From Acidisarcina polymorpha (GTDB taxonomy: Bacteria > Acidobacteriota > Terriglobia > Terriglobales > Acidobacteriaceae): 64,000 nt of DNA. The DNA is taken from NCBI RefSeq assembly GCF_003330725.1, contig NZ_CP030840.1, forward strand, positions 5,820,116 to 5,884,115. Reading direction: 5' to 3'. The stretch's first letter is position 1; the number at the start of each line of letters is the position of its first letter. The notes under the pieces are model-generated. The model had not been told where the DNA came from. It did not search any database and saw only the letters and a program-made list of their open reading frames with translations. This document shows positions 1 to 64,000 of the stretch, piece by piece. Made by a program: the position numbers and the translations under genes.

Positions 1-1418
1 GCACGAGGAACGGACATTGCCGCTGGGACTGGTGGCGGGCTGCTTTCAGACTTGGCAGCTTGGTCTTCCATCTTCCGGTCAGTCTCGGCGCCAAAGGGCG
101 AGAACGGCACGGCTGGAAGGGAATTCGCTTTCGCCCCCGGTTGCTGGGAACTTGGACTGGCGGTTGGGGCTTGTGATGGCGGCGCCGGACTAGTGCTGCG
201 AAGCGTCCTGACTGGACCGCCGCCAGGCAGGCCGCCACCACCGGGCGTTTTTCCGGGAACTGGCAATTGACTGAGAAACTGCTCCACGGGCAGCAAGCGC
301 TGCAAGTGGACCAATTTCAAAAGGCCAAGTTCTAGATGAAAGCGCTGCTCCTGCCGGTAGTTCAGCTGATCAAAGGTGCGCAACATCACGTCCAGAAAGC
401 GAGTCAGGTCTTCTTCAGAGAACAGCATTGCCGAACGAGCGGCGCGTGCCCGCTCATCTGGAGAAATCTGCAGGAGCTCGCTGGACTCCCCGCCCAGCCG
501 GGCCATCAGGCAATTGCGCAGATAGCGAACGAACTGCCGGGCGAGCTGTGCCGGACTGTTTCCCGCATTGAGCAGACGGTTTATCTCCTCGATCACGGTG
601 GCGCTCTGGTTTTCGCTGATCGCCTCCATGAGCCGCTCGAAGACAGTATTGGGAACGCTGCCCATTAACTCAAGAATCTGCGGCGCATCCAAATGGGGCT
701 GGTCCCCGGTGACCGGAGCACTGGCGATCGCCTGGTCCATGATTGAGAGCGCATCGCGCATCGATCCGTCACCGGCCTCCGCGAGCAGAGCCAGAGCCGC
801 CGGAGTAGCCGTAACGTTTTCCTGGGCGGCGATGGTGCGCAGTTGCTCGAGAATGTCGTCGAACTTGACCGCGTGGAAGCTGAAATGTTGACACCGCGAA
901 CGGATAGTCTGCGGAATATCTTCTGGCTGGGTTGTCGCCATCATGAAGACGACGTGGTCGGGCGGCTCTTCGAGCGTCTTGAGGAGGGCGTTGAAGGCAG
1001 CGTCCGTAATCTGGTGCGCCTCGTCGAGGATGTAAATCTTGTAACGGTCGCGAGCCGGACGATAGCGGGCAGCGTCACGAAGTTCGCGAATCTCGTCAAT
1101 GCCGCGGTTCGTGGCGGCATCGATCTCAATCACGTCAACCGCATTCCCGGCGCGGATCTCGGTGCAAGATTCGCAGACACCACAAGGCTCCGCGGTCGGA
1201 CGCTGTGCGGAGCCGATGGCATTGCGGCAGTTCAGGGCCATGGCCAGGATTCGCGCGATAGTTGTCTTGCCAATGCCGCGGTGGCCGCTAAAGATGTAGC
1301 CGTGGGCGATTCTGCCCTGAGAGAGCGCATTCATCAGAGTGCGCGTGACATGGTCCTGCCCGGCGACATCGGAAAAAAATTGGGGACGATATTTACGGGC
1401 GAGTACGAGGTATGCCAT
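1..1418 (-). CDS. dnaX: DNA polymerase III subunit gamma/tau, N-terminal part; the C-terminus runs off the window start
   Basis: The reverse-strand translation from ATG (complement of 1416-1418) reads MAYLVLARKYRPQFFSDVAGQDHV...GHRGIGKTT (Walker A), then a zinc-binding CxxC..C block and ILDEAHQ / SRCQ box motifs typical of DnaX. The + strand ORF 843..1538 is its antisense shadow. Confidence 0.85.
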   Translation of the reverse strand, partial: MAYLVLARKYRPQFFSDVAGQDHVTRTLMNALSQGRIAHGYIFSGHRGIGKTTIARILAMALNCRNAIGSAQRPTAEPCGVCESCTEIRAGNAVDVIEIDAATNRGIDEIRELRDAARYRPARDRYKIYILDEAHQITDAAFNALLKTLEEPPDHVVFMMATTQPEDIPQTIRSRCQHFSFHAVKFDDILEQLRTIAAQENVTATPAALALLAEAGDGSMRDALSIMDQAIASAPVTGDQPHLDAPQILELMGSVPNTVFERLMEAISENQSATVIEEINRLLNAGNSPAQLARQFVRYLRNCLMARLGGESSELLQISPDERARAARSAMLFSEEDLTRFLDVMLRTFDQLNYRQEQRFHLELGLLKLVHLQRLLPVEQFLSQLPVPGKTPGGGGLPGGGPVRTLRSTSPAPPSQAPTASPSSQQPGAKANSLPAVPFSPFGAETDRKMEDQAAKSESSPPPVPAAMSVPR

Positions 1419-1596
1419 GGGATTCAGTTCGGGTTATCGGTGAAGCGCCTGGATCGATTGTATCGCTTGCAGCAAGATGCCTTTGTCTCAGCGAGGAGCT
1501 TCCTGCGGAAAACTCAAGCTACCGTTCACGGCAATTAAGGCCGCAACCTTCTGCGTTGAGGTGGTGTTCTTAAAGATGTAGTTGGAGGAAACGGAA

Positions 1597-2055
1597 ATGC
1601 GAAAAAGCCTTTGTAGTCTTGCACTAAGTGGTGTCCTCGCAGTTGCGGGCAGCGCAGCTTTCGCGCAAACGGATACCGCGGCCCAGCAGCAATCAGCCCC
1701 AGCGCAGAGCGCTCAACCCATGCATTACCATCAGTCGATGAGCCCCGATCAACAGGCCGATCACCTGGCCAAGAGGCTCAAGCTCTCCGCCGACCAGGAA
1801 AATCAGATCAAACCGATCCTTGCCGACAGGCAACAGCAAATGGAGGCCCTGCGCCAGGACCAGTCCATGAGCAAATCCGACAAGATGGCAAAGATGAAGA
1901 GCCTGCGCGACGACAGCAACACGAAGATCGAAGCGGTGCTGAACGATACGCAGAAGCAGAAGTTTGAGCAGATGCAAGCCAAGCAGCAGCAGCGCTGGCA
2001 GGAGCATAAGCAGGGTGGCGAGAACGGCGCGGCGCCGGCCAATTCTCCCTCTTGA
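1597..2055 (+). CDS. Periplasmic LTXXQ-motif (Spy/CpxP-like) protein
   Basis: A GGAGGAAACGGAA RBS precedes ATG 1597. Signal peptide MRKSLCSLALSGVLAVAGSAAFAQ. Two LTXXQ-like motifs (LSADQ, LNDTQ) lie in a Q/K-rich helical body. Confidence 0.6.
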   Translation: MRKSLCSLALSGVLAVAGSAAFAQTDTAAQQQSAPAQSAQPMHYHQSMSPDQQADHLAKRLKLSADQENQIKPILADRQQQMEALRQDQSMSKSDKMAKMKSLRDDSNTKIEAVLNDTQKQKFEQMQAKQQQRWQEHKQGGENGAAPANSPS

Positions 2056-2114
2056 GCATGTAGGCAAAGCATCACGAAGAGCAAACGTACAGTTGCCGAA
2101 TGCGAAGCAATCTA

Positions 2115-2150
2115 CTCGTCAGGCTAGTCCTTGTGGCAAAGCCTGACGAG
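2115..2150. terminator. Intrinsic-terminator-like hairpin between convergent genes
   Basis: An 11-bp perfect stem, CTCGTCAGGCT ... AGCCTGACGAG, with a 14-nt loop. It sits between the convergent genes ending at 2055 (+) and 2279 (-). There is no clear U-tract. Confidence 0.35.
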
Positions 2151-2278
2151 CCAACTTCCGCACATCACACCAACACAGTACTTCTGCCCTAACAGCGTAG
2201 AAAGACAGGCAAAATGGATGTCACATATCGCTTGTTGATGGCGAATGCGGCAGGCGCGAGTGACATCCAAAAGCCCGG

Positions 2279-2512
2279 CTAGAAATTGAAAAACTTCTCA
2301 CGAAGCGCCGACTCATAGGCGAGCTTCGCTGCCTTGACTTTCTTTCTCGCCACGTCCTCTCGGGCTGCGGCGTGTTCCCATTGGTCAATCTCGGCGACGG
2401 TGTGATTGACCGACGCGAGCGCCTCTTCATACCGGATTGCAGCTACCCACACATCTACAGCCGCTTTGTAACTCTCTTGCAGGCGATCGAGTTCTTCGAT
2501 TTCACTGGGCAT
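2279..2512 (-). CDS. Small hypothetical protein (77 aa), helical
   Basis: Clean ORF with coding-like composition and no recognisable motif. Confidence 0.4.
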   Translation of the reverse strand: MPSEIEELDRLQESYKAAVDVWVAAIRYEEALASVNHTVAEIDQWEHAAAREDVARKKVKAAKLAYESALREKFFNF

Positions 2513-2655
2513 GCTTGCTCTATCCTCAGGCGTCGAGTGTAGCGGTGGATTGTGAATAAACGATGTACAGCGGTAAAAGAGGGGTCTCTTACCAGGCAGT
2601 CAGGTTTCTTCACGAACGTGCGACCACTGGTAGGCTATAACTCTGAGAATCGAAC

Positions 2656-3132
2656 CTACTTCGATCGCGCGTTCCTTACGGCACCGTTATGCGAGCCTTT
2701 CCCGACGGCAGCCTTCTTTCGACGCTTCAACTCTTCGACCGAGTACATCGATCCTCGGCATTTCGCCGCACCGCAATTGCACGTGGCGGGATCTTCGTCG
2801 CCATCGTAGAGATTGTAGTCGTAAAGCAGTTCCTCGCCGGCGGCGATGTCGCGGATGGCCTTGATCCAGACGCGCCCGTCAGTTTCATCGGTCTCACAGT
2901 TCGCATCGCAGGAGTGATTGATGAACATCGCGACCCCATGCCCATCGATCACGTAAGTGCCGTCGCCTAGACCGAAAAGGTAGGTGACGATTGAGTCTTT
3001 GTATCGTTCGTCGGCTACGTCTTTGGTGATGCGCTGACCGGTGTACTCGACGATTCGGGAGCCGTTGGCGATCCGCTTTGTGGTGTAGCAACCGGCGGCG
3101 TGAATGCTGGAAGAACGAATAATCAAGCCCAT
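2656..3132 (-). CDS. SET-domain protein (putative protein-lysine methyltransferase)
   Basis: Carries NHSCDAN (the NHSCxPN SET motif), ELLYDY (the ELxFDY motif) and a C-terminal post-SET-like CNCGAAKCRG. The start is taken at the internal Met (MGLIIRSS...) because the longer ORF overlaps the + gene at 3275. Confidence 0.75.
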   Translation of the reverse strand: MGLIIRSSSIHAAGCYTTKRIANGSRIVEYTGQRITKDVADERYKDSIVTYLFGLGDGTYVIDGHGVAMFINHSCDANCETDETDGRVWIKAIRDIAAGEELLYDYNLYDGDEDPATCNCGAAKCRGSMYSVEELKRRKKAAVGKGSHNGAVRNARSK

Positions 3133-3274
3133 GGATTTCCGAGAGTATAGCAATAAGCTGGGCAGCAGGGAGGCGAAAGTTGAGAAGCTCCGTGAGCCTC
3201 CGTTGATGCGTCTAAAATGGGAGCAGTGGCGCAGGTCGAAAGACTGGAGCGAACTGCTGGTTGCCGGGGTGAGT

Positions 3275-4000
3275 ATGCAAAACCGGGTCTTCTTCGCTGT
3301 CGGACTGCTGATGGCCAGCGTTGTCGCGGTGCTCATTCCCGCGCATGCGCAGAACGCAAGTCAACCTCCGCCTGCTTCAAGTCAGTCCGATGCAGGAAAT
3401 ACCAGCGCGGCCAATAAAGACCAGAGCAAGACACACCCAGACAGTAAAACACCGCCAGAGGCTCCAGCCCCCAAAAAGAAGGCCACTACAGCTGAAGACA
3501 ACCCGTTCCCCGAAGATGTCTCGAAACAGGCGGCCGCAGCAGCGGCAGCTGATGCGAAGTCGGCGGCGACGCCGGACGCACCCGCGCCCACCGCACCGGG
3601 CTCGACGAGCGGCACGGAGGCCAATGGGAGTTCGAGCCGCGATAACATCGACAAACTTGGCTTGGACGATCCCGCGCGCAAGCAGCTCAAGCTCGAATCC
3701 CCCGACGGCTCATCCGACGTTTACGACCAAAAACGGGCAACTGAGGACGTTCGCGTGGGTCAGTTCTATTTGAAGACGGGGGACTTCAAGGGGGCTTATG
3801 CGCGCTTCAAAGACGCGACCAGCTTCAATCATGAAGATGCCGAGGCGGTCTTCTGGTTGGCCGAGGCGGCGAGGAAGATGAACCTTCCTCAGGAAGCGGA
3901 GCAGAACTATGAGATTTACCTGGAAGCAGTGCCCGATGGCCCCAACGCCAAGACCGCCCGAAAGGCGCTCGCAGAGCTAATCTCTTCGAAAAAGCCGTAG
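3275..4000 (+). CDS. Secreted TPR-like protein (YbgF/Tol-Pal-associated-like C-terminus)
   Basis: Signal peptide MQNRVFFAVGLLMASVVAVLIPAHAQ. An A/P/S-rich linker is followed by a C-terminal TPR-like helical pair (FYLKTGDFKGAYARFKDA...AVFWLAEAARKMN). Confidence 0.55.
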   Translation: MQNRVFFAVGLLMASVVAVLIPAHAQNASQPPPASSQSDAGNTSAANKDQSKTHPDSKTPPEAPAPKKKATTAEDNPFPEDVSKQAAAAAAADAKSAATPDAPAPTAPGSTSGTEANGSSSRDNIDKLGLDDPARKQLKLESPDGSSDVYDQKRATEDVRVGQFYLKTGDFKGAYARFKDATSFNHEDAEAVFWLAEAARKMNLPQEAEQNYEIYLEAVPDGPNAKTARKALAELISSKKP

Positions 4001-4051
4001 CCCAAGAGGCTTTCTAACGTAGCTCGCACTAAGTCGCTTCGATTGAGGGGG

Positions 4052-4855
4052 CTACCGGTATAAGTCAAAGTACCACTTTAGAGCGTCCATCCCTTCAAAG
4101 AGGGCAAAGATCCCGCCAGCTCCAAGGAAAGCTCCGAGCGGAATGCGAAGGGCGAGCTTCGATGCTGTCGCCAGTCTTCTACGCAAAGCAATGAGGATGA
4201 GGCCGTAAGCTGCCGCCGCTACGACAGCTAGAAATAGTGCCAGCCCAGCTTGCCAGAGCCCCATCCAGGCGGCGATCATAGCCAGCAGCTTGGCATCGCC
4301 GAGCCCAATGCCCTCTCGCCTCCGGGCGAGCCAGTAAAGCCAGCGGATCAGCATAATGAATGCCGCCGCTACCGCTGCGGCCAGGAGTGACTCTCCCGCA
4401 GCCCGCCACGCAAAGAAATGCTCTCCCGCATAGAAGCCAGAGTAGGCCACTCCTAAAGCGGTCCCCGGCACGGTGAGCGCATCCGGCAGCAGCATGGTCT
4501 CGGCGTCCATCGCCGCCAAGCCGAGCAGGAGCCAGCAAAGGACGCAAGCAGCTACTCCTTGAAAACTCATCCCAAACTGCAGAATCGAAAGCAGGAAGAG
4601 CGCCGCAGTTGTTGCCTCGATCAGTGGATAACGGCGAGAAATGTGGCTGCGGCAGGCGCGACAACGGCCTCGAAGCAGGATCCAGCTGAGTATCGGAATA
4701 TTGTCCCAACTGGATATAGGAGAGCGACATACCGGACACCGAGAACGCGGCCTGACGATCGATTCATGCTGGGGCAAGCGGCTGATGCAGACATTCAAGA
4801 AACTGCCAAAGATGAGGCCTGCAAGCACAGTAAAGATGGAGATGAGTTCCGGCAC
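4052..4855 (-). CDS. pilD: Prepilin peptidase (A24 family, PilD-like)
   Basis: N-terminal GLIFGSFLNVCISRLP, a zinc-binding CPVC...CRAC tetrad, and a C-terminal GxGDAKLLA region. The start is taken at GTG (VPELISIF...). The 409-aa ORF from 5281 would overlap mazG by >300 nt. Confidence 0.8.
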   Translation of the reverse strand: MPELISIFTVLAGLIFGSFLNVCISRLPQHESIVRPRSRCPVCRSPISSWDNIPILSWILLRGRCRACRSHISRRYPLIEATTAALFLLSILQFGMSFQGVAACVLCWLLLGLAAMDAETMLLPDALTVPGTALGVAYSGFYAGEHFFAWRAAGESLLAAAVAAAFIMLIRWLYWLARRREGIGLGDAKLLAMIAAWMGLWQAGLALFLAVVAAAAYGLILIALRRRLATASKLALRIPLGAFLGAGGIFALFEGMDALKWYFDLYR

Positions 4856-4942
4856 TCTGTAGCGAGTATAGGCGGCGACAATTTCCAGATCGAGAGTGGC
4901 CCAGGAACGCTGTTCTCCGCCGCTATCGTTTAGAGTAAAGAC

Positions 4943-5857
4943 ATGGGACTGGACGCCGAGGACCAAGGCGAAGATGTTCCGGCTGCGGCCGGACAAGTCT
5001 TTGCCGATGCGGTTGCGATCATGGCCCGGTTGCGAGGGGTCGACGGTTGTCCTTGGGACCGGGAGCAAGACTTCGAATCCATTCGCAGGTACACGCTCGA
5101 GGAGACCTACGAAGTCATCGACGCGATCGATCGCAAGGATTGGAAAAACCTCCAGGAAGAACTTGGCGACTTGCTGCTGCAGGTGTTGTTCTATGCGCAG
5201 ATGGCCGCTGAGCCCGGCTATTTCAACATCACCGACGTAATCGAAGGATTGAACCGGAAGCTGGTGCGGCGGCACCCGCATGTCTTCGGTGATCAGGCTT
5301 CTGCGGCTGCTGGAAATACATCTGCGGCTTTAGAGACGAGCGGGATCGGCGCGGAGCAGGTGTTGCGCAACTGGGAGCAGATCAAGATTGCCGAAAAGGG
5401 AAGCGTCCCGGACTTCGCTGCCAAAGCATCGGTTCTCGATGCGGTTCCACGATCCTTCCCCGCGCTGTTGGAAGCTTCCAAGCTGGGATCGAAGGCGGCC
5501 AAGAGCGGCTTCGACTGGCCGGACACCGATGGAGTCTTCGCCAAATTGGAAGAAGAGATCGAAGAATTGCGTGAAGTTATTCCGGGTCCAGAGAGAAACG
5601 CGATCAGTTCGGAGGAGCAAAATCGAATTGAGGATGAACTCGGCGATCTACTTTTTACCACAGTGAACCTGGCACGCCACCTTGGCGTCGATCCCGAACT
5701 TGCCTTGCGCGGAACCAACCAGAAGTTTCGCCGTCGCTACGCGGCGATGGAGTCTGCCTCCATCTCGCCTCTGGACCGACAGTCCGCCGATCAACTCGAG
5801 TCACTCTGGGCGGGGGCGAAGCAGGTAGAGCGCAGTCTTCCGGAGCCGACCAGATGA
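4943..5857 (+). CDS. mazG: Nucleoside triphosphate pyrophosphohydrolase MazG
   Basis: Carries GCPWDREQ, the EExYEVxDAI repeat and a second EELGDLLF MazG repeat. Two tandem MazG domains. Confidence 0.85.
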   Translation: MGLDAEDQGEDVPAAAGQVFADAVAIMARLRGVDGCPWDREQDFESIRRYTLEETYEVIDAIDRKDWKNLQEELGDLLLQVLFYAQMAAEPGYFNITDVIEGLNRKLVRRHPHVFGDQASAAAGNTSAALETSGIGAEQVLRNWEQIKIAEKGSVPDFAAKASVLDAVPRSFPALLEASKLGSKAAKSGFDWPDTDGVFAKLEEEIEELREVIPGPERNAISSEEQNRIEDELGDLLFTTVNLARHLGVDPELALRGTNQKFRRRYAAMESASISPLDRQSADQLESLWAGAKQVERSLPEPTR

Positions 5858-6723
5858 AAGCTCCGGCGCAAAAGATTCTTATCCGCCGCTGCCAGGGCTT
5901 CGACGAGTTTGACGTCTGCGTGCGGATGCAGACGGAGATCTGGGGCTATGATGTCCGGGACACGATTCCGCTTCGGGAGTTCATCGTAATCGAGCGCATC
6001 GGAGGCCAGGTTTTTGGCGCTTTCGACCTCGCCCGATCGAACGAGCCGGGTGGCGACGGCAAGAGCCTCATCGGCTTTGCCATGTCAATGCCTGGGGTGA
6101 AGGACGGGCAAGCCTATCTGCACTCCCATATGCTGGCTGTTCTTCCCGAATACCGTGACATGGGGATCGGCCGTAAGTTGAAGCTCGCGCAGCGGCAGGA
6201 CGCGCTCGCCCGTGGTATTCAGCGCATGGAGTGGACCTTTGATCCGCTCGAAATCAAGAATGCCTACCTGAATGTCGCTCGGCTTGGGGCAGTAGTTCAC
6301 AGCTATACCCCAAACTTTTATGGTGTATTCTCAAGTCGGCTGCAAGCAGGATTGCCGACCGACCGGCTCCATGCCGAATGGTGGATGAATTCTCCCCGGG
6401 TTGATTCAGCACTGAACGGCGAACCAGCTCTGTCCTCGGAAGTCGTCGAGACCATTGTCGTTCCGGGCGCGGTGCAAGCATGGAAGCAGTCCCCGGTCAC
6501 GCTGTCTGAGGCCGAGGCGGTGCAGTCTGAAGTGAGAAGGCGGTTTCTCGATGCCTTCACCCGCGGCCTCACAGTCGTCGGATTCACGAAGGAAAATAGT
6601 GGGAAGAAGTTGAACGGATCCGGTGGTGGCGAAATCAACGGCGTGTATCAACTGGGCTTTTGGCGTAGACCCGAAGTACCGCAACTCCTGAAAGCAGCGA
6701 GACAACCTTCCCATGAAGCTTGA
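5854..6723 (+). CDS. GNAT-family N-acyltransferase
   Basis: Acyl-CoA-binding motif LAVLPEYRDMGIGRKLKL (R/Q-x-x-G-x-G/A). Overlaps the mazG stop by 4 nt and sits directly upstream of the MenC-family gene. Confidence 0.55.
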   Translation: MKAPAQKILIRRCQGFDEFDVCVRMQTEIWGYDVRDTIPLREFIVIERIGGQVFGAFDLARSNEPGGDGKSLIGFAMSMPGVKDGQAYLHSHMLAVLPEYRDMGIGRKLKLAQRQDALARGIQRMEWTFDPLEIKNAYLNVARLGAVVHSYTPNFYGVFSSRLQAGLPTDRLHAEWWMNSPRVDSALNGEPALSSEVVETIVVPGAVQAWKQSPVTLSEAEAVQSEVRRRFLDAFTRGLTVVGFTKENSGKKLNGSGGGEINGVYQLGFWRRPEVPQLLKAARQPSHEA

Positions 6724-7837
6724 TGCGATTTTTCTCCGTGAATTGCGAATTCCCCTTGTTAAGCCATTTATCACCAGCTTCGGATCCACTACGGATCGGC
6801 GAATTCTGCTGGTTGAGATCAAGTCAGAGGGGCTGACCGGCTGGGGCGAGTGCGTCGCTGGTGAACATCCATATTTCAGCTACGAGACGATTGACACCGC
6901 CTGGCTGATGCTGCAGCATGAGTTGGCTCCGGCCCTGGCCGCTGCCGAGATCGCCCATAGTGGCAAATGTCCCTCGATCTTCAAGCACGTACGCGGCCAT
7001 CGCATGGCCAAGGCGGCGCTCGAGAATGCAGTATGGGATCTAGAAGCACAGATGCGGAATGTGCCTTTGGCGCAGCTGCTTGGCGGCACGAGAGATGTCA
7101 TTAACTGCGGTGTTTCGATTGGGATACAGCCATCTATTCCAGTATTACTTGAGGAAATAGAGAAAGAACTTGCGGCCGGATATCAACGCATTAAGCTCAA
7201 ATGCAGACCCGGCTGGGACACAGAAGTATTTGCCGCCGTTCGAAATCGCTGGCCAGAAATTACTCTCAGTTGCGATGCCAATTCGGCATACCGGATGAGA
7301 GACATTGAATGCATCGTCGAGTGGGACCAGTTCGATATGCTCATGATCGAGCAGCCCCTCTGGGCAGATGATTTTTATTTCCATTCCATGCTGCAGAAGC
7401 GGATGGAAACGGCGATCTGCCTGGACGAGTCAATCCGCAACCGCCGTGATGCCTTAGCCGCGATCGAGATGGAGTCCTGCCGGATCATCAACCTCAAATG
7501 CGGCCGGGTCGGCGGTTTCAGCGAAGCGATCGCTGTTCACAACGTCGCTCAGGAACGGGGTATTCGGGTGTGGTGCGGCGGCATGCTCGAGTCGGGAATC
7601 GGCAGGTCTCACAACATTGCGCTGTCCTCGCTGCCTAACTTCTCCTTGCCGGGTGATGTGTCCGCGTCCATGCGCTACTGGCAGGAAGACATCATCGATC
7701 CGGTCGTCAAAGTTTCCTCGGCTGGACAAATCCAAGTGCCCGAGACACCTGGTAGGGGCTTTGAGGTACGCACTGATCTCGTCGAGCGGTTAACAGTGCG
7801 TAAGGAAGAGATTCGTGCCATGCAGCTGGTCTCCTAA
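6713..7837 (+). CDS. Enolase-superfamily enzyme of the MenC/OSBS/N-acylamino-acid racemase subgroup
   Basis: Capping domain FGSTTDRRILLVEI. KLK general base, and metal ligands in SCDANSAY (D), IEQPL (E) and LDES (D). MLESGIG near the C-terminus. Length 374 aa. Confidence 0.8.
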   Translation: MKLDAIFLRELRIPLVKPFITSFGSTTDRRILLVEIKSEGLTGWGECVAGEHPYFSYETIDTAWLMLQHELAPALAAAEIAHSGKCPSIFKHVRGHRMAKAALENAVWDLEAQMRNVPLAQLLGGTRDVINCGVSIGIQPSIPVLLEEIEKELAAGYQRIKLKCRPGWDTEVFAAVRNRWPEITLSCDANSAYRMRDIECIVEWDQFDMLMIEQPLWADDFYFHSMLQKRMETAICLDESIRNRRDALAAIEMESCRIINLKCGRVGGFSEAIAVHNVAQERGIRVWCGGMLESGIGRSHNIALSSLPNFSLPGDVSASMRYWQEDIIDPVVKVSSAGQIQVPETPGRGFEVRTDLVERLTVRKEEIRAMQLVS

Positions 7838-7908
7838 TCCTGCCAACGTGGCGGACCGCATCGGTTGAAGATCAAAGCTGAGCAGGATCAAGAGGCGCCG
7901 TATCTCTC

Positions 7909-8136
7909 CTAAGAACGACTCCGAAGATACTCAAATAGAAGGTAGCCAACCATCGCCGCTATCAATGCGATCTCGAAATTGGAAGCCGTGAAAACATCCT
8001 TGAGCGCCCAAGCTAAGCCCTTCGCCTGCCCCATGCCAGAGCGTTCGAACTCACCCATCAGTAGGTTGGAATAAAACAGAAAGACGATGAAGGCTATTTC
8101 AATCACGGCTCGCCAAATGCTTTTCTTCATCGCCAC
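7909..8136 (-). CDS. Small membrane protein (75 aa), hypothetical
   Basis: Two hydrophobic helices (IAFIVFLFYSNLLMG, IALIAAMVGYLLF). Confidence 0.35.
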   Translation of the reverse strand: MAMKKSIWRAVIEIAFIVFLFYSNLLMGEFERSGMGQAKGLAWALKDVFTASNFEIALIAAMVGYLLFEYLRSRS

Positions 8137-8450
8137 ATGCTTCTCTTCATCTTGGAGTAGAGTAGACCACCTGTCTCCGCAATGAAAAAGGGACCGGCGA
8201 GCGAGTTCGTCGCTTTGTCTTATGCCGGGAAGGGGAGAAAGGCGGAGGACGGAACCTTAACTCTACCCTCTACGTATACGGCTTGTTCGGGAATCAAAGT
8301 GCGAGTGCATCGGTTTATGGATAGCCCGTGGCTCGAAATACGCGGCTCGAAAGTAGATCCGCACATGCCCTAGGGTGATTGCGCAAAGCGGTCCCCGCAT
8401 CTAATTGAAGGATCTGGGTTCTTAAGTGTGAAGCAGAAGGAGTGATAGCA

Positions 8451-9302
8451 ATGACGCCGCAGGAAAGCTCGATGTTGAATGACCTGGTTCGCAAAATCCA
8501 GCAGACACAATTGCCCGAAAAAGATGAGGAAGCGGAAAGATTTTTGCAGCAGAGCCTGGGAAGCAGTCCCGACGCGCTCTATATTCTTGCCCAAACGGTG
8601 CTGGTGCAAAACTTCGCGCTCGATCGCGCTAAAGCTCAGGTACAGCAGTTGCAGCAGCAGCTTCAGGATGCGCAAGCGCACCCGCAGCCAGCCCAATCTC
8701 ACAGTTTCCTGGGGAGCCTGTTAGGGCGGCACGATCCTGCTCCTGCTCCACCACTACCACAGCGAGCCCAGACGCCTCCGCAATACTACCCTCCGGCGCC
8801 TTCCTACGCACCAGATTATGCGGCTGCACCGCCCGCCGCCGCACCTTCCGGAGGCGGATCCAGCTTCCTGCGATCGGCAGCAACTACCGCTGCGGGCGTT
8901 GCTGCTGGGGCTCTGGCGTTTGAGGGAGTCGAGTCGTTGATGCATGGTTTTGGTCACGGCGGCGGAGGCGGCTTTGGCGAGCCCGGCTTTGGCGGGGGCG
9001 GCGGCTTCGGCGGAGGCGGCTTCGATGGGCCTCGAGAAGAGACGATCGTCAACAACTACTATGAGGATCCTAACCAGAACCTTGGCGGCATGCAGGAGCA
9101 TCACGAGCATGAAGCTTCCTTCGACGAGCGGCCCGGGGACGATGGTCGAGGCGCGCAACTCCAGGATGCCAGTTATACGGATCCGCAGGGAATCGACACG
9201 CTGGATGATGACCAGACGACCGGCGGACTCGATGACAGCTCCAGCTTCGATGATTCCGGGAGCTTTGATGACGGCGGCGGCGACGACTCAAGCCTCGTGT
9301 AA
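8451..9302 (+). CDS. DUF2076-domain protein with Gly-rich and acidic low-complexity tail
   Basis: GAAGGAG RBS 8 nt before ATG 8451. The N-terminus MTPQESSMLNDLVRKIQ...FLQQ fits the DUF2076 pattern. GGGFGEPGFGGGGGFGGGGF and D/S-rich repeats follow. Confidence 0.7.
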   Translation: MTPQESSMLNDLVRKIQQTQLPEKDEEAERFLQQSLGSSPDALYILAQTVLVQNFALDRAKAQVQQLQQQLQDAQAHPQPAQSHSFLGSLLGRHDPAPAPPLPQRAQTPPQYYPPAPSYAPDYAAAPPAAAPSGGGSSFLRSAATTAAGVAAGALAFEGVESLMHGFGHGGGGGFGEPGFGGGGGFGGGGFDGPREETIVNNYYEDPNQNLGGMQEHHEHEASFDERPGDDGRGAQLQDASYTDPQGIDTLDDDQTTGGLDDSSSFDDSGSFDDGGGDDSSLV

Positions 9303-9454
9303 TTCCTAAACGGGCGAACTCGAAGGCTGACCTTGATTGCGCGGCGTGGGTGCTTCCAACAGGATGCCTCCACGTCGCGCGCCATTGTCTGATCCTGGGC
9401 CGGGTCGGCGGGCACCCGATCAGCTCGACGCCTCCCTGAGACTAAGAATTGCGG

Positions 9455-10044
9455 CTAAGCAGAAGTTTGCGAAAAACAGGAAGTGGATACACACGTGGAA
9501 GAGGTTTGGGCGAAGGTGTCTACGCGTTCAGGCAGGATGTACGAGTTCCCACATACATGGCTAAGTACTCCCTCCTTTGTTTTGCAGGCGCACCCCGCAA
9601 ATAAGGGATGTACCACATGCCTACTGCCGACAGCATCGCGACTGCGCAGTAGATGAACCAGTAATTTAAGACATATCCCGGCTTGGGACGATTCCAGAAG
9701 CGGATCGCAAAGCCTGCGGCGATTCCGGGAAAACACGGCGTTCACGAGCGTCGCGAGCCAGACCTTCCGTTTCCCGATCTGTGCCTGTACCTGAGAGCCG
9801 TAGATCCAGCCTGGAACATCGATCAGATCATGATTGACGATGATCAGGAATTTGCAAAAGTAAGAAGACACGTAAAAAAAGCGGCCATATTCGATTTCCT
9901 CCACTGCGCGCTGATACCTGCTCCGGCAATAAAGCGAACCTCTCCGTAATCTTCCCGTTCGTCGATCCCCTCCATAAACTCGTTGGCGAAATCTCGGCGG
10001 CAGTCAGAAACGAGACGCTGGATAATGCACAAACGTGTACACAA
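9455..10044 (-). pseudogene. Fragmented ORFs with acyltransferase-like segments (IIVNHDLIDVPG); probable gene remnant
   Basis: Two overlapping minus ORFs in different frames (9455..9904 and 9844..10044). No intact long ORF and weak motif content. Confidence 0.3.
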
Positions 10045-10070
10045 ATCCTGCTTGATTTGCTTTTGACACG

Positions 10071-10268
10071 ATGCGCGTATCAGCCCTGCTCCTAGCGTGC
10101 GATGTGACGGACACTCAGACGCTCAGGCAAATGATTGCTAAGACCTCCGCCGACCTCGGAAAGATAACAATCCTGGTCAACAATGCTGCAGAGCTGTATC
10201 GGGCTGGGCGAAAGACCGTTTCAGGAGATTATCGACCACCCTGTACCGCTCGATATGCGCATCCTTAA
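10071..10268 (+). pseudogene. Short-chain dehydrogenase/reductase internal fragment
   Basis: CDVTDTQTLRQMIAKTSADLGKITILVNNAA matches the SDR CDVxD...G-x-IDILVNNAG segment. Only ~65 aa, with neither an N-terminal Rossmann motif nor a catalytic YxxxK. Confidence 0.45.
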
Positions 10269-10386
10269 AGCGATGCGGCGGTCATCTCTCGGTCTTGATG
10301 TGTACATGTGGCTTTGCCGGTTGAGCTTGGCGATCACTAGAGTCCCGCGGCTGGTGCGGCACCGGGCAAGGGCGGCGGTGAGCTGA
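10183..10386 (+). pseudogene. Possible plasmid replication-initiator (RepA/TrfA-like) fragment, antisense to the resolvase remnant
   Basis: PVPLDMRILKAMRRSSLGLDVYMWL resembles the ...SPLALDLYxWL motif of RepA-family initiators, recalled from memory. The fragment is short. Confidence 0.3.
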
Positions 10387-10550
10387 GGCTGGTTAGTGTG
10401 ATTCTTTCCGCTCTCGATCTCCTGGAACTCGCCCAGCAGAGAAGCGCCCTGGATGAACCGCGCCACGGCAGTGCGCTGCGCGTCCAGTGCAAGGCCGCTC
10501 TCACCCTGCCGGTCGGTCGAAACGCGACAGTAGGCGACGAACTCCGGCAT
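10221..10550 (-). mobile_element. Serine recombinase (resolvase/invertase) N-terminal catalytic domain, truncated
   Basis: YCRVSTDRQGESGLALDAQR matches the catalytic YxRVSTxxQ motif, followed by LVIAKL. After that the frame degenerates, and there is no HTH C-terminus. Confidence 0.6.
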
Positions 10551-10740
10551 CTGTCTGCGTTTGTAACGGACGTTCAGTGCTGACAGAACTGGCCGTCAGC
10601 TACTGCTTTGGTGGTGTCAGAGAGTACAGATGATCACCCTCTTACGTTTAGGCGAAATCAAGCTCCATACGTCTCATTGATTTCTCATCCTTCGCTAGAT
10701 ACGACGGCTATAGACGTGCTTACCCTCTACACAGAGGATC

Positions 10741-11400
10741 ATAATGTATAAAGTGCTTCGCGCTTTCACCGTATCTACGGTGATGATTGGCTGTAACTAT
10801 TTTGCGCAGACTGGCCATGCGCAGTCGACACAAGCTCCTTCTGCAATCTACGAAGGGGGAGCAACACCTTAGTTCTTTCGTGGTGCAACCTGCCAGAGCC
10901 AATTCTGACGAGACTGCTGTAGTAGAACAGCCGGCAATCAGCCATCCCCAACCTGAAGGTTCGGCACCTCCCCTTACGAGTGTGTTAACGTACAGCACTT
11001 GATCAGACGACCTCAACAGCGACATTGGTGCGCGAGTACACTGTAAACCGGTCTGCAACAAACAATCTGTATCCAACAACCGACTACAAGGTTCTTGAAG
11101 TAGTCAGTGTTTATGGCTATGGATCGCAGCCAATTGCCAAGCCTGGAGGATCAAGTGGGTCTGTGATTCCGGCAGGTGCACTATTTTAACGGATAGCCTG
11201 TGTGGTTCAAGCTATACGATCTGCACCAACGGAAAGACGATCACGGGCTATCAGTATTGGTATGACATCACAAGCTTGCTCGCTGCTGGCGGTGCTCGCA
11301 CATTTAATCTTCAGTCAACTGGGACCAACAATCCAGGTACGACACTCTCCTCCAGCATCCTTATTCAGCAATAAGGTCGCACCTACAGCACTGCGCTGAG
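10741..11400 (+). pseudogene. Decayed gene for a secreted protein (signal peptide, then frameshifted body)
   Basis: ATG 10741 gives the signal peptide MYKVLRAFTVSTVMIGCNYFAQTGHAQS and a stop after 42 codons. Protein-like segments continue in the other two frames (...GSSYTICTNGKTITGYQYWYDITSLLAAGG...). The region is low-GC. Confidence 0.35.
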
Positions 11401-11422
11401 CGCAAGCATCAAAGGAGTCTCA

Positions 11423-11842
11423 ATGAACATTGCAGGCATAAGCAATGCGAGCGTACTGAGCGACCTCTACGCATCAGGGACGATCGGAAACACCAAAGCG
11501 AGCAGCCCCTTGGATGGCGATGGAGCTACCGTCTCTGAGATCCGTGACAAGGTAGACGGACTTGCCACCAGTGGAAAACTCACAACTCTCCAGCAAGTAG
11601 CTCTCATAGCCTCAGGGTTCCAGGACCTGAACGCCAACGATCCGAGCTATCAACCGACAGGCCAGACAGGTTACACCCGAGCCACCTCCGGAAATATCGA
11701 TTTCACCGGCACGTTACAGAGTATTGGTGATTTCGATGCCGCACATGGAGACCTAACCGATGCGGCAAAATTCACCGGTCTTGCTGACCTCTTCAAACAG
11801 GACAGCGTTTCTAGCTCTAACAGCTTGGATGTAAAAGGCTAA
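11423..11842 (+). CDS. Hypothetical protein (139 aa), G/S/T/D-rich with no signal peptide
   Basis: Clean ORF with a GGAG-like RBS (aaaggag) upstream and no recognisable motifs. Lies in the low-GC remnant region. Confidence 0.4.
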   Translation: MNIAGISNASVLSDLYASGTIGNTKASSPLDGDGATVSEIRDKVDGLATSGKLTTLQQVALIASGFQDLNANDPSYQPTGQTGYTRATSGNIDFTGTLQSIGDFDAAHGDLTDAAKFTGLADLFKQDSVSSSNSLDVKG

Positions 11843-12092
11843 AGGAAGTAGCCGTCGTCGAGGCTGTGGGTTTGTGGGACGCGAGGCGGTATCCGCGTTC
11901 CAGGCGCTTGCGCGTCAAATCCATGGCCTTGCCTCGGGCGTGGTCGGTACCTACTACTTCTTCCAGAGGGATGTCCGCAGGATCGACGGCAGGCTGGACG
12001 CGATTCAGCAGCAGATGACCCCGGCGATTTCGGTTCCAGCGCCGAGTGTTCCAGGCGCGGGAAAGAAGCACCGGTAGTCGCCGGAGACCACG

Positions 12093-12589
12093 TCAGTTGT
12101 CTGGTAAGCTAAGTAGCGCATTCCTGAGTAGAACGACAGTTGCGCCCCCTCCTGTGTTGAATAGCTCACCAAAGAGCTTCGTCGCGCAGCTCTTTGGCCG
12201 GCGGTGATGGCGTCGGCTTGAAGTCCACGGTTGTGACCGGCTTGCCGGCAAGCAACTTAACGCCCTGGATACCATCCGGCGCGCCCCATATTGAAATATT
12301 CGGCGAAGTAGCCAGGGTGAAAAGCCAGTAGCAGGTACTGGCCTGCGGGAAGGGATGAAAAGACGTAAGCTCCGGAAGCATCACTCTGAGCGACCAGGTG
12401 CAGCGTTTTTTGAGTATTCAGGAGGGATACCGCCGTTCCCTGGACGGGGTGACCGGTGTCCGTGAGAAGACGGCCCGAGATTGAACCAGCCTGCCGACCT
12501 AAATTCGATGATTGAAAAGCTAAAGCAGGAGATAAGAGGGCGAAAGAACAGAGCAAGGCTGCAACCCGAATGGAGCAGAGTCTCTTCAC
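12093..12589 (-). pseudogene. TonB-dependent receptor N-terminus (carboxypeptidase-regulatory-like domain), truncated or frameshifted
   Basis: Signal peptide MKRLCSIRVAALLCSFALLSPALA. GSISGRLLTDTGHPVQGTAVSLLN...SDASGAYVFSSLPAGQY matches the CarboxypepD_reg domain common at the N-terminus of Acidobacterial TonB receptors. The ORF stops at 110 aa, with a continuation in other frames (12166..12384, 12093..12275). Confidence 0.55.
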
Positions 12590-12753
12590 CGGCCTTCCAT
12601 GGAATTTTACCTACCCTTTAGGCGAGATTTTTCGCTGACGTCTAATCAGCATACGGATGTCTTCCACTTCAGACCTTGGCGACAGTCTTCACTTGTGATA
12701 CCAGGCAACTCCGGTCAGGGCGAACTCCAGAGCTGCCTCCTAGCAAGCGTCGA

Positions 12754-13662
12754 TTATTTTTTGATTGCCGTACCCTGAGCGACTTGAGCGCCGATACTAT
12801 CCGACTCCAACATATGAACAGCATCCTGGTAGCTCATGTTGACTGGGACTGGCTCGAAGTCGGTCGAGGTTTCGGTGGTCTGGAAGCTGAGTGGCTTGAC
12901 CATCAGGGCGATTCCGGTGAGATTCAGCTTCAACAGCGTAGCTTCCCAATGACGGTGGCCGACGTCCTTCTGCTCGATGCTGAGGCTGCCGCCTTTATAG
13001 AGCTTGCCAAGGATGCCCCAGCCGAAATTCACGTCGGCAATGAGGTGGGCATCGAGTTTGACGATCCGTTCCTGAGCTTGGTCGAGCCAGAGTTCCCCCT
13101 CCATGCCGTGATAAACCTCGGCTTCGCGGTCGGGCGGATTGAAGTTTGGATTCGGTTTGAAACTGAGGCGATGCGCCGGCCCGTTGGGTCCTGGAACGGT
13201 TCCAAGATAGGTATAGAGAAACGCGTCTGGCAGCAGCTTGGTCATCTCATCGGCGCGTCCGCTGTCTTCCTGTTCACGTTTGTGGCGGTGCTCTTGTATC
13301 TCAGGATGCGCGAGCAGGTTATTCAATCGATCGAGCTCAGCCTGGTTCTCCTGCGGGGTGAGCGGCTTGTCGTTCTTGGCAATAAGCCGGGCTACGTCTC
13401 CGTCCTTAGTTTCGACGATCTCCTTGGTCGTGACGCCCTTCTCGTCCTGCTTCCGCAGCTTGTACCGGACTGGGTAGGGCGGAGACGACGGACGGAGCTC
13501 ATTCTGTGACGCGCGGCGAACGAGCGCGGCTGGGTCGCTTGACGCGGCGTTGGGCGCCGACGGCTGAGCAGAGAGAAAAGCGGCAGAGTCTGAAAGCATG
13601 GCCACGACGGCAAAGGCGCTCGCCGCCAGGAGCTGCCGGCGCACTCGAGCGTTGATCATTGT
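12754..13662 (-). CDS. Secreted hypothetical protein (~300 aa)
   Basis: Signal peptide MTMINARVRRQLLAASAFAVVAMLSDSAAFLSA. No motif recognised. Confidence 0.55.
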   Translation of the reverse strand, partial: TMINARVRRQLLAASAFAVVAMLSDSAAFLSAQPSAPNAASSDPAALVRRASQNELRPSSPPYPVRYKLRKQDEKGVTTKEIVETKDGDVARLIAKNDKPLTPQENQAELDRLNNLLAHPEIQEHRHKREQEDSGRADEMTKLLPDAFLYTYLGTVPGPNGPAHRLSFKPNPNFNPPDREAEVYHGMEGELWLDQAQERIVKLDAHLIADVNFGWGILGKLYKGGSLSIEQKDVGHRHWEATLLKLNLTGIALMVKPLSFQTTETSTDFEPVPVNMSYQDAVHMLESDSIGAQVAQGTAIKK

Positions 13663-13855
13663 CATATCTCTCCAGACGTTCCAATAGGGGGGAATGTCAC
13701 TCCCGCCCCATTGCATGATTGTAGTGGGATTTTAATGGGAATATGGGGCTCCCTACTCTGCCAATGCTTCCGGTTGGGCTTGCGGTGGCCTTTGGTCCTT
13801 GCGTATAGTTCGGGGATAACTCCGCGTACATCGAAAGCGGTCAGAGGAGAACGAC

Positions 13856-14302
13856 ATGAGTCCTACGGAGAGCAGTGCTGCGTCGATCGGCAAGTCGGTC
13901 GAGATTCGTGGCGAGGTGAAGGGCAGCGAAGACCTGATCGTCGATGGCCATGTAGAAGGAACAATCACCCTGATCGACAGCAAACTGACGGTGGGGCCCA
14001 CGGCGCGCGTGGATGCCGATGTCTCCGCCCGCGACATTGTCATTCTCGGTACTCTGAACGGCAACGTGACCGCCACGGTCCGCGTCGATCTGAGAAAAGG
14101 GGGGAATCTGACTGGCGATGTTCGAGCAGCCCGGATTTCGATTGAAGACGGTTCTTTGTTCTCCGGCAAGGTAGACTTATCTCAGCAACAAGCTGCTGCT
14201 CCGACGACGTCGGCGAAGAGCGTAGCGTCAGCGGCAACAGCAGTGTCAGCGACGCCGCAGACTGCTTCTGGAGGTCTTTTCACTTCAGGGTCGAAAGCCT
14301 AA
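13856..14302 (+). CDS. Bactofilin (DUF583 polymer-forming cytoskeletal protein)
   Basis: IGKSVEIRGEVKGSEDLIVDGHVEGTITL...LTGDVRAARISIEDGSLFSGKV forms the β-helical bactofilin repeat. The C-terminal tail is A/S/T-rich. Confidence 0.8.
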   Translation: MSPTESSAASIGKSVEIRGEVKGSEDLIVDGHVEGTITLIDSKLTVGPTARVDADVSARDIVILGTLNGNVTATVRVDLRKGGNLTGDVRAARISIEDGSLFSGKVDLSQQQAAAPTTSAKSVASAATAVSATPQTASGGLFTSGSKA

Positions 14303-14457
14303 ATCAAGTGCCCGAATTGAATTTTTTAGCCGGACATAGACTCCGTAGGCTTTGTTTTTCATAGAGAAAACCTGACAAGACCGCTTCGTGTGCCAATAAG
14401 CAGACTTCTCTGGCGCGACGCGAAGCCGGCAGCGGCATTTCAGCGAGGGATAGTCAC

Positions 14458-15126
14458 GTGGCCTTCAAGGCATGGCGCAATATCTTCAACAGGGCATCCA
14501 CCGGCGACTCGCCAGAAGAGCGTGTCACGCTGGTGGGTCCGCGTATCCCGAGGCATTCGACTGGCTGGTCGGCGATGCTTAAGTACCTGCGGGACGAAGA
14601 GTCGCTGCGAGTCCTCGATATTGGGCCGACATCATCATCGAGCATTAACTTCCTGACCGGCCTCGGTCACAGCGTATGCATGGCAGATATCCTCACCGAA
14701 GCCAACCGCAGCGACTGGCAAAATCCGGCTAGCGAAGACGACGTCAGCATAGAGGCGGATGCAGAGACTTTTCTCAACCAGCATCTAGATTTCAACGGAC
14801 GCCTCTTTGATGTAGTGCTGCTATGGACGACCCTCGACTATCTTCCCGAAGCCCTACTAGCCCCAATCGTCCGTCGCCTTTATGCGAGTCTTAAGCCTGG
14901 AGGCCGCATCCTCGCTTTCTTTCACACGAAGACGACTGGCGCAGCCACTGCTTTTTATCGTTACCACCTCACCGATGGCGATGTCGTCGAGATGCAGGAG
15001 GCGGAACGCCATCCGGTACGCCAGGTGCATACAAACCGCAAGATCGAAAAGCTTTTCTCCGATTACGAAGGCTGCAAGTTCTTCCTCGCGAAGGACAATG
15101 TGTACGAGGTGATCGTTACGAGGTAG
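14458..15126 (+). CDS. Class I SAM-dependent methyltransferase
   Basis: Motif I LRVLDIGPTSS and motif post-I VCMADI. LKPGGRIL is motif III. The start is either GTG 14458 or ATG 14575. Confidence 0.7.
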   Translation: MAFKAWRNIFNRASTGDSPEERVTLVGPRIPRHSTGWSAMLKYLRDEESLRVLDIGPTSSSSINFLTGLGHSVCMADILTEANRSDWQNPASEDDVSIEADAETFLNQHLDFNGRLFDVVLLWTTLDYLPEALLAPIVRRLYASLKPGGRILAFFHTKTTGAATAFYRYHLTDGDVVEMQEAERHPVRQVHTNRKIEKLFSDYEGCKFFLAKDNVYEVIVTR

Positions 15127-16249
15127 AGGAGCCGCCGTTAGGACCACTGGATCTTACGGAGAACGGTGTCGTGGTTCTGAGTGGCGGCTTCTTCTCCACC
15201 CATAGCGTCGTCTGCCCGCAGGGACTCGAGGGTGGCTCCCTCCCGACATCTCTGGTCAGTAGAGCATCAGAGCTCCGCGATGCTAGGCCATGCTTCCGAG
15301 TGACTTCATCTACCAGCGCCTCCATCCGTTTCCGGTAAGCATCAGCAACAAAATCTCGCCCATCGAAGCGGAAACGGTAGAGCGATTCGAGGGCAGGGAA
15401 GTGCTTCCGCACAAACGCCAGATAGGTCTCGCGGGAACACGGCTTGAGAAAGAGCGGCTGAGCGGCAAAGAAGCTGGCCCCGGCATCCTTAGCCCGGCTC
15501 GCCATCGAGTCGATGGCCTCAAGGCTGTCGGTAATGCCGGGCAGCAATGGGGAGCAGAGAATGCCAGTACGGAGGCCTGCCTGACGCAGCCTGGCTACCG
15601 TGCGCAAGCGAAGATCAGGGCGTGGAGCGCGAGGCTCCAGAATACGCGCCAGCTTCGCGTCCGGAGTGGTGATGGTTAGGTGAATTACCAGTTCGTTATG
15701 CTCTGCGATCCTCTCGAACAGATCGATGTCTCGGGTGATCAGCGTCGACTTGGTGACGATGCCGATCCGAAGCCGGCGTCGCTGTGCAAAAACCTCCAGC
15801 AGACTGCGTGTGACCTTCGCCTTCCGCTCCACGGGCTGGTAGGGATCGGTCGCCGTTCCGATGGCGATCTCCTCCCCTCCTCGAAGCTGGCGGAGTTCCT
15901 GTTGCAGCAGCCAGGCCGCATTCTGCTTCACAAAGATCTTCTGCTCGAAATCTTCCGGCTGACGGAGCTCCATGTACTCATGGGTGTAGCGCGCGTAGCA
16001 ATAACGACAGGCAAATTCGCAACCACGATAGGGGTTGATGCTTTTCGAGAACGAGAGGCGACGGCGCGAGACGGAATTATTCAGGATCGATCGAACTTTG
16101 AGACTACGAAATTCAACTTCGTGCCCATGGTCGACCTTGGAACTCGAAGCCGCCAATCTGGCGATCCCCTTAGGGCTCAATCGGCAGTCTGCGGCCGGTT
16201 GGTCGAGGATCGGGAATAGAGAAGGGGAAGCTATTAGGGTGTTCGCCAT
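15116..16249 (-). CDS. Radical SAM protein, spore-photoproduct-lyase-like (SPL/'DNA repair photolyase') family
   Basis: INPYRGCEFACRYCYAR carries the CxxxCxxC cluster in the SPL-family context. The start is taken at MANTLIASP. Confidence 0.75.
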   Translation of the reverse strand: MANTLIASPSLFPILDQPAADCRLSPKGIARLAASSSKVDHGHEVEFRSLKVRSILNNSVSRRRLSFSKSINPYRGCEFACRYCYARYTHEYMELRQPEDFEQKIFVKQNAAWLLQQELRQLRGGEEIAIGTATDPYQPVERKAKVTRSLLEVFAQRRRLRIGIVTKSTLITRDIDLFERIAEHNELVIHLTITTPDAKLARILEPRAPRPDLRLRTVARLRQAGLRTGILCSPLLPGITDSLEAIDSMASRAKDAGASFFAAQPLFLKPCSRETYLAFVRKHFPALESLYRFRFDGRDFVADAYRKRMEALVDEVTRKHGLASRSSDALLTRDVGREPPSSPCGQTTLWVEKKPPLRTTTPFSVRSSGPNGGSSTS

Positions 16250-16387
16250 TTGTTCGCCTTTATGCAAACCATAGTCCCGTGTAACCCTGCGGTCAAGTGA
16301 TAAATTGCCGCTATCTTTCCAATCTCAGGACAGGCGTTTAGCGCCCTTCCTCCAAAGACGCTGCCGGATCGCCGATACTGGGAGAAG

Positions 16388-17686
16388 ATGCCTAACGGCT
16401 CCAAGCGAATCGTCCTGGCGACCATCGGATCCCTGGGTGACCTGCATCCCTGCCTCGCGCTTGCGCTCGCGCTGCGGGAGCGCGGCCACCGGCCTTTGAT
16501 TGCAAGCACTGAGGCTTACCGATCGAAGGTGGAAGCTCTAGGGCTGCAGTTCCATGTCATTCGGCCGGACATTGCGGTTCGCGACCCGGCCCTGATGGGT
16601 CCACTGATGGACATGCGTAGAGGCCCCGAGGTACTGCTTCGAAGACTTATTCTGCCTGTGATTCGAGACACATACGAGGACCTCATCGAGGCAGTCACGG
16701 GAGCCGATCTGTTGATTGCCGGGGAAATTGTCTTCGCTGCTCCCTTGGTGGCCGAGAAGCTCCGGATGCGGTGGGTTTCCGCCATTCTCTCGCCTTTCTC
16801 CTTTTTCTCGTCCCTGGATCCTCCGGTATTTCCGCTAGCCCCGTCACTCGATCTTCTCTACCGCGCAAGTCCCCTGGTGCACAAGGCTTTGTTGAAGACG
16901 GCCCAGCTCGCGACGCTTTCCTGGTGGAAGCCGGTGCGGAAGCTGCGCCGCGAGCTTGGCCTTCGTCCAGGACGCAATCCGATCTTTTATGACAAGTTTT
17001 CGCCGAACCTGACGCTCGCGCTGTTCTCGTCGGAGATCGCTCGTCCGCAGGACGACTGGCCGCCTAACACCATCCAGCCTGGCTATGTCTATTACGACGA
17101 CGCCGAGGCGCAGAGTGGGCTTCCTGCTGAGCTGTCCGCTTTTCTTGATGCCGGCCGACCGCCGATCGTGTTTACGCTGGGTTCGTCGGCTGTCCACGAA
17201 CCACGCGGCTTCTTTGAAGAGAGCGCCGCAGCGGCCGCGATCGTGAAGAGGCGCGCCGTGTTCCTGATTGCCGATAACCCACCACCCCCGAGAGCTTCTT
17301 CGGAGATGATTGCGGTTCCTTACGCGTCGTTCTCGAATCTCTTCCCGCATGCTGCCGCCATCGTGCACCAAGGCGGCAGCGGCACGACTGCCCAGGCCCT
17401 ACGAGCCGGACGACCATCCCTGATCATGCCTTGCGGCTTCGATCAACCGGACAACGCCGCACGAGTGCAGAGGATGGGAGCCGGGCTGACCTTGTCGAGG
17501 AACCGCTATACCGCCAGCAATGCAGCGAAGGTTCTCGAAAAATTGTTAGATGATCCGCAATATTCGAGCAAAGCGGAGCAGATCGGCGACCGGTTACGAG
17601 CAGAGAACGGTATCGGCCACGCCTGCGACGCGATCGAAGCACTGTTCATGAGAGATGCCGCAATCGAAAGCAACCCTTCTAACTGA
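16388..17686 (+). CDS. GT1-family UDP-glycosyltransferase (MGT/UGT-like)
   Basis: N-terminal IVLATIGSLGDLHPCLALALAL. The C-terminal HQGGSGTTAQALRAGRPSLIMPCGFDQPDNAARV is the GT-B donor-binding signature. Confidence 0.8.
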   Translation: MPNGSKRIVLATIGSLGDLHPCLALALALRERGHRPLIASTEAYRSKVEALGLQFHVIRPDIAVRDPALMGPLMDMRRGPEVLLRRLILPVIRDTYEDLIEAVTGADLLIAGEIVFAAPLVAEKLRMRWVSAILSPFSFFSSLDPPVFPLAPSLDLLYRASPLVHKALLKTAQLATLSWWKPVRKLRRELGLRPGRNPIFYDKFSPNLTLALFSSEIARPQDDWPPNTIQPGYVYYDDAEAQSGLPAELSAFLDAGRPPIVFTLGSSAVHEPRGFFEESAAAAAIVKRRAVFLIADNPPPPRASSEMIAVPYASFSNLFPHAAAIVHQGGSGTTAQALRAGRPSLIMPCGFDQPDNAARVQRMGAGLTLSRNRYTASNAAKVLEKLLDDPQYSSKAEQIGDRLRAENGIGHACDAIEALFMRDAAIESNPSN

Positions 17687-17735
17687 AGGTTCACTCCGAA
17701 GCGACAACCTCCCGCCGCATCTGAAGCCGGCTTTC

Positions 17736-17771
17736 CTAGCGCCTTTCCAAGCTTTTCTAGCGCCTTTCCAA
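17736..17771. repeat. Tandem direct repeat, 2 x CTAGCGCCTTTCCAA, with a 6-nt spacer
   Basis: Seen directly between the convergent GT1 (ends 17686) and P450 (ends 17757). Confidence 0.4.
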
Positions 17772-19277
17772 AACCAGCGGAACCCCGTGCTTCGGACGCA
17801 GACTGATCAACGGACTCATCGGCAGTTCTTCCGGCAGGCCTGGTGCCGGACGCACTCGCCAGTTGCGGAGAATCGTGGCGAGTACAAAGACCCCTTCCAT
17901 CCATGCCAGTCCTTCGCCGATGCATTGGCGGGAACCGGCCCCAAACGGGTAATAGGCGAACTTTGGCCGGACGGGCCGGCCCTCTGACGATCGGTTCTCC
18001 TCGGCAAAACGCCGCGGGTCGAACTTTTCCGGATTTGGCCAGAAACGCGGGTCGCGTTGCACAACTATCTGCGGAGCAATGAAGATCGCGCCAGCCGGCA
18101 TGGTGAACCCGCGAAAGTCGTAAGGCTCGGGGCCGCAGCTGCGTCCGATCACCCAGACTGGCGGGTAGAGGCGCATCGTCTCCGCGAACGCCATGTAGGT
18201 GTAGCGAAGCCGCGGGAAATCATCCGCGACTGGTGCGCGAGCACCGAGAACCCGGACCGCCTCTTGGTGCACCTCTTCCTGCGCTTCGGGATGTTTGGCG
18301 AGCATCCACAGGGCGAAACTCAGGCCGTTAGCGGTCGTCTCATGCCCCGCCAACATCACCGTGAGGCATTCGTCACGAACCTGCTTGTCAGTCATGTGCG
18401 CCGCTGGTTTTTGAGCCGCGGGGCTATCCTGGAGCGCTTCGGGGTTCTCCTCAACGTCGGTCGCCTCGAGCAGCATGGAGAGCAGGTCGCCGCGATCGCC
18501 CGGGGACTTGCGCCGCTCGGCGATCATGCCGTAGATGATGGCATCCAGATCGACGCCGCCCTTACGGATCTTCTCCATAGGCCCGAAGGGGAGCTTCTCG
18601 ATCTGCTTGGAGAAGGGCAGAAAGACAAGCGGCAGAAAGCCCATGAAGGCGTCAACTGCGGCAGCGATTTTCTTGACTTCGGCTTGTGCGTCGGTATCGA
18701 AGAGGCACTTGCCGACGATGCGTAGAGCAAGCAATAGCATCTCCGGATGGAGGTCGAGCGGACCGGGCTGCCAACGGTCGATCATCTCCGCAGAGTACTG
18801 CGAGATGACCTCGCCATAGGCGGCGATCCGCTGGCGGTGAAAGGCTGGAGCGGCCATGCGGCGCTGGCGCATATGCAGAGGTTCTTCGCTGGTCAGCAGG
18901 CCATCGCCAAGAATGAAGCGCGATCGCTGCATGACGATTCCCCGGCGGTTGCGCGGTTCGTCATTGACAAGTAATTCCTGGATCAACTCGGGATGATTAA
19001 ACTGAAAGATCTTGCGATTGCCGGCGCCGTAGTGCACCAGGTCGCCGTAACGCTTTGCGTTGTCCGTCAGAAAGTCGATGGTGCTCTGCCTAAACATCTT
19101 GCCGCTCAGCAACCGCGGCAGGAAAGGAGGGCCGGGCGGATTCCGCGATCCAGGTCTCGTGCGAATGTCGGGTTCAGTGTTCACTGGCTTTATAGTAAGC
19201 TGCGGCGAAGCGGGCGAATTGATGGGGTGAACGGGGCGGAATTCGTTCTCACCTCCGTGTGATCCAAGCTCGTTCAC
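17757..19277 (-). CDS. Cytochrome P450
   Basis: PPGPPFLP hinge, AGHETTAN I-helix, ETMRLYPP (ExxR), and heme loop FGAGSRQCIGEGLA. Confidence 0.85.
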   Translation of the reverse strand: MNELGSHGGENEFRPVHPINSPASPQLTIKPVNTEPDIRTRPGSRNPPGPPFLPRLLSGKMFRQSTIDFLTDNAKRYGDLVHYGAGNRKIFQFNHPELIQELLVNDEPRNRRGIVMQRSRFILGDGLLTSEEPLHMRQRRMAAPAFHRQRIAAYGEVISQYSAEMIDRWQPGPLDLHPEMLLLALRIVGKCLFDTDAQAEVKKIAAAVDAFMGFLPLVFLPFSKQIEKLPFGPMEKIRKGGVDLDAIIYGMIAERRKSPGDRGDLLSMLLEATDVEENPEALQDSPAAQKPAAHMTDKQVRDECLTVMLAGHETTANGLSFALWMLAKHPEAQEEVHQEAVRVLGARAPVADDFPRLRYTYMAFAETMRLYPPVWVIGRSCGPEPYDFRGFTMPAGAIFIAPQIVVQRDPRFWPNPEKFDPRRFAEENRSSEGRPVRPKFAYYPFGAGSRQCIGEGLAWMEGVFVLATILRNWRVRPAPGLPEELPMSPLISLRPKHGVPLVLERR

Positions 19278-19377
19278 TCATCTGCCTCGCAGAGCGCACG
19301 ATGATCGTGTGTATCGTCTGCAACTTCAACCCGCAACATCCTGCCGTAAATACTGTTCATAGGGATGAAGGGAGCCG

Positions 19378-21405
19378 ATGATGCGCTGGAGCCGAGTGTC
19401 TTCGTTGTCCTGGCTGCTGGCGGTGCTCCCGCTATCTTCCGGCGCCTCCGCGCAACTGACTGCGAAGAGACCGCAACATCACCTGCCCGCGGCCACTGTC
19501 GAAGCTCCATTGACGCAGCGCGAAAAGGCCGCGCAGTTGCTGAATCGATGCACATTCGGCCCTAGGCCCGGCGATATCACAGCTGTCATGAAGCTGGGGC
19601 CGGACGCCTGGTTTGAGCAACAGCTGAATCCCGAGACTGTGCCCGACGCGGTCCTGGAGAAGCGGCTGGAGGATTATCCGGCTTTAAAGCTGACACCCTC
19701 GCAAACCGCAATTGACTTTCCGAGGAACCAGGTCTTTCGCAAGATTTTGGAGGGAAAAGAGACTTACCCTCAGGATCCGGCCCTGGCGAGCGTCTACCAG
19801 GTGCTAGAGACAAAGTATGCGCACGAACAGCAGGTCCGCAAAGAAGAACAGGACAACCAGCAGACTCCCGAGCAGCAAGAGGCACAGAAGGCAGCCCAGA
19901 AGAAGCAGGACCAGGCCACCGCTCTGGTGGTTTCCGAGCAGATTCTCGGTATGCCTAAGGCGCAGCGCATGGCAGCGATCTTCAAGCTTCCGGTTGAGCA
20001 GCGGATCGTGCTCGCTGGCAGTACCCCCGATCCACAGAAAAAAATGCTGATCGCGGACTTCAATCCGCATGAGCGGGAGATCTTCGCGGCGATGGGCGGC
20101 GGTCCGGATGCTGCGCATGTCGTTCAGAGCGAGCTTCAACAAGCGAAGGCACTTCGCGCTATCTTGAGTGAACGCCAGCTGCAAGAGGTGATGACCGATT
20201 TCTGGTTCAACCACTTCAATGTATTTCTGAATAAGGACAGCGATGCGCTTTATACCCCCGCTTACGAACGAGACACCATTCGCCCGCATGCTTTAGGCAA
20301 GTTTCGGGACTTGCTGACGGCTACCGCAAAAGACCCTGCAATGCTCGTCTATCTGGATAACTGGTTGAGCATCGGCCCAGACTCAAAGGCGGCCGAGAAT
20401 CGCCAGGCCAACCAGAAGAACGCACAGAGAGGCCTCAACGAGAATTATGGCCGCGAACTCATGGAGTTGCATACCGTGGGAGTGAGTGGCGGCTACACCC
20501 AGGCCGACGTCACCAACCTGGCGAAGATCCTCACGGGATGGACGGTCGACCGGCCTGACCAAGGCGGCGGGTTTCTCTTTGAGCCGCGCAAACATGAGCC
20601 CGGAGACAAGCAATGGTTTCGGCAGAAGGTCGCCTTTCAGGCCGGACCGAACGGTGTGGCGGAGGGGGAGGCGGCGTTGAACTGGCTGGCATCCCAGTCG
20701 CAGACGGCCCACTTCATCAGCTTCAAATTAGCCCAGCGGTTCGTGGCCGATGAGCCGCCGCCGGCGCTGGTCGACCGGATGGCAAAATCCTTCCTCTCCT
20801 CTGACGGCGACATCCGGGAGGTGTTGAGAACTATGGAGCGTTCGCCCGAGTTCTTTGCGCGCAAGTATTACCGCGTCAAGGTGAAAACGCCACTCGAGTT
20901 TGTAGCCTCGGCCTTCCGCGCAACCGAGACCAACCCGGCAAATCCCGCCGCCGTCGTGAACGTGCTCAAGACGATGGGCGAGCCGCTTTATCAGATGCAG
21001 CCGCCGACAGGCTACCCGATGACCGCCGACCATTGGATGAACTCCGCAGCGCTGGTTGACCGGCTGAATCTCTCGCTCACCCTGACAGGCGGTAAGCTGG
21101 GAAACACACCTTTCGACGCCACGCATCTGCTTGCCACCGGATTGCTCGCCCGGGAGGTTGAGCCGGTGAAGTCTCCAGTCCGCCGCATTTCGGTAGAAGC
21201 GGGGGAGCCGGTCAGCGGACGCGAAGAAGCACTAGCCTTGCTCGAACAGATGGTCATCGGCGGCGCGGTTTCGGCCAAGACAAACGCTGTGATCCTGAAG
21301 CAAATCGCGGAGGACCAGGCCAGTCCGTCCCCGGCGGATTCGACGCAGGTGCTGAACACGATCGCTGCCCTGATTCTAGGCTCGCCGGAGTTTCAGCTGA
21401 AGTAG
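19378..21405 (+). CDS. DUF1800-domain secreted protein
   Basis: Signal peptide. QLLNRCTFGPRPGD...WFEQQL and FWFNHFNV are hallmark DUF1800 motifs. Confidence 0.8.
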   Translation: MMRWSRVSSLSWLLAVLPLSSGASAQLTAKRPQHHLPAATVEAPLTQREKAAQLLNRCTFGPRPGDITAVMKLGPDAWFEQQLNPETVPDAVLEKRLEDYPALKLTPSQTAIDFPRNQVFRKILEGKETYPQDPALASVYQVLETKYAHEQQVRKEEQDNQQTPEQQEAQKAAQKKQDQATALVVSEQILGMPKAQRMAAIFKLPVEQRIVLAGSTPDPQKKMLIADFNPHEREIFAAMGGGPDAAHVVQSELQQAKALRAILSERQLQEVMTDFWFNHFNVFLNKDSDALYTPAYERDTIRPHALGKFRDLLTATAKDPAMLVYLDNWLSIGPDSKAAENRQANQKNAQRGLNENYGRELMELHTVGVSGGYTQADVTNLAKILTGWTVDRPDQGGGFLFEPRKHEPGDKQWFRQKVAFQAGPNGVAEGEAALNWLASQSQTAHFISFKLAQRFVADEPPPALVDRMAKSFLSSDGDIREVLRTMERSPEFFARKYYRVKVKTPLEFVASAFRATETNPANPAAVVNVLKTMGEPLYQMQPPTGYPMTADHWMNSAALVDRLNLSLTLTGGKLGNTPFDATHLLATGLLAREVEPVKSPVRRISVEAGEPVSGREEALALLEQMVIGGAVSAKTNAVILKQIAEDQASPSPADSTQVLNTIAALILGSPEFQLK

Positions 21406-21466
21406 ATGGGCGGCAGGAAGCCTATGATACGCAGTTCGCCGATTCGGTTGACGACCGCAACCGCCA

Positions 21467-22225
21467 TTAATCCTCAATGACGCCTTGGAACATGGCTACG
21501 TCGGCTCCCGCCTCTTGGAGACCACGGGCGGCGACCAGAAGATAATATTCGAGGTTGGCGGTCGCCTCCCATGCCTTACGCGCTTTGTCGAGCAAGATCG
21601 CCTGGCTGGTGTGCTTGCGGAATGCTTCGTACTTCTTCTCTGCGTGGTTCCCAAGATGAAGTGTTAGAGAATAGGGCGTGCGGCTCGTGTTCGCCTTGGC
21701 CACCTCATCCTGAACCAACAAGAACGGAGTTGCCGAGTAATAGAGCTTCTGCGGCCAATAGGGCTGCATGCCGCGATCGATCTGTTCCGGAAAAGCGGAG
21801 GGCCGCCCCGCCCAGTGAAACGCGGTGGTGGCGGCGAGCGAGACTACGGTGTGATCGCGATGCAGATTGACGCCGCCTTCGCCACCGAATGTAAGGACGA
21901 CCTGCGGCCTCCACTGCCGAATACGCTCGACCAGCACACCGATCAGCTCCGTAGGATCATGCCTGGCCAGCTTCCCATCGGGATAATGGAGCACCTCGCC
22001 GCGGCTGACTCCGAGGATTTCACCGGCGGCGGCGAATTCGTCGCGGCGCATCTGCGCCAGTTCCTCTCCGCTTGAGGCGTCGCCGCGATTTGAGGCCGCC
22101 TGGCCCTCGGTGAGACAAATCACTGTCGTCTCGACACCGGCTGCATGGGCCAAGAGCAATGCTCCGCCAAAAGCGCCGCACTCATCATCCGGATGAGCGG
22201 TCATGCACATCAGTCGATAGGCCAA
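21467..22225 (-). CDS. PIG-L/LmbE-family N-acetylglucosaminyl deacetylase
   Basis: AHPDDE metal-binding motif, then HRDH. Length 252 aa. Confidence 0.75.
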   Translation of the reverse strand: MAYRLMCMTAHPDDECGAFGGALLLAHAAGVETTVICLTEGQAASNRGDASSGEELAQMRRDEFAAAGEILGVSRGEVLHYPDGKLARHDPTELIGVLVERIRQWRPQVVLTFGGEGGVNLHRDHTVVSLAATTAFHWAGRPSAFPEQIDRGMQPYWPQKLYYSATPFLLVQDEVAKANTSRTPYSLTLHLGNHAEKKYEAFRKHTSQAILLDKARKAWEATANLEYYLLVAARGLQEAGADVAMFQGVIED

Positions 22226-22323
22226 TAGCTCTCCCTCAAAAAGAACAGGATACGCGAACGGGCAAACTGGGCACCAACCGAATCGTACGAAGCTAAGCGG
22301 AGGTGCAACTGTGATACTCCTAC

Positions 22324-24657
22324 TCAGGTCGGGGTCTTCAGCAGGAGGTAGCTCCCAACTAAACCGAAGAGGACGTCGGGCGACCAGGCAGCAAGGATCG
22401 CCGGCAGCATATTCACGTTCCCCATCGCTTCAAACATGGCCGCGGTCACCCAGTAGGTAACCGCCAGACCGATGGCGGCGGCGATTCCCGCCAGCGAGCC
22501 GCGCCTCCCCATCGAGAGGGCAAACGGAATCGCGAGCACGGCCATGACCAGGGTGATCAACGGATAAGCTAGTTTGCGATTGAGTTGAACGAGCAGCGGC
22601 ATCGTGTCGAAACCGCTTTGGCTGAGATCGCGTATGTAGCGCCGCAACTGCACGAAGCTCATCTCCTGAGACTGCAGACTCTCCTTCTTGAAGTACTGCG
22701 GCTGCTCAGGAATCTCAGGAAAGGTGCTGACTTCAAAAGGCGCGTAGGTCTTGATTGAATCTCCACTAAAGGTCCGGACCCACCCGCTTTCGAAGATCCA
22801 TTGCTGCACCGCCGGCTCCCAGTGGGCGGTCGCTGCAAAGATGCGCCGGGAGAGTGTAAACGTCGCAGGATCCAGCTCGAAGACGGTGACATTGGCGAAG
22901 CGGTCATGGTCGGGATCGAAGAACTGGTAGTAGAAAATTCGATCAGGCCGCCCAGCTTCCTGCTTCCCGAACATCCACTTCTGATCGGGACGGAAAAAGG
23001 TCTGCGCCGGCTTCCCCTTAATGACGCTGCGTAAGGCTTCCTGGCGGCGATTGGCGGAGGGAACATAGAGTTCATCGAAGGCAAAGAGGGAACTGGCGAC
23101 TAGCAGAGAAATCACCAGCACCGGAAGGGCAACCCTGTAGAGGCTGATGCCTGTCGCTTTCATCGCCGTGAGTTCGTTGGTGCGGTGCATGGTGCCGAAG
23201 GTCACGAGGACTGCCAGCAATACGCTTAGTGGCGTAATCGTGTAGATCATGCTCGGGGTCAGGTTGATCAGGTATTCCCCGACGGTCACGAACGGCGTCT
23301 TATTGCGGATGATGTCGCCAATCAATTCAAAGAAGGTGAAAACCAACAGCAGCATCACGAAGGTGACCAGCACCAGGCCGAGAGTCGTCAGGAATTCGCG
23401 CAGGATGTAGTCGTCCAGGATGAGAGGAAATCTTCCTCGCCCCTGACGTTTGACCCGGGCCACGGCGGGAGATCGCTGCGCTGGTGCTTCGAATTTAGCG
23501 AACCACGTTTTTACCCAGGAGGAGATCGTTCCGAAATATGCCAGCGCCGCGTTGCCGGTGGCTATCTGGCGAAGCAGAAAGACTCCGCAAATGCCGAAGA
23601 CGGCATTCGAAAGCCAGACTCCCGCGAATGGCGGAACCTTTCCTTGGCGTGCCAGCGCCACGCCGATGATGGACAAAAAATAGTAAACGAAGACCAATAG
23701 GATGGTCAGCACGAAGCCCGCGCTCTTGCCGCCACGCCTGGAGGCCATGCCCAGCGGCACGCCCACCAGCATAAGAACGAGGCAGGCGGCGGGATAAGAG
23801 AGCCGCTTATTGAATTCAATCAGCGCCGCCTTCCCGTCGACACTGTTCGGCGAATTTCTGGCTCGGGCGATCAATTCACTACTCGAAAGCGCAAGGATGG
23901 GGGCATCGCTTCTGCCCAACCGGGTATCGTCCTTGTCGCTGAGAGGCAAAGGTAGATCGGTCACGCCAAAGGTGGAGATGTTGTATTGGTTCGGTTGGCT
24001 GGCGCTGGTTTCGTGCTCAACGCCATTGCGCAGCCTCATGCGCAAAGTAGCGTCAGTGTCATTGACAACCGTGGCTTGTTCCGCACTGATGATTTGCGGA
24101 GAGGAAGGATCGGTGAGATTGGCGAGGAAGATATTCTGCCAGTTGGATGCTCCCGTTCCGGCTCGTACATTCTGCACATAGAGGACGTAATCTTTAAAGT
24201 CTTCATAGAACACCCGCGGCTGGATCTCGAAGGATGCCTGCGAGGTGAGCAGCGAAGCTTTGAGCCGAAGCAGCGCTGCCGATGCCCGCGGCGCGAAATA
24301 GAGCGAGTTCGCCATGCCCACCAGCCAGCCAAGAACCGCAACGACCAGCACAATGCGTACAAAGCTCAACACGCCAATGCCGGAGGCGCGCATGGCGGTA
24401 ATTTCACTATCGGCCGCCAGTCTCCCCAGACCCAACAGGATTCCGACCAGCACTGCCATCGGAATGGTCACCGTGAAGGTGTTGGGCAGGGTGAACAGGA
24501 AGATCTTGAGCACGCTGACCAGCGAAGAACTGTTGTGCACGACCAGCGCCAGGATCCCACCGAGATCCCGCATGAACAGAATAAAAGTGAAGAGCGCCCC
24601 GCCAATCAGTGCGTGCGAGAAGACTTCCCTCAAGATGTAGCGGCTGAGAATGCGCAT
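22324..24657 (-). CDS. Fused LptF/LptG-family (YjgP/YjgQ) LPS export permease, two tandem permease domains in one 777-aa polypeptide
   Basis: Two YILRE-led six-TM domains: MRILSRYILREVF... and LILDDYILREFLTT.... Each has a large periplasmic β-jellyroll segment. Confidence 0.75.
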   Translation of the reverse strand: MRILSRYILREVFSHALIGGALFTFILFMRDLGGILALVVHNSSSLVSVLKIFLFTLPNTFTVTIPMAVLVGILLGLGRLAADSEITAMRASGIGVLSFVRIVLVVAVLGWLVGMANSLYFAPRASAALLRLKASLLTSQASFEIQPRVFYEDFKDYVLYVQNVRAGTGASNWQNIFLANLTDPSSPQIISAEQATVVNDTDATLRMRLRNGVEHETSASQPNQYNISTFGVTDLPLPLSDKDDTRLGRSDAPILALSSSELIARARNSPNSVDGKAALIEFNKRLSYPAACLVLMLVGVPLGMASRRGGKSAGFVLTILLVFVYYFLSIIGVALARQGKVPPFAGVWLSNAVFGICGVFLLRQIATGNAALAYFGTISSWVKTWFAKFEAPAQRSPAVARVKRQGRGRFPLILDDYILREFLTTLGLVLVTFVMLLLVFTFFELIGDIIRNKTPFVTVGEYLINLTPSMIYTITPLSVLLAVLVTFGTMHRTNELTAMKATGISLYRVALPVLVISLLVASSLFAFDELYVPSANRRQEALRSVIKGKPAQTFFRPDQKWMFGKQEAGRPDRIFYYQFFDPDHDRFANVTVFELDPATFTLSRRIFAATAHWEPAVQQWIFESGWVRTFSGDSIKTYAPFEVSTFPEIPEQPQYFKKESLQSQEMSFVQLRRYIRDLSQSGFDTMPLLVQLNRKLAYPLITLVMAVLAIPFALSMGRRGSLAGIAAAIGLAVTYWVTAAMFEAMGNVNMLPAILAAWSPDVLFGLVGSYLLLKTPT

Positions 24658-24700
24658 GGACGAACCTGTCTTGAGTTTACAACTCTATCCGCGGCAGGAT

Positions 24701-25051
24701 TTATCGCGCATGGCGATAGACCAGGTCGAGCAGCTCGTCGTACATGGCATCGGCATCGGGTGATCCCTTCCGGATCGCATCAGCAGCGCAATGCTGTAGA
24801 TGGTTGCGCATGAGTTGACGGCTGGCGCCACGCAGTGCTTCCTGGACGGAGGAGATCTGAAGCAAAATATCGGCGCAATAGCGCTCCGACTCGACCATAT
24901 TCCTGAGGCCCCGAACCTGGCCCTCGATGCGCGCGAGGCGAGCAAGCACGGAGGCCTTAATTTCAGGATCCACGGCGGCGGCCTTGCGCTCGCCGGCGCA
25001 GAGACAGCTTACCTCGAGAGTCTCCGCTGTCGCTGGTTTGGGAATTTTCAT
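24701..25051 (-). CDS. csoR: CsoR/RcnR-family metal-sensing transcriptional repressor
   Basis: LARLARIEGQVRGLRNMVESERYCADILLQISSVQEAL, with the Cys and His ligand pattern of CsoR. Overlaps the copA stop by 4 nt. Confidence 0.75.
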   Translation of the reverse strand: MKIPKPATAETLEVSCLCAGERKAAAVDPEIKASVLARLARIEGQVRGLRNMVESERYCADILLQISSVQEALRGASRQLMRNHLQHCAADAIRKGSPDADAMYDELLDLVYRHAR

Positions 25052-27351
25052 CGTGGAACGAACCTCCGTAAACGAAGACTATTACCAAGAACGCTGATCG
25101 AACTTAAAGCCATTGCGGCGCTGGCGATTGCCGGGCTGAGCAGGATGCCGAGCACGGGATAGAGAGCCCCGGCCGCGATTGGGATCCCCAGGATGTTGTA
25201 GCCGATCGCCCACCCGAGATTGGCGCGCATTGTCTTCACGGTTGCCCTCGCCAGATCGACAGCGGTCACGATCGACATTGGCTCACCGCGGAGCAGGACC
25301 GCATCCCCGGCTTCCCGAGCCAGATCGGTACCCGTTCCCATGGCGATGCCAGCGTCGGCCTGGGCCAGAGCAGCGGCATCGTTGATGCCGTCCCCTACCA
25401 TCGCGACTTTTCGTCCCGACGCTTGCAAACCGCGGATGTGTTCCAATTTTTGTGCAGGCAGCAGTCCGGCATACACCTGAACAATGCCAGTTTGTCTGGC
25501 GATGGATTGGGCGACTTCCGGATTGTCTCCAGTGAGCATGATGGTGTGCAGGCCGCGAGCCTTGAGTGCCTTGACGGCGCTGGCTGCTCCTGGGCGGATT
25601 TCATCCTGAGCGGTGAGGTAGCCGTGGAAGCGGCCATCGATCGCAATCAGAAGAACGCTGCCCTGGTGCGGTTGCAGCGATGTTTCTGAAGTAGAGATGC
25701 CAAGCTGCGCCATCAATGCCGCGTTGCCGGCAGCGACCCGATGGCCCTCAACCACACCGGTAATCCCCATGCCGGGAACGGCCTTTGAGTCGACGCTCGG
25801 CTTGAGCTTCAATCCGCTTTCTTCCGCTTTTTCGAGGACGGCGCGCGCGAGTGGATGTTCGGAACGCTGCTCGAGCGATGCAGCCAGCAGCAGTAACTCT
25901 TCGCTGCTGGTATCCGCGGTGGGATAGATGCCATGAATTCGCGGCTTTCCTATCGTGAGCGTTCCCGTTTTATCCAGCAGAACGGTGTCGACACCAGCCA
26001 GGCGCTCCACTGCTTCGCCACTCTTGAACAGAATCCCAAGCTGCGCGCCGCGGCCGATCGCAACGGTCAGCGCCGCAGGCACCGCGAGCCCCATCGCACA
26101 GGGACAAGCGATTACCAGGACAGTGACCGCGGCGGCGAAGGCGTAGCTCGGATTCGCACGATCAAGGATCAGCCAGCCAACGAGCGTCAGCAGCGCGATT
26201 CCCAGCACCGCGGGAACAAAGACGGCGCTGACCTGATCAGCAAGCTTCTGGGTTGGGGCACGTGATGACTGCGCGTCCTGCATTAAGCGGAGCATCTGAC
26301 CGAGAATGCTGCTGTTCCCAAGCGACGTTGCCCGGTATTCCAGTGCACCGTCAAAGTTGAGCGAGCCCCCGATGAGGCGGTCGCCGGGTCCGCGAGGTAC
26401 AGGGATCGACTCGCCGGTCACCAGCGATTCGTCGACATTGCTGGTGCCCGAGAGCACGACGCCATCAACCGGGACGCGTTCACCTGGACGCAAGACGACG
26501 GTGTCGTCTGGTTGTACCGAGGCGACGGGAATTTCCACTTCACGACCCTGTTGCAGGACGCGCGCGGTCTGCGGTTGCAAACGGGAGAAGGCCTTGAGCG
26601 CCTCCTGCGTGCGATCCTTGGCGCGAGCCTCGAGCCACCGTCCAAGCATCAGGAATGCCAGGATAAACAGCACCGACTCGTAATAAACATCCGGACGGAG
26701 GCGGTGGGTCACAAACAGAGAAGGCGCGAGGGTCGCCAACGCCGAATACAGCAGTGCGGAGATCGTTCCCAGCGCCACCAGCGTATTCATGTTCGTGGCG
26801 CGGTGGAGGAGCGCTTTCCATGCAGGCTTGTAGACCTCGCCTGCCGCGAGCGACATACCGGCGAGCGTCATCGCGAGCAACGTCCATCCGAGTGCCTGGG
26901 CCGGAATTCGATAGAGGATGGGCAGCGCTGCCATCAATAGCCGCGAAACAGGACCAGGGTTTGCCGCCATGCCGTTCATCAGGGGCATGGAGAGCAGCAT
27001 GGCCAGAGCCGCCAGGACAAGCGTCGACAGTGCTTGAAGACGCAGCTTGCCTTCGGCGGCTTCCGGGTGCACGTGCGATGCAGGTGTAGCGTCGTCTGCA
27101 GGTAACGATGACTCGTAGCCGGAACTCTTAACTGCCTCAACGAGCTGCAAAGGAGAAGCGATCTTCTGGTCGAAGACGATTCGCGCGGAGTGCGTCATCA
27201 GGTTGACCTCCGCCTCACCAACTCCCGGGGTTTGCCGTAAGGCACGTTCCACGTGGGACTGGCACGCAGCGCACGACATGCCCAGGACGGGGATGGTGAT
27301 CGTCGCCTGCGCCGCAGTCTCTGACGCCTTCGTCGCTTCCAGGCCGGACAC
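25048..27351 (-). CDS. copA: Copper-translocating P1B-type ATPase
   Basis: HMA domain GMSCAACQSHVERAL. CPC in TM6 (IACPCAMGLA), DKTGTLT, and GDGINDAPAL with the hinge MVGDGINDAAAL. The start is taken at GTG 27351, immediately after the copZ-like stop. The ATG at 27525 would overlap copZ in another frame. Confidence 0.85.
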   Translation of the reverse strand: MSGLEATKASETAAQATITIPVLGMSCAACQSHVERALRQTPGVGEAEVNLMTHSARIVFDQKIASPLQLVEAVKSSGYESSLPADDATPASHVHPEAAEGKLRLQALSTLVLAALAMLLSMPLMNGMAANPGPVSRLLMAALPILYRIPAQALGWTLLAMTLAGMSLAAGEVYKPAWKALLHRATNMNTLVALGTISALLYSALATLAPSLFVTHRLRPDVYYESVLFILAFLMLGRWLEARAKDRTQEALKAFSRLQPQTARVLQQGREVEIPVASVQPDDTVVLRPGERVPVDGVVLSGTSNVDESLVTGESIPVPRGPGDRLIGGSLNFDGALEYRATSLGNSSILGQMLRLMQDAQSSRAPTQKLADQVSAVFVPAVLGIALLTLVGWLILDRANPSYAFAAAVTVLVIACPCAMGLAVPAALTVAIGRGAQLGILFKSGEAVERLAGVDTVLLDKTGTLTIGKPRIHGIYPTADTSSEELLLLAASLEQRSEHPLARAVLEKAEESGLKLKPSVDSKAVPGMGITGVVEGHRVAAGNAALMAQLGISTSETSLQPHQGSVLLIAIDGRFHGYLTAQDEIRPGAASAVKALKARGLHTIMLTGDNPEVAQSIARQTGIVQVYAGLLPAQKLEHIRGLQASGRKVAMVGDGINDAAALAQADAGIAMGTGTDLAREAGDAVLLRGEPMSIVTAVDLARATVKTMRANLGWAIGYNILGIPIAAGALYPVLGILLSPAIASAAMALSSISVLGNSLRLRRFVPR

Positions 27352-27353
27352 GT

Positions 27354-27557
27354 TCAGCTCTCCTGGTGAGCGGCGAATCCGCCCGCGCTCAAGGCAGCGA
27401 TAAGCGCGTCTGAGCTGGAACCTTCCGGTAACTTCACTCGCGCTGCCCCGAGCCGCACCTCTTCCACTTCGGCTCCTGGAACTCTCTGCAGCGACTGGGT
27501 CACCCGGCGAATGCAAGCACCGCAATGCATGCCGTCAATGCGCAGTATCATCTCCAA
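27354..27557 (-). CDS. copZ: Heavy-metal-associated (HMA) copper chaperone, CopZ-like
   Basis: A 67-aa ORF. MEMILRIDGMHCGACIRRVTQSL carries the MxCxxC metal-binding motif. Confidence 0.7.
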   Translation of the reverse strand: MEMILRIDGMHCGACIRRVTQSLQRVPGAEVEEVRLGAARVKLPEGSSSDALIAALSAGGFAAHQES

Positions 27558-27559
27558 AA

Positions 27560-27595
27560 TAGCTATACCCCCTACCCCTATACTACTTTGATGCA
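27560..27595. promoter_or_regulatory. Candidate CsoR-type operator: C5/G5-tract pseudo-repeat upstream of copZ
   Basis: TATACCCCCTACCCCTATACTAC lies just upstream of the copZ start. CsoR operators are known to be C/G-tract pseudo-palindromes. This is a weak match and not a perfect inverted repeat. Confidence 0.25.
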
Positions 27596-27626
27596 GGTGG
27601 AGACCGAAACGGAGCGGATATTCGCC

Positions 27627-28376
27627 TCAGGCAGTTCCGGGCAGGAAACGATAGCCGACTCCTCGTACCGTTTGCAGGTAGATCGGGTCGGCAGGACGAT
27701 CTTCGATGTAGCGGCGCAAGCGAACGATAAAGTTATCGATGGCCCGCGTATCGGTGTCCTCGCGAACGCGCCAGACTTGTTCCAGCAACTCTTTCCGGGA
27801 GATAATCCGGTCGCGATTCTGGACGAGATAACGAAGCAGGTCAGCCTCCATCAAGGTGAGATGGATCGTCTTCTCCGGAGTGATCAACTCGAGCTTGGAG
27901 AAATCGATCGTGCGTCCCGCGAAGCTGAAGGGGAGCTCGGATGGTTCTGCAGTCGGTGGTCGACCAGGCTTTTCGCGCCGATTCCACTGCATCCGCCGCA
28001 GCAAATTCTTGAGCCGCGCCAGCAAGATTGAGAGATCAAATGGTTTGGCGAGATAATCGTCGGCGCCGGCGCTGAAGCCTCGCAGCACATCTTCAGGCCG
28101 CGCGCGCGCCGTGAGCATCAGCACTGGCACGTAACGCTCATGTTCCCGCAGCTCGGAGAGTACTTGAAAGCCGTCTTTGCCGGGAAGCATGACATCCAAA
28201 ACCACGGCATCAAAATATTCAGCGTCATCAAGGGAATTGAGCAGTAGATCGAGAGCCGCATTGCCGTCGGGAGCAATTTTGGCTCGATATCCCTCTGCCT
28301 GTAAATTGAACAACAGGCCTTGAGCGAGATGAGCTTCGTCTTCGACGATGAGGATGTTGGCAGAGTCAGCGATCAT
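27627..28376 (-). CDS. OmpR-family response regulator
   Basis: Receiver (ILIVEDE...VVLDVMLPGKDG) plus a winged-helix C-terminus (LTLMEADLLRYL...GVGYRF). Confidence 0.85.
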   Translation of the reverse strand: MIADSANILIVEDEAHLAQGLLFNLQAEGYRAKIAPDGNAALDLLLNSLDDAEYFDAVVLDVMLPGKDGFQVLSELREHERYVPVLMLTARARPEDVLRGFSAGADDYLAKPFDLSILLARLKNLLRRMQWNRREKPGRPPTAEPSELPFSFAGRTIDFSKLELITPEKTIHLTLMEADLLRYLVQNRDRIISRKELLEQVWRVREDTDTRAIDNFIVRLRRYIEDRPADPIYLQTVRGVGYRFLPGTA

Positions 28377-29341
28377 GGCACCCGCGTGAGTGATTCGCTC
28401 CTGTCCAGGAGCGCCGTCTGCGACTCGGTTGCCGGGGTGAGTAGTCGGGGGAGTTGCAAAATAATGGTGGTCCCCTTACCTTCGCCGGCGCTCTCTGCCC
28501 GGGCATCGCCGCCATGCTGGCGAACGATGCTTCGCACCAGGAATAGTCCAAGTCCAGTCCCTTTCACCTTGAGCAGAGACATATTGGGCACCCGGTAGAA
28601 GCGTTTAAAGATGCCTTTCAGGTGCGCCGCCGGAACTCCGATGCCATCATCGGTCACCCGAATCAGTATCCAGGCATCGTTTTCCAGCGAGATGCTCACA
28701 CGTACTGCTACTTGTTCGGGAGAATACTTAACCGCGTTGTCGAGCACATTGAGGATGGCCGAATGAAGATCCTGCCGGTCTCCGCTGACCGCGAGAAGCG
28801 TCTGATGGTCGACCGGTTGAAGGGTTATCCTATCGGGCTCAAGATGATATCGCTGAAGCGTGATCTGAATGCATTCCTTGACCAGCGTCAGCAGGTCGAC
28901 CTCTACTCGCACCTGGTTCTTCTTCGCCCGCTGCCCAACCTCACCCGCCTTCAGGACCTGTTCGATGGTAGCAAGGAGGCGCTCGCTATCGGCCAGCATA
29001 ATACCGTAGAACTCCTGCCTTTGGGCCTCGGGCAAGTTGCGGCGCTGCAGGGTTTCGAGGTAGAGGCGGATCGAGGCGACTGGTGTTTTCAGTTCATGAG
29101 TGACCGCATTTAGAAAGCTATCGTGATGCTCATTGCGCCGGACTTCGCGAACCAGAAAGATGGTGTTCAAGATCACTCCGGCGATGAGCAGTGCAAAGAA
29201 TGGAATCCCTAAAACCAGGGGCACCAGACGACGCCAGTTGAGGATGATCCAGCCAAATTGCAGGGTTACGGCCAAGGCAACCATGCAGACGCCGAGCGAG
29301 ATGAAAAGAGCGATAGCGCGGCGGCGGCGAATATTGCGCAT
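28373..29341 (-). CDS. Sensor histidine kinase (intramembrane-sensing type, two TM segments and no periplasmic domain)
   Basis: H-box AVTHELKTPVASI. N, G1 and G2 boxes (DNAVKYS, DDGIGV, GTGLGL). Overlaps the response regulator by 4 nt. Confidence 0.8.
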   Translation of the reverse strand: MRNIRRRRAIALFISLGVCMVALAVTLQFGWIILNWRRLVPLVLGIPFFALLIAGVILNTIFLVREVRRNEHHDSFLNAVTHELKTPVASIRLYLETLQRRNLPEAQRQEFYGIMLADSERLLATIEQVLKAGEVGQRAKKNQVRVEVDLLTLVKECIQITLQRYHLEPDRITLQPVDHQTLLAVSGDRQDLHSAILNVLDNAVKYSPEQVAVRVSISLENDAWILIRVTDDGIGVPAAHLKGIFKRFYRVPNMSLLKVKGTGLGLFLVRSIVRQHGGDARAESAGEGKGTTIILQLPRLLTPATESQTALLDRSESLTRVP

Positions 29342-29440
29342 GAAGGTAGAGTCGACCCTCTCCCAGTATATCGGGCGAGGTGTCTCTTTCTTGCTCTGCT
29401 TTCTTGTTCTGACAAAGGCGCACTTCGAAGAACCTAGCAG

Positions 29441-30304
29441 CTAAACCCAGCGGAATCGTCTTAGCAGTAACAACAGGAAGACTGTAGACAAGAACATCGC
29501 CGCACCGATGTATTCCGAACCATAGTCGCTCTCGAGAAAAGGAAGGCCCTTCAGGTTCATACCGTAAATGCCCGAGATCACCAGGGCGGGAAGGGCAATC
29601 GTGCTGAGCACGGTAAGTACTTTCATCACCTGGTTGGTGCGGTTGGCTACGCTCGACAGATAGACGTCCAGCGTGTTGTTCAACAGGTCGCGCATCGTGT
29701 CGATGGTGTCAGCGAGTCGAAGGAGGTGGTCGTAGACGTCGCGAAAAAATGGATAGAGGTTCTCATCCACGAGGGTCCCAGTGTTTCTTTGCAGGTGAAT
29801 GCCGACATCGCGAGTGGCGACGACGATACGCCTTAGATCGATCAGCTGCCGCTTGTTGTCAAAGATTTTTTCTAGAATTTTTGGTGAAGGATCATCGAGT
29901 ACGTCATCTTCGATCAGGTCAATTCGATCGTCGAGGCGGTCGACGATGACGAAATACGAGTCCACGATCGTGTCAAAGATCAGGTAAAGGATCTTCCCGG
30001 GAGAGATATCCGAACCCGCGCGCCAGGCGCGTTCCATCGCTTCTCGCACTGAAGAGCAGCTCATATCGCCAACTGTGATACAGAAGTCCCGTCCCACAAA
30101 GATATGCAATGGAGATTCGCTGGTCTCTTCATCGACGATCTTCAGCGGTTTCAGGATGACAAAGAGATAGTCGGGAGTCTCTTCGGCTTTGATACGTCCT
30201 TCCGCGTTCCGGCAATCTTCTACATGCAACGAGTGCAGTTTGTACTTTTCGGCCAACTCATCGAGTTGTTCGCTATCGTTCGCTTCGAGTTGATACCAGG
30301 CCAA
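29441..30304 (-). CDS. corA: CorA-family Mg2+/Co2+ transporter
   Basis: YGMNLKG (GMN motif) before the last TM segment. Two C-terminal TM segments. Confidence 0.8.
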   Translation of the reverse strand: MAWYQLEANDSEQLDELAEKYKLHSLHVEDCRNAEGRIKAEETPDYLFVILKPLKIVDEETSESPLHIFVGRDFCITVGDMSCSSVREAMERAWRAGSDISPGKILYLIFDTIVDSYFVIVDRLDDRIDLIEDDVLDDPSPKILEKIFDNKRQLIDLRRIVVATRDVGIHLQRNTGTLVDENLYPFFRDVYDHLLRLADTIDTMRDLLNNTLDVYLSSVANRTNQVMKVLTVLSTIALPALVISGIYGMNLKGLPFLESDYGSEYIGAAMFLSTVFLLLLLRRFRWV

Positions 30305-30489
30305 TGGACTCTCTCCAGAATCTACGGTAAGCCGGGTACTTGCCGCGCAACCCGGCCGCGGTCTTAATTTACTACGTCTTCACAAGATTGCCGCTCTCTT
30401 CCCGGATCTTAACGGATCCAGGGTTCCGGCTGGCGATCGTCTTAACCCCTGATCTCGATTCCTGGCATGGGAGCCACCGAGACGAGAAA

Positions 30490-31170
30490 CTAATCTCCCT
30501 TCTCGATATACCCCTTCGGGTGCGACTTGAGTTCGCTCAGCAGGGTTTCAATCTGTTCCTCCCGCTCCAGCTTGCGAAACCGGTCGTCCAGCGAATCCAT
30601 CTCCATGAGCGACCGGGATGCGCTGTTCGCCGCCTCATCCTCCAGCACTTTCATTCTCATGCGGTGCATAGAACGAGTGAGCGTATCGCCAGTCGCCGTT
30701 GTCCGGGCCGGGTGCGCCTTACCGGCTATACGTGCCCGGCGGCTTTGCGCGATCAACAACTCGCATCGGCCCTCGGTCTCTTTGAGCTTCTGCTGAAGCT
30801 TGTTGTAGTTCGCTCGCATGATCTCAGCTTCCGCGGACTGGTCTTCAATTTGCTGGGCGAAACCCTCCGCGAGTTGATGGTGCGACAAGCTGCGGTCGAG
30901 TGCAGCGCGAGCCAGGTCATCGTGTCCTTTGCTGACCGCGATCTCCGCCTTACGATGCCATGCGGCGGCCACATCGTCATGCTCCGTCTTCTTCTTTTCC
31001 AACATATGTTGATCGGCAATGGCGATGGCCACCTGGGTTTTCACTTGAAGCAATTGATTTTCCATATCAAGAAGCAGCTGTCGCAGCATCTTCTCGGGGT
31101 CTTCGGCTTTACCGATCAAATCATTTACGTTCGCGCGAAGCAGCGTAGAGACTCGTTCTAACAATGCCAT
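30490..31170 (-). CDS. pspA: PspA/IM30-family membrane-stress protein
   Basis: N-terminus MALLERVSTLLRANVNDLIGKAEDPEKMLRQ. Coiled coil throughout. Confidence 0.8.
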   Translation of the reverse strand: MALLERVSTLLRANVNDLIGKAEDPEKMLRQLLLDMENQLLQVKTQVAIAIADQHMLEKKKTEHDDVAAAWHRKAEIAVSKGHDDLARAALDRSLSHHQLAEGFAQQIEDQSAEAEIMRANYNKLQQKLKETEGRCELLIAQSRRARIAGKAHPARTTATGDTLTRSMHRMRMKVLEDEAANSASRSLMEMDSLDDRFRKLEREEQIETLLSELKSHPKGYIEKGD

Positions 31171-31270
31171 GGTGTACTCCTTCTAGTTATCGACTTTGCA
31201 ACAGGCCCTGAGGATCTCACTTGCCTCGGCCGGGTTAACGGCCAGGAAGTTCCCACCTCCTTTGAGCAGT

Positions 31271-32731
31271 TCATTGCGCGGATCGGTCAGCCCGCTCGCC
31301 ATCCGTGCGAGGTTTCATCGGCTTGATATTGCCCATAAGGTCTTTGAGATTCATACCGGACAGGGCCTCGAAAAGGGCCGGCACCTGAGAGGCGATCTTC
31401 GTCATCTCCCCGGTCAGTTTGTTGGCGCCAATATTATCGTCGCTCCCCGTGGAAACAATGGTGATCTTGTCGACCCTGGATAGCGGTTCGGCCATGGCGC
31501 GGACGACCTCGGCCATATTACTGATGAGCCGATCGACAACCGCGGCCTGGGTCCATCCCTGGTAAGCGGCGGCTTTTACGTTCATCGCCTTGGCCTCGGC
31601 TTCGCCTTTCTGGAAGATGATTGCCGCCTCAGCCTCGCCTTGCACCCGAATGACGGAAGCCTGCGCCTCCCCGCCGGTACGCGTGGCGGCGGCGCGGCCC
31701 TCGGCTTCGATCGTTAACCGGGAACGCTCAGCAGCGGCGATGTTCTCGACCCGCTGGCGCTCGATCTCGGATTGTTTCAGTACGGTGGCGATCAATTCCT
31801 TCTCGTGGCGCAGGATCTCTGCCTCCTGCACCTTGATCTGCTGCTCCTTCTCGATCTGCTGGATCTTCACCTGCGCGGCGATCACCTGTTGCTGCATGAC
31901 ATTGGTTTGAAGCTCATAGGCCTTGTCGGCCTGCGCTTCCTGTCTTCGGCTTTGCTCCATGAACTGCGCTTTCTGGATGTCCAGATCTCGCTGGGCCTCC
32001 GCCTGTTTGGCGAGCGAAGCAGTCTCCGCAATGACCCGCTCCTGATCGGCGGCGGACTTGGCGACAGCCGCCTCGCGGAGAGCGTTCGCCCGGCGGATCG
32101 CAGTATCGCGCTCCGCCTCGGCGGCTGCGATTTCGGCATCGCGGCGAATGCGGGCAATATCCGGACGGCCCATATTAGTGATGTATTCGTTCTGGTCGCG
32201 GACTTCCTTGATGGTGAACGAAATCACTTCCAGGCCCATCTTGCTCATGTCTGCCGCACAGGTGGAGCGCATCCGGTCGGCAACCATCTCGGGCTCCTTG
32301 ACAATCTGCTCGACGGTGAGCTGGCCGATGATGCCTCGCAGATGGCCTTCCATAACCAGTCGGATAAGGCCTTCCCGTTCCGGCGGGGTCTTGGTGAGGA
32401 ACTGTTCGGCAGCGGTGAGGATGGACTCGTTGTCCGAGCGGACCTTGATCTGTGCGACCGCTTCGACAGTGACCGCGACGCCCTGCTTGGTGTAGAGGTC
32501 CTGCTTGGGCGCCACGTCGAAGCTCATCAGTTCAAGCGAAAGCTGGCGGGCGTTTTCGACGACCGGAAAGATGATGGCGCCATGGCCGCGAATGATTCGT
32601 GGACCCCGGAAGCCATAGACAATGACCGCTTCGTTGGGGCCTGCTTTCCGAAACATCTTCGCGATAAGCGCGAGAATGACAAGGGTTGCGGCAACGGCGA
32701 GTCCGATGATAATCACCACTAAGCTGGGCAT
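31271..32731 (-). CDS. Flotillin-family SPFH/band-7 protein (YqiK-like)
   Basis: N-terminal TM segment, an SPFH domain, then a long EA-rich coiled coil (AEAERDTAIRRANALREAAVAKSAADQERV...). Confidence 0.8.
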   Translation of the reverse strand: MPSLVVIIIGLAVAATLVILALIAKMFRKAGPNEAVIVYGFRGPRIIRGHGAIIFPVVENARQLSLELMSFDVAPKQDLYTKQGVAVTVEAVAQIKVRSDNESILTAAEQFLTKTPPEREGLIRLVMEGHLRGIIGQLTVEQIVKEPEMVADRMRSTCAADMSKMGLEVISFTIKEVRDQNEYITNMGRPDIARIRRDAEIAAAEAERDTAIRRANALREAAVAKSAADQERVIAETASLAKQAEAQRDLDIQKAQFMEQSRRQEAQADKAYELQTNVMQQQVIAAQVKIQQIEKEQQIKVQEAEILRHEKELIATVLKQSEIERQRVENIAAAERSRLTIEAEGRAAATRTGGEAQASVIRVQGEAEAAIIFQKGEAEAKAMNVKAAAYQGWTQAAVVDRLISNMAEVVRAMAEPLSRVDKITIVSTGSDDNIGANKLTGEMTKIASQVPALFEALSGMNLKDLMGNIKPMKPRTDGERADRSAQ

Positions 32732-32818
32732 AATGTTCCTTTTGCGAATGTTGCGTTGTGTCGTGTCGACATATGAATTCCACGGCCTGACCGGTAATAC
32801 GTACCGCGAACGGTGAGG

Positions 32819-33415
32819 TCAAGTCCGCCGCGGCTCCTGCCTGGCGGGTTCTTCAAATTCGTCAAGCTCGGTAAATGGGCGCACCCAGGCGATGCCCTGC
32901 TCATAGCGCATCACCAACACCTGGGTATCGCGAATGATCGATTGGCCGTCTTCGGAGCGAGCGGCCGCGCAGCGGCGGGTGCCGTCGAGAGAAAACAGAA
33001 TCTCTCCCAGACCGCCGGGCATGACCGGAGAGCTGACCTGGGCGACGACGCCGCGCATTTCAGTATCCTCGGGAAGCAGCACCCGCTCATGGGGAAGCAG
33101 CACTTTGGCCAGAAATCCAAAGATAAGAGCGGCGCCAGCGACGCCGGTGACCACTGCCAATAAAAATATCAAGGGCGCGATCGTGAAGCGGTAGTAGCTG
33201 AGAAGATAGCCCGCACCCCCGAACCAGCACAGGAAGGCCATGGCGGTAAACAAGTTGAACGGAGAAGCGCCGTCTGCGCGCCCATGTCCAACCGGACCAT
33301 GATGGCCGAGGTGCAGGTGGCCCGCGTGGAAGTGGCCAAAGCCGCCCACGAACGACAGGACGCTAAGCGCCAATCCCACACCGAAACAGACTAGATAGAA
33401 CGACTCCAAATTCAT
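32819..33415 (-). CDS. NfeD-family membrane protein (YqiJ-like)
   Basis: N-terminal TM helices with His-rich GHFHAGHLHLGHHGPVGHG, and a C-terminal OB-fold β-barrel. Sits immediately upstream of the flotillin gene. Confidence 0.7.
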   Translation of the reverse strand: MNLESFYLVCFGVGLALSVLSFVGGFGHFHAGHLHLGHHGPVGHGRADGASPFNLFTAMAFLCWFGGAGYLLSYYRFTIAPLIFLLAVVTGVAGAALIFGFLAKVLLPHERVLLPEDTEMRGVVAQVSSPVMPGGLGEILFSLDGTRRCAAARSEDGQSIIRDTQVLVMRYEQGIAWVRPFTELDEFEEPARQEPRRT

Positions 33416-33978
33416 TGCCGTCTCTTTCTTTTTTTCGCTTCCGGCGTTTGAAGAGCCACCGAGTGGGCGTTTATCGGCGAAGCCTTTTTTGCGAATGGGC
33501 GACTATCCCGAATTTCGGGCCGAAGCAACTCGAGCAGCCGCTCTGCCAGGGACGGGGTTTCGAGAATCGCCTCCAGCAGCAACAGGCAGTTGCGCGACTC
33601 CGCATGGCGGGCGAGCGTCAGTAGCGCTTTACAGAGCTTGGGATCACGCCGGAACCGCTCCGCCCCACCGATGAGCCAGAGATCGAGCTTGTCCTCTAGA
33701 GCCCGGACATCGGAGAGCAACTCGGCGTGATATCCCTCCGGATCATCCACGAGGTAACCGGGGTGGACTTTGAAGAACCGCGCCAGCAATAAGCGGGTGG
33801 TGTTGGTGAGATGAGGACGAGAACCGGACTCTATCTGGGACAAGTAGGACTGCGAGATGCCGCCCCCGGTCTCGGTCTCAATTGCGCGTACGAGCTCCTG
33901 TTGAGTCATGGCTCTATCCAGGCCACGCAGCGATCCCTCTACCTCGCGCAGGTATCGAACTTTATCAGAGAGTTTCAT
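33412..33978 (-). CDS. XRE-family helix-turn-helix transcriptional regulator
   Basis: QQELVRAIETETGGGISQSYLSQIESG matches the HTH_3 pattern. Overlaps nfeD by 4 nt. The start is taken at MKLSDKV. Confidence 0.7.
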   Translation of the reverse strand: MKLSDKVRYLREVEGSLRGLDRAMTQQELVRAIETETGGGISQSYLSQIESGSRPHLTNTTRLLLARFFKVHPGYLVDDPEGYHAELLSDVRALEDKLDLWLIGGAERFRRDPKLCKALLTLARHAESRNCLLLLEAILETPSLAERLLELLRPEIRDSRPFAKKASPINAHSVALQTPEAKKRKRRQ

Positions 33979-34195
33979 TGCAGCGGGCTCCCCGAAAAGC
34001 CTATAACAAATTGCAATAATTATATTGCAGATTGCAATTCTGTCAAGAACGGACCGAATGGTTCCCGGGCAGGTGCGAGAATCGGATGAAGTAACCATTT
34101 GCAGAGGGTGTCCGGTGGCTTCTTCTTGAAAGGGCCAAGCATCGCATCGGCTGGAAAGTTCACAGGAGCTGCGAAGATGCTCATGGGAGAGTGGG

Positions 34196-35521
34196 ATGAC
34201 TCAGTTTTGGTCCAATTGGCGGCGGTTGTGGTGCATGTGGCTTGCGGGCGTCACAATTTCCGCGACCGTGGCTTTTCCCCAGCCGCCGCATCTGAGCGTG
34301 CCCGGTCAGCCGACCCACGCGTGGACGGAGTTTACTTCAGAAGGGGTAAGCGTTCGCGCGATCATCAACGGGCCGGATTGCCCGTCCGTCAGCGTTGACG
34401 GCGAGTCGATCCCGATGGCGGTGCGCGCGAAGTCCAGCGCCGAGTTCCCGGTGACTACTTGTCAGACGCTCATTCCTTCAGGTGCGAAATCCGCTGTGGT
34501 CAATGGACAGACGCTCGCGCTTGCGCCGCGCAAGCTGAGGCGGATTGTGGTGATTGGCGACACGGGTTGCCGTTTAAAGGGCGCCGAGGTGCAAGATTGC
34601 AACGATCCGAAAATATGGCCGTTCGCCACCATGATCAGGAACGCCGCGGCTAAGCATCCAGACTTGGTGATCCACGTCGGCGACTACTATTACCGGGAGA
34701 CCTCTTGTCCGGAGCAGCGGCCGGGCTGCAACGGCAGTCCTCATGGAGACCTCTGGGACAGCTGGCGCCTGGACTTCTTCGATCCGGCTTCAAGTCTGTT
34801 GGCCGCCGCACCCTGGATCTTTGCCCGCGGAAATCACGAACAATGTGGGCGAGGTTCGAGCGGCTGGTTTCGCTTTCTCGACGCTGCGTCGGCTCCGTTG
34901 ACGTGCCCCGCGACCTCGGCGCCGTTTGCCGTACACTTCGACCGGCTTCAGCTCGATGTCATCGACACTGCCGATGTTGTTGACAAGCAGCTCAGTATCG
35001 ATCGGCTCGCGTTCTATCAGAAGCAGATATCTGCGATTCCGGCTAACGCTTCGGTCAATAAGAAACAGGAGGCGACCTGGGTGATCACCCACAAGCCGCT
35101 TTGGGGCTACGAACTCACGCGTGCCGGGCAATCCATGATCGCGCAAAATCCCATGCTTGCGGCCGCGGCCGAGATGATGGATACACCGAGAAGCGTCCAA
35201 TTGCCGGGTGTGGACCTGTTGCTTGCCGGGCATATTCATCTTTTTGGCGCGCTCGACTTCTCGAGCAATCAGGCATCGTTGCGGCCTGCCCAACTCATTG
35301 TCGGCGATAGCGGCACTGCGCTCGATTCGGCGGACGTTCGCAGTGGTGAAGAGACGATCGACGGTCTCTTGGCAAAGTATGTGGTCAAAGGCAACTTCGG
35401 TTATTTTGTTCTAGATCGAAAAAAGAAGGGCTGGACCGGCATCCTCTACAGCACCGAAGATGCGCCGCTGGTGCGATGCACCTATCACCAGCGGCAGATC
35501 GAATGTCAGGCTGTGGAGTAG
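34196..35521 (+). CDS. Secreted calcineurin-like metallophosphoesterase (purple-acid-phosphatase-like)
   Basis: GDTG, GDYYY, GNHE and the GHIHLF metal-ligand series. N-terminal signal or TM segment. Confidence 0.75.
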   Translation: MTQFWSNWRRLWCMWLAGVTISATVAFPQPPHLSVPGQPTHAWTEFTSEGVSVRAIINGPDCPSVSVDGESIPMAVRAKSSAEFPVTTCQTLIPSGAKSAVVNGQTLALAPRKLRRIVVIGDTGCRLKGAEVQDCNDPKIWPFATMIRNAAAKHPDLVIHVGDYYYRETSCPEQRPGCNGSPHGDLWDSWRLDFFDPASSLLAAAPWIFARGNHEQCGRGSSGWFRFLDAASAPLTCPATSAPFAVHFDRLQLDVIDTADVVDKQLSIDRLAFYQKQISAIPANASVNKKQEATWVITHKPLWGYELTRAGQSMIAQNPMLAAAAEMMDTPRSVQLPGVDLLLAGHIHLFGALDFSSNQASLRPAQLIVGDSGTALDSADVRSGEETIDGLLAKYVVKGNFGYFVLDRKKKGWTGILYSTEDAPLVRCTYHQRQIECQAVE

Positions 35522-35527
35522 AGCCAA

Positions 35528-37714
35528 TTACTCGTGTCTCCGGAGGGGATGGCCGGTCGGTCCAGACCCTGTGTTGCCGGTTGCTTCGACGACGGTCAGG
35601 GTAATTGGACTCATATCCGCAAGGCCGCCTCCGGCAGCTGTCAGCAACAGCTGACTCGAACCGAACCCTGCTGTCTTTGAGGCGGTGAGCGTAAGCACGC
35701 TGTTCCCGGCGCCGGGCGCGGAGAAGACTGCCGGGGCAAATTTTGCCGTAACTCCAGGAGGCAATCCACTCAGTGCGAGAGTTACCGAGGCATTGAATCC
35801 GCTGCTCGCGATAGTCTTCACCAGAAGCGTTTCAGTGTCGCCTCGGGACAGTGTGGCTTGCGGCCTGCTTACGCTGAGTGTCAGGCTGCTGAGTGGGACG
35901 CCGCCCCAGGCGGTCACCAGCTTCTCCGCATCGACTGAACCCAGGCCAGAGGCCGGATCGTATCCGGCGGCTGCGGAATAGCCGGTCACTCCGGGCACGC
36001 TGTTATTGCCGGAGACAATATCGTGGAAAACGCCGCCACCGGCCGCTGCCAGCTTATAAAGCTGAGGGTTGGCATTCCCCAAGTGCGCTTGCATTTTTTG
36101 TTCCACCAGAGCGAGCAGGCCTGCAAATGAAGGCGCGGCCGCCGAGGTACCGCTGAAGACATATAAGCCGCCACTCACCTGCACCAGATAACCATCATGG
36201 CCAGCCGCGGATAAGGCCACGTCGGGGAGATCGCGCCTTCCATCCTTGGGCACTCCCGAGCCAGTCTGCCAGGCCGGCTTCGGATAGACGCTACTGGCGC
36301 CGCCTCCAGTCGACCATAAGCCAGAAGACCCACTCTCGTTCCAGACGACCTCAGGAATATAGCCAAGGGCCGACTCCTCTCCGACACCATTCGTCTTTCC
36401 CCAAAAGATTGCCGGGTTACCCAGGTCATTGAATTCCGTGCCGCCCACACAAGTGTTGTAAGGCGTAGAACACATTCCGTTCACGCCTCTTCCATGTGTC
36501 GCCCGGGTTGCATTCGCGGAGTCGCACCCGGCCGCTCCGCTATCTCCCGCCGAGACCAGGATGGTCATTCCTTGCACCGCCGCCTGCTGCCATAAGGAAT
36601 TCAGGAAACTGTTGCCGCCGGCGCCAAGTGACGCCTCGCAAAGCCCGTAACTGAGGCTCACAATGGACGCTACGTTGCGGTTGACCGCATAAAGCGCCGA
36701 GAGGAAGACGCCATCGCTGACTGCGGTCGATGCCGAGGTAACGAAGTCTATCGTGGCCTTGCTGGCGACCGCGCCCGACCATTCCACATCAAGCATCGAT
36801 TCGTAGTAATCGCCTTGGCTTGCTCTCCCTGGATCGCTCCCGTTCACTATAACGACCGGGTCTTTTGCCGCTAATCCAAACTGGCTGCGAAACGACCGGA
36901 TATCGCTGAGGGTAATGTCCGACCGACCGAGAATGGCGATCGTCACACCGGAACCATCGTAGGCCTGATGGTACAGCGAACTGACGTCATAGATGGCGGC
37001 AAAATCCGCGGGAGACAAATAGTGGGTCCCCCCCGCCGAGTATTCCGGCGTGACTTTTTGGGATCGGTGTTGGGGAGTGCTGAACAAATCATGAAGCGAA
37101 ACCACTCCATTGATGACCCCGGACAGCGCCAGCGGAATGGTCGGCTCGGTGGCGTTCGCTAGGTGATCCTCTCCACCGAAACGGTAGGTGCGCATAGAAG
37201 TGTGGAAAGCCGCCTCCACCTGTCCGCTGGTGCCGCTAAAGAGCAGCGTGCGGTGGTTTGCGGCTATCTCATCGACTTGCAGACCGTAGCGTTCCAGCCA
37301 TCGCTGCACCTGCTCGATATCGGCATTCGACGCACCGAAGTGCTCTGCGTAGATTTCCGGCGTCAGCCACTGGCGGTAAAGGGGTGAATCAGGATTTTGT
37401 TGCGCCACGAGCAGCGCATCCAACCCCGACTGTTGTGAGGCATCCGGCTTGAGCTCGAGCAAAATGTGATGAAAGGGGCGGTCACTTTCAACGGTTCCCG
37501 TCTGGTAGGCCAGAAGCGCCTGAGGCAGGGTGTTGCCATAGAGAACCACTCGGTCCTCATCATCCACGGGGAGCACGACCCGATCGAACGGATGCACGGC
37601 CTCTAAGGCAGCATCGACCGAAGACTGCGCGAAAGCTGCGGTGAGTAAGGCGGAGGGCAGCAGAACAAACGAGAGAGCAGAGAGGGAAAGAAAGGAACAT
37701 TTTCCGTAGCGCAT
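35528..37714 (-). CDS. S53 sedolisin/kumamolisin-family serine peptidase with pro-domain and C-terminal extension
   Basis: Signal peptide. Pro-kumamolisin activation domain. Catalytic Glu/Asp region, SAGDSGAAGC, and GTSAAAPSFAG (catalytic Ser). Confidence 0.85.
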   Translation of the reverse strand: MRYGKCSFLSLSALSFVLLPSALLTAAFAQSSVDAALEAVHPFDRVVLPVDDEDRVVLYGNTLPQALLAYQTGTVESDRPFHHILLELKPDASQQSGLDALLVAQQNPDSPLYRQWLTPEIYAEHFGASNADIEQVQRWLERYGLQVDEIAANHRTLLFSGTSGQVEAAFHTSMRTYRFGGEDHLANATEPTIPLALSGVINGVVSLHDLFSTPQHRSQKVTPEYSAGGTHYLSPADFAAIYDVSSLYHQAYDGSGVTIAILGRSDITLSDIRSFRSQFGLAAKDPVVIVNGSDPGRASQGDYYESMLDVEWSGAVASKATIDFVTSASTAVSDGVFLSALYAVNRNVASIVSLSYGLCEASLGAGGNSFLNSLWQQAAVQGMTILVSAGDSGAAGCDSANATRATHGRGVNGMCSTPYNTCVGGTEFNDLGNPAIFWGKTNGVGEESALGYIPEVVWNESGSSGLWSTGGGASSVYPKPAWQTGSGVPKDGRRDLPDVALSAAGHDGYLVQVSGGLYVFSGTSAAAPSFAGLLALVEQKMQAHLGNANPQLYKLAAAGGGVFHDIVSGNNSVPGVTGYSAAAGYDPASGLGSVDAEKLVTAWGGVPLSSLTLSVSRPQATLSRGDTETLLVKTIASSGFNASVTLALSGLPPGVTAKFAPAVFSAPGAGNSVLTLTASKTAGFGSSQLLLTAAGGGLADMSPITLTVVEATGNTGSGPTGHPLRRHE

Positions 37715-37912
37715 CGAGGCTCCGTCGGGGGAGAGTGCGGCATGTGCCAGCCCGCTCTCTTCATCGGCGCCAGATTAAAAAGCGCTAAGGATTGTGATTA
37801 AAAGCGCAACAGAAAAGCGCAGCTGCCGAAAACCGGCAACTGCGCTGCTATGAATTCCCGTTCATTGGAGAAGCTAATTCTTCGAACCCTAAATGCCGAA
37901 TTGGCCTCTGCC

Positions 37913-38851
37913 CTAAACGGCGGACGCACCGGCCGGCCTTGGATTTTGCGGGTCATACTGCGCGACCTTTATGTCCTTAGCCAATCCCACCTTCTTCAGC
38001 AGCCAGATGCCGTAGAAGTTCGGATCGAACTCATACCATTTCAGGCCGTGGCGTGCTGAAACTGGATGGGCGTGGTGGTTATTGTGCCATCCTTCTCCGC
38101 CTGTGAGCAGAGCGACCCACCAGTTGTTGCGGGAGTCGTCACGGGTCTCGAAGCGGCGCGAGCCCCAGAGATGCGTCGCCGAGTTGACCAGCCAGGTTGC
38201 GTGCAGCCCGAGGGTGACGCGCAGGAAGATCCCCCACATGACCAGCGGCCAGCCGCCAACGGCCAGGAGGATTACGCCGACAGCCGTTAAGGGAAGCCAG
38301 TGATATTTGCTGAGCAGCACATGAAAGCGGTCCTTGGCGAGATCGGGAGCATAACGGCTGAGCAGAGCGGTGTCCTGGTGAAGGGATTCACCATGCATAA
38401 TCCACCCTGCATGAGCCCACCAGGTGCCATCCACCGGAGTATGCGGATCCCCGGGTTTGTCGCTGTGCTGATGGTGAATGCGGTGGGTCGAAACCCAGAA
38501 AATCGGTCCGCCTTCGAGCGCCAGCGTTCCGCAAATGGCAAGAAAATATTCGACCCATTTGGGAGTTTTGTAACCACGATGAGTGAGCAACCGGTGGTAT
38601 CCCATGCCAATGCCGACATTGATCGCAAAGAAGTATAAGACCACCGAGACGATCAGGGCCTTCCAGGAAAACATGAACAAAGCGGCGACGGCGCCGACGT
38701 GGAAGGCCACCATGAACGCGGTAGTCATCCAGTTGATTTTTTTCCTGGCGAGGTGCCGGTCAGGGGTGGATGCGGTGGGTGTGGCGCGGATCGAAGCTTT
38801 CGCTGGTTGAACGGGGAGGTTCAGTTCTTCTTCCAAGAGTTCGAGGGGCAT
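37913..38851 (-). CDS. Acyl-CoA (Δ9-type) fatty-acid desaturase
   Basis: Three His boxes: HRLLTH, HRIHHQHSD and HNNHH. KINW N-terminal motif. Confidence 0.85.
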   Translation of the reverse strand: MPLELLEEELNLPVQPAKASIRATPTASTPDRHLARKKINWMTTAFMVAFHVGAVAALFMFSWKALIVSVVLYFFAINVGIGMGYHRLLTHRGYKTPKWVEYFLAICGTLALEGGPIFWVSTHRIHHQHSDKPGDPHTPVDGTWWAHAGWIMHGESLHQDTALLSRYAPDLAKDRFHVLLSKYHWLPLTAVGVILLAVGGWPLVMWGIFLRVTLGLHATWLVNSATHLWGSRRFETRDDSRNNWWVALLTGGEGWHNNHHAHPVSARHGLKWYEFDPNFYGIWLLKKVGLAKDIKVAQYDPQNPRPAGASAV

Positions 38852-38984
38852 GGGCTGGCAGCTATCCTTGGGTTAAACGAATCAACCTGTCTAAACCGTA
38901 TCAGTCGCCGCAGGAACGTGGTTGTAACAGTTTTGTAAGCGGGCGCTTGCTGTGTTCAAAATGAACCGGAAGTCAGCCTCGTCG

Positions 38985-40037
38985 TCAGTCTCCTGAAAGC
39001 TCCCAGGGACCCTGACTCGATCCTGGTGTGGCCGAGTGCCCAATTGGGTGCACGACAGTCGACGCCGGAAAACATCGAACGCAATCGCCGCCCGCCTGCT
39101 TTGCCGCGCGCAGCGTGCTTTCCGCTTCCCGCAGCACCAGCAGCGGAGAGCGTCCGCCACTTTGCGCAATGCCGAAGCTCGCGGTCACAGAAACTGAAGC
39201 CTTGAGGATATCGAAGGGGCGTCTTCGTATGCAGTCCTGCAATCGCTGCGCCATGCCCCAGGCGTCGCGCATCGAACAGCCCGGCATGGCGATCAGAAAT
39301 TCGTCCTCACCACACCGTCCGGCTAGATCGTAGCTGCGGAGGTGACGGCGAAGACGGCTGGCAAACTGGCGCAGGATGTTATCGCCGCCGTCGTATCCAT
39401 ATCGTTGATTGACGAGCGAAAAGTGATCCAAATCGAAGAGCAGAAATGCCAGGGGACTGCCCATTCGCTGTGCCCGGTCGGTTTCAAGAAAGAGCCGGGT
39501 GAGGAGCGACTCGCGGTTCCATAGACCAGTCAGCGAATCGCGGCTGGCATGGAAGCGAGCCGCGTCAACTGACTCCAGCATCTCTGCATGTATCGCCCTC
39601 ACCCGGAACGCCGCGTGGAGACTGACGCGGAGATCAAATTCATTCACGGGTTTGGTCAGAAAGTCGTCTATGTGGATGCCTCGCGCGAGCGCCCGGCTCC
39701 CCTTGCCGGGAGATTCAGAAGAGTCAGTCAAGGCGATCGTCCAGCATCGGCAGCGCGACGATTGCCAGTGAAACTGATGGAGAAGTGCGACGCCATCCAG
39801 CCCAGCAAGAGCGTTATCGACGATCAGAATGGGTGCAGGTTCTCCTTCGTTCAAGGCTTCGAGGAGCGCCGCCCCGTCGTCAGCCGTGATGACCTGATAC
39901 CCCCAATCGGCGAGTAGATCCCTCAGGATGCTTCGCTCTAAGGAGTCAGCTGCGCCGACCAGAATCCTGGAACGCAGAGCCAGGCCAGATGATGACGCCG
40001 AGATAGCCGATTGATTTGCCTGAGAGAGCTTACCCAT
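38985..40037 (-). CDS. Response regulator with C-terminal GGDEF domain bearing a degenerate GEDEF active-site motif and an intact RxxD I-site
   Basis: Receiver domain (ILVGAAD...ILIVDNALAGLDG). The GGDEF domain has RSYDLAGRCGEDEF aligned to RxxD-x4-GG(D/E)EF, with the second Gly replaced by Glu. Confidence 0.8.
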   Translation of the reverse strand: MGKLSQANQSAISASSSGLALRSRILVGAADSLERSILRDLLADWGYQVITADDGAALLEALNEGEPAPILIVDNALAGLDGVALLHQFHWQSSRCRCWTIALTDSSESPGKGSRALARGIHIDDFLTKPVNEFDLRVSLHAAFRVRAIHAEMLESVDAARFHASRDSLTGLWNRESLLTRLFLETDRAQRMGSPLAFLLFDLDHFSLVNQRYGYDGGDNILRQFASRLRRHLRSYDLAGRCGEDEFLIAMPGCSMRDAWGMAQRLQDCIRRRPFDILKASVSVTASFGIAQSGGRSPLLVLREAESTLRAAKQAGGDCVRCFPASTVVHPIGHSATPGSSQGPWELSGD

Positions 40038-40156
40038 CTCCCATCTATCGGTGATTGGCGAAAGGGGATCAGGCAGTGGCTACAAACCAGAACAAGTCTT
40101 TTCACTTTGGTACTCGCAGTTCTTGATCAGTTTCGATTTGGAACCATCGCGTTTTC

Positions 40157-41470
40157 CTAGCCCTGCGCCACCGGTTCGCGATGGTCGCGTGCCATCTCGT
40201 GAGGCCGCCGCTCGATCATTTGGAGGACTTGCCGACAAACACCCGCGGCTACTTCGCGCTCCAACGGGATCAATCGACCGCCTACTCTACAAAGCGCCCA
40301 GTCCTTGCCAGACTCGATGCTCATTCGCTCCTCCGTTGCAGGGATCCGCCGCAGGGCGTCACTGGCTTTGGGCGCGATCCTGAAATTGGACTTGAGCTGG
40401 GCTGCTTGAATCAAGCGAAGCAGCGATGGTCCAAGTCCGGTCAGCCAAAACTCGCGCTGATATTTCTTCGCCGTATAAGCCAGATGGATCAGCTCTCCAA
40501 GCGCATCCGGGCCGATGAAGGTGGTCCGGGCTAGATCCAATATCAGGTGACGACCGGTTCTGACGGCGAGCCGGGCCTCCTCTTCAAAGTTCGCGACGGG
40601 CGTGCCCGTTAGTCTCCCGGAGATCCGCAGTATGGTTGTCGAGCCGATCTCTTCCATGACGACACCGTTCATCCAGTGACCGGGCTTCTGGGCGGCGCTA
40701 GCCGCGAGTTGCAAGGCCATATAAACGACCATGCCAAGGGCGTCTCGAAGATACCGCGCACCCAAACGCGCCGGTTCTTGGCAGGTCCGGAAAAACCACT
40801 CCAGGCCCTGTCGCTGCATCCACAAAGGCGCGCGTCGCAGCATTCCGGCGAGAATGTCGAGCGAGCCTCCGATTCCAATGCAGACGGGAACTTTCAAGCG
40901 ATGACTATGCATCGCGAGCCATTTCTCCTGCTTCGGACTGCCGAGAGCCACCAGCAGAATATCCGGCTTGGCTGCTTCAATCTGTAGCAGAATCCGCTCA
41001 TGATCCATCTCGTCCAGGTCCTGTATCTCGGGACAACAGCGTCCTACGATCCTTACTCCTGGATAGCTGAGCGCCATCCACTCCGCTGCGCCCTCGGATG
41101 AGGCCTCGCAGGAGCCGAGCAGGAAGATCCCATATCCGCGGTCGGCTGAAAGTTCTGCGATCTTCGGTACCAGGTCTGCGCCGCTGACGCGCTCTCGCAA
41201 AGCAGAACGCATCATGCGCGAGGCCCAAACCAAGGGCATGCCATCGGGCAGGACCAGGTAACACGCGGCAAGGATGTCCTTCAACTCCTGGTCGTGGATG
41301 GAAGTGATGAGGAAGTCCACATTGGCAGTAGCGATGTGATGAAAGCCGCCCTCGTGGATACCATTTTCAATGGCCTCTACAGCTTCGTCCATCGACACGT
41401 TATCGATGGGAACGCCTATCATTGCGACACAACCGCTTCTGAGACGTTGCATGAATGATCCCCGGTTCAT
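40157..41470 (-). CDS. WecB/TagA/CpsF-family glycosyltransferase fused to a C-terminal STAS (anti-sigma-antagonist-like) domain
   Basis: N-terminal IGVPIDNVSMDEAV...LPDGMPLVWA...LGSPKQEKW is the WecG/TagA signature. The C-terminal ~110 aa ILRISGRLTGTPVANFEEEARLAVRTGRHLILDLARTTFIGPDALGELIHLA match a STAS fold pattern. The start is taken at ATG 41470 (MNRGSFMQRL). Confidence 0.7.
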   Translation of the reverse strand: MNRGSFMQRLRSGCVAMIGVPIDNVSMDEAVEAIENGIHEGGFHHIATANVDFLITSIHDQELKDILAACYLVLPDGMPLVWASRMMRSALRERVSGADLVPKIAELSADRGYGIFLLGSCEASSEGAAEWMALSYPGVRIVGRCCPEIQDLDEMDHERILLQIEAAKPDILLVALGSPKQEKWLAMHSHRLKVPVCIGIGGSLDILAGMLRRAPLWMQRQGLEWFFRTCQEPARLGARYLRDALGMVVYMALQLAASAAQKPGHWMNGVVMEEIGSTTILRISGRLTGTPVANFEEEARLAVRTGRHLILDLARTTFIGPDALGELIHLAYTAKKYQREFWLTGLGPSLLRLIQAAQLKSNFRIAPKASDALRRIPATEERMSIESGKDWALCRVGGRLIPLEREVAAGVCRQVLQMIERRPHEMARDHREPVAQG

Positions 41471-41829
41471 TTGAACTTGGACGAGGGACGTCCTCTGCTC
41501 GCTTTTCCGATTGGTGAGGCGACGGCTCTTCTGAGCAGAGACGCGCCTATTTCGCCGTCGGTCGAGCCGCGGAAGTCGGTCCAGAGCTGAAGTACAGCTG
41601 CTGTTTTGCGGGCAAGTCGCTAGGCACACTTCTCCGCCGGAGAAGTACGCTGAGTGGGTTCGCTCCGCATTGCAGTGGCTGTTCTTCTGGGCTAATCGTC
41701 CAGATATAAATGCGTTTGTTGGAGCGATATTAGGGTAAGCAAGCCTGCGGATGCCACCCCAATTCATCGGGCGTCGCCCGGATGTCGAGGTTCCGCTCCA
41801 GAACGGGAAATCCTACTGTTGAGTCGGCA

Positions 41830-44100
41830 TTACAAATTTTTTCCGAAGAACTCCGTGGCGCGTTGATAGAGCACCGAACAGGCGGCCGGTTTGTCGACGA
41901 TCCGGGTCTGCCCGGGATAGAGGGAAATCTCGGCATATTTGCGCGCTTGCACTAATTCGCTCTGCAGTTCCATGGATTGGTCCGGATGAATCTTAAGATT
42001 CCCCGCGCCATGAGCAACCAGCAGGCTCCCCTTGAGGAACTTGGAGTAATCCAGCGGAGAAGAAGAAAGGTATCCATCCTGGTTTTGCACGGGATCGCCA
42101 AGGTAGCGCTCCGCATAGGCGGAGTCTTGCTGGAACCAATCGACGACCGGCGCCACTGCGAAGCCCGCCTTGAAGAACAGCGGGGCATGGAGCATGGCAT
42201 TAATCGTGATTGCGCCGCCGAAGCCTTCCCCCCAGATGCCGAGCCGCTCCGGATCAATGTAGGGGAGTGCCTGGAAGAAGTGAACGGCGTCCTTAAGGTC
42301 GGTAATCTCCTGACCCTCAAATCGCTGGTGAATGTATTCTTCGTAGATGTGCCCGCGGCCGGCAGTGCCGCGATTGTCTAGCGCGAGAACGATAAATCCT
42401 CGCTGAGCCAACATCTGGTTCCATATCGACACGTCGCCTTCCCACGTATCGTGAACGGCCTGCCGTCCCGGGCCTCCGTAGATATAGATCACGGCGGGAT
42501 ATTTTTTCGCTGCGGTAAAGCCCGGAGGCCTGATCATCGAGGCGTTCATCTCGATGCCGTCGTGGCTTTTGATGGTGATGAAATCGACTTGTTGCAGCGC
42601 CGGTTTCATGGGACTGCGCACCCTGCTGTTGTCGAGCACAAAAACCTTGGCGGCAGCGATGGACTCGGTCTGGGAGCCGAGCTGGTATACCGTCCGTATC
42701 CACGGTTTGACGACGGTCGAGAAACGATCGACGAATGCGGCAGCATTCGGCGCGAAGATCGCTTCATGGGTCCCGCTTTCCCCGGTGATGCGTTTGGCCT
42801 CATTGTTGCCGGTGTTACCGCCCTCAAACCTCACCGAGTACAGCTGCCGATCAAGCGAGCTCTTTTCGGTTGAAGTGTAGTAGATGATGCCGTCCTTCTC
42901 ATTGACAGCATTGAGCGAGGTGACCTCCCATTTGCCGTCCGTGAGTTGACGCACCAGTTTGCCATCAAGATCGTAAAGAAAGAGGTGGCGATAGCCGGAC
43001 TTTTCATTCGACCAAAGGAACTGTGGCGTACTCTTCGAGAAGTAAAGAATATCGCTGAGGTTGATCCAATACGGGTCGGTGTCAGTCAAGATGGTTCGGG
43101 CCGTGCCGGTGTGTGTGTCAGCTATAAGTAGCTCAAGCTTTGTTTGCGCACGATTCAGACGCTCGACCGCCAGTCGCTTGCTATCCGGGAGCCATTTCAT
43201 CCGTGGGAGGTAAATGTCTTTTTCGGTACCCGTATTGATTGCCACGGGCGTCGACTTAGCGGCCACGTTGAGGACCAGGACACGAACCGTCGGGTTGGCC
43301 GTTCCCGGGGTTGGGTAGTCAATCGTTTCTGCCGGGCCGTCTTCGTCCGGCTGAAAAGGTGGGGTATAAAGGGCCACTCCTTTGAGGTTGAACTCGTAAT
43401 AAGCGATTTGCCGTGAATCGGGCGACCACTCGTATCCGTGCCGGGTACCGAGTGAGTCCGGATACATCCAGTCCAGTTCACCGCGGCGAAGGATCTCGGT
43501 TCCGCCATGAGTGATCTCTCGGGCTTGGCCTCCCGCAGTGCTGATCATCCACAGGTTGTGCTGGCGAACAAAACCCACCCAGTGGCCGTCGGGAGAAAGC
43601 TGCACGTCCCCAATTACTTCTTCGCCGGAGATCAAGGTGCGAGTCTGCAGGGTCTTCCGATCCAGCCAGACTATACTTCGATCGCTGTGCAGCAGAAGGC
43701 CGGCGCTGTCAGGGCTCCACTCCAAGCCAACCTTCTCCCGAGGAGGTGGAGCCATCGTGCCCTTATCACCCTTCGCCGTGGCGGGGAAGAGATGGTCGAT
43801 CTGGCTTTGGTTCAGCAAAACGGTTGGCTGCTTGCCGAGTGAGTCCACTCCATCGAGTTCGAGGCGAAGGCCAAATCCACTATCGAGCGACTTAAAGTAG
43901 ACGATATTGCCGCTATCGGGACTCCACCAGAATTGCTTGCCCTGGGACTCTGGAGGCACGGCCGCAGCGCAAACGTCCTCGATACCGATGCCGGGCGATT
44001 TCGCGGCGGCGGGAGGCAGATCTCCCCCGGGGCGCTGAGCGAGAAGAATGCAGCCTTGCGGAAGAAACAATGCCAACGAAAGCGTAAGCCATTTCCGCAA
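41830..44100 (-). CDS. S9-family serine peptidase (dipeptidyl-peptidase IV-like: N-terminal β-propeller plus C-terminal α/β-hydrolase)
   Basis: A TTG start gives the signal peptide (M)RKWLTLSLALFLPQGCILLA. DPPIV_N-like propeller repeats. GWGEGFGG (GxSxG-type with Ser to Gly? read as GEGFGG). A catalytic Asp/His region lies in the C-terminal hydrolase fold. Confidence 0.75.
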   Translation of the reverse strand: MRKWLTLSLALFLPQGCILLAQRPGGDLPPAAAKSPGIGIEDVCAAAVPPESQGKQFWWSPDSGNIVYFKSLDSGFGLRLELDGVDSLGKQPTVLLNQSQIDHLFPATAKGDKGTMAPPPREKVGLEWSPDSAGLLLHSDRSIVWLDRKTLQTRTLISGEEVIGDVQLSPDGHWVGFVRQHNLWMISTAGGQAREITHGGTEILRRGELDWMYPDSLGTRHGYEWSPDSRQIAYYEFNLKGVALYTPPFQPDEDGPAETIDYPTPGTANPTVRVLVLNVAAKSTPVAINTGTEKDIYLPRMKWLPDSKRLAVERLNRAQTKLELLIADTHTGTARTILTDTDPYWINLSDILYFSKSTPQFLWSNEKSGYRHLFLYDLDGKLVRQLTDGKWEVTSLNAVNEKDGIIYYTSTEKSSLDRQLYSVRFEGGNTGNNEAKRITGESGTHEAIFAPNAAAFVDRFSTVVKPWIRTVYQLGSQTESIAAAKVFVLDNSRVRSPMKPALQQVDFITIKSHDGIEMNASMIRPPGFTAAKKYPAVIYIYGGPGRQAVHDTWEGDVSIWNQMLAQRGFIVLALDNRGTAGRGHIYEEYIHQRFEGQEITDLKDAVHFFQALPYIDPERLGIWGEGFGGAITINAMLHAPLFFKAGFAVAPVVDWFQQDSAYAERYLGDPVQNQDGYLSSSPLDYSKFLKGSLLVAHGAGNLKIHPDQSMELQSELVQARKYAEISLYPGQTRIVDKPAACSVLYQRATEFFGKNL

Positions 44101-44274
44101 AGTGAATGTCTTTTGTAGGGAACCCAACCACGCAGAATGATCCTTACGACTCTCTTCGACGAAACGCAAAGCTCACCTCGGAATAGGATGTGTTTGTTTC
44201 CAAGCTAACATCCCAATCTCTCGGGAATCCGGGCGTTCGCCGCTTCGGCTCCAAACTGCTCCCTAAACTGCTCT

Positions 44275-44787
44275 ATGATTCTTGAAGCAATCCCATCCTG
44301 GGGAGGACTGACAGTGTTTCCGAAGCTTCTATTGACGTGGGTGGCCGGTCTCGCGGTCGCCGGCTCTTCGGGGAATGCACAGACGCAGGCGCCGCCGCCG
44401 GATAACAGAATTCCTGAGAGCTCCTCGGCCTCCTCAAGATTGAGCGTGACCGAGACCCAGTGGAATCTGGTGGAATTAAATGGCAGTCCAGTAAGCTCCA
44501 GGTCTCCTGGAAGTCAGCCATATATATATTTGCAGACGCAAGGGGATAAGTTGAGCGGATCCGGGGGCTGCAACCGGTTGTTCGGGTCGTTCGATCTCAG
44601 TGGAAGCTCACTCCAGTTCCACTCCGTCGCGCAAACGCTGATGGCGTGTCCGGGGAACTCCGCCGAGCGTGAGTCCGCCTTGCTCGACGCGCTTAAGTTG
44701 ACCACCAGCTTTCAAGTCTCGGGAGACGTTCTCCTGCTTCGCGTGGACGATCGGGTACTGGCTCGATTCCAGGCGAAAAAGAAGTAG
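44275..44787 (+). CDS. META-domain (DUF306/HslJ-like) protein
   Basis: GSGGCNRLFGSFD...LMACPG and a signal or lipoprotein-like N-terminus. Confidence 0.7.
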   Translation: MILEAIPSWGGLTVFPKLLLTWVAGLAVAGSSGNAQTQAPPPDNRIPESSSASSRLSVTETQWNLVELNGSPVSSRSPGSQPYIYLQTQGDKLSGSGGCNRLFGSFDLSGSSLQFHSVAQTLMACPGNSAERESALLDALKLTTSFQVSGDVLLLRVDDRVLARFQAKKK

Positions 44788-44823
44788 TTTGGCATTGGGT
44801 TCGACGACAGAAGCAAAATCGGA

Positions 44824-45195
44824 TTACCCAAAAAGCTTACTTGTCTGGATCCCGAGGTAAACCGCTCCATATCCAAGAACAACGCTCGATCCGACGTAGA
44901 GGAGAGCGATCGCCGGGTTTTCTTGTGCTGCTCGAAAGGTCTCAAACTCAAAGGTAGAGAAGGTCGTGTAAGCGCCGACGAACCCGATCGGTACGGCAAG
45001 ACGCCAGGCGCTGGGCAGCTCAGTGTGCGCATCCAGGATCGAGAGCGCCAGGCCAATAACGAAACAGCCCGTGATGTTAATCACGAAAGTCCCATAGGGA
45101 AAGCGTGTCCCCATGCGGCTGTAGATCCAGGCTCCCAATGTGTAGCGGGCAAGCGATCCAAGCGCGCCGCCGATGGCTACCCAGACGAATTTCAT
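44824..45195 (-). CDS. crcB: Fluoride efflux channel CrcB/Fluc
   Basis: A ~124-aa four-TM protein. N-terminal GGALGSLARY and GTFVINITGCFVIG, with TFSTFxxE in TM3. Confidence 0.85.
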   Translation of the reverse strand: MKFVWVAIGGALGSLARYTLGAWIYSRMGTRFPYGTFVINITGCFVIGLALSILDAHTELPSAWRLAVPIGFVGAYTTFSTFEFETFRAAQENPAIALLYVGSSVVLGYGAVYLGIQTSKLFG

Positions 45196-45266
45196 TCCGT
45201 TGCGACCTCCCCTGCACTGGTTTATTACCAATGAAGCCGTTTCAGCAGGATAGCAGTGAGAGGAAC

Positions 45267-46235
45267 TTACATCTCGCCGCGAAACATGGTGTGCCGCTGG
45301 CCCATCCAGAAACGATTGCTCACCTGCACCAGCAGCCCTGGCTTACGACCTTGCAACCGCCGAATTGCTTCCCGATACGGACCCACAAACCTCAAAAATC
45401 GCGGCAATCTCGGGTAAATTTGCGGCAGTCGGGCAAACGCCCGGCGTGCTGCCGCCTGCTCGTTTGGCCCGAAGTCCAACTCAAAGGCATCGCGAAGGGG
45501 TGCGGGCATCCACGCCGCCGTGAGCGCGCAATACCAACCCGGGATGGGGATCCAGGAGCCGCGGCCGTGCAGAATGCGCTGCGATAGTTCCCGGGAAAGC
45601 GTATTGACGCCGAGTTTACCCGACGCCAACATTGCGAGATTGTAGCGCTCGAAGGCTTCCCAATCCCGCGGCAGAAGTTCGCCGGGAATGCCGAAGAGAG
45701 CGGCCATGGTCTTGCTCTCTGTGTAGTAGCTCTCTCGCTCGTTAGGCGGTAAGGCCGGAAGCACGCTTTCGTAGGCAATGAGCGCACTCTCAACCAAGGT
45801 GGAATAAACCCAGCAAAGCGCGTTTGCCTCGTTGGCCTGGTAGCGCGATCCACGAGAATAGGCCGCAGCCGACTCGGGCAGTTCTCCTTCAATGTGGGAA
45901 TGCAGCTGATACAAATGCCTGGAGGCGGCCAGCGCCTGAGCGCGGGTGCCGAACACCATAGTGAAGATGACCCGGAAGGTGTTGTGGAATCGCTCAAGCG
46001 GGTCGTTTCTTAAGTTGGAATGCTGGTCGAGCGCTGCAGCTACCCAGGGATGAGCCAACTGCAGCAATGCTGCCCGCCCGGCGCCGAGAAACAGCGCAGC
46101 CTCTCGATTGACCTTCCAGCTGATCGATTCGGGTCCAAAGATGCCTCCTTTAGGATCTGCCTCGCGGTCACCAACCCAGGCACACAGCGACTCAAATGTT
46201 TCTCGCGTAATCGGCAGATCTGCATCGCTCATCAT
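45267..46235 (-). CDS. MpaB/DUF2236-family oxygenase
   Basis: Length and motif pattern (…FLGAGRAALLQLAHPWVAAAL…) fit the ER-bound oxygenase MpaB family. Confidence 0.65.
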   Translation of the reverse strand: MMSDADLPITRETFESLCAWVGDREADPKGGIFGPESISWKVNREAALFLGAGRAALLQLAHPWVAAALDQHSNLRNDPLERFHNTFRVIFTMVFGTRAQALAASRHLYQLHSHIEGELPESAAAYSRGSRYQANEANALCWVYSTLVESALIAYESVLPALPPNERESYYTESKTMAALFGIPGELLPRDWEAFERYNLAMLASGKLGVNTLSRELSQRILHGRGSWIPIPGWYCALTAAWMPAPLRDAFELDFGPNEQAAARRAFARLPQIYPRLPRFLRFVGPYREAIRRLQGRKPGLLVQVSNRFWMGQRHTMFRGEM

Positions 46236-46260
46236 GAATTTCGATGCGATTCTTCAACCT

Positions 46261-46488
46261 TCAGCCATCGGGATGTTGCTCGCGAGCATCCCCTGACCGT
46301 TGCCATAGCGCCTCGAGCTCCGCCACATCGCGGGCTGCACCACCAGCTCGAATCTCGAAAGAACGCAGCGCTGCTTCCAAAGCATCGATGACGAACTCCT
46401 CGATCGTTACCTGCCGATCCTCTGCCGCAGCAGCCAGGCGACCTTGATATTCGGGGCTGAGTTGAATTTTCACCGGCAAGCGCCTCAA
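46261..46488 (-). CDS. Small ribbon-helix-helix-like protein (75 aa), orphan
   Basis: A β-strand (VKIQLSPEY) followed by two helices. No adjacent toxin partner. Confidence 0.3.
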   Translation of the reverse strand: MRRLPVKIQLSPEYQGRLAAAAEDRQVTIEEFVIDALEAALRSFEIRAGGAARDVAELEALWQRSGDAREQHPDG

Positions 46489-46500
46489 CCCGTTCTTCGG

Positions 46501-47733
46501 CTAACTGACCGTTCGCTTGAGTTGTCCGCACGCGGCAAAGATATCCAATCCTCGAGGCTTGCGCACGAAAGTGGGAATGCCCGAGCGAATCAGCTGCTGT
46601 TGAAAGGCAGCGACGCTGCCGGCCTCTGGCTTATCAAATTCGACCCCCGGTCCGGGATTCCACACGATGAGATTAACCTTGGCCGGGACATTTGCTCGGC
46701 GTAGAAGCCGCGCCACTTCCTCCGCCTGCTCCTGCCGGTCATTAACCCCTCGAAGCAGGACATATTCGAAGGTCAACCGTTCTTTCGACCGGAGGGGCAC
46801 TTGGCGGGCGGCGTCGATCACATCGCCAATGGCCCACTTGCGGGTTACCGGCATAATGCGTTCGCGAACTTCGTCGTTTGGAGCATTCAACGAGATTGCC
46901 AGCTTCGGCCGGATCCGCTCAGCTGCGAAGCGAAGAATCCCTGGAACGATGCCTGAGGTGGAAACCGTCATCCGCGATTCGGCAATTCCGACCTCAGCGA
47001 CCAGCAGCCGCACGGCATCCATGAACGCGTCGTAATTTAGAAATGGCTCGCCCATTCCCATAAAGACCAGATTGATCCGGTCGCGACCGATCTTGACCCC
47101 CTGAAGCTTCAGGACGGCGACCACTTGCCCGGCAATCTCTCCGGCAGAGAGGTTGCGTTGAATCCCCAGCTTTGCAGTGAGGCAGAACTGACAGTTGACC
47201 GCGCAGCCTATCTGGCTGGAGATGCAAATGGTCGCGCGGTGATGCTCCGCTTCGCCAGTGCTTAGCTCTTCCACACCGGCATCGGAACCGTCTCCGGACT
47301 CGCCGTCGTCTCCATCTGGCATCCAAACCGTCTCCACCGTCTTTTCGTCTTCCCCTGCGATCAGGTAGCGCTCGGTTCCATCCTTCGACCGGAAGGTCTG
47401 AACGATCTTTGGCCGGCCTACCTGGTATCCGGCGTCGATGAGGCGCTCCCGTAGCTCTTTCGGCCAGGTGGTGAGCTGGTCCAGATGCTCGATCCAACCC
47501 CGGTAGAGCGCATCAGAAAGCTGCTTTGCCCGATAGGCAGGTGTGGCGAATTTTCCACATATATTCGTAAGTTGCTCAATCGAAAGCCCAAACAGGGAAT
47601 TCACCGCCGGAGCCTGTGGAACGTCTAAAATAGAGAAGCCGCTGTTCCCATCCGGTGCGCCCGCAAGATTGTCCTCGTCCGTTTCAACTTGTAAGCGGTT
47701 TGGCGCTTTGGGTGGCATTCCTTCAGTCTGCAT
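46501..47733 (-). CDS. rlmN: 23S rRNA m2A2503 methyltransferase RlmN (radical SAM)
   Basis: SSQIGCAVNCQFCLTAKLG (CxxxCxxC) and the C-terminal Cys motif GIDIFAACGQL. The start is taken at MQTEG. Confidence 0.85.
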   Translation of the reverse strand: MQTEGMPPKAPNRLQVETDEDNLAGAPDGNSGFSILDVPQAPAVNSLFGLSIEQLTNICGKFATPAYRAKQLSDALYRGWIEHLDQLTTWPKELRERLIDAGYQVGRPKIVQTFRSKDGTERYLIAGEDEKTVETVWMPDGDDGESGDGSDAGVEELSTGEAEHHRATICISSQIGCAVNCQFCLTAKLGIQRNLSAGEIAGQVVAVLKLQGVKIGRDRINLVFMGMGEPFLNYDAFMDAVRLLVAEVGIAESRMTVSTSGIVPGILRFAAERIRPKLAISLNAPNDEVRERIMPVTRKWAIGDVIDAARQVPLRSKERLTFEYVLLRGVNDRQEQAEEVARLLRRANVPAKVNLIVWNPGPGVEFDKPEAGSVAAFQQQLIRSGIPTFVRKPRGLDIFAACGQLKRTVS

Positions 47734-47788
47734 TGTGTCGCTGCTGCTGTACAGGCCCGGCTCGGAACGAGAGGGATTTCGAAAAAAT

Positions 47789-49063
47789 ATGATCAACGAA
47801 CGCAACATACGACGTACTGTTTTGCCGAATGGCTTGACCATTCTGACCGAACGCATGGAGCATGTTCGCTCCGTCGCCATGGGAATGTGGGTCCGTGCTG
47901 GTTCCCGTCACGAATTGCCGGAAGTGAATGGCATCTCCCACTTCGTCGAGCACATGGTTTTCAAAGGGACCAAGTCGAGGAGCGCCCAACACATTGCCCG
48001 CGAAGTCGACGCCATCGGGGGCAATCTGGATGCCTTCACTGGCAAAGAGACCGTCTGCTTTAACATTAAGGTGCTCGACGAGCACGTTCCGCCGGCGCTC
48101 GATGTGCTGTCCGACCTGGTGCTTAACCCGGTTTTCGCGAACGAGGACATCTCTCGCGAACGTGGCGTCATCCTCGAAGAGATCAAGATGGACGAGGACA
48201 ACCCCGACTATCTGGTTCACGAAATTTTCACCCAGAATTTCTGGAAGGACCATCCCTTAGGCAAGCCGATCCTCGGGACCAAGGAGACGGTGCGCCGTTT
48301 TGAGCAGGACACTCTTTTTGACTACTACGGGCAGCGGTTCGTCGGCGGGAACATGATCTTTTCCGCAGCCGGCAACCTCGAACATGACGCCTTCGTCGAG
48401 AAGGTCGTGCGCCGCTTCGAGTCAGTCTTGCCGGGAAACCATGAAGGCGGCGATGCGGCGCCAAAGACGGCGGCCCGGATCAGCCTGCGCAATAAGAAAT
48501 CCTTGGAGCAGGTCCAACTATGCCTTGGCGTTCCGTCGCAGCCGATCGCTCACGAACAACGCTACGTCACCCTGATCCTGAACACTGTGCTCGGCGGCGG
48601 CATGAGCTCCAGGCTTTTTCAGACCGTACGCGAAGAGCGTGGCCTGGCCTATTCGATCTACAGCGACCTGAATCCATATCGGGATACCGGCTCACTGTGC
48701 GTCTATGCGGGAACTTCCTCATCCAAGGCAGTCCAGGTCATCGAGCTCGTCATGACCGAATTCCGCCGTCTCAAAGAAGAGCTGCTGCCTGCCGACGAAC
48801 TGAGGCGCGCAAAGGACCAGCTGAAGGGAAATATTCTGCTGTCGCTCGAAAGCTCCATGTCGCGCATGTCCAATCTGGCGCGCCAGGAGATGTATTTCCA
48901 ATATTTCTTCGGCATGCAGGAGATCCTGGACAAGATCGAAGCAGTCACTGCTGAACAGGTGATGGAAATGGCGCAATCGATCTTCAGGCCGGAAGAGGTG
49001 GCGGTGACATTACTGGGTAGACTCGACGGGTTGAAGCTGACGCGGAGGGAATTAGCCTGCTAA
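47789..49063 (+). CDS. M16-family zinc metallopeptidase (insulinase/PqqL-like)
   Basis: HFVEHMVFKGT (inverted zincin HxxEH) and an ERGVILEE segment. The start is taken at MINERNIRR. Confidence 0.8.
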   Translation: MINERNIRRTVLPNGLTILTERMEHVRSVAMGMWVRAGSRHELPEVNGISHFVEHMVFKGTKSRSAQHIAREVDAIGGNLDAFTGKETVCFNIKVLDEHVPPALDVLSDLVLNPVFANEDISRERGVILEEIKMDEDNPDYLVHEIFTQNFWKDHPLGKPILGTKETVRRFEQDTLFDYYGQRFVGGNMIFSAAGNLEHDAFVEKVVRRFESVLPGNHEGGDAAPKTAARISLRNKKSLEQVQLCLGVPSQPIAHEQRYVTLILNTVLGGGMSSRLFQTVREERGLAYSIYSDLNPYRDTGSLCVYAGTSSSKAVQVIELVMTEFRRLKEELLPADELRRAKDQLKGNILLSLESSMSRMSNLARQEMYFQYFFGMQEILDKIEAVTAEQVMEMAQSIFRPEEVAVTLLGRLDGLKLTRRELAC

Positions 49064-49088
49064 GCGAGCAGCGGCTGGCGCTGCTCGC
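49064..49088 (+). terminator. Intrinsic terminator candidate after the M16 peptidase gene
   Basis: A 10-bp GC-rich stem, GCGAGCAGCG-gctgg-CGCTGCTCGC, followed by TTGCAGATCTTTAT. Confidence 0.4.
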
Positions 49089-49264
49089 TTGCAGATCTTT
49101 ATCCGTCGCGAAGGGTGCCGGAAGACGCGCTAAGGCCGAATTTCGGACCACCCGGGTTCGTCGGCAGCTTTCCATCGGGTTGCTTGCTGAGCGTTCGCTT
49201 TCCCCTTTGCGTCTACATCAATTAGGATTGCCCTCGGAAAGCTTTCTAACAGGACACTGCACCC

Positions 49265-49804
49265 ATGAAGCGTAGCCTTTTGAAGATTTGCATGACCCGC
49301 TCCGCCGAGCGCCGCCGCCAGCACGAAGGCGGCTTCACATTAATGGAATTGCTGATCGTTATTTCGATCATGCTGATCCTCATGCTTATAGCGATTCCCA
49401 ATTTCTCCAGTATGAAGAGCCAGGCCAATGAGACGTCTGCCATCCAGTCGCTCCGCGCCATTTATCAGTCGCAAATTCAATATCAAACCAACTATCCCGC
49501 GCAAGGTTTTGCCTGTGCTTTGAGTACGTTAGGCGGGGCAGCCTCTTCCGGAGCGCCAAGTCCGCAAAGCGCTCAGGTGTTGCAAAGCGATCTTGCCAGC
49601 GGGCAAAAGAGCGGCTACACCTTCAGCATCGGAAATTGCACCAAGGTCAACGTAAACAATCAGGATATGTACACCAGCTACGAAGCGTTCGCTGTACCGC
49701 AAGCGATCGGCAAGACGGGCCATCGTGGATTTTGCATCGACCAGCAGGGTGAGATCAAGGCTGACCCGGCCGGCGGCACGAACTGTACCCAGCCCTTGCA
49801 GTGA
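49265..49804 (+). CDS. Type IV pilin / pseudopilin with prepilin-type N-terminal methylation domain
   Basis: GFTLMELLIVISIM class-III signal and cleavage motif. A Cys pair lies in the C-terminal region. Confidence 0.7.
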   Translation: MKRSLLKICMTRSAERRRQHEGGFTLMELLIVISIMLILMLIAIPNFSSMKSQANETSAIQSLRAIYQSQIQYQTNYPAQGFACALSTLGGAASSGAPSPQSAQVLQSDLASGQKSGYTFSIGNCTKVNVNNQDMYTSYEAFAVPQAIGKTGHRGFCIDQQGEIKADPAGGTNCTQPLQ

Positions 49805-49836
49805 GGGATTCGTTGCCGGGTTTTCGTCTTGCGCGG

Positions 49837-50595
49837 ATGCGGCTGCTCCAATCCGTCGGCAAGTTCAAGACGGGCAACTTGGGCGGTGATAGCGCACCTT
49901 CCGTCCGCTACTGCGCTTTAGGATTCGAAGCCAGGCGATCCATTGGGCTTCTTCTGCTCTGCGCCGCCCTTGCTCTTTCTCGGCAGTCCTGGTCTGAAGA
50001 ACACCAACCCCTCGAACTCAGCGCCTCAGTTCTTGCAGCGCGGGTTGATCATCACTACAACGCCCTTCACTCCCTTCGGGTCAACTTTTCACAAGAGTAT
50101 GACGGCATGGGCCAGCACCGGCGGGAGAGCGGGATGCTCCTGCTCAAGAAACCCGGACGCATGAAGTGGAGCTATGCGCACCCCCCCGGCAAGCTGTTTG
50201 TCCTCGACGGCAAGGACGCTTATTTTTATTCGCCGGGACAGTCGGAGGTACAACGAGTCTCGGCGAAGAAGCTCGACGACTTGCGCTCTCCGCTGCGCTT
50301 TCTTCTCGGTCATGCCGAATTGGCCAAGGAGCTTCAGGATCTTCGGATCACGCATCACGATGAAGCTTATGAACTCACCGGCGTTCCCAGGAACATGGAG
50401 CAACGAGTCTCTTCGCTGCAATTTACTTTGGCGGAGGATGGGACCATCCAGGGAATCAAGATCGAGGAGATGGACGGATCCACGTCGACATTCTCTTTCA
50501 GCGATGAACAAGCGAACCCCGCCGCGACCGATGCCGATTTCAGCTTCCATGCTCCTCAGGGAACGGTGATCGTCGAGGGGCTGCCTCCGTCCTGA
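49837..50595 (+). CDS. lolA: Outer-membrane lipoprotein carrier LolA
   Basis: Signal peptide. LolA-like pattern (…FSQEYDGMGQ…GKDAYFYSPG…). The start is uncertain (49801 or 49837). Confidence 0.65.
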   Translation: MRLLQSVGKFKTGNLGGDSAPSVRYCALGFEARRSIGLLLLCAALALSRQSWSEEHQPLELSASVLAARVDHHYNALHSLRVNFSQEYDGMGQHRRESGMLLLKKPGRMKWSYAHPPGKLFVLDGKDAYFYSPGQSEVQRVSAKKLDDLRSPLRFLLGHAELAKELQDLRITHHDEAYELTGVPRNMEQRVSSLQFTLAEDGTIQGIKIEEMDGSTSTFSFSDEQANPAATDADFSFHAPQGTVIVEGLPPS

Positions 50596-51419
50596 GGGCG
50601 ACCGCCGCGGCTGCCACTGCAAACGCGTTGAAAACCGCTCCGTAGCTCTGCCTGCAGCGGGACCTTGGTGGATAATTCCGCCTCTGGAAACCAGAGCGTA
50701 AAGTCCAAGCAGGCCGGGATGCGTCCGCCGCGATAATCCTGTCCCTCGACTCTGAGACAACCATGGGTCTGTTCCTCGATTTCCGATCTAGTCCGGAGCA
50801 ACTAGCTATTACGGAAACTCACAGCTCAAGGGCCAGCGAAGTCACACCACTTGCAAAAATGATTCGGTCCTCAGTGACTTTGCGTTCTCCGCGATGTCAG
50901 CCCCCGAAGTGGAGCCCAGATTTTACGCTCAGGCGGCGGAGAGTGGATATCAGCATATCTGTTGCTTGGCGCAACCAAAGGTTTGAATGGCGTCAGTCGC
51001 TCGCCAAAAAGCGCATTTCCGATTACCGCCTCGCGAGCCTACCCAAATACTTCGAAGCGCACCTTTCTGAACTTCTGGACCTCAACGCGATGTCGAAGAT
51101 GTGGGACGGTTTCGATCGAAGAGCTTGGTAATTTTCGCTGCGGTCGGCAGCATGTCGCCAAGGCTACCGCATCATCTTGAGCGCTTCCACCGACCGGGTC
51201 AACGCGGCAACGTCAGCATCCTCAAGCACGGTCCGATCGGTGCAACGTCGACTTGCTATAAGTAGCTGGATATTGTCCGAATCTTGCGATTACGTGGACG
51301 GGAGACAAGTTCGTGACAACTGATCAACAAGCTGTAGTTATGTTCGCTTTGCTGTTCTGTTTTGCTCTCAGTCTACCTAAAACCGATCACCGATTCCATA
51401 CACCCAATGGAGAGTCAAT

Positions 51420-52304
51420 ATGTTGAAGAGGTTCGCGAGAAGTACAGCCATCGTCGGAGCACTACTTGTCGCAGGTGCAGCAGCACAGGCGCAAAAGTAT
51501 TCGTTTAACTACTTTCGTGATCCGTCCCCCAATGCGCCTGTCATATCAGGAACAGATTTATCACCCACTGGAGAACTAGTGGGATGGTATACCACGACCA
51601 CAGCTGCCTGGGGATTTTCCGAGGTCGGTGGCAAGTACACTACAATCGCGCTGCCGCAGCAAGGCTCGGCTTCGCCATACACAGTAATAAACTCAATCAA
51701 TGGCCAAGGTAAGTTGGTCGGAGTCGGCAGACTGCCGGAAGGCTACGTCGATGGCTTTCTTTTGACGAGCTCCGGCGAGCTAACCACAATTGCGGTTCCA
51801 TTCCCCAATACACTGACAACTCCGCTAAGTATCAACTCTTCAGGGACTATCGTTGGAAATTACACGACGGAGAGTGGGGCACTAAACGGGTTCGTGCTTG
51901 AAGATGGGACCTATAAGGCCTACCAGGTCCCTGGCAGCTATAGCACAACAATTAATGACATCAATGATAACGGCGTCATTGTGGGCAGTTACACAACAAG
52001 CCGCGGCGGAACTTCCATAGGTTTCATGCTCAAGGATGGCACGCTTACTAAGCTGACCTTTCCAGGGGCAATTAACACTGTGCCCAACTCCATCAACGCC
52101 GACGGCCACATCGTGGGGCACTATGACACTAGCAATGCCGAACTTCCCTTCTATTTTGACGGCACTACGTACACTCAGATTGCCGTTCCTGGACAATATG
52201 CGTGCAATTTCACCCACATAAAGAACTCCGGCTACGTTGTAGGTACCTGTAGTAATAGCTCCACTTACGCAACAGAGGCCGTTGTTGGAACACCCACGTT
52301 GTAG
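51420..52304 (+). CDS. Secreted HAF-type extracellular repeat protein
   Basis: Signal peptide MLKRFARSTAIVGALLVAGAAAQA. About six copies of a ~43-aa repeat (IN-x-x-G-x-IVG-x-Y...G...GF-[LMV]-L-x-DGT-x-T), analogous to the TIGR02913 HAF repeat. It is the first gene of the lower-GC segment. Confidence 0.7.
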   Translation: MLKRFARSTAIVGALLVAGAAAQAQKYSFNYFRDPSPNAPVISGTDLSPTGELVGWYTTTTAAWGFSEVGGKYTTIALPQQGSASPYTVINSINGQGKLVGVGRLPEGYVDGFLLTSSGELTTIAVPFPNTLTTPLSINSSGTIVGNYTTESGALNGFVLEDGTYKAYQVPGSYSTTINDINDNGVIVGSYTTSRGGTSIGFMLKDGTLTKLTFPGAINTVPNSINADGHIVGHYDTSNAELPFYFDGTTYTQIAVPGQYACNFTHIKNSGYVVGTCSNSSTYATEAVVGTPTL

Positions 52305-52929
52305 CGCATCGATCGGAAGGAGTCGCTCTGCGAATAACTGGTAGTGGGTCATTGTGAATAAACAGGTGGTTGTGTGTCAACTTCCGTACCGAAATCATCC
52401 TGGATTAGTGGAGGATGCCATCCCTTCAGATGGCTTCCTCCCTGTCCTAGAGTACGGGCGCGCACTCAACACCTCAATCCGCTTCCGATCGCGTTCTCTC
52501 ATCGATGTCCAGCCCCTCCCTAAACCTGGCAAAGCAAACGAGCCAAACCACGGCTACTACTGGAAGCTAACTGACGTGTTAGCTTTGCAACGCCGACCAC
52601 GTTTCACACTTTGCAGCAACACCGCGTGTGGCGAATCGAAAGAACAGTCATCGGGGCAAAGCCATAGTCCGTCGCCTGATTGCAAGCAACGCTTTTGGTT
52701 GAAGCAATCGATCTGCTTCGAGCCATAATAGATGAGAATTGCCGCACCTGCTTCCCTCCGGAATTTATTTTGTCACCACGGTGGAATATCTGACCACAGA
52801 GAGCGTTGGTTGGTTGTAGCCCCTCCGGAGATCCGGGACTTGTTGCAACAAACGAATAAGTTGACAACTGTCGTACTTTCCAGACGCTCCAATCGTCTAC
52901 AGGAGGAGCTAACAATTGGAGATAATGCG

Positions 52930-54123
52930 TTGAACCTACATCGTTACCCAAGCACCACGCCTAGGTTCCACTCGCTCGATAGTCTTCGTGCGGGGATGAT
53001 GTTCCTCGGCATCGTATTACATGGAGTCCTGCCGTACACTGGAATTCGCATGTGGCCGGTGAACGACCCGACTACGCATCCTATATTTTGGGATGCCATC
53101 GTCTTTGCTATACATGTTTTTCGGATGCTTCTATTCTTTGTTTTGGCAGGTTTCTTCGCACACCTCCTCTACGAACGTCTAGGAGCGGCGGGTTTCCTTT
53201 ATCACCGCACCAAGAGGATCCTGCTGCCTTTTGCCATCGGATGGCTGGCGCTCTACCTGCCGACTATCATTGGCGTCCAGTATGGGATCCACGTGCGTGA
53301 TCCGCACCCCTGGGTAGAGGTATCGCATTATTTCAGCTCTGGGTTATTTCTGTCCCAGTCCTACACAATGCACCTGTGGTTTCTCTATTACTTGTACTGT
53401 TCTTACCTTCTCTGCCTCGCTATTTTGATTCTCACGCCGTCTCAGCTCAGAACCCGGCTGCAACAACCAATCACGATGAGCTTCCGGGCAGTAACAAATT
53501 CGCGATGGCGAGCATTCATTTTAGCCGTGCCTACCTGTGCACTTCTATATGTCTCGCCCATCGCATCTTTCGGAGCTCCCGAGGGCTGGTTGCCGACGAT
53601 CATAGATCTTGCCACCTATGGATATTTTTTCGCGTTCGGTTGGTACTTATTTGCCGAGATCGATTTATTATTACGGTTACAGCAGCATGCCGTAACTCAC
53701 CTAACGATCGCGTTCGTGTTGGGCCCGATAGCATTTAGATTGCACGGCTTGCTCCGGCACGAGCCTCGAGTTCACATTCCCCTGATCGCCATGACCGCGA
53801 TTATTTGTTGGTGCTTAATCATCGGGCTTATTGGTATAGGGAACCGCTATTGGAACGGCGGCAGCCCTCATGTGCGCTATTTCGCCGACGCCTCCTACTG
53901 GGTATATCTGGTCCACTACCCTCTCGTGATCTGGCTGCAGATAGCTTTGTTATTCTTCCATATGCCTGTGATACTAAAGTTTATTTTAGTCATCTCGGCC
54001 ACCACCGTGCTCAGCCTGGCAAGTTATCATCTCTTTGTGCGCTATACGCTCATAGGTAAGCTGTTGAATGGCACCCGACATCGCACCACTGGCGCGACGG
54101 TCGAATGTCCCACCGTAACTTAG
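52930..54123 (+). CDS. Acyltransferase-3 (AT3) family integral-membrane O-acyltransferase
   Basis: N-terminal LDSLRAGMMFLGIVLHG (the AT3 R/H motif) and ~10 TM helices. The start is taken at TTG 52930, with GGAG 8 nt upstream. Confidence 0.7.
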   Translation: MNLHRYPSTTPRFHSLDSLRAGMMFLGIVLHGVLPYTGIRMWPVNDPTTHPIFWDAIVFAIHVFRMLLFFVLAGFFAHLLYERLGAAGFLYHRTKRILLPFAIGWLALYLPTIIGVQYGIHVRDPHPWVEVSHYFSSGLFLSQSYTMHLWFLYYLYCSYLLCLAILILTPSQLRTRLQQPITMSFRAVTNSRWRAFILAVPTCALLYVSPIASFGAPEGWLPTIIDLATYGYFFAFGWYLFAEIDLLLRLQQHAVTHLTIAFVLGPIAFRLHGLLRHEPRVHIPLIAMTAIICWCLIIGLIGIGNRYWNGGSPHVRYFADASYWVYLVHYPLVIWLQIALLFFHMPVILKFILVISATTVLSLASYHLFVRYTLIGKLLNGTRHRTTGATVECPTVT

Positions 54124-54287
54124 CTACATAGACACGAGACTTGGCTGCGTCGCCTTCCAGACGTGCTCGCGACAAAGCTGGAAGCCGACGCAGCATAGAC
54201 ACCTGGCGCGCTGAGCCAGGTTTAGAGATGTGCTGAGGCGCGATACATCTCATTCACCGATCGTCTTTTGGTGAATACTCGTGCCTG

Positions 54288-55547
54288 CTAACGCTGCATT
54301 ACATCATGTAGATGTCTCGCTGCGCGTTGAGCTCCATTCTGCCATGCAATCTTCTCTTGCATTCTTCGAGCCGCATTCCTATAAGATGGATCGCCCAACA
54401 CTTCCTCTATCATTGCGGCAAGTACATCTCGATCAGGTGTCTGAGTATTTAGAAATCTGCCCACTCCGAAGTGGGCGACTCTTGCCGCCACCCCCGGCTG
54501 ATCAAAGCCAATAGGAAGGACAACGAGAGGCACCCCGTGGTAGAGGGATTCCAGTACTGTGTTCAGGCCCCCGTGGGTGATACATAGATCAGCTAGTTTG
54601 AGGAGATCTATTTGCGGTGCATACGATACGGTGATCGTGTTTTCCGCCAGCTCTCCGAGATCATCCGGCTGAAGATATGGTCCCGTAGAAACGACTACTT
54701 GCCTGCCCTTTGCTTGAGCAGCTTGTACCACGAGCCGTAGCCGTTCCGCTGAACCATTCAGCATAGTTCCCATCGTTACGTAAATGAATGGATCGCCCGT
54801 GAGCCTTTCCCAAGGGAATTCAGTCGTGGTACTGACCTCAGGTGGGCTGATGAGCCCCGCATGGAATAGTTGCTCGGGCCAAAGCGGGCTGGCGAAATCG
54901 AATTCTTTAGGTACTTGAGTAATCCATGCCTGTTTCGAAAGAAACGGATAGGCCGTGGAGAGATCGGGCGTTATGCCCCTTTCGCTAAGGTATTTAAGAG
55001 CTGCAGCTCGACCAGGGCCGGCAAGTTGCAGGAGCGACCGAACACCTGCTTTGTTCCTTGCAATCGCTTCCATGCTAGCGTCCGGTCCCCAATCGAAGTA
55101 ACAAGGGGGGGTTCCTCCACTGTAGTCTTCATGAACCTGAGCAGAGAGGTGGGCAAATGGAATACCTAGATTCATCGCAACCATTTCAAATCCTCGGGCA
55201 CAGGAGTCGAGAATTAGCGCGTCGGCCCTGCTTACTCGAACAGCTCTTTCCCCGTCCTTGAGAACCCCAATGCCTACATCACACGCGACGGACGCTGCCT
55301 CACGAACGACATCTAAACCAAACATCGTGCGGATAGGGTGATAGCGTCGCTCGACTTCGCCGTGTGGAAAGTCCTGGATACACGCCGATACAAACTCGAT
55401 TCCGGCCGCGCGAAACCATGGTTCCTGGTCTTCTAAACCGATTGCGCATACTGTATGACCAAGCGAGTCGAGCTCCCTGGCGAGTCCAGACATCACTCTC
55501 ATATGACTTGATGCGGGTACTGTATAGACGGCGAATCTCATTGTCAA
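54288..55547 (-). CDS. GT1-family UDP-glycosyltransferase (CrtX/MGT-like), paralog 1
   Basis: CITHGGLNTVLESLYHGVPLVVLPIGFDQPGVAARV matches the C-terminal donor-binding block of the zeaxanthin-glucosyltransferase/MGT subfamily. Confidence 0.8.
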   Translation of the reverse strand: MTMRFAVYTVPASSHMRVMSGLARELDSLGHTVCAIGLEDQEPWFRAAGIEFVSACIQDFPHGEVERRYHPIRTMFGLDVVREAASVACDVGIGVLKDGERAVRVSRADALILDSCARGFEMVAMNLGIPFAHLSAQVHEDYSGGTPPCYFDWGPDASMEAIARNKAGVRSLLQLAGPGRAAALKYLSERGITPDLSTAYPFLSKQAWITQVPKEFDFASPLWPEQLFHAGLISPPEVSTTTEFPWERLTGDPFIYVTMGTMLNGSAERLRLVVQAAQAKGRQVVVSTGPYLQPDDLGELAENTITVSYAPQIDLLKLADLCITHGGLNTVLESLYHGVPLVVLPIGFDQPGVAARVAHFGVGRFLNTQTPDRDVLAAMIEEVLGDPSYRNAARRMQEKIAWQNGAQRAARHLHDVMQR

Positions 55548-55590
55548 TAATCCTTGATGCTGCTACTAGAAGTGGAGTGGCGAACGTCGG

Positions 55591-56211
55591 TCACGACAGG
55601 TTAGCCGATGATTCACTCTGATGGTGTTCAGGGCCGAGCGATAATGGCGCGCGGTATAAGCTAAGGTCTATAAAGTAGGAGTGATACTTGCCCTGCTCCA
55701 TGGAAAACTGAGCCGCTGGATGCGTATCAACTCCCCGTGCGGCAGTTATCGACGGAACGTTATTGGCAGCAATAAAGCTGATTGCAAACGCAAACTCACG
55801 AGAGGCAGCGCGACACGCGACTGCATGCAGTCTCTGAAAGACATTCTTGCCGCGTGCCTTGCCCGAGAGGCACACTGGTCCAAATAGACACGTCTCCAGG
55901 CCGGGATCTACGATACCGTTATCTTCGAAGCTTCTATGGAGGGAGGAGAGTAACGCGTTGATGATAGAGTTGCCCATCCAATGACGCGTGCGAGAGACGC
56001 AAAAATAGCCCAGCAAGTCGGTATCTTCACAGGCGATCACGATCCCCAGATCGTTTGCGTAAGTGTCTATGTCTTGGAGCGTCATCTCGACGGAGAGGAA
56101 TCCTTTTCGCCGCTCTGATTCGGATAGATTGTTTATATAGCGGGTTCGCTGCAAAGCGATGATGGAGCTGTAATCTTTGGGAGTAGCGAATCGGAGTGAA
56201 AGTCTAGTCAT
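55591..56211 (-). CDS. Putative GNAT-fold acyl-CoA N-acyltransferase
   Basis: CLSGKARGKNVFQRL resembles GNAT motif A. Sits between two GT1 paralogs. The match is weak. Confidence 0.45.
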   Translation of the reverse strand: MTRLSLRFATPKDYSSIIALQRTRYINNLSESERRKGFLSVEMTLQDIDTYANDLGIVIACEDTDLLGYFCVSRTRHWMGNSIINALLSSLHRSFEDNGIVDPGLETCLFGPVCLSGKARGKNVFQRLHAVACRAASREFAFAISFIAANNVPSITAARGVDTHPAAQFSMEQGKYHSYFIDLSLYRAPLSLGPEHHQSESSANLS

Positions 56212-56238
56212 TGTTCAGATTCCTTTTGAATCGGTGCA

Positions 56239-57525
56239 CTATTTAATCGGGTTTGCTATACCTGTGCTTATCGAAGCGAATGCCCGATCGATAATTCTTC
56301 CGGCATGCGCGAGACTCTGTTTCCGATCCAAGGCGGTCTGCATTAGGATCGCATTCATGCGGTATTTCGGGTTGTTTAGCACTTCGTCGACTAGCCGCGA
56401 AAGAACCGGTAACGTTATTTCCTCGGCACGGCAGAAGACGCCCACTTCTGCGTGTGCAACCCGCGCGGCGACTCCTGGCTGATCGTTCGTGATCGGAAGG
56501 ACAACAAGTGGCACTCCGTACTGCAGAGCTTCCAAGACTGTATTTACTCCTCCATGAGTAATACAAAGTCTTGCTCGTTGAAGAAGTTCCAGTTGAGGGG
56601 CAGACTTTACCAAGATCAAATTACCGGGTACGTCTTCAGACTTATCCTGCTGCGCTGATCCGCCCGTTGTCAGAACTATCTGACATGTCTTCGCTCGTGC
56701 GAGCTGCACAATCATTTGGTAAAGAGGCAGAAGGCCATTTTGCAACGTGCCGAAGGACACATAAATGAGCGGCTCCCCCGTCAGAAGATGCCATGGAAAA
56801 TCCGCGTGGTCAGTTGCCGATGGCTCGCAGAGTGGGCCGACATGGATGAGCTGCTCTGGCCAATAGGGATTCGGAAAATCTAACTCCGATGGTAACTGGG
56901 TGAGCCAAGCAAGCCTCGATGTTAGAGCGTGAGGGTCATTCCAGTTCACCGTGACGCCAGCATCGGTGAGGAAGTGCTTGATCATCGCCTGCATTGGAGC
57001 GGCTTTCTGAGCAAAGCGATATAGTCCCGAGCGATTCCGCTCAATAGCCTCCTTTGTTGTGTCTGGTGGCCAATCATAGCTCCAAAAAGGTGTATAGCCA
57101 GAGTAGTCACTGTGAAGTGCGTTCGAGACCTGCACGTAAGGAATACCCATCGATAGGGCTACAGCTTCCATTCCTTTGGCCGAGAAATCGATTACTAGCG
57201 CTTGAGCACGACTCTGGCGAAGAACTCTGGGGCCATCTCGGAGCACAGCTTTGCACAAGTCACTTAGCAGATCAATACTGAACTCGGTACCAGCCTGGCC
57301 TGACATGGAGCGAAGGGGGGCAAAGATAGAGGCAATCGACCCCGGAGGATATTCTTCTTCACACATGGGGAAGAAGAGCATGCCTTCTTCTTGTGTAACT
57401 CTAGCCTGGAGATCACAAAGACCAAGGACAATAACCTCATGACCGAGAAGGTGCATCTGCCGCGCGACAGAAAGCAGTACGGACACATGGCTGTAGAGCG
57501 GCAGCATATAGAACGCGATTCTCAT
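56239..57525 (-). CDS. GT1-family UDP-glycosyltransferase (CrtX/MGT-like), paralog 2
   Basis: CITHGGVNTVLEALQYGVPLVVLPITNDQPGVAARV. Collinear similarity to the 54288..55547 product throughout (DYSG..TP, WPEQL, etc.). Confidence 0.8.
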   Translation of the reverse strand: MRIAFYMLPLYSHVSVLLSVARQMHLLGHEVIVLGLCDLQARVTQEEGMLFFPMCEEEYPPGSIASIFAPLRSMSGQAGTEFSIDLLSDLCKAVLRDGPRVLRQSRAQALVIDFSAKGMEAVALSMGIPYVQVSNALHSDYSGYTPFWSYDWPPDTTKEAIERNRSGLYRFAQKAAPMQAMIKHFLTDAGVTVNWNDPHALTSRLAWLTQLPSELDFPNPYWPEQLIHVGPLCEPSATDHADFPWHLLTGEPLIYVSFGTLQNGLLPLYQMIVQLARAKTCQIVLTTGGSAQQDKSEDVPGNLILVKSAPQLELLQRARLCITHGGVNTVLEALQYGVPLVVLPITNDQPGVAARVAHAEVGVFCRAEEITLPVLSRLVDEVLNNPKYRMNAILMQTALDRKQSLAHAGRIIDRAFASISTGIANPIK

Positions 57526-57639
57526 AGTTCTTCTCGAAACTGCTCGTGCGCGTTGGGCCGTTTTAGACGGGGTGGTATTTTCCTGGTCCTTGAATCGATA
57601 GTTAGTTTGCTCAAGGCGTATCTAACTCTTGCCAGAAGG

Positions 57640-58887
57640 TTAGCCATCTATGCGAACGGGAAGCGATTTGAGTGACCGCATCCAATAGGCGGGCTGATAA
57701 TCGAATGTCGTTGTGTTCAACTCAATGTTAGGGAACCGCTGTAAAAGAGATGCCAACGATATCTGTATTTCAAGCTTTGCCAGGGAAGCGCCGATGCAAT
57801 AATGTGGTCCATATCCGAATGCTAAAGAGGAAGGGTTCTCCCTTCTCAGGTGGAGCGTCTCCGGTGAGGAATACTGTTCTGGGTCGTGGTTTGCGGCGCC
57901 TAAGCCGAGTTGCACACGGGTTCCACTTTTCAATACAATTCCATCGATGTCATGGTCGCCTGAGAGCAACCTGGTAACCCATAGAACGGGGCTAACGAAG
58001 CGCAGGAGTTCGTTGACGGCATTTCCCAGCAACTCCGGCGTGTCTAGCAACTCGACCCACAGAGAGCGCTGTTGAAGCAAGTGCCGCATGGCTCCCGAAA
58101 GCAGGTTCGTTGTAGTTTCATGTCCGGCAAACAGCAGGAAGCTAACCTGCACCATGATTTCGTCGGGCGACATCCTCGCTTCGGGGTCAGGCTCATTGAC
58201 CAAACGCGAAATGAGGTCTTTCGAAGGGCTCTTCCTGCGCAGCGCAATGATGCTCTTGAGTACAAGCTCTGCCGCGCGAACCCGCTCTGCGATGTTCTCG
58301 ATCATCTGCTGGTCTCCATGTAGAACCGCCCCAGGAAATCGCGTGAGCCACATGGACATCTGCCGAATAGTGTCATGAGACTCCTCAGGGATGCCTAGTA
58401 TGTCAAATATGACCCCGGAGGGAAGCGGATGAGCGAAGCTGCGCACAAAGTCGATTTCGCCTTCCTCCTCGATGGCGTCCAGCAATTGCACCACTCGGTT
58501 TTCGATAGCCTTGCGCATGTCTGCTATGACGTCAGCTGTGAAGGCCTTCGTTATGGCGATGCGTTGGGTAGTATGCTGCGGAGGATCTGTCGCGAGGATT
58601 GTGGTAAACCAAAATTTGTAGCAGACGTTGAATGCGTTCGCAGTAGTGGCGGGAAGAGCTTCGGCGCGTCTCAATATCTCCGGACCGGTACCGGACCTGA
58701 AGAGTGCCGGTAATTGCAGCGCGGCTTTAACATCTTTATATCGGGACAGCATCCAGAACTGGTTTTCGGCCCGCCAATATACCGGATGGTGTTTCCGAAG
58801 ACGGGTGAAGTACGGATATGGCTCCTGGATGTTTGACAGAGAAAACGGATCGAGATTGACTGAGAGCTGTTGTTGGTTTGTGTCCAT
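57640..58887 (-). CDS. Cytochrome P450
   Basis: I-helix FAGHETTTN, ELLRF (ExxR), and heme loop FGYGPHYCIGASLA. The start is taken at MDTNQQQ. Confidence 0.85.
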   Translation of the reverse strand: MDTNQQQLSVNLDPFSLSNIQEPYPYFTRLRKHHPVYWRAENQFWMLSRYKDVKAALQLPALFRSGTGPEILRRAEALPATTANAFNVCYKFWFTTILATDPPQHTTQRIAITKAFTADVIADMRKAIENRVVQLLDAIEEEGEIDFVRSFAHPLPSGVIFDILGIPEESHDTIRQMSMWLTRFPGAVLHGDQQMIENIAERVRAAELVLKSIIALRRKSPSKDLISRLVNEPDPEARMSPDEIMVQVSFLLFAGHETTTNLLSGAMRHLLQQRSLWVELLDTPELLGNAVNELLRFVSPVLWVTRLLSGDHDIDGIVLKSGTRVQLGLGAANHDPEQYSSPETLHLRRENPSSLAFGYGPHYCIGASLAKLEIQISLASLLQRFPNIELNTTTFDYQPAYWMRSLKSLPVRIDG

Positions 58888-59182
58888 CCTTGAACTCCTA
58901 ACTGTCTTTACATAAACCTGGCGTACCGAACGCCACCATCGCCGCGCGACACGGTACATTTGCAAAATGCATCCCGCCTCCCCGAGGGCCTATCTCGCGA
59001 GCTCTGGTCAGTCAGCGGGCGCGGTCACAGAGGTTCTTAGGCGTATACACCAATTTAAGGTCACATCATTTATCGAGGCAGCTTCGCCCTTACTCAGGCA
59101 ACTAGGCCGGACGTGTGCAACGTTGTGGCAATTAGGACTTGAACCGATTGTCTCGGCGTCGCCGGATAGACAGGCGTTCGAA

Positions 59183-60367
59183 TCAGAGTGGCGTTCTCAA
59201 ATCGGCGCAAGATGCAAGCTGAGCTGAGATGCGCTCCGCGACTTCTCTCGATATGGGAGAGCGCACGTAAAAGTCTTCTGCGGTAGACTGCAGTCTGTCA
59301 ATTCCCAGATTCCTGATGCGCCAATCTTGGTAGAAACCGTGTGCGACGCAGAGTTCCGGTACGTCTGTCACTCCCTCATCGGACAGGACGCGAGCCAGAA
59401 AAAACGTATGATAGCCGAGCCGGTGAACCCGCTCGACCTGTAGCTCGCGCACTCTGCACGCAAACAGAGGCACCGGAATTTTGAAGATTTGGGACGGACG
59501 CGTGGGAAAGGGAAGCTCCTTCCAATCGATGGTAGGCCGGTTATGATTGGAGCCTAAGAAATATGCGATAGGGCCTTGCTTCATGGGAACACTGCTGAGC
59601 GCGACACGCCTGGTTTGTTGGACGAACCTTTCGGGCAAATAATTGTGCTTGAGGCAGAAGCCGAAGTAACTGCGGTTGAGTTCACCCATCACGTTCAGGG
59701 GAAAAATATTCCCGTTGCCCTCCTCATCCGCGACGCTGAGGAGAGAGACGGGGCGCGGGCAGCAAAACAGGGCCGACATGGCGTTCATCTGCCCAGCGGG
59801 AACTCGGATCTTGTTTGCCCTGCGGGAGGTAACAAGTGTATACCACAGGCGATTGCTCCAAAGCCTTACCGTGGGAAGACAGTAATTGACACACCTGCTG
59901 GAACGAAAGAGTAGAAACTCCGACCCACCGCATTCCAGCCTATCCTGATAATCAAGGTCGACCTCACTGAGGACACGATGGGCACCGCCGTTTTCGCACA
60001 AACGCAGCTTAAGTAGCTGGCAGTGGCTTTCATCGGGTGCCTGGCCCTGCGCGAATTCGATGCAGATGGTAAACGGCAATCCGGACGCCTGGCAGTGGCG
60101 CGTGGTAACGTCGATGGGCCTACCTACCCCGAGGAGCCACACCACGACTTCCTGCTGTGATGCCGTTTGCGCTAGAAAGAACCGGTTCGGCAGTTGCTCT
60201 CCGCCAAGTACTGCTTTTTTCATCCGTTTCAGCAGGTGCTTCTTTAGTGACATAGACGTTTCCGTCGGGTGCACGATGAGGCTTTGCCTAAGACAACTGA
60301 TTATGTCCATGACTATCTCGGCGATCTTTGATGATGCCCCGCTCTTATCTCGGAGGTGATCACCCAC
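59183..60367 (-). CDS. Flavin-reductase-like (FMN-binding split-barrel) domain protein with an unassigned ~190-aa N-terminal extension
   Basis: The C-terminal ~200 aa are PVSLLSVADEEGNGNIFPLN...LFACRVRELQVERVHRLGYHTFFLARVL, resembling the flavin reductase pattern (VTT..dG.pNgMT...; a.leC.v...gdH.ifigeV). The start is uncertain; the internal Met at 59788 is an alternative. Confidence 0.45.
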   Translation of the reverse strand: MGDHLRDKSGASSKIAEIVMDIISCLRQSLIVHPTETSMSLKKHLLKRMKKAVLGGEQLPNRFFLAQTASQQEVVVWLLGVGRPIDVTTRHCQASGLPFTICIEFAQGQAPDESHCQLLKLRLCENGGAHRVLSEVDLDYQDRLECGGSEFLLFRSSRCVNYCLPTVRLWSNRLWYTLVTSRRANKIRVPAGQMNAMSALFCCPRPVSLLSVADEEGNGNIFPLNVMGELNRSYFGFCLKHNYLPERFVQQTRRVALSSVPMKQGPIAYFLGSNHNRPTIDWKELPFPTRPSQIFKIPVPLFACRVRELQVERVHRLGYHTFFLARVLSDEGVTDVPELCVAHGFYQDWRIRNLGIDRLQSTAEDFYVRSPISREVAERISAQLASCADLRTPL

Positions 60368-61141
60368 ACGCCACGTCTAGTAGCGATGGATTACAGACAA
60401 GGACGGTTTAGGCGCTCGATTGTGGGCCGCTCGGCCTCCAGATAGACTTGCACTCACTCTTGATATAACGCCTTCACGCGCACGCTGACCATCTCATCGT
60501 TGGCATTTGCGGACGTCACGCCTGTTGTCGCCGACTATTCCATTTAGTGCCGAGCGTCGCTGCGCCTCCGACCAGAAGGCCGCTCTTCATAAAAGAGCGG
60601 CGGCGATCAAGTGAACGCTTGATGTTGTCCCGTGAGTTTCGCATTCTTGCCTGCCTTTCTATCTAGTGAAACTAGACACAGGCATTTTTATTCTATCCAT
60701 CTCGAGTTATTCCAAGAAATTCGCCTCGAGCCGATGACCTACCTCGCACACGATCGTTCACCGCTAAGTAGCGGGCACCTTATTAGATCCGGAGACATGG
60801 TTGGCTGATGTTCCATCCGGCGGCGCAATATTCCTGCAGCGAAAGCTATAAGCTCGCCCTAGGACTTGCCTGGTAGGTGTAGCAAGGCGATCGATAGGAA
60901 GAGGCTGATAACCAGGTAACCAGCCGAACACTCTTGCCCCGACCTCCGAAGAACTGGCACAACTGAAAGAGACAGATCGACCGACGAGAAGACAAGTCGG
61001 ATTTTAAAACGTGAAGAAGCCCCGCCGATCGGAGCAGTAGAAGGCATAGAACCGTCGATCGGCTCTGTTGTTAGAGTTCTCGGCGAACCTATGCGCAGAC
61101 GATTTCCAGCTTCTTCAGCTTTAACGCTTGATCGAAAAGCG

Positions 61142-61933
61142 CTATGCAGGATCAATGGATTCGAGGACCGGATAGCCGAGAACATAGCTCACTGGAAGAA
61201 ACCCACTTCGGTCCTCTCCCATGTGCCATTGATAGCCGCTACGCTTCAACGGTTGCAACATGTTCTCAACTTCTTTCGTGGAGTAGACACGGAAACATGA
61301 AATTACCCCGTCGTACCACAGTACAAACGGGACAACCGGGATAAGGTAGGTCCAGAGCAATCGTGACCAGGAAAAAGGTCGTATGGTCGGAGCCAGCAAC
61401 CATGTAAGCGCAGGGATGCAACAGACGGCGAGCAGGGTTCGCGGGGAGCGGCGGGCAACTTCGAACACTGCAATCCCTCGCCGTTGTTTCATGGCGTTTT
61501 CAAGTATCATTTTGGCCTGACCACTACCAAAATGATGAAACGAGGAAAAGATTGTTTGGAAGCCTTCCAGATCCGCTGGAATCATCGTGGCATCTGTTGA
61601 ACGGTCCTCAAAAGATAGCAGGGTCGAGACCGCACTGGCCCGCTGGAAAGCTCGCAAATTTGGATACTTGTCGGTCAATCTGACTGATATTGCGGAAACC
61701 TTCTTCACTGCAGGCTCCCGGGCTAACCGCAACCATGGACCGCCCCCACCCGAGCAAAGATCCAGTACCTTAGAAGTTCCGGCGCGATTAATGCTTCCAA
61801 GTAATCGGCCGAGAATCGGCTTATAGAAGTTCCCAAAGTTCCACAGCGACTGTAACCCGTCGGTCACCAAGTCTCTCAGAAAGTTGGGACATGCCGGATG
61901 ATCGTGAATTTCTCGCAGATCTAAGCGTTGCAT
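61142..61933 (-). CDS. Class I SAM-dependent methyltransferase
   Basis: KVLDLCSGGGGP (motif I). The C-terminal region is hydrophobic. Confidence 0.7.
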   Translation of the reverse strand: MQRLDLREIHDHPACPNFLRDLVTDGLQSLWNFGNFYKPILGRLLGSINRAGTSKVLDLCSGGGGPWLRLAREPAVKKVSAISVRLTDKYPNLRAFQRASAVSTLLSFEDRSTDATMIPADLEGFQTIFSSFHHFGSGQAKMILENAMKQRRGIAVFEVARRSPRTLLAVCCIPALTWLLAPTIRPFSWSRLLWTYLIPVVPFVLWYDGVISCFRVYSTKEVENMLQPLKRSGYQWHMGEDRSGFLPVSYVLGYPVLESIDPA

Positions 61934-61979
61934 AGATTCAGTAATTTACCTTCCAGGAGGAAATATCGTGGACTTGAAC

Positions 61980-63206
61980 TTAGGAAATACCTCGGCGGTC
62001 ATGAACAGAGTGCAGAAAAGGAGTCGCTGGAAGTGAAAAGGGTTGACGGCGTTTTTTGGGAATGAGGAGGGATTGCATCACATCTTCGCTGGCATAGAGG
62101 CGCATCTCTCTTTCGTACTTCGATATAGCCTGTGTCAGGTTGCCCCGCCCTTTCGCTACGGTTAAGAGCGATCTACATAAAAGCTGGGCGTCTCGCAGGG
62201 CGGCATTGGCTCCTATACCGAAGACCGGCGTCGTGTTGCGCACCGCATTGCCGATCAGGGTGACGACGCTCGAGTCCCACAGGGGAGGTTCAGGCATAGC
62301 CTTTAAAGGAACGAGGAAAACACTTTCAAGTTCGCTATTGGACATTGTCACCCAAAGGCGGCCGTGCAAGTGCTGCGAGCGCTCCAATGCTAAATCGAGC
62401 AACTGCCTTGAGGAATACACTTCCACGTCCGGTGGAAGAGTGCCATCAGCCACCGTATAAGCCCAAACAACAAACGGCGCGACTTCAACTTCGATGGAGG
62501 GAACTTTGATGTCGACAGGTGCCCTCGACAATGCTAGGAACATCGAGCCAGTTGCGCGGGAGACCACGGTATTGGGCGACCCATCAAGCATAATGCCCGG
62601 TAAGGAGTCAGCCCAGCCAAGGTGGGTTCTTCCGACGATTAAGGATACTTTCGTGCTGACTTTCTCGACACCGGGTAGCAACTGCTTCCGCACGAGTGAA
62701 TCACTTCCGTCAGCCCCCACCAGGACATCGGTTGTCTCTTGCGTGCCATCTTGGAAAGATACCCCTACTTTCCCGTCGGCTCGCACTTCGTAGCGATCGA
62801 AGACTTTCCCCCAACTCACGATGTCCGCGGGGACGCCCACGTGGGAAAGGCCCTGCAACAATATCCTGTGCAGTTCTACCCGGCTGATCGACATGAGGCT
62901 TTCGTCGATCAATTTCCCGTCTATCAGGTGTGACCCTCTGACGTCCGCCAGAATCCGCAGCTTCTCATCGAAGAACCGGTTTTGTCCACCAACCCGAACG
63001 CTCTTCTGAAGGAATGTCCTCCAGTTGGCCTTTGGAAGACATTCATACAATGCCTGTTGACCAAAGGGGTTGATGTGAATTCCATATCCTGGAAGCTCAA
63101 GTAAATCCCTAGCATTGCGCTCAAAAACCTTTACCTCAATCCCGCTTCGCAACAGACCGTGCGCGAGACAAGATCCGCCGACGCCGGCTCCAATGATAAT
63201 GACCTT
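61980..63206 (-). CDS. FAD-dependent aromatic-ring monooxygenase (group A flavoprotein hydroxylase)
   Basis: MKVIIIGAGVGGSCLAHGL (GxGxxG), DVLVGADGSDSLVR (the GADG motif), and C-terminal GDAAH-like VTLIGNAV. Confidence 0.85.
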   Translation of the reverse strand, partial: KVIIIGAGVGGSCLAHGLLRSGIEVKVFERNARDLLELPGYGIHINPFGQQALYECLPKANWRTFLQKSVRVGGQNRFFDEKLRILADVRGSHLIDGKLIDESLMSISRVELHRILLQGLSHVGVPADIVSWGKVFDRYEVRADGKVGVSFQDGTQETTDVLVGADGSDSLVRKQLLPGVEKVSTKVSLIVGRTHLGWADSLPGIMLDGSPNTVVSRATGSMFLALSRAPVDIKVPSIEVEVAPFVVWAYTVADGTLPPDVEVYSSRQLLDLALERSQHLHGRLWVTMSNSELESVFLVPLKAMPEPPLWDSSVVTLIGNAVRNTTPVFGIGANAALRDAQLLCRSLLTVAKGRGNLTQAISKYEREMRLYASEDVMQSLLIPKKRRQPFSLPATPFLHSVHDRRGIS

Positions 63207-64000
63207 CATGATGCTTCCTTCCACAAGGCGGATCTTAGTGAGCCTGTTCTACTTCGGTCTGTCGCAATGCCTGGGCCGCGTCGGGCCGAGATATCGTCTT
63301 AGCGGATAACACGCGGTGCATAGTTGTTAAGAGGCGGTGTGTAGCAAGATACGGTATCAGCCTGGCCCGAAACAAAGGATCTTTACCGACCCATCGGCGA
63401 TATTAAGGATTGCGCTCGCTCTTCGCCGTTCAAGAGCCTGCGAATGCTTCAAGTCGGATGCCATGCACGCGTGCCCCGTCCCTCTCCGGAGGGCCGGTAG
63501 GACGTAAGTACTCAACTCATGGTCTTAATGCCGTTTACTCGGAGTATTGCCTGTCTGTCGACGGTTGATCCCGCAATGGATTGTCGTTGATCTCTAGTCC
63601 GCCCTTCTTTTACAAACCTCCTTCCTACGTTGGCTGACCAGGCAGACGATCGCGATTATGCCGTAACTCCCGGGTAGCAAGTGAGCAATCGAACCGAGGG
63701 CCATCCAGCTTCTTGTGAACCATAAAACGCCTTTGCTAAAAAGCCAGAGCGTCGCTCTCAGATGCGTTGAGCCGGAACGCGGGCCGGGACGCAACAGATA
63801 ACAGGTATGTACCAACCTGGCGAGAGCGGCTTGGTTGCCGTCTTACGCGTCGCGGATCAAGGCACAATGCTGAATAGACTTCTCACTCTAAAACTGCCAT
63901 TCTTCAAGGCGCTCAGGCTTCCTGTTGTGGGCTTCGACTTAAACGGCGACGTTCGGTTCGCCGCGAACCGCCACTCACTTAAGGTAGGTTCTGCACGCTG

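Follow-up and report, generated by a model that had tools for sequence, protein, structure and literature searches.

The question raised by this locus is what a response regulator can still do when the signature motif of its GGDEF domain is degenerate and its inhibitory site (I-site) is kept. About one GGDEF protein in four is degenerate, and few of these have been assigned a role; to our knowledge, c-di-GMP signalling is essentially unexplored in Acidobacteria, an abundant and poorly studied phylum of soil bacteria. Acidisarcina polymorpha builds cellulose 'chambers' (PMC9693552), and the paper on this cellulose mentions neither c-di-GMP, nor PilZ, nor the gene examined here. This gene lies in a stretch of 64,000 nucleotides (contig NZ_CP030840.1, positions 5,820,116 to 5,884,115; hereafter the window), and its product, the regulator, is 100% identical to the NCBI Acidisarcina polymorpha entry 'GGDEF domain protein'. 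It is organized as follows:

38985..40037, minus strand: whole gene, encoding a REC-stalk-degenerate GGDEF protein (orphan response regulator) of 350 aa (ORF and Pfam)
39624..39968, minus strand: atypical receiver domain (REC), residues 24-138 (Pfam, 39 bits, barely over the cutoff of 30.2)
39543..39641, minus strand: long linker ('stalk') helix, residues 133-165, from REC to GGDEF (AF2 secondary structure)
39087..39548, minus strand: GGDEF domain, residues 164-317, fold intact (PF00990, 117.7 bits against a cutoff of 23.8)

Only these two domains were detected, the Response_reg match covering residues 32-138 and the GGDEF match (E 5.5e-34) residues 164-317, and EAL is not among them. The AF2 model (mean pLDDT 82) displays the same order, REC, long helix 133-165 and GGDEF, and its GGDEF domain superposes by Foldseek on GGDEF-domain crystal structures with an rmsd of 1.6-2.3 Å and a target-normalised TM of about 0.9. 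PleD, DgcR, WspR, and SiaD are the best full-length structural matches; PleD (1w25/2v0n, E ~1e-36), DgcR (6zxm), and WspR (3bre) are the best matches when sequence and structure are both considered, and SiaD (7e6g, E 1.5e-28) likewise ranks among the top matches by sequence. The regulator shares domain order, the long stalk helix, and I-site geometry with WspR, DgcR, and PleD; these, however, are active enzymes with a GG[D/E]EF signature, K332, R446, and a canonical acidic receiver pocket, all of which it lacks, and PleD carries an extra adaptor receiver whereas the regulator has a single one. Two family assignments were rejected: the PleD family response regulators (NCBIfam NF007135), for which the score is 144 bits against a curated cutoff of 474 and the architecture has a single receiver instead of REC-REC-GGDEF, and the SiaD equivalog (NF038266; 130 bits against a cutoff of 290).

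The family to which the regulator belongs occurs in most Acidobacteriaceae. Conservation was assessed in a close set of 118 homologues and, residue by residue, in 77 species-level relatives, and gene neighbourhoods were compared in 13 close relatives and 80 species representatives. At least 95% conservation is reached in 45 of the 155 GGDEF columns versus one of the 107 receiver columns, which indicates that the GGDEF domain is under strong purifying selection. The residues on which the argument turns are the following:

39297..39311, minus strand: degenerate signature GEDEF, G243-E-D-E-F247 (PleD alignment and sequence)
39306..39308, minus strand: codon GAG for E244, in place of the second Gly, PleD G369 (sequence)
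39417..39419, minus strand: S207 in place of PleD K332 (alignment)
39087..39089, minus strand: G317 in place of PleD R446, the KxxGRN motif reading KQAGGD (alignment)
39327..39338, minus strand: RxxD primary I-site, R234-S-Y-D237, aligning to PleD R359/D362
39243..39245, minus strand: R265, equivalent to PleD R390, third primary I-site residue (PleD alignment)

The preliminary description of this DNA had proposed that RxxD is kept while Glu replaces the second Gly of the signature, and the HMMER alignment to PleD structures 1w25 and 2wb4 bears this out: over RSYDLAGRCGEDEF (residues 234-247, DNA 39338-39297, minus strand), G243, E244, D245, and E246 correspond to PleD G368, G369, E370, and E371, and five residues separate RxxD from the signature, as in PleD. 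Because the motif lies inside a domain matched with an E-value of 5.5e-34, it is no chance match. A sequencing error at the Gly codon, which had been put forward as a possible flaw, is rejected since GEDEF, and thus E244, is found in 103/118 homologues from independent assemblies; in the homologues of this set that keep G at the second position, the motif reads GGDQF or AGDQF. In the species-level relatives, residue 244 is E (30), K (18), M (15), D (7), G (3), N (2), V (1), or A (1). Two further positions of the active site are altered. The equivalent of K332, whose side chain contacts the beta-phosphate in PleD (bioRxiv 10.1101/2025.08.22.671821), is G in 41 family members, S in 25, A in 6, and T in 5, never K, and that of R446 is mostly P (42, with K15, R13, and G5 in species-level relatives). 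Among the phosphate-contacting side chains K332, K442, and R446, only K442 is kept, as K313.

Functional diguanylate cyclases carry the motif [G/A/S]G[D/E]E[F/Y] (PMC8835794, PMC3974145), which GEDEF does not match, and the GEDEF domain of Caulobacter CC3396/PdeA is experimentally cyclase-dead (PMC4823724, PMC8835794). With G369 replaced by E, K332 by S, and R446 by G, with the second Gly lost throughout the family, and with PdeA as an inactive precedent, the loss of cyclase activity proposed in the preliminary description is well supported by these comparisons. That the regulator is still an active cyclase tolerating its non-canonical signature strikes us as highly improbable: enzymes with AGDEF or SGDEF are indeed active (PMC3974145), and E246 is retained here along with the residues that bind metal and guanine, but known active enzymes vary at the first Gly only, (G/S/A)G(D/E)EF, whereas family members carry E, K, M, D, N, V, or A at position 244, K332 and R446 are lost, and the GEDEF of PdeA is inactive. 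Synthesis of cGAMP by a Hypr GGDEF domain was also considered and rejected; in these domains, Ser replaces the guanine-specifying Asp (PleD D344; PMC8835794), and the corresponding D219 of the regulator is invariant (77/77).

What has been preserved in place of catalysis is, in the first instance, the I-site. R234 and D237 are present in all 77 species-level relatives and R265 in 74 of them (and in 117/118 homologues), and R188, equivalent to PleD R313, is again found in 77/77. Among degenerate GGDEF proteins, PopA, PelD, CdgA, and SgmT are receptors for c-di-GMP and, like the regulator, combine a non-functional signature with an RxxD I-site, which they use for c-di-GMP (PMC3974145). Both sequence features of the PopA/PelD class, RxxD with an R390 equivalent and a non-catalytic A-site, are found in the regulator, which thus probably belongs to this already known class of degenerate-GGDEF receptors and is likely a c-di-GMP sensor. 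The reading that we favour, though only by somewhat better than even chances, is that of an inactive REC-stalk-GGDEF protein acting as a c-di-GMP receptor or adaptor via its former inhibitory site. Such a protein would no longer synthesize c-di-GMP but would bind it at this site, and would serve a receptor or adaptor role as PopA, PelD, CdgA, and SgmT do; a ligand-dependent change of its dimeric or oligomeric state, relayed through the stalk, may pass the signal on to a protein partner. PopA is likewise a receiver-domain protein without enzymatic output that acts via protein partners (PMC3974145), but has two receiver domains whereas the regulator has one; PelD has TM and GAF modules and SgmT is a kinase, in contrast to the REC-stalk-GGDEF arrangement seen here. 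Unlike these four proteins, the regulator family also keeps the guanine- and metal-binding residues of the A-site invariant, and the likeness described here is one of features. The genes adjoining the regulator vary by genus (MqnD/HemN-like, ECF sigma, desaturase), and the practical value of the finding will be modest until a partner or a phenotype emerges.

The same proposal had left room for a phosphorylation-dependent effector, and whereas the receptor half of it gains from the I-site counts, the phosphorylation half loses ground with the receiver, where two sites are of interest:

39948..39953, minus strand: A29-A30 at the position of the Mg2+-binding acidic pair of CheY, D12/D13 (MAFFT against CheY, Spo0F, PhoB, and PleD D1)
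39816..39818, minus strand: D74, equivalent of the phospho-acceptor Asp (CheY D57; alignment)

The acidic pair is absent from the regulator, and across the family its positions are occupied by S/E/C/T, then P/A/S; D31 lies one residue past A29/A30, and the Pfam receiver match begins only beyond that segment. The domain also evolves fast, with a mean family identity of 23%. Together, these two features make canonical phosphorylation control doubtful, and a dimerisation or adaptor module appears more likely than a canonical phosphorylation switch. On the other hand, D74, T104, and K129 align with CheY D57, T87, and K109, so that phosphorylation of this particular protein is still conceivable. 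Asp occupies the D74 position in 113/118 of the close homologues and in 66/77 of the species representatives, among which the switch S/T is found in 55/77 and the K in only 20/77. A kinase encoded at 28373-29341 was rejected as the cognate partner, as it pairs with an OmpR-type regulator and a heavy-metal P-type ATPase (also in genome L089).

The preliminary description overlooked that the guanine pocket is invariant too. According to the PleD alignment, N210 and D219 correspond to the guanine-binding N335 and D344, and D202 and D245 to the metal-binding D327 and E370; these four residues are conserved in 76-77 of the 77 species-level relatives, E246 in 67, and position 313 is K or R in all of them. 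In PleD bound to GTP-alpha-S or (p)ppGpp, the equivalent residues are those that keep guanine and Mg2+ in place (bioRxiv 10.1101/2025.08.22.671821). Invariance of these A-site residues would be superfluous in a receptor that used its I-site alone; some nucleotide probably still binds to the A-site, and sensing of GTP or (p)ppGpp is therefore to be taken seriously, in place of or alongside c-di-GMP reception. The crippled A-site would then take up GTP or (p)ppGpp but not turn it over, and the protein would report GTP or alarmone levels, either on their own or, as a coincidence detector, in combination with c-di-GMP bound to the I-site. The closest precedent is again PdeA, which has the identical GEDEF signature and is cyclase-dead yet GTP-binding (PMC4823724; bioRxiv 10.1101/2025.08.14.670421). 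A dead GEDEF A-site with its guanine pocket is common to both proteins; in PdeA, however, this domain regulates an adjacent EAL phosphodiesterase, whereas the regulator has neither EAL nor any other enzymatic domain to regulate and, in contrast to PdeA, combines a receiver domain with an intact RxxD/R390 I-site. Moreover, triphosphate binding should be weaker since the phosphate-contacting equivalents of K332 and R446 are lost, and a nucleotide sensor cannot alone account for the perfect conservation of the I-site. We therefore regard this role as unlikely, albeit worth keeping in mind next to c-di-GMP reception. Either way, a family in which the second Gly has been released from constraint, with the I-site and the guanine pocket both frozen, amounts to a clean natural experiment, and constitutes a good test case both for how a dead cyclase turns into a receptor and for whether one domain can read two nucleotides, c-di-GMP and GTP or (p)ppGpp.

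The surroundings of the gene had suggested a more specific function, namely a c-di-GMP- or phosphorelay-gated polysaccharide module formed in an operon with the gene upstream. The relevant features are:

40157..41422, minus strand: WecG/TagA/CpsF glycosyltransferase fused to STAS, annotated 421 aa (Pfam; longest ORF to 41767)
40038..40156, minus strand: 119-bp gap from WecG-STAS to the regulator (fold z-score -0.26, no significant structure)

The neighbour is thus as described, a WecG/TagA/CpsF-STAS gene directly upstream on the same strand, and the gap contains neither a detectable terminator nor a sigma70-like promoter. Between 37700 and 42000 no sigma70-like site was detected, in a scan that is uninformative for Acidobacteria, and Rfam returned no riboswitch or other RNA element over the whole window. 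At 40045-40051 there is a CCGATAG box similar to the CCGATAAG box found ahead of the start codons of relatives. The operon-based module is nevertheless weakened by comparison with other genomes. WecG-STAS lies upstream of the regulator in only 5/13 close relatives and in 0/80 species representatives; the window, L081, L082, L084, and L085 retain the adjacency, the two genes being 83-182 bp apart. In a sister genome (L003/L091), about 340 kb separate WecG-STAS, together with CrcB and META of its own left-hand block, from the block formed by the regulator and the desaturase described below. The junction is the meeting point of two independently conserved synteny blocks, and we infer that the juxtaposition is a lineage-specific gene-order feature.

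Control of the adjacent WecG-STAS enzyme by the regulator, gated by c-di-GMP or phosphorylation and exerted, for example, by docking on the STAS domain, would agree with the shared strand, the 119-bp gap free of terminators, and the adjacency retained in the window and the four genomes named above. It would also be in line with the ability of STAS and STAS-like proteins to bind and control GGDEF proteins, as in HsbA-HsbD, BgrV-BgrR, and SiaC, which acts on the SiaD stalk (PMC8457831); in these systems, as here, the STAS protein is encoded beside a stalk-containing GGDEF protein. There, however, STAS is free-standing and phosphorylatable and activates a working cyclase, whereas here it is fused to a glycosyltransferase and has no phosphorylatable Ser, the GGDEF domain is dead, and the adjacency is not conserved. 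Related WecG-STAS enzymes of Terracidiphilus carry an N-terminal PilZ domain and are located in EPS clusters, which links this enzyme family to c-di-GMP elsewhere. The long WecG-STAS ORF adds an N-terminal extension (41423-41767), and no PilZ remnant could be recognized in it, RxxxR...[D/N]xSxxG being absent by eye in comparison with P0173 and P0195. Given that 8/13 close relatives and all 80 species representatives lack the adjacency, that the two blocks lie far apart in the sister genome, that no other polysaccharide genes were found near the regulator, that STAS lacks the phospho-Ser, and that the box before the regulator start codon is present with or without WecG-STAS upstream, we find such control rather improbable. 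A variant that we hold to be a shade less probable still, restricted to the Acidisarcina lineage, is that the PilZ-less WecG-STAS enzyme senses c-di-GMP in trans through the regulator, whose I-site ligand would alter the stalk or dimer, which would in turn dock on the non-phosphorylatable STAS. This would reverse the SiaC-SiaD and HsbA-HsbD logic, in which the STAS protein controls the GGDEF protein, and would provide a functional substitute for the N-terminal PilZ of the Terracidiphilus enzymes.

On the downstream side, the neighbourhood is much more stable:

37913..38851, minus strand: membrane fatty-acid desaturase (PF00487), directly downstream in 13/13 close relatives, ~80% identity
37816..37846, minus strand: strong intrinsic-terminator-like hairpin after the desaturase (14-bp stem and T-run; fold z-score -3.9)

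The regulator might work with this desaturase, for instance by making membrane-lipid unsaturation responsive to c-di-GMP or an envelope signal, as their constant association on the same strand, the lack of a terminator between them with a strong one after the desaturase, and the presence of a desaturase within 0.1-4 kb in distant relatives (L004, L005, L008, L009, L020, L021, L026, and L034) could suggest. However, all compared genomes come from one bacterial family, so that the shared order may reflect inheritance instead of selection; moreover, most family members (Terracidiphilus-like) have no nearby desaturase, and a literature search of limited depth returned no precedent for such coupling, which we deem very unlikely. 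The desaturase, which the preliminary description overlooked, is the truly conserved neighbour of the regulator, the only one kept in all 13 close relatives. The hairpin that follows it is the first terminator downstream of the run formed by WecG-STAS, the regulator, and the desaturase, and the three genes may thus be co-transcribed in this strain.

The regulator, a receiver-stalk-GGDEF protein, is encoded at 38985..40037 (-) as 350 residues and matches the NCBI entry 'GGDEF domain protein [Acidisarcina polymorpha]' with 100% identity from end to end. Pfam places a receiver domain (PF00072) at residues 32-138 (39 bits; cutoff 30.2) and a GGDEF domain (PF00990) at residues 164-317 (117.7 bits, E 5.5e-34). 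The AlphaFold2 model (input alignment of 32 sequences, mean pLDDT 82) runs from a (beta/alpha)5 receiver through a single long helix (133-165) into the GGDEF domain, an architecture of the REC-stalk-GGDEF type like that of WspR and DgcR. The best full-length PDB matches found by Foldseek were PleD, DgcR, WspR and SiaD; isolated GGDEF domains superposed with rmsd 1.6-2.3 A and a target-normalised TM of ~0.9, and the modelled GGDEF fold is intact, its signature lying in the turn that links strand 238-241 to strand 246-252.

Residues 234-247, RSYDLAGRCGEDEF (DNA 39338-39297), had been read in the preliminary description as a GGDEF signature whose second glycine is replaced by glutamate and whose RxxD inhibitory c-di-GMP site (I-site) is kept. 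HMMER alignments to the PleD crystal-structure sequences (1w25, 2wb4, 9g85/86; E ~4e-36) gave the same reading.

Regulator residues and their PleD equivalents
R188, PleD R313: aligned position
D202, PleD D327: metal binding
N210, PleD N335: guanine binding
D219, PleD D344: guanine binding
R234, PleD R359: primary I-site
D237, PleD D362: primary I-site
R241, PleD R366: before the signature (R-x-GGEEF)
G243, PleD G368: signature
E244, PleD G369: signature, second Gly
D245, PleD E370: signature, metal binding
E246, PleD E371: signature
F247, PleD F372: signature
R265, PleD R390: primary I-site
K313, PleD K442: aligned position

We take PleD R313 (regulator R188) to be a secondary c-di-GMP contact, and K442 (regulator K313) presumably binds phosphate. 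The E244 codon is GAG (39308-39306). Two further departures from PleD, unmentioned in the preliminary description, are S207 for K332 and G317 for R446; the KxxGRN motif appears here as KQAGGD. Complexes of PleD show the guanine held by N335 and D344, Mg2+ held by D327 and E370, and the beta-phosphate in contact with the side chain of K332 (bioRxiv 10.1101/2025.08.22.671821).

A search of 5.8 billion proteins returned 377 matches at E <= 1e-20. Among the best 120 of these, the 118 proteins of at least 290 aa have glutamate at position 244 in 103 cases and glycine in 14, always with Q at the fourth position (GGDQF or AGDQF), while R234, D237 and R265 are kept in 117-118/118. A sequencing error at the glycine codon was rejected, E244 being a family trait. 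Sampling one genome per GTDB species gave 80 loci, 77 of them from Acidobacteriaceae/Terriglobales. Position 244 of these 77 proteins is E (30), K (18), M (15), D (7), G (3), N (2), V (1) or A (1); Lys never occurs at the K332 equivalent (G/S/A/T instead), and the R446 equivalent is mostly P, K or G. The I-site is kept as previously described, with R234 and D237 of RxxD, like R188, in 77/77 and R265 in 74/77; D202, N210, D219 and D245 are found in 76-77/77. In the three out-group matches (Lentisphaerae, Nitrospira, Anaerolineales) the signature is GGDEF or GGDQF; the second glycine was therefore lost early in the family, and position 244 has been free to vary since. The I-site and the guanine/metal pocket are frozen. 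Of the two halves of the protein, the GGDEF domain is the conserved one, averaging 53% identity with the query and having 45/155 columns at least 95% conserved; the receiver shows 23% mean identity and 1/107 conserved columns. This evolutionary pattern is neat to a specialist, not surprising. Invariant family-specific patches also lie outside the standard motif (E185-T-D-R-x-Q-R191, C254, S293-x-G-R-S-P298, V301-L-R-E304 and E306; 39087-39548 (-)) and could serve as a surface for binding a partner or for additional ligand contacts. One close homologue in a MAG (L040:10001-10923; 57% identity, C-terminal part) is broken over three reading frames, either as a pseudogene or through an assembly error.

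Functional GGDEF signatures follow (G/A/S)G(D/E)E(F/Y) (PMC8835794, PMC3974145), and Caulobacter CC3396/PdeA, with an identical GEDEF, is cyclase-dead (PMC4823724). Since GEDEF falls outside this rule, PdeA provides a precedent, the K332 and R446 equivalents are lost family-wide and position 244 is free, cyclase activity has very probably been lost, as the preliminary description proposed; residual activity is hardly to be expected. c-di-GMP would bind at the former inhibitory site and, because the RxxD/R390/R313 set is frozen, a dead-cyclase c-di-GMP receptor of the PopA/PelD/CdgA/SgmT class is, on balance, our best explanation as a whole. The main rival, nucleotide sensing (GTP/(p)ppGpp) alone or combined with c-di-GMP binding, seems rather unlikely; in its favour, the guanine and metal pocket is as frozen as the I-site, yet unneeded in a c-di-GMP receptor, GTP binding by PdeA matches this kept pocket, and (p)ppGpp was recently found in the PleD active site (bioRxiv 10.1101/2025.08.22.671821). 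The regulator belongs to a known class, degenerate GGDEF receptors with a receiver domain, as an uncharacterised member conserved throughout its family, and alone makes no long-standing question testable.

Aligned with CheY, Spo0F, PhoB and PleD D1, the receiver has A29/A30 at the Mg2+-binding acidic pair (CheY D12/D13), with an Asp one residue later; D74 (CheY D57), T104 (T87) and K129 (K109) are all present. The Pfam match starts after the acidic-pair segment. In the species-level set, the phospho-acceptor-position Asp occurs in 66/77 and the Lys in only 20/77. Such a receiver looks atypical and is possibly phosphorylation-independent.

Genes around the regulator in the window
41830-44169 (-), DPP-IV peptidase
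40157-41422 (-), longest ORF to 41767, WecG-STAS (WecG/TagA/CpsF glycosyltransferase fused to a STAS domain)
38985-40037 (-), regulator
37913-38851 (-), fatty-acid desaturase
35528-37714 (-), sedolisin-type peptidase

Farther out lie, on one side, a metallophosphoesterase, an HTH protein, flotillin, CorA, a HisKA kinase with an OmpR-type regulator and a heavy-metal ATPase and, on the other, META, CrcB and an MPAB-type oxygenase. The 119-bp gap upstream and the 133-bp gap downstream of the regulator are no more stably folded than shuffled controls (z -0.26 and +0.14, respectively), and between 37.7 and 42 kb the sole convincing terminator is a strong intrinsic-terminator-like hairpin 3' of the desaturase (37816-37846 (-); 14-bp GC-rich stem and T-run, z -3.9); co-transcription of WecG-STAS, regulator and desaturase is therefore possible. 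A CCGATAAG-like box ~10 nt 5' of the regulator ATG (in the window CCGATAG, 40045-40051 (-)) is common to close relatives with and without WecG-STAS (L001, L003, L084, L086, L087) and may be a promoter -10 or translation-initiation element. A G-rich element, GGGGGAGGGGGGTACC, ~60-100 nt 5' of the start, is conserved in GGDQF-type relatives (L001-L003, L087) and absent from the window.

Thirteen close relatives (at least 50% identity) were counted, the window included and L082 being equal to L083. WecG-STAS lies directly upstream of the regulator in five (window, L081, L082, L084, L085; gaps 83-182 bp) and is absent there in L001-L003 and L086-L090; at the 80 species-level loci, taken with 10 kb on either side, tblastn of the window neighbours detected neither WecG nor STAS near any regulator homologue. 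In the L003 genome, the WecG-STAS locus (L091) keeps the left-hand block of L085 (chalcone-synthase-like, CrcB, META), and ~340 kb of the 5.15-Mb contig that carries both separate it from the regulator-desaturase block. Given this patchy adjacency and separation, the WecG-STAS/regulator junction is the meeting of two independently conserved blocks. Of the polysaccharide-module operon proposed earlier, the shared strand and directly upstream position stand; adjacency in 5/13 close relatives and 0/80 species-level loci, and the lack of polysaccharide export or polymerase genes among the window neighbours, speak against it. META directly adjoins WecG-STAS in L082, L084, L085 and L091, so the DPP-IV peptidase between them, found in the window genome only, appears to reflect an insertion or rearrangement at this site.

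The WecG-STAS fusion is widespread in Acidobacteriaceae. Its longest ORF here (40157-41767 (-)) encodes 536 aa, whereas the database product begins at 41422 and has 421 aa; the homologues agree better with a start at 41452. The STAS domain reads FIGPDALG against FMDSSGLG of SpoIIAA, the phosphorylatable Ser being replaced by Pro. In more distant relatives, from other genera, the fusion stands at the head of classical EPS clusters (NusG-like, GT2, Poly_export, initiating transferase). Some of them carry an N-terminal PilZ with a NISASG motif (P0173, P0195, P0207, P0167), and the enzyme family is thus linked to c-di-GMP outside the window; the window copy is without PilZ and outside any EPS cluster. 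STAS or STAS-like proteins bind GGDEF proteins (HsbA-HsbD, BgrV-BgrR, SiaC on the SiaD stalk; PMC8457831), so control of WecG-STAS by the regulator, although improbable, stays interesting; similarly improbable is a trans-acting c-di-GMP sensor that would replace the PilZ domain for the STAS-tagged glycosyltransferase.

The desaturase lies directly downstream of the regulator in 13/13 close relatives (~80% identity) and 0.1-4 kb away in several more distant ones. In Terracidiphilus-like members the regulator gene follows an MqnD-like gene and precedes a HemN-like one, others have an ECF sigma factor next to it, and no neighbour was found conserved throughout the regulator family; we consider a link to the desaturase very improbable. 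CorA, kinase, OmpR-type regulator and ATPase travel with the regulator-desaturase block in relatives. At 25048-29341 (-), the small HisKA kinase (2-TM N-terminus seen in a homologue's sequence only), the OmpR-type regulator overlapping it by 4 bp and the HMA-domain P-type ATPase are a probable metal-responsive two-component unit. The same block holds a flotillin/SPFH-domain protein and a calcineurin-like metallophosphoesterase (31271-32731 (-) and 34196-35521 (+)), and the phosphoesterase also adjoins the desaturase in L089 and L090.

Follow-up and report, generated by a model that had tools for sequence, protein, structure and literature searches.

A GT26 glycosyltransferase of Acidisarcina polymorpha carrying a C-terminal STAS domain without the canonical phospho-serine

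Control of exopolysaccharide (EPS) synthesis is usually sought in transcription, in c-di-GMP receptors or in tyrosine kinases. A gene on the minus strand of a 64,000-nucleotide stretch of the Acidisarcina polymorpha genome, here called the window, raises the question of whether such synthesis may also be governed by a regulatory domain on the glycosyltransferase itself. Its product joins a GT26 (WecB/TagA/CpsF) enzyme to a STAS domain and then to a conserved tail of ca. 65 residues. A sequence-only reading of the locus had proposed that the STAS domain places a polysaccharide-priming enzyme under post-translational control by partner-switching. It has to be asked which step the enzyme catalyses, whether the STAS domain is genuine and whether phosphorylation is likely to operate it.

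The reading frame is uninterrupted, has its 3' end at 40157 and, counted from 41470 as in the sequence-only reading, translates to 437 amino acids, which contain the motifs IGVPID, DGMPLVWA and GSPKQEKW as well as the STAS peptide quoted there. The product is 100% identical to an A. polymorpha protein (P0001) named 'N-acetylmannosaminyltransferase', for which the NCBI annotation places the start at M17 (41422, 421 amino acids). Translation probably starts between these two positions, at M7 (ATG at 41452), which is preceded at a distance of 6 nt by a Shine-Dalgarno-like GGGGA and to which the N-termini of homologues, opening 'MQ...GSVAILGVPIDN', align. The coding sequence would then occupy 40157..41452 on the minus strand (431 amino acids plus stop). 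A longer open frame, reaching to 41767, adds a 99-residue extension without any family match, and PilZ (PF07238) matches neither this extension nor the 437-residue product. The AlphaFold2 model of the protein (pLDDT 92.6, pTM 0.84) suggests, through its pTM, a defined arrangement of the domains.

The catalytic domain, together with a TagA-type C-terminal activation appendage, lies at 40694..41422 (minus strand) and was assigned from Pfam, NCBIfam, phmmer and Foldseek comparisons. Glyco_tran_WecG (PF03808) covers residues 72-240 of the 437-residue numbering (E 8e-57; 192 bits, where 27.4 are required), TIGR00696 reaches 135 bits (cut-off 69), and TagA (7mpk) is matched by phmmer at E 7e-42. In Foldseek the model superimposes on the TagA crystal structures 7MPK, 5WB4 and 5WFG with TM values of 0.91-0.93 and an rmsd of about 2 Å. 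Identity to TagA/TarA of Thermoanaerobacter italicus and S. aureus (PDB 5WB4, 5WFG, 7MPK, 7N41) is about 36% over the same fold, and the catalytic Thr, Asn, Asp base, Arg and Gln-Glu are shared along with the Arg-rich appendage. Numbered on the 421-residue protein, these are T32, N34, D60, R78, Q165, E166, R212, R219 and R223, corresponding to T37/N39/D65/R83/Q167/E168/R214/R221/R224 of T. italicus TagA, with R223 one position off (PMC6493773). Every TagA catalytic residue is present in the fusion protein, and among 150 homologues the majority of these positions show no variation or a conservation of 90% or more.

Against families defined at equivalog level the protein scores far under the cut-offs (TarA, NF041710, 122.7 bits against 350; WecG, NF002980, 85.5 against 323; EpsA, NF041872, 163 against 500). 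Judged by these scores, the database name 'N-acetylmannosaminyltransferase' is a family-level transfer only and is not justified at equivalog level. The acidobacterial host is Gram-negative, and wall teichoic acid synthesis is not expected in it. GT26 enzymes such as TagA and WecG extend a lipid-linked primer, priming itself being the work of another enzyme (PMC6493773), and the description of the protein as a priming glycosyltransferase has to be abandoned. Activation of TagA requires that the appendage, at the membrane, closes over the active site (PMC6493773). TagA ends after this appendage, at 244 residues, whereas the Acidisarcina protein continues with the STAS domain and the tail. In the predicted secondary structure a long helix (residues 217-243 of the 421-residue numbering; 40694..40774, minus strand) closes the appendage and runs straight into the STAS domain, within a block of pLDDT 91-96 over residues 211-250.

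The STAS domain spans residues 269-375 (437-residue numbering) or 253-359 (421-residue numbering), at 40346..40666 on the minus strand, as delimited by Pfam, a clade profile and Foldseek. STAS (PF01740) is matched at residues 271-372 (437-residue numbering) with E 9e-11 and 41.9 bits against a cut-off of 22.6, and STAS_2 (PF13466) with E 2e-08 and 34.7 bits against 29.2. These matches and that to PF03808 are not due to chance, since all three exceed the curated thresholds, and the architecture named in the sequence-only reading holds. The clade profile matches TM1442 (E 2e-12) and also SpoIIAA, and the corresponding part of the model reaches TM values of 0.83-0.93 to SpoIIAA/RsbV, in agreement with the fold that had been anticipated. 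The boundaries required correction: the last ~110 residues (~320-437) had been taken as STAS, while the domain really lies at ~269-375 and the last ~65 residues form the separate tail.

The domain is not a generic extension of WecG/TagA proteins. Ordinary TagA/TarA/WecG proteins and their profiles measure 240-265 amino acids, and no STAS domain was fused to the WecG frame in 57 further metagenome WecG loci (L066-L073, L075-L095, L097-L102, L104-L129). A metagenome scan with a generic appendage motif yielded 80 loci, most of them ordinary WecG genes, which were used as a negative control. Within the clade, 22 of the 107 STAS columns are at least 95% conserved, and identity to the query amounts to 49% in the STAS domain and 41% in the tail against 7-15% in the linkers. 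By these comparisons both STAS and tail are under purifying selection; the idea that the domain is a decaying relic was rejected, as the linkers are conserved far less than either part.

Conservation of the fold does not extend to the residue on which the classical switch depends. The loop FIGPDALG (40496..40519, minus strand) corresponds to the phosphorylation loop 'FMDSSGLG' of SpoIIAA, the beta3-alpha2 loops of the two proteins being in register, and profile alignments to SpoIIAA and TM1442 place Pro321 (437-residue numbering) opposite the phospho-site Ser58. Alignment with hmmalign of 119 clade members gives Ala in 84, Pro in 34 and Ser in 1 at this column, flanked in all 119 by Gly on one side and Asp on the other (G-[A/P]-D). 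The nearest 50%-identity representatives likewise have no Ser there. The surface by which STAS domains usually bind their partners (GxDALG loop, WLTGL) is strongly conserved despite the loss, and a Thr that precedes the canonical site by five residues, found in 105/119 members, might in principle be phosphorylated in its stead. A phospho-switch should not be taken for granted in the STAS domain of the Acidisarcina protein.

The tail (40187..40324, minus strand) was delimited from AlphaFold2, hhalign and the architecture of relatives. It is predicted as strand-strand-helix (E367-371, E376-380, H389-412; pLDDT 69-83) and has no Pfam match over its ~65 residues. In hhalign it falls in register with beta1-beta2-alpha1 of STAS, a weak match (E 0.003, probability 10%). 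The relatives give this register a context: about 68 of them have a full second STAS domain at the position of the tail, and in an intermediate protein (P0121) the tail motif opens a 78-residue STAS-like stretch. The tail is thus probably what is left of a second STAS domain, as far as alignment and architecture indicate.

The fusion is present in ~125 of the best 149 50%-identity representatives, a sample-based estimate of its abundance, and the taxa that the source records name are Acidobacteriota, Desulfovibrionales and Verrucomicrobiota. The fusion is widespread, and it does occur in other Acidobacteriota, where the sequence-only reading had suggested looking for it. The distant relatives, from Desulfovibrionales, Verrucomicrobiota and many metagenomes, are WecG-STAS-STAS proteins with the canonical phospho-serine motif DS[ST]G in both STAS domains. 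Ser or Thr occupies the phospho-site of both domains in 52 tandem-STAS representatives, and the second domain is the better conserved DS-site domain (58/70). Their genes sit inside EPS clusters. An RsbW-like HATPase_c_2 kinase lies near five of 15 such clusters (L043, L044, L047, L052, L062) and SpoIIE/PP2C in four (L043, L044, L052, L062), compared with no kinase at 29 WecG loci without the fusion (Fisher p = 0.003) or at 42 serine-less loci (p = 0.0007). The kinase HMM behind these counts derives from three sequences, and divergent kinases may escape it. At L043 the tandem-STAS protein is P0160 of Desulfobaculum bizertense, and the kinase encoded next to it (10226-10660) has 144 residues. 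Because DS[ST]G motifs in both STAS domains coincide with kinase and SpoIIE/PP2C genes in the same EPS clusters, partner-switching control at the post-translational level is strongly suggested for these relatives.

Closer to the gene, paralogues from its own clade are embedded in EPS clusters at roughly 30 loci, in the company of NusG-like, GT2 and Poly_export genes, and the family is therefore tied to exopolysaccharide synthesis. Some sister paralogues bear an N-terminal PilZ domain, P0055 and P0088 above the Pfam cut-off and P0077 by precomputed Pfam assignment, and P0048 has an N-terminal extension similar to theirs; the RxxxR motif of these PilZ domains is irregular and not uniformly canonical.

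The setting of the Acidisarcina gene is another. Pfam scans of ~40 open reading frames of the window gave no Wzx/Wzy, Poly_export or Bac_transf, and the gene lies outside any EPS or polysaccharide cluster, as do the orthologues L006-L013. The gene is not mentioned in the paper on A. polymorpha cellulose. No RsbW-like kinase, SpoIIE/PP2C or other STAS was detected in the 64-kb window, where the sole match was a receiver (REC) domain, and neither kinase nor PP2C phosphatase in 42 related Acidobacteriaceae loci. A REC-GGDEF gene lies 119 bp downstream on the same strand (38985..40037, minus; GGDEF E 5.5e-34, Response_reg E 1e-09); its product has an atypical GEDEF motif and carries RSYD at the position of the RxxD I-site of WspR. 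Its best NCBIfam matches include SiaD, with a score well under the cut-off. Of the related loci, only those of an Acidisarcina MAG (L001 and L006, same contig) share this adjacency; six further orthologous loci (L007-L013) have a convergent unrelated gene in its place. The REC-GGDEF protein is a possible c-di-GMP partner; its candidacy as a conserved partner was downgraded, since outside A. polymorpha the pairing was seen in a single Acidisarcina genome and L007-L013 lack it. No operon is claimed for the pair, because a promoter and terminator scan around the gene gave nothing beyond shuffled expectation.

The closest precedent for a STAS-fused enzyme of polysaccharide synthesis is All4160 of Anabaena PCC 7120, for which control by a kinase and a PP2C phosphatase was established experimentally in June 2026 (PMC13555669). 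All4160, like XssP of Synechocystis, joins STAS to a polysaccharide-synthesis enzyme that works on a lipid carrier, so that control is exerted on the enzyme and not on a sigma factor (PMC13555669). The sequence-only reading was right in so far as the literature search found no publication on a WecG/GT26-STAS fusion, while the concept as such is not new. In All4160 a single N-terminal STAS domain with Ser74 precedes a Bac_transf phosphoglycosyl transferase, which catalyses priming (PMC13555669); in the Acidisarcina protein the STAS domain is C-terminal, lacks the serine and is attached to a GT26 enzyme acting one step after priming, without Bac_transf. The partners of All4160, HenR (PP2C) and Alr3423 (kinase), are encoded by unlinked genes, as is often the case in partner-switching, and the strategy is described as largely cyanobacterial or lineage-specific (PMC13555669). 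The WecG-STAS family occurs in phyla other than cyanobacteria, and by analogy its tandem-STAS members with an RsbW-like kinase and PP2C in the cluster look mechanistically equivalent to All4160.

Can the same mechanism hold for the Acidisarcina protein? Classical partner-switching, in which an unlinked RsbW-type kinase and an RsbU/SpoIIE-type phosphatase would toggle the transferase through phosphorylation of STAS, could draw on its likely operation in the tandem-STAS relatives and in All4160 with its unlinked partners (PMC13555669), on the conserved partner-binding face and on the upstream Thr. It is nevertheless very improbable here: the canonical serine is Pro in this protein and Ala or Pro in 118/119 clade members, the truncated second STAS is, in relatives, the one with the better conserved DS site, and kinase and PP2C are lacking from the window and the 42 related loci, although serine-bearing relatives often have them within the cluster. 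The partner-switching proposed by the sequence-only reading thus fits the tandem relatives and not the gene for which it was put forward. The loss of the phospho-site and the truncation, together with the want of linked regulatory genes, would also suit a structural module that does no switching at all, in which STAS and tail serve constitutive oligomerisation or docking to envelope-polysaccharide machinery. The model for such a role is the STAS protein MlaB, which permanently supports MlaF. Conservation would fit a permanent interface too, and the activity of TagA depends on its oligomeric state (PMC6493773). Such a scaffold is a possibility to be taken seriously, if a doubtful one, as ordinary GT26 enzymes function without any such module, the clade has kept exactly those elements, the loop and the strand-helix motif, by which STAS proteins engage switchable partners, and paralogues have added PilZ domains, which are regulatory.

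Partner-switch proteins are also known to be paired with diguanylate cyclases, as in HsbA-HsbD and SiaC-SiaD. The serine-less STAS domain could accordingly dock the adjacent REC-GGDEF protein and link local production or sensing of c-di-GMP to the transferase, the PilZ paralogues achieving the same in cis. The gene order, shared with the second Acidisarcina genome, the sub-threshold resemblance of the neighbour to SiaD, and the RSYD at the I-site position with the atypical GEDEF, which we take to be reminiscent of a receptor such as PelD, are consistent with this, as are the PilZ domains of P0055, P0088 and P0077 and the similar extension of P0048. The title of PDB entry 3ZTB attests stressosome-type STAS systems with control over GGDEF outputs. 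Against it stand the six orthologous loci (L007-L013) without the neighbour and the irregular RxxxR of the PilZ variants, and this specific coupling is unlikely.

The best overall explanation, to which we give about an even chance, is a GT26 enzyme whose STAS module works without phosphorylation and gates the appendage. The protein would be a peripherally membrane-associated glycosyltransferase of the TagA/WecG type, predicted to be active from its intact residues, and, like others of this type, would transfer the second sugar to a primer borne on undecaprenyl diphosphate. Its membrane-activated appendage would be tethered directly to a regulatory module, consisting of one STAS domain and the stump of a second, that probably descends from a tandem-STAS module. 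In the distant tandem relatives this module would act as a partner-switching-like switch set directly on the enzyme, with phosphorylatable serines. In the Acidobacteriaceae clade, with the serine replaced, the second STAS truncated and kinase and phosphatase not linked, the module is most likely phosphorylation-independent, and a protein-protein contact, either in cis (with appendage or GT domain) or in trans (with another protein), would decide whether the appendage can fold over the active site when at the membrane. Phosphorylation may have been replaced by c-di-GMP as the input, as is hinted at by the N-terminal PilZ domains acquired in sister paralogues and, in Acidisarcina, by the REC-GGDEF gene next door. 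Architecture, fold, intact catalytic residues, serine loss, distribution and gene contexts are established by the analysis, while the gating without phosphorylation, the link to c-di-GMP and the direction of evolution are inferred.

A bolder form of this gating model can be offered tentatively and with considerable doubt. WecG-STAS proteins would be widespread, unrecognised self-regulated glycosyltransferases in which STAS competes for the appendage with the membrane or the active site, as an intramolecular partner switch. The ancestral tandem form would be toggled by the in-cluster RsbW-like kinase and PP2C, and the Acidobacteriaceae form would have been rewired to a phosphorylation-independent input, e.g. 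c-di-GMP through PilZ fusion or a GGDEF partner. If true, the serine-less acidobacterial form and the PilZ paralogues would make up a natural case of swapped regulatory input, and direct STAS control of polysaccharide enzymes would be neither specific to cyanobacteria nor fixed in its input.

Direct control by STAS of an enzyme handling lipid-linked sugars was first shown in 2026, for a cyanobacterial priming enzyme (PMC13555669), and the WecG-STAS(-STAS) family puts the same type of module on a post-priming step, in soil Acidobacteriota, sulfate reducers and Verrucomicrobiota. For the Acidisarcina gene itself the practical gain is smaller, comprising its annotation and caution over the phospho-switch. 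With kinase and phosphatase genes lying beside the fusion gene in some tandem clusters, the hypothesis is directly testable there. The STAS domain of the Acidisarcina protein differs from SpoIIAA/RsbV in having Pro or Ala for Ser58 across its clade, no anti-sigma kinase nearby and a place within an enzyme rather than a stand-alone existence. SypA, encoded in the syp locus of Vibrio fischeri, is a STAS protein switched by the kinase/PP2C protein SypE in post-transcriptional control of polysaccharide (PMC4517449). It is free-standing and has a phosphorylatable Ser56, whereas in Acidisarcina the serine-less domain is covalently joined to its presumed target, and the family may also suggest targets for SypA and similar free-standing STAS regulators in EPS loci.

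A single long open reading frame on the minus strand of the window terminates at 40157, and its translation from 41470 gives a 437-aa protein containing every motif quoted in the sequence-only reading, which had proposed a WecG/TagA glycosyltransferase fused to a STAS domain. In this product Pfam recognises Glyco_tran_WecG at residues 72–240 (E 8e-57) and STAS at residues 271–372 (E 9e-11), with STAS_2 also matching (E 2e-08), all three exceeding the curated cut-offs. NCBIfam TIGR00696 reaches 135 bits (cut-off 69), in family-level agreement with GT26, and an anti-sigma-antagonist family matches residues 270–369 below threshold. The STAS domain itself is therefore upheld, but not its placement at residues ~320–437: it spans ~269–375, and the final ~65 residues form a distinct conserved tail. 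Translation most likely begins at M7 (41452), which is preceded by a GGGGA motif 6 nt 5′ and at which the N-termini of homologues align; NCBI starts the gene at M17. The frame stays open for 99 codons 5′ of the likely start (41471–41767, minus strand), and this basic, low complexity extension, without a family match in Pfam, is probably an untranslated leader, so that automatic ORF callers could over-extend the gene.

With 100% identity, the protein corresponds to the A. polymorpha record P0001, annotated as an N-acetylmannosaminyltransferase, which bears out the Acidobacteriota origin assumed in the sequence-only reading. It scores far under the NCBIfam equivalog cut-offs for TarA, WecG and EpsA, and this name is consequently a family-level transfer only. 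The enzyme belongs to GT26 and works in the manner of TagA, but these scores do not support calling it an orthologue of TagA or WecG. T. italicus TagA aligns to residues 2–220 with ~36% identity. Its pocket comprises T37, N39, D65 (the catalytic base), R83, Q167 and E168, and its C-terminal appendage, carrying R214, R221 and R224, must fold over the active site on the monomer’s contact with the membrane (PMC6493773). The equivalents T32, N34, D60, R78, Q165, E166, R212, R219 and R223 (421-aa numbering) are all present, most of them either invariant or conserved to at least 90% in a set of 150 homologues, and the protein is accordingly regarded as an active GT26 enzyme. Members of this family lengthen a lipid-linked primer that a phosphoglycosyl transferase has made, so the step after priming is a more accurate description than the “priming” glycosyltransferase originally suggested. 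An AlphaFold2 model built on an alignment of the 150 homologues is confident (pLDDT 92.6, pTM 0.84), resembling TagA crystal structures with TM 0.91–0.93 and SpoIIAA/RsbV with TM 0.83–0.93; in it the STAS module follows directly on the last helix of the activation appendage.

A profile of the C-terminal region, built from 14 clade members, matches the STAS protein TM1442 (E 2e-12) and also finds SpoIIAA. The profile alignments set FIGPDALG against the SpoIIAA loop FMDSSGLG, placing Pro where SpoIIAA has its phospho-serine Ser58. Among 119 clade members this position is Ala in 84, Pro in 34 and Ser in one, while the flanking Gly and Asp are kept in all 119. Identity to the query is 66% in the GT26 core (93 of 215 columns at least 95% conserved), 49% in the STAS domain (22 of 107) and 41% in the tail (2 of 46), against 7–15% in the linkers, where no column reaches that level; a decaying STAS module is thereby ruled out. 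GxDALG and REL/FWLTGL, the partner-facing side in canonical STAS proteins, are among the conserved positions of the domain. The tail is not recognised by Pfam; it is predicted as strand-strand-helix in the AlphaFold2 model, falls in register with STAS beta1-beta2-alpha1 in a weak hhalign match, and its motif opens a 78-aa STAS-like stretch in the intermediate homologue P0121. It is a probable stump of a second STAS domain, and the module of the window gene is degenerate.

The fusion is abundant and already machine-annotated, although the architecture is uncharacterised in the literature searched. From a full HMMER search of 1.84 billion representatives clustered at 50% identity, the best 149 matches beyond the query’s own cluster were assigned architectures with clade-specific HMMs: ~68 are WecG-STAS-STAS, ~54 WecG-STAS, a few WecG-STAS-tail, 10 WecG-WecG and 14 WecG only. 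The fusion is thus very common, and the source-named organisms include Terriglobia and Acidobacteriaceae, Desulfobaculum bizertense, Desulfovibrio inopinatus and Verrucomicrobiota such as Pedosphaera, one record of which is annotated “Anti-sigma-factor antagonist and glycosyl transferase”. Ordinary GT26 proteins stop after the appendage (TagA, 244 aa; NCBIfam profiles, 240–265 aa), and in none of 57 further WecG-encoding metagenome loci is STAS fused to the WecG frame, so the domain is a genuine addition and not a generic WecG/TagA extension. The tandem WecG-WecG proteins (P0135, P0141, P0148, P0153, P0162, P0177, P0199, P0213, P0239 and P0259; ~480–560 aa) are intriguing as covalent dimers because TagA is regulated through its monomer/oligomer state (PMC6493773); P0131 (762 aa) is WecG-WecG-STAS-STAS.

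Two classes can be distinguished, and the proposed control by partner switching, in which a STAS protein is paired with an RsbW-type kinase (HATPase_c_2) and a PP2C/SpoIIE phosphatase, fares differently in each. Class 1, WecG-STAS-STAS, carries the canonical F-[ILMV]-D-S-[ST]-G motif in both STAS domains, with Ser or Thr at both sites in 52 representatives and in nearly all metagenomic examples. It sits in EPS clusters ordered GT4s, Wzy-like, GT2, WecG-STAS-STAS and Bac_transf. A ~140-aa HATPase_c_2 kinase occurs in five loci (L043, L044, L047, L052 and L062), following Bac_transf in the first three, where the transferase-borne STAS is the sole STAS in the locus; RsbW and SpoIIAB are the top NCBIfam matches of the L043 kinase. 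A PAS- or REC-SpoIIE (PP2C) phosphatase is found in L043, L044, L052 and L062. Among class 1 loci offering 8 kb or more of sequence, a kinase is near 5 of 15, against none of 29 WecG loci that lack the fusion (Fisher p = 0.003) and none of the 42 serine-less loci (p = 0.0007). For class 1, partner switching is thus well supported by context, and this family-level finding, a tandem-STAS GT26 enzyme with kinase and phosphatase in its cluster, is the more valuable lead. In metagenomic L052 (3532–5855) and L062 (5069–7386) the WecG-STAS(-STAS) gene has beside it a complete set of three further genes, encoding a STAS-only protein, a PP2C and an RsbW-like kinase, so that in some clusters free and fused STAS domains may be competitors for a single kinase. 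A Metallophos (calcineurin-like phosphoesterase) gene directly follows the hexapeptide-Bac_transf gene in L043, L044, L046 and L047, that is, in 4 of 4 Desulfovibrio-type clusters; another lies ~5 kb from the window gene (34196–35521, plus strand), which may be coincidence.

Class 2, comprising the window gene and its closest representatives, has a single STAS domain, sometimes with the tail, and lacks the phospho-serine. One subgroup consists of ~30 Terracidiphilus-type paralogues (52–55% identity to the window protein) in a conserved module of NusG-like, WecG-STAS, GT2 and Poly_export genes; some of these loci best match XrtA/PEP-CTERM EPS families, below equivalog cut-offs, and a few of the paralogues bear an N-terminal PilZ domain (P0055, P0077 and P0088, above the Pfam cut-off for P0055 and P0088), and P0048 has a similar N-terminal extension. 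In L002/L003 a PilZ-WecG-STAS paralogue (8001–9668) belongs to an EPS locus; the top NCBIfam matches there, all sub-equivalog, are an XrtA/PEP-CTERM export protein, chain-length determinant, ATPase and tyrosine kinase. The other subgroup, the window gene and its orthologues in L001 and L006–L013 (64–68% identity), consists of genes that stand alone and diverge from a META-domain gene. Pfam scans of ~40 window frames found no EPS cluster, and the surroundings of the window gene give no pointer to its polymer. A DPP IV/S9 peptidase gene separates the META-domain and WecG-STAS genes in the window (41830–44169, minus strand) and in L013 (2742–5033), and the two directly adjoin in the remaining orthologous loci.

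For the window clade, the GT26 enzyme is intact, and the STAS partner face is strongly conserved, but the phospho-site and the linked kinase and phosphatase have been lost. Lacking the phospho-serine, and with no kinase or PP2C gene in the window or in 42 related loci, the window protein falls short of what defines partner switching and is filed as a serine-less GT26-STAS fusion rather than a component of such a system. Phosphorylation of a non-canonical site by an unlinked kinase is improbable. That the module is purely structural or scaffolding has a somewhat better claim, albeit an unlikely one beside the conserved partner face. We give roughly even chances to a module that still regulates or docks the enzyme independently of phosphorylation, most plausibly by setting whether the appendage closes the active site at the membrane. 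As part of the same reading, the replacement input may be c-di-GMP, through the PilZ fusions or the GGDEF neighbour. This neighbour, a REC-GGDEF gene just downstream (38985–40037, minus strand), follows WecG-STAS only in Acidisarcina, and its specific docking by the module is doubtful, ranking between the other two alternatives. It has GEDEF in place of GGDEF/GGEEF, an atypical acidic pocket in its receiver domain, and RSYD at what we take to be the RxxD I-site position of WspR; the Acidisarcina sp. orthologue in L001 shares these features. To judge from such motifs, it could be a c-di-GMP receptor and not a cyclase.

STAS control of a polysaccharide enzyme is already known from an analogous mechanism. 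Anabaena All4160, published in June 2026, joins an N-terminal STAS to a Bac_transf domain, being switched off when the kinase Alr3423 phosphorylates Ser74 and on again via the PP2C phosphatase HenR; XssP is named as similar, and the STAS-fused enzyme strategy is described as a cyanobacteria-specific lineage trait (PMC13555669). WecG-STAS, by comparison, is a parallel fusion on the pathway’s next enzyme in phyla other than cyanobacteria. A free-standing analogue is SypA/SypE of Vibrio fischeri, where the target of SypA remains to be found (PMC4517449).

Elsewhere in the window, a 777-aa protein (22324–24657, minus strand) matches LptF_LptG twice, an apparent fusion of the LPS-export permeases LptF and LptG into one polypeptide. 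Clusters of GT1-family (UDPGT/EryCIII-like) glycosyltransferases at 54288–63224 (minus strand) and 16388–19277 also hold cytochrome P450s and flavin reductase-like, FAD monooxygenase-like and Acyl_transf_3 proteins, a content suggesting that a glycosylated small molecule or lipid is tailored there. The G+C content of these regions is 0.51–0.55, below that of the rest of the window (~0.58).

Follow-up and report, generated by a model that had tools for sequence, protein, structure and literature searches.

In Bacillus, the P450 gene yjiB adjoins yjiC, which encodes a UDP-glycosyltransferase (UGT), and the tailoring sets that glycosylate NRPS products, such as the glycopeptides with their Gtf enzymes, also combine a P450 with GT1 glycosyltransferases. 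In Pantoea, the zeaxanthin glucosyltransferase CrtX is encoded inside the crtE-X-Y-I-B-Z cluster. The sophorolipid cluster of the eukaryote Starmerella bombicola comprises CYP52M1, UGTA1, UGTB1, AT and MDR (PMC4384140). We analysed a 64-kb stretch (the window) of the chromosome of the soil acidobacterium Acidisarcina polymorpha, in which one P450, two GT1s and a GNAT are encoded together. The likeness to the sophorolipid cluster (one P450, two GT1-type glucosyltransferases, one acetyltransferase) is one of enzyme logic alone and does not imply orthology; that cluster is eukaryotic and has an ABC exporter. The adjacency of P450 and UGT genes is that of yjiB–yjiC, but unlike that pair the operon has four genes in a fixed order, among them those of two distinct GT1s and a GNAT, and the GNAT is an unusual partner compared with the NRPS glycosylating sets.

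The four genes lie on the minus strand and run from 58887 to 54288 in the order P450, GT1b, GNAT, GT1a, with intergenic gaps of 114, 27 and 43 nt and at least 295 nt to the flanking genes; no promoter or terminator signals delimiting the operon rose above chance. The P450 (AXC14766, 415 aa; 57640–58887; PF00067, E = 1.5e-29) has an intact heme motif, FGYGPHYCIG, with the heme-Cys and ExxR visible in the translation, and its nearest solved structures were CYP107/109/125, PksS, BioI and YjiB. GT1b (AXC14765/WP_114209475; 56239–57525), the proposed first glycosyltransferase, has UDPGT and EryCIII-like_C domains and matches an A. polymorpha protein at 100%. Between the two GT1s lies the gene of a divergent GNAT N-acyltransferase of 206 aa (WP_114209474; 55591–56211), which is uncalled in the GenBank annotation. 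Its fold was established from remote homology together with a structure model of high confidence, and the enzymes nearest to it in structure acetylate the amino groups of amino acids and peptides. The last gene encodes GT1a (AXC14764; 54288–55541; UDPGT, EryCIII-like_C and Glyco_tran_28_C), the proposed second UDP-sugar glycosyltransferase. Domains, the GT1 motif, remote homology and the structure model thus bear out the P450, the two GT1 paralogs and the intervening GNAT that an earlier note had read from the DNA.

The identical four-gene order was found on two metagenome contigs, L001 (61–71% identity) and L002 (65–75%), and on sequence comparison P450–GT1b–GNAT–GT1a (54288–58887, minus strand) is the only part of the region that recurs as a unit. 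Identities to the L001 and L002 orthologues were 71 and 75% for the P450, 68 and 72% for GT1b, and 61 and 71% for GT1a, with dN/dS of 0.10, 0.08 and 0.09, respectively. Because dN/dS was 0.08–0.18 across the four genes, all of them are under purifying selection, these values being averages over the entire divergence in which a recent loss of function would not show. All four ORFs are full-length relative to their orthologues, and alignment showed both GT1s to have kept their catalytic His/Asp as well as the nucleotide-sugar motif THGG…DQPG. GT1a and GT1b are 41% identical and form sister clades, each of which holds all three loci (window, L001 and L002), indicating that the pair is old and has been retained. 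The nearest GNAT relatives outside the module (34–38% identity) belong to AMP-ligase–GNAT–RND efflux operons of soil metagenomes (L005–L012), where the GNAT always lies directly downstream of the adenylate-forming enzyme and, unlike in our operon, there is no GT1 or P450; these contigs are so closely related (AMP-ligase 87–93% identical) that they represent one lineage and count as a single observation.

It was found that base composition changes downstream of the LolA gene, which ends at 50595. At 40–50.5 kb, the 1-kb windows have a GC of 0.55–0.59, and beyond 51 kb, as far as the window reaches, one of 0.505–0.549, a fall from about 0.58 to about 0.52; the mean GC of the genome is 56.8% (PMC6252331). 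The earlier note had described a shift from 60 to 50%; the drop is real, but at about 5–6 points it had been overstated. GC3 was 0.669±0.032 upstream (n = 32 ORFs) and 0.49–0.63 in the island (n = 9 ORFs), with z-scores of −1.1 to −5.8, eight of the nine below −2. Tetranucleotide usage correlated with the host part at 0.57–0.83 in 4-kb island windows versus 0.85±0.05 in host windows (L1 distance 0.21–0.30 versus 0.17±0.02), and the departure was greatest at 52–58 kb. GC, GC3 and tetranucleotide usage, the profile on which the island reading had been made to depend, all change at the boundary, and the proposed horizontal acquisition is plausible given the atypical composition. The gene-poor boundary between the core genes and the low-GC region spans exactly the 824 nt first reported for it (50596–51419; GC 0.541); its sole ORF (50763–51131, 122 aa) had no Pfam match, and neither a tRNA nor an Rfam family was found there. 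An IS6 transposase start lies downstream of GT1a on L002 and an IS5 transposase remnant downstream of GT1a on L001, and close members of the GNAT family numbered 3 among 5.8 billion proteins. The composition shift, the IS fragments and this rarity support mobility, and P450–GT1b–GNAT–GT1a, a rare unit, appears to behave as a mobile accessory cassette.

The region is indeed rich in small-molecule-modifying enzymes, and the genes listed for it earlier were all found. A secreted HAF-repeat/DUF3466-like protein (AXC14762, ACPOL_5514; 51420–52304, plus strand; TIGR02913, E = 3e-9; PF11949, E = 8e-7; GC3 0.55) is encoded inside the low-GC region and is unlinked to the operon. The AT3 membrane acyltransferase gene (AXC14763; 52732–54123, plus strand; PF01757, E = 7e-26) is convergent with the operon, 164 nt downstream of it, and its best NCBIfam model was OpgC/MdoC (153 bits, cut-off 338). 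Separated from the P450 start by 295 nt, AXC14767 (ACPOL_5519; 59183–60310, minus strand) is a separate transcription unit encoding a hypothetical protein with a weakly flavin-reductase-like C-terminal half (PF01613, 24.9 bits against a gathering score of 27; PDB flavoredoxin match, E = 0.06). A group-A FAD-dependent monooxygenase (AXC14771; 61980–63209, minus strand; PF01494, E = 5e-14; every NCBIfam match far below cut-off) forms a two-gene unit with a tentatively assigned methyltransferase-like protein (61142–61933, minus strand), which has a VLDLCSGGGG motif, a hydrophobic C-terminal half and no PDB relative; its matches to Methyltransf_25 (E = 0.021) and PRK06202 (E = 8.5e-6) are both below cut-offs. 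Both the flavin-reductase and the methyltransferase calls fall below the family thresholds. Three long non-coding gaps, of 824, 774 and 631 nt, were seen in the region. The second (60368–61141) contains a 42-aa minus-strand ORF (60516–60644) that resembles an orphan twin-arginine signal peptide, and no family or Rfam match was found for either; the third (63225–63855, by six-frame translation) lies upstream of the FAD monooxygenase. A further minus-strand ORF runs from 63856 off the window end, and its 47-aa fragment had no Pfam match.

These genes do not accompany the operon elsewhere. Neither AT3 nor AXC14767 has a homologue on L001 or L002, the methyltransferase-like protein is absent from L001, L002 and L003, and the sole relative of the FAD monooxygenase retrieved (55% identity, from a Bryobacteraceae MAG) has TetR, DUF4440 and DUF3159 genes around it and no GT. 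Synteny being limited to the four operon genes, the reading of the region as one coherent cassette was not upheld; nor was the suggested pairing of GT with AT3, since AT3 is missing beside the module on L001 and L002 and IS fragments follow GT1a there. The low-GC stretch is best read as a mosaic of accessory genes, not as one biosynthetic cassette, in which the genes for AT3, the flavin-reductase-like and methyltransferase-like proteins and the FAD monooxygenase would be neighbours of separate origin.

MGT/OleD/OleI/YjiC-type UDP-glucosyltransferases gave both GT1s their top curated model (TIGR01426) and their nearest solved structures, but the scores were below cut-off (127–137 bits versus 260) and the PDB alignments covered chiefly the C-terminal domain. 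EryCIII-like_C/Gtf-type domains occur in NRPS glycosylating sets and also in these GT1s, with GtfA and GtfD among the PDB matches. CrtX, to which, along with MGT-family GTs, the GT1s had been thought closest, is likewise a GT1 (GT-B) of similar length; Pantoea CrtX aligned over its full length (E about 1e-31) and has two elements in common with them, a catalytic His in the N-terminal part and the nucleotide-sugar motif ITHGG.NT…P…FDQPGVA.R in the C-terminal part, so that the motif quoted earlier does occur in genuine CrtX. However, Pantoea stewartii CrtX was 24–28% identical and formed an outgroup of the whole, acidobacterial clade, and the GT1s here and on the related contigs have no crt neighbours. 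We therefore rejected the GT1s as CrtX, together with the carotenoid identity.

No core synthase (PKS, NRPS, terpene or crt) was found among the 39 window ORFs scanned, the longest being 825 aa, in agreement with the earlier note. On L001, a single-module C–A(–T) NRPS is divergent from the P450 and 265 nt away, this being the one contig on which the four-gene module itself adjoins an NRPS. The three nearest outgroup GT1s examined have comparable surroundings: the one on L045 adjoins an NRPS and a PapA-type condensation enzyme, that on L046 PapA_C/Condensation fragments, and the third a C-A-T NRPS and a condensation protein. More distant members of the GT1 family had no NRPS or condensation neighbours. 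In these contexts the module resembles NRPS tailoring sets, but unlike in glycopeptide clusters the NRPS partners are single-module or short, not multi-module, and none is in the window. Both the module's own surroundings and those of its nearest GT1 relatives thus favour NRPS/condensation enzymes over the lipid or carotenoid scaffold first proposed. A lipid aglycone is nevertheless possible, because GT1 relatives at 31–33% identity, from Nostoc and Granulicella plasmids, lie in lipid/exporter-type clusters. For the L001 NRPS there was no close A. polymorpha orthologue among the database proteins, in which A. polymorpha is represented, and the best match anywhere was 43%.

Because the cassette appears mobile and relatives in the GT1 lineage adjoin NRPS/condensation enzymes, a tailoring module is most likely, and its target is most likely a small metabolite of non-ribosomal origin, of the (lipo)amino-acid or peptide type. 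We see about an even chance for this reading as a whole: a mosaic region with an acquired cassette that hydroxylates, diglycosylates and N-acylates an amino-acid- or lipid-derived metabolite. The P450 would hydroxylate a hydrophobic aglycone derived from an amino acid or lipid, GT1b would move a UDP-hexose onto the new hydroxyl, GT1a would attach a second sugar or glycosylate a second site, and the GNAT would N-acylate a free amine that the substrate carries; the order, sugar donor and acceptor are all proposed from family chemistry. The scaffold gene would lie beyond 64 kb or elsewhere in the genome, or would have been lost.

It is possible, though unlikely, that the operon is instead a self-contained, sophorolipid-like glycolipid pathway that needs no PKS or NRPS, in which the P450 acts as the hydroxylase of a fatty acid or of a GNAT-made N-acyl amino acid, the two GT1s build a disaccharide and the acyltransferase decorates it. 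The lack of a core synthase in the window and of an L001-NRPS orthologue in A. polymorpha would be expected of such a pathway, the 31–33% identical GT1 relatives in lipid/exporter clusters are consistent with it, and among the solved P450 structures nearest to ours are hydroxylases of fatty acids and of steroid side chains (BioI, CYP109/YjiB, CYP125/142, CYP267B1), although this similarity is generic to the family. The enzyme set matches CYP52M1, UGTA1, UGTB1 and the acetyltransferase of Starmerella bombicola (PMC4384140), but our operon has no exporter and the closest GT1 relatives adjoin NRPS/condensation, not lipid, genes. The structural neighbours of the GNAT N-acetylate amino groups, whereas the sophorolipid acetyltransferase is an O-acetyltransferase of another family.

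More doubtful is a 'phase I/phase II' modification of xenobiotics or antibiotics, in which the P450 would hydroxylate, the MGT-type GT1s glycosylate and the GNAT acetylate exogenous compounds, with the neighbouring FAD monooxygenase as a further inactivating enzyme. The NCBIfam models that the GT1s match best describe GTs inactivating macrolides and rifamycin (MGT, OleI, Rgt), and the FAD monooxygenase weakly matches tetracycline destructase and Tet(X) models, but all these matches are far below the curated cut-offs. The likeness of the GT1s to the promiscuous Bacillus YjiC-type UGTs and of the P450 to YjiB, whose genes are adjacent, points the same way, as do the TetR regulator beside the 55% identical monooxygenase relative and the mobile, accessory nature of the unit. 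Two anciently paired GT1s and a dedicated orphan GNAT in fixed order nevertheless fit a defined biosynthetic product better, and the NRPS adjacency on L001 and in the sister GT1s argues for biosynthesis.

There is a slight chance that the operon is a decaying remnant, acquired with a larger and since broken-up gene cluster and now without a role in A. polymorpha; the three long gaps, the orphan Tat-signal-like ORF, the missing L001-NRPS orthologue and the IS remnants beside the module elsewhere would suit decay, but the full-length ORFs, intact catalytic motifs and low dN/dS (again a whole-divergence average) speak against it. A carotenoid/lipid glycoside-ester cassette of CrtX-like GT1s and AT3, with thermozeaxanthin or CruC/CruD-like logic, is very improbable: the name 'zeaxanthin glucosyl transferase' in the source annotations is automated, the CrtX alignment and motif belong to an outgroup, the nearby AT3 does not accompany the module elsewhere, and, for all the unpigmented to light pink colour of the strain (PMC6252331), there is no crt or terpene gene in the window, on L001 or on L002, and no crt context around a Terriglobus saanensis family member.

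The four-gene operon is thus not a carotenoid system and probably decorates a small molecule, most likely of the non-ribosomal type named above; in A. polymorpha itself, it may be an orphan or have a different target.

The window is a stretch of the chromosome (7.11 Mb) of Acidisarcina polymorpha strain SBC82, a member of the Acidobacteriota with a genome GC content of 56.8% and an unpigmented to light pink appearance (PMC6252331). Measured in 1-kb windows, the GC content was 0.55–0.59 as far as 50.5 kb; from 51 kb onwards it stayed at 0.505–0.549 until the window ends. GC3 was 0.669 ± 0.032 in 32 upstream ORFs and 0.49–0.63 in nine ORFs of the low-GC region (z < −2 in eight of the nine), and the tetranucleotide correlation with the host part (4-kb windows) was 0.57–0.83, host windows themselves giving 0.85 ± 0.05; the deviation was greatest at 52–58 kb. 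It is clear that the compositional break near 51 kb described in the earlier note is real, as GC, GC3 and tetranucleotide usage all shift there; the measured drop in GC is about 5–6 points, the 10 points claimed being too large. The 824-nt gap was also found, exactly at 50596–51419.

To the left of the boundary lie core genes for an RlmN-like radical SAM protein, an M16 peptidase, a pilin-like protein and, last in the run, LolA (end at 50595). The low-GC region continues to the window end and its right border lies further on. As for hallmarks of mobility at the borders, neither a tRNA nor a mobility gene (Pfam, NCBIfam) was detected in 50.6–64 kb, and repeats occurred only at chance level. No Rfam family was matched in the region, the numbers of promoters and terminators did not exceed those expected from shuffled sequence, and no Pfam name was obtained for the ORFs in the gaps. 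One of these, a 42-aa ORF on the minus strand (60516–60644) in a 774-nt gap, has the look of an orphan twin-arginine signal peptide (DRRRSFMKSGLLVGGAATLG) that is followed by no mature domain, which suggests a trace of a deleted or rearranged gene.

Within the region, four minus-strand genes form an operon: a P450 (57640–58887), GT1b (56239–57525), a GNAT (55591–56211) and GT1a (54288–55541), with intergenic gaps of 114, 27 and 43 nt; the next upstream gene is 295 nt away. GT1b is 100% identical to AXC14765 / WP_114209475, and eight further proteins of the region match exactly within AXC14762–14771. We found the order P450–GT1b–GNAT–GT1a unchanged on two metagenome contigs, L001 (61–71% identity) and L002 (65–75%), so that the module is known from three loci only. 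The AT3 acyltransferase, the flavin-reductase-like protein, the methyltransferase-like protein and the FAD monooxygenase that accompany it in A. polymorpha were present on neither contig; the island is therefore a patchwork whose sole recurring unit is the four-gene operon. On L002, the start of an IS6-family transposase lies 3' of GT1a, and on L001 a stop-interrupted IS5-family remnant occupies the same side, both recognized by tblastn against annotated plasmids; Pfam gave no name to these short fragments, and a third peptide had no match in the tblastn search. The dN/dS values of the four genes against their orthologues were 0.08–0.18. The operon is thus intact, under selection, syntenic and compositionally atypical, with relatives adjacent to IS elements, and it looks mobile. 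The observation in the earlier note was confirmed and its interpretation received support in part: horizontal acquisition is plausible given the atypical composition, and the reading as one coherent cassette is not supported, only four genes being recurrent.

The two GT1 proteins, which Pfam and NCBIfam identified as such, are 41% identical to each other, and both belong to the GT1/GT-B glycosyltransferases (PF00201, E 5e-22 and 1e-19; PF06722, E 3e-18 and 1e-14). The catalytic His13, a catalytic Asp at about position 112 and the THGG…DQPG columns are kept in both, and the two enzymes count as catalytically competent. In the GT1a orthologue of L001 (6753–8009 on that contig), VTQGG was seen in the nucleotide-sugar motif, where (I/V)THGG is otherwise invariant. 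In a neighbour-joining tree, calculated without support values, GT1a (three loci) and GT1b (three loci and AXC10745) formed sister clades enclosed by a large, mostly acidobacterial family whose members share 39–47% identity with them. Judged from this branching, the duplication that gave GT1a and GT1b is older than the split of the three loci, the pair having been kept since. AXC10745 (relative P0004), encoded outside the window about 4000 genes away, is a third A. polymorpha paralogue of the GT1b type. Because it is closer to the GT1b of L001 (79% identity) than to that of the window (just 63%), A. polymorpha may hold, or may once have held, a second module copy of different origin.

The GNAT gene had no HMM match of its own in Pfam or NCBIfam, and its close members number only three among 5.8 billion proteins. 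An exhaustive profile search yielded 351 remote relatives, and PF00583 was matched by 43 of the 76 that were sampled. AF2 gave a pLDDT of 92.5 when supplied with the 76-sequence alignment and 39 with a 3-sequence alignment; searched as a profile against the PDB, the alignment of the 3 close members returned noise only. The protein has the GNAT fold, including the R/Q-x-x-G-x-G/A-like segment between β4 and α3 that binds pyrophosphate, and the original GNAT call was correct, given the PF00583 matches of the remote relatives and the confident model. The gene is listed in RefSeq (WP_114209474) and has no GenBank AXC accession; it was missed by the original annotation, since the AXC numbers run from 14764 (GT1a) directly to 14765 (GT1b). 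Its nearest relatives outside the module (34–38% identity) are on eight soil metagenome contigs (L005–L012), in a conserved operon where the GNAT gene stands between that for an AMP-binding enzyme and those for OEP, HlyD and AcrB (for example L005, 5640–16533, where LuxR-type regulators lie upstream). The GNATs of these loci are 65–68% identical to one another, far below the 81–93% of their neighbours. The eight loci represent one lineage and were counted as a single observation, a weak lead that we kept out of the evidence.

The P450 matched PF00067 with 103.5 bits (gathering score 22.8), and its translation contains ELLRF (ExxR) and the heme-thiolate segment FGYGPHYCIG. A role as a DesVIII-type activator of a glycosyltransferase, as in DesVII/DesVIII, was rejected because the heme Cys is kept and the model score is low; the models for activator-dependent glycosyltransferases were far under their cut-offs (TIGR04516, 59–64 bits with a cut-off of 440; TIGR04515, 104 bits with a cut-off of 343).

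No core synthase was found beside the tailoring genes among the 39 window ORFs scanned. On L001, a C–A(–T) NRPS adjoins the module, divergent from the P450 and 265 nt away; this adjacency of the module itself rests on one contig. The best match of this NRPS anywhere was 43%, and no close A. polymorpha orthologue was found in the protein database. The code of its A domain (Stachelhaus-type, DMEVAGAVNK), read against a GrsA sequence, gives no more than a hint of a basic amino acid, a weak lead likewise kept out of the evidence. Among GT1 relatives, P0007 (on L045; 44–47% identical to GT1a/b) is found with an A-T-C NRPS, aminodeoxychorismate/anthranilate-synthase-like genes and a PapA-type condensation enzyme, P0008 (on L046; about 46%) with PapA_C/Condensation fragments and chorismate mutase, and P0012 (42%) with a C-A-T NRPS, a condensation protein and a thioesterase. 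The T. saanensis protein P0099 and a further relative, P0022 (40–43%), have no NRPS or condensation genes nearby, and GT1s of Nostoc and Granulicella plasmids (31–33%) lie in lipid/exporter-type clusters. From the neighbours of L001, P0007, P0008 and P0012, the lineage nearest the module is repeatedly tied to NRPS-type condensation chemistry. The L045 genes form a compact cluster (1–8910) of an A-T-C NRPS, GATase, chorismate-binding enzyme, Aminotran_4, PapA-type condensation enzyme and GT1, and by its gene content the product looks like a glycosylated, aminobenzoate-derived compound.

In the pathway that we propose, the P450 would make an acceptor hydroxyl, GT1b and GT1a would attach two sugars, presumably from a UDP-hexose donor, to which the conserved D-Q in the sugar motif of GT1 enzymes points, and the GNAT would N-acylate an amine; the aglycone would probably be small and of NRPS origin, either a (lipo)amino acid or a peptide. 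A rival is a self-contained glycolipid pathway of the sophorolipid kind, whose enzyme set is the same (CYP52M1, UGTA1, UGTB1 and AT; PMC4384140). A bolder reading, which we regard as rather improbable, makes the four genes a self-sufficient, IS-mobilised pathway to bacterial surfactants of a new class, either glycolipids or glyco-lipoamino acids, and thus the prokaryotic equivalent of sophorolipid biosynthesis. Here the orphan GNAT would produce or cap a scaffold of the N-acyl amino-acid type, which the P450 would then hydroxylate, and the anciently paired GT1s would assemble a disaccharide. Hydroxylation followed by glycosylation could also serve detoxification, a reading with which the P450 and the two GT1s are compatible; the NRPS genes near the module's lineage point to a biosynthetic product. 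The operon is best described as a tailoring cassette of a familiar kind, mobile and equipped with an orphan GNAT.

The carotenoid or lipid glycoside-ester cassette proposed in the earlier note depended on CrtX-like GT1s paired with an AT3. The genuine CrtX, the glycosyltransferase of the P. stewartii crtE-X-Y-I-B-Z cluster, was 24–26% identical to the window GT1s in the alignment (28% by tblastn) and branched outside the whole acidobacterial clade in the tree. Both proteins missed the 260-bit cut-off of TIGR01426, the MGT subfamily model (GT1a, 137; GT1b, 127), the nearest solved structures were YjiC-type UGTs, CalG2 and OleI, and no crtE/B/I/Y/Z gene was linked, either among the 39 window ORFs scanned or on L001 and L002. 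CrtX orthology was rejected on the low identity, the outgroup position, the TIGR01426 scores and the missing crt neighbours, and 'zeaxanthin glucosyl transferase', as the sources call the GT1s, is thus an automated label and not proof of CrtX function. Hundreds of acidobacterial GT1s carry this name without support from orthology or context, which matters wherever carotenoid glycosylation is inferred from annotations. Pfam and NCBIfam confirmed the plus-strand AT3, the P450, the two GT1s and the FAD monooxygenase of the original list. The AT3 scored 91.5 bits for PF01757 (gathering score 31), and its 153 bits for the OpgC/MdoC equivalog stayed under the cut-off of 338; its absence beside the module on L001 and L002 led us to reject it as a module part, and with it the pairing. 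The gene is bracketed by a 26-nt imperfect inverted repeat (52510–52535 and 54210–54235, 81% complementary), probably by chance from a rough seed count.

The flavin-reductase-like protein matched PF01613 only in its C-terminal half (residues 202–335; 24.9 bits, gathering score 27, E 2.5e-5) and PDB flavoredoxin with E 0.06. The methyltransferase-like protein was below the cut-offs for Methyltransf_25 (E 0.021) and PRK06202 (E 8.5e-6); it has a motif-I-like VLDLCSGGGG and no match in the PDB search. For the FAD monooxygenase, which is of group A, the sole relative retrieved (55% identical, from a Bryobacteraceae MAG) sits in a TetR–DUF4440–DUF3159 setting without GTs. Scanning of 39 window ORFs revealed no PKS, NRPS, terpene or crt enzyme, in agreement with the earlier statement that no scaffold synthase is in view. 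The cassette could also be a stranded remnant, a reading against which the intact operon and its dN/dS values, averaged over the whole divergence, speak.

A second, unrelated P450 and GT1 neighbourhood was seen in DNA of normal GC (15116–22225). After a radical SAM gene (15116–16267, minus) comes a GT1 (16388–17686, plus) that carries an N-terminal Glyco_transf_28 domain and shares about 21% identity with GT1a/b, and then a P450 of 506 aa (17757–19277, minus; full-length Pfam match, E 7e-79); further members are a protein with DUF1800 and a PIG-L deacetylase. We also noticed a second compositionally odd stretch at 8000–14000 (GC 0.55, tetranucleotide correlation 0.69–0.74), in which long ORFs are few. 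A truncated N-terminal fragment of a serine recombinase/resolvase lies there (10221–10550, minus; PF00239, E 4e-10), probably an old scar left by a mobile element.

The region is otherwise ordinary, an accessory patch of tailoring enzymes. Acidobacteria are common in soil and their chemistry is almost unexplored. The cassette is compact, intact, evidently mobile and small enough for heterologous expression, and it could lead to a glycosylated metabolite and a GNAT subfamily that are both new.
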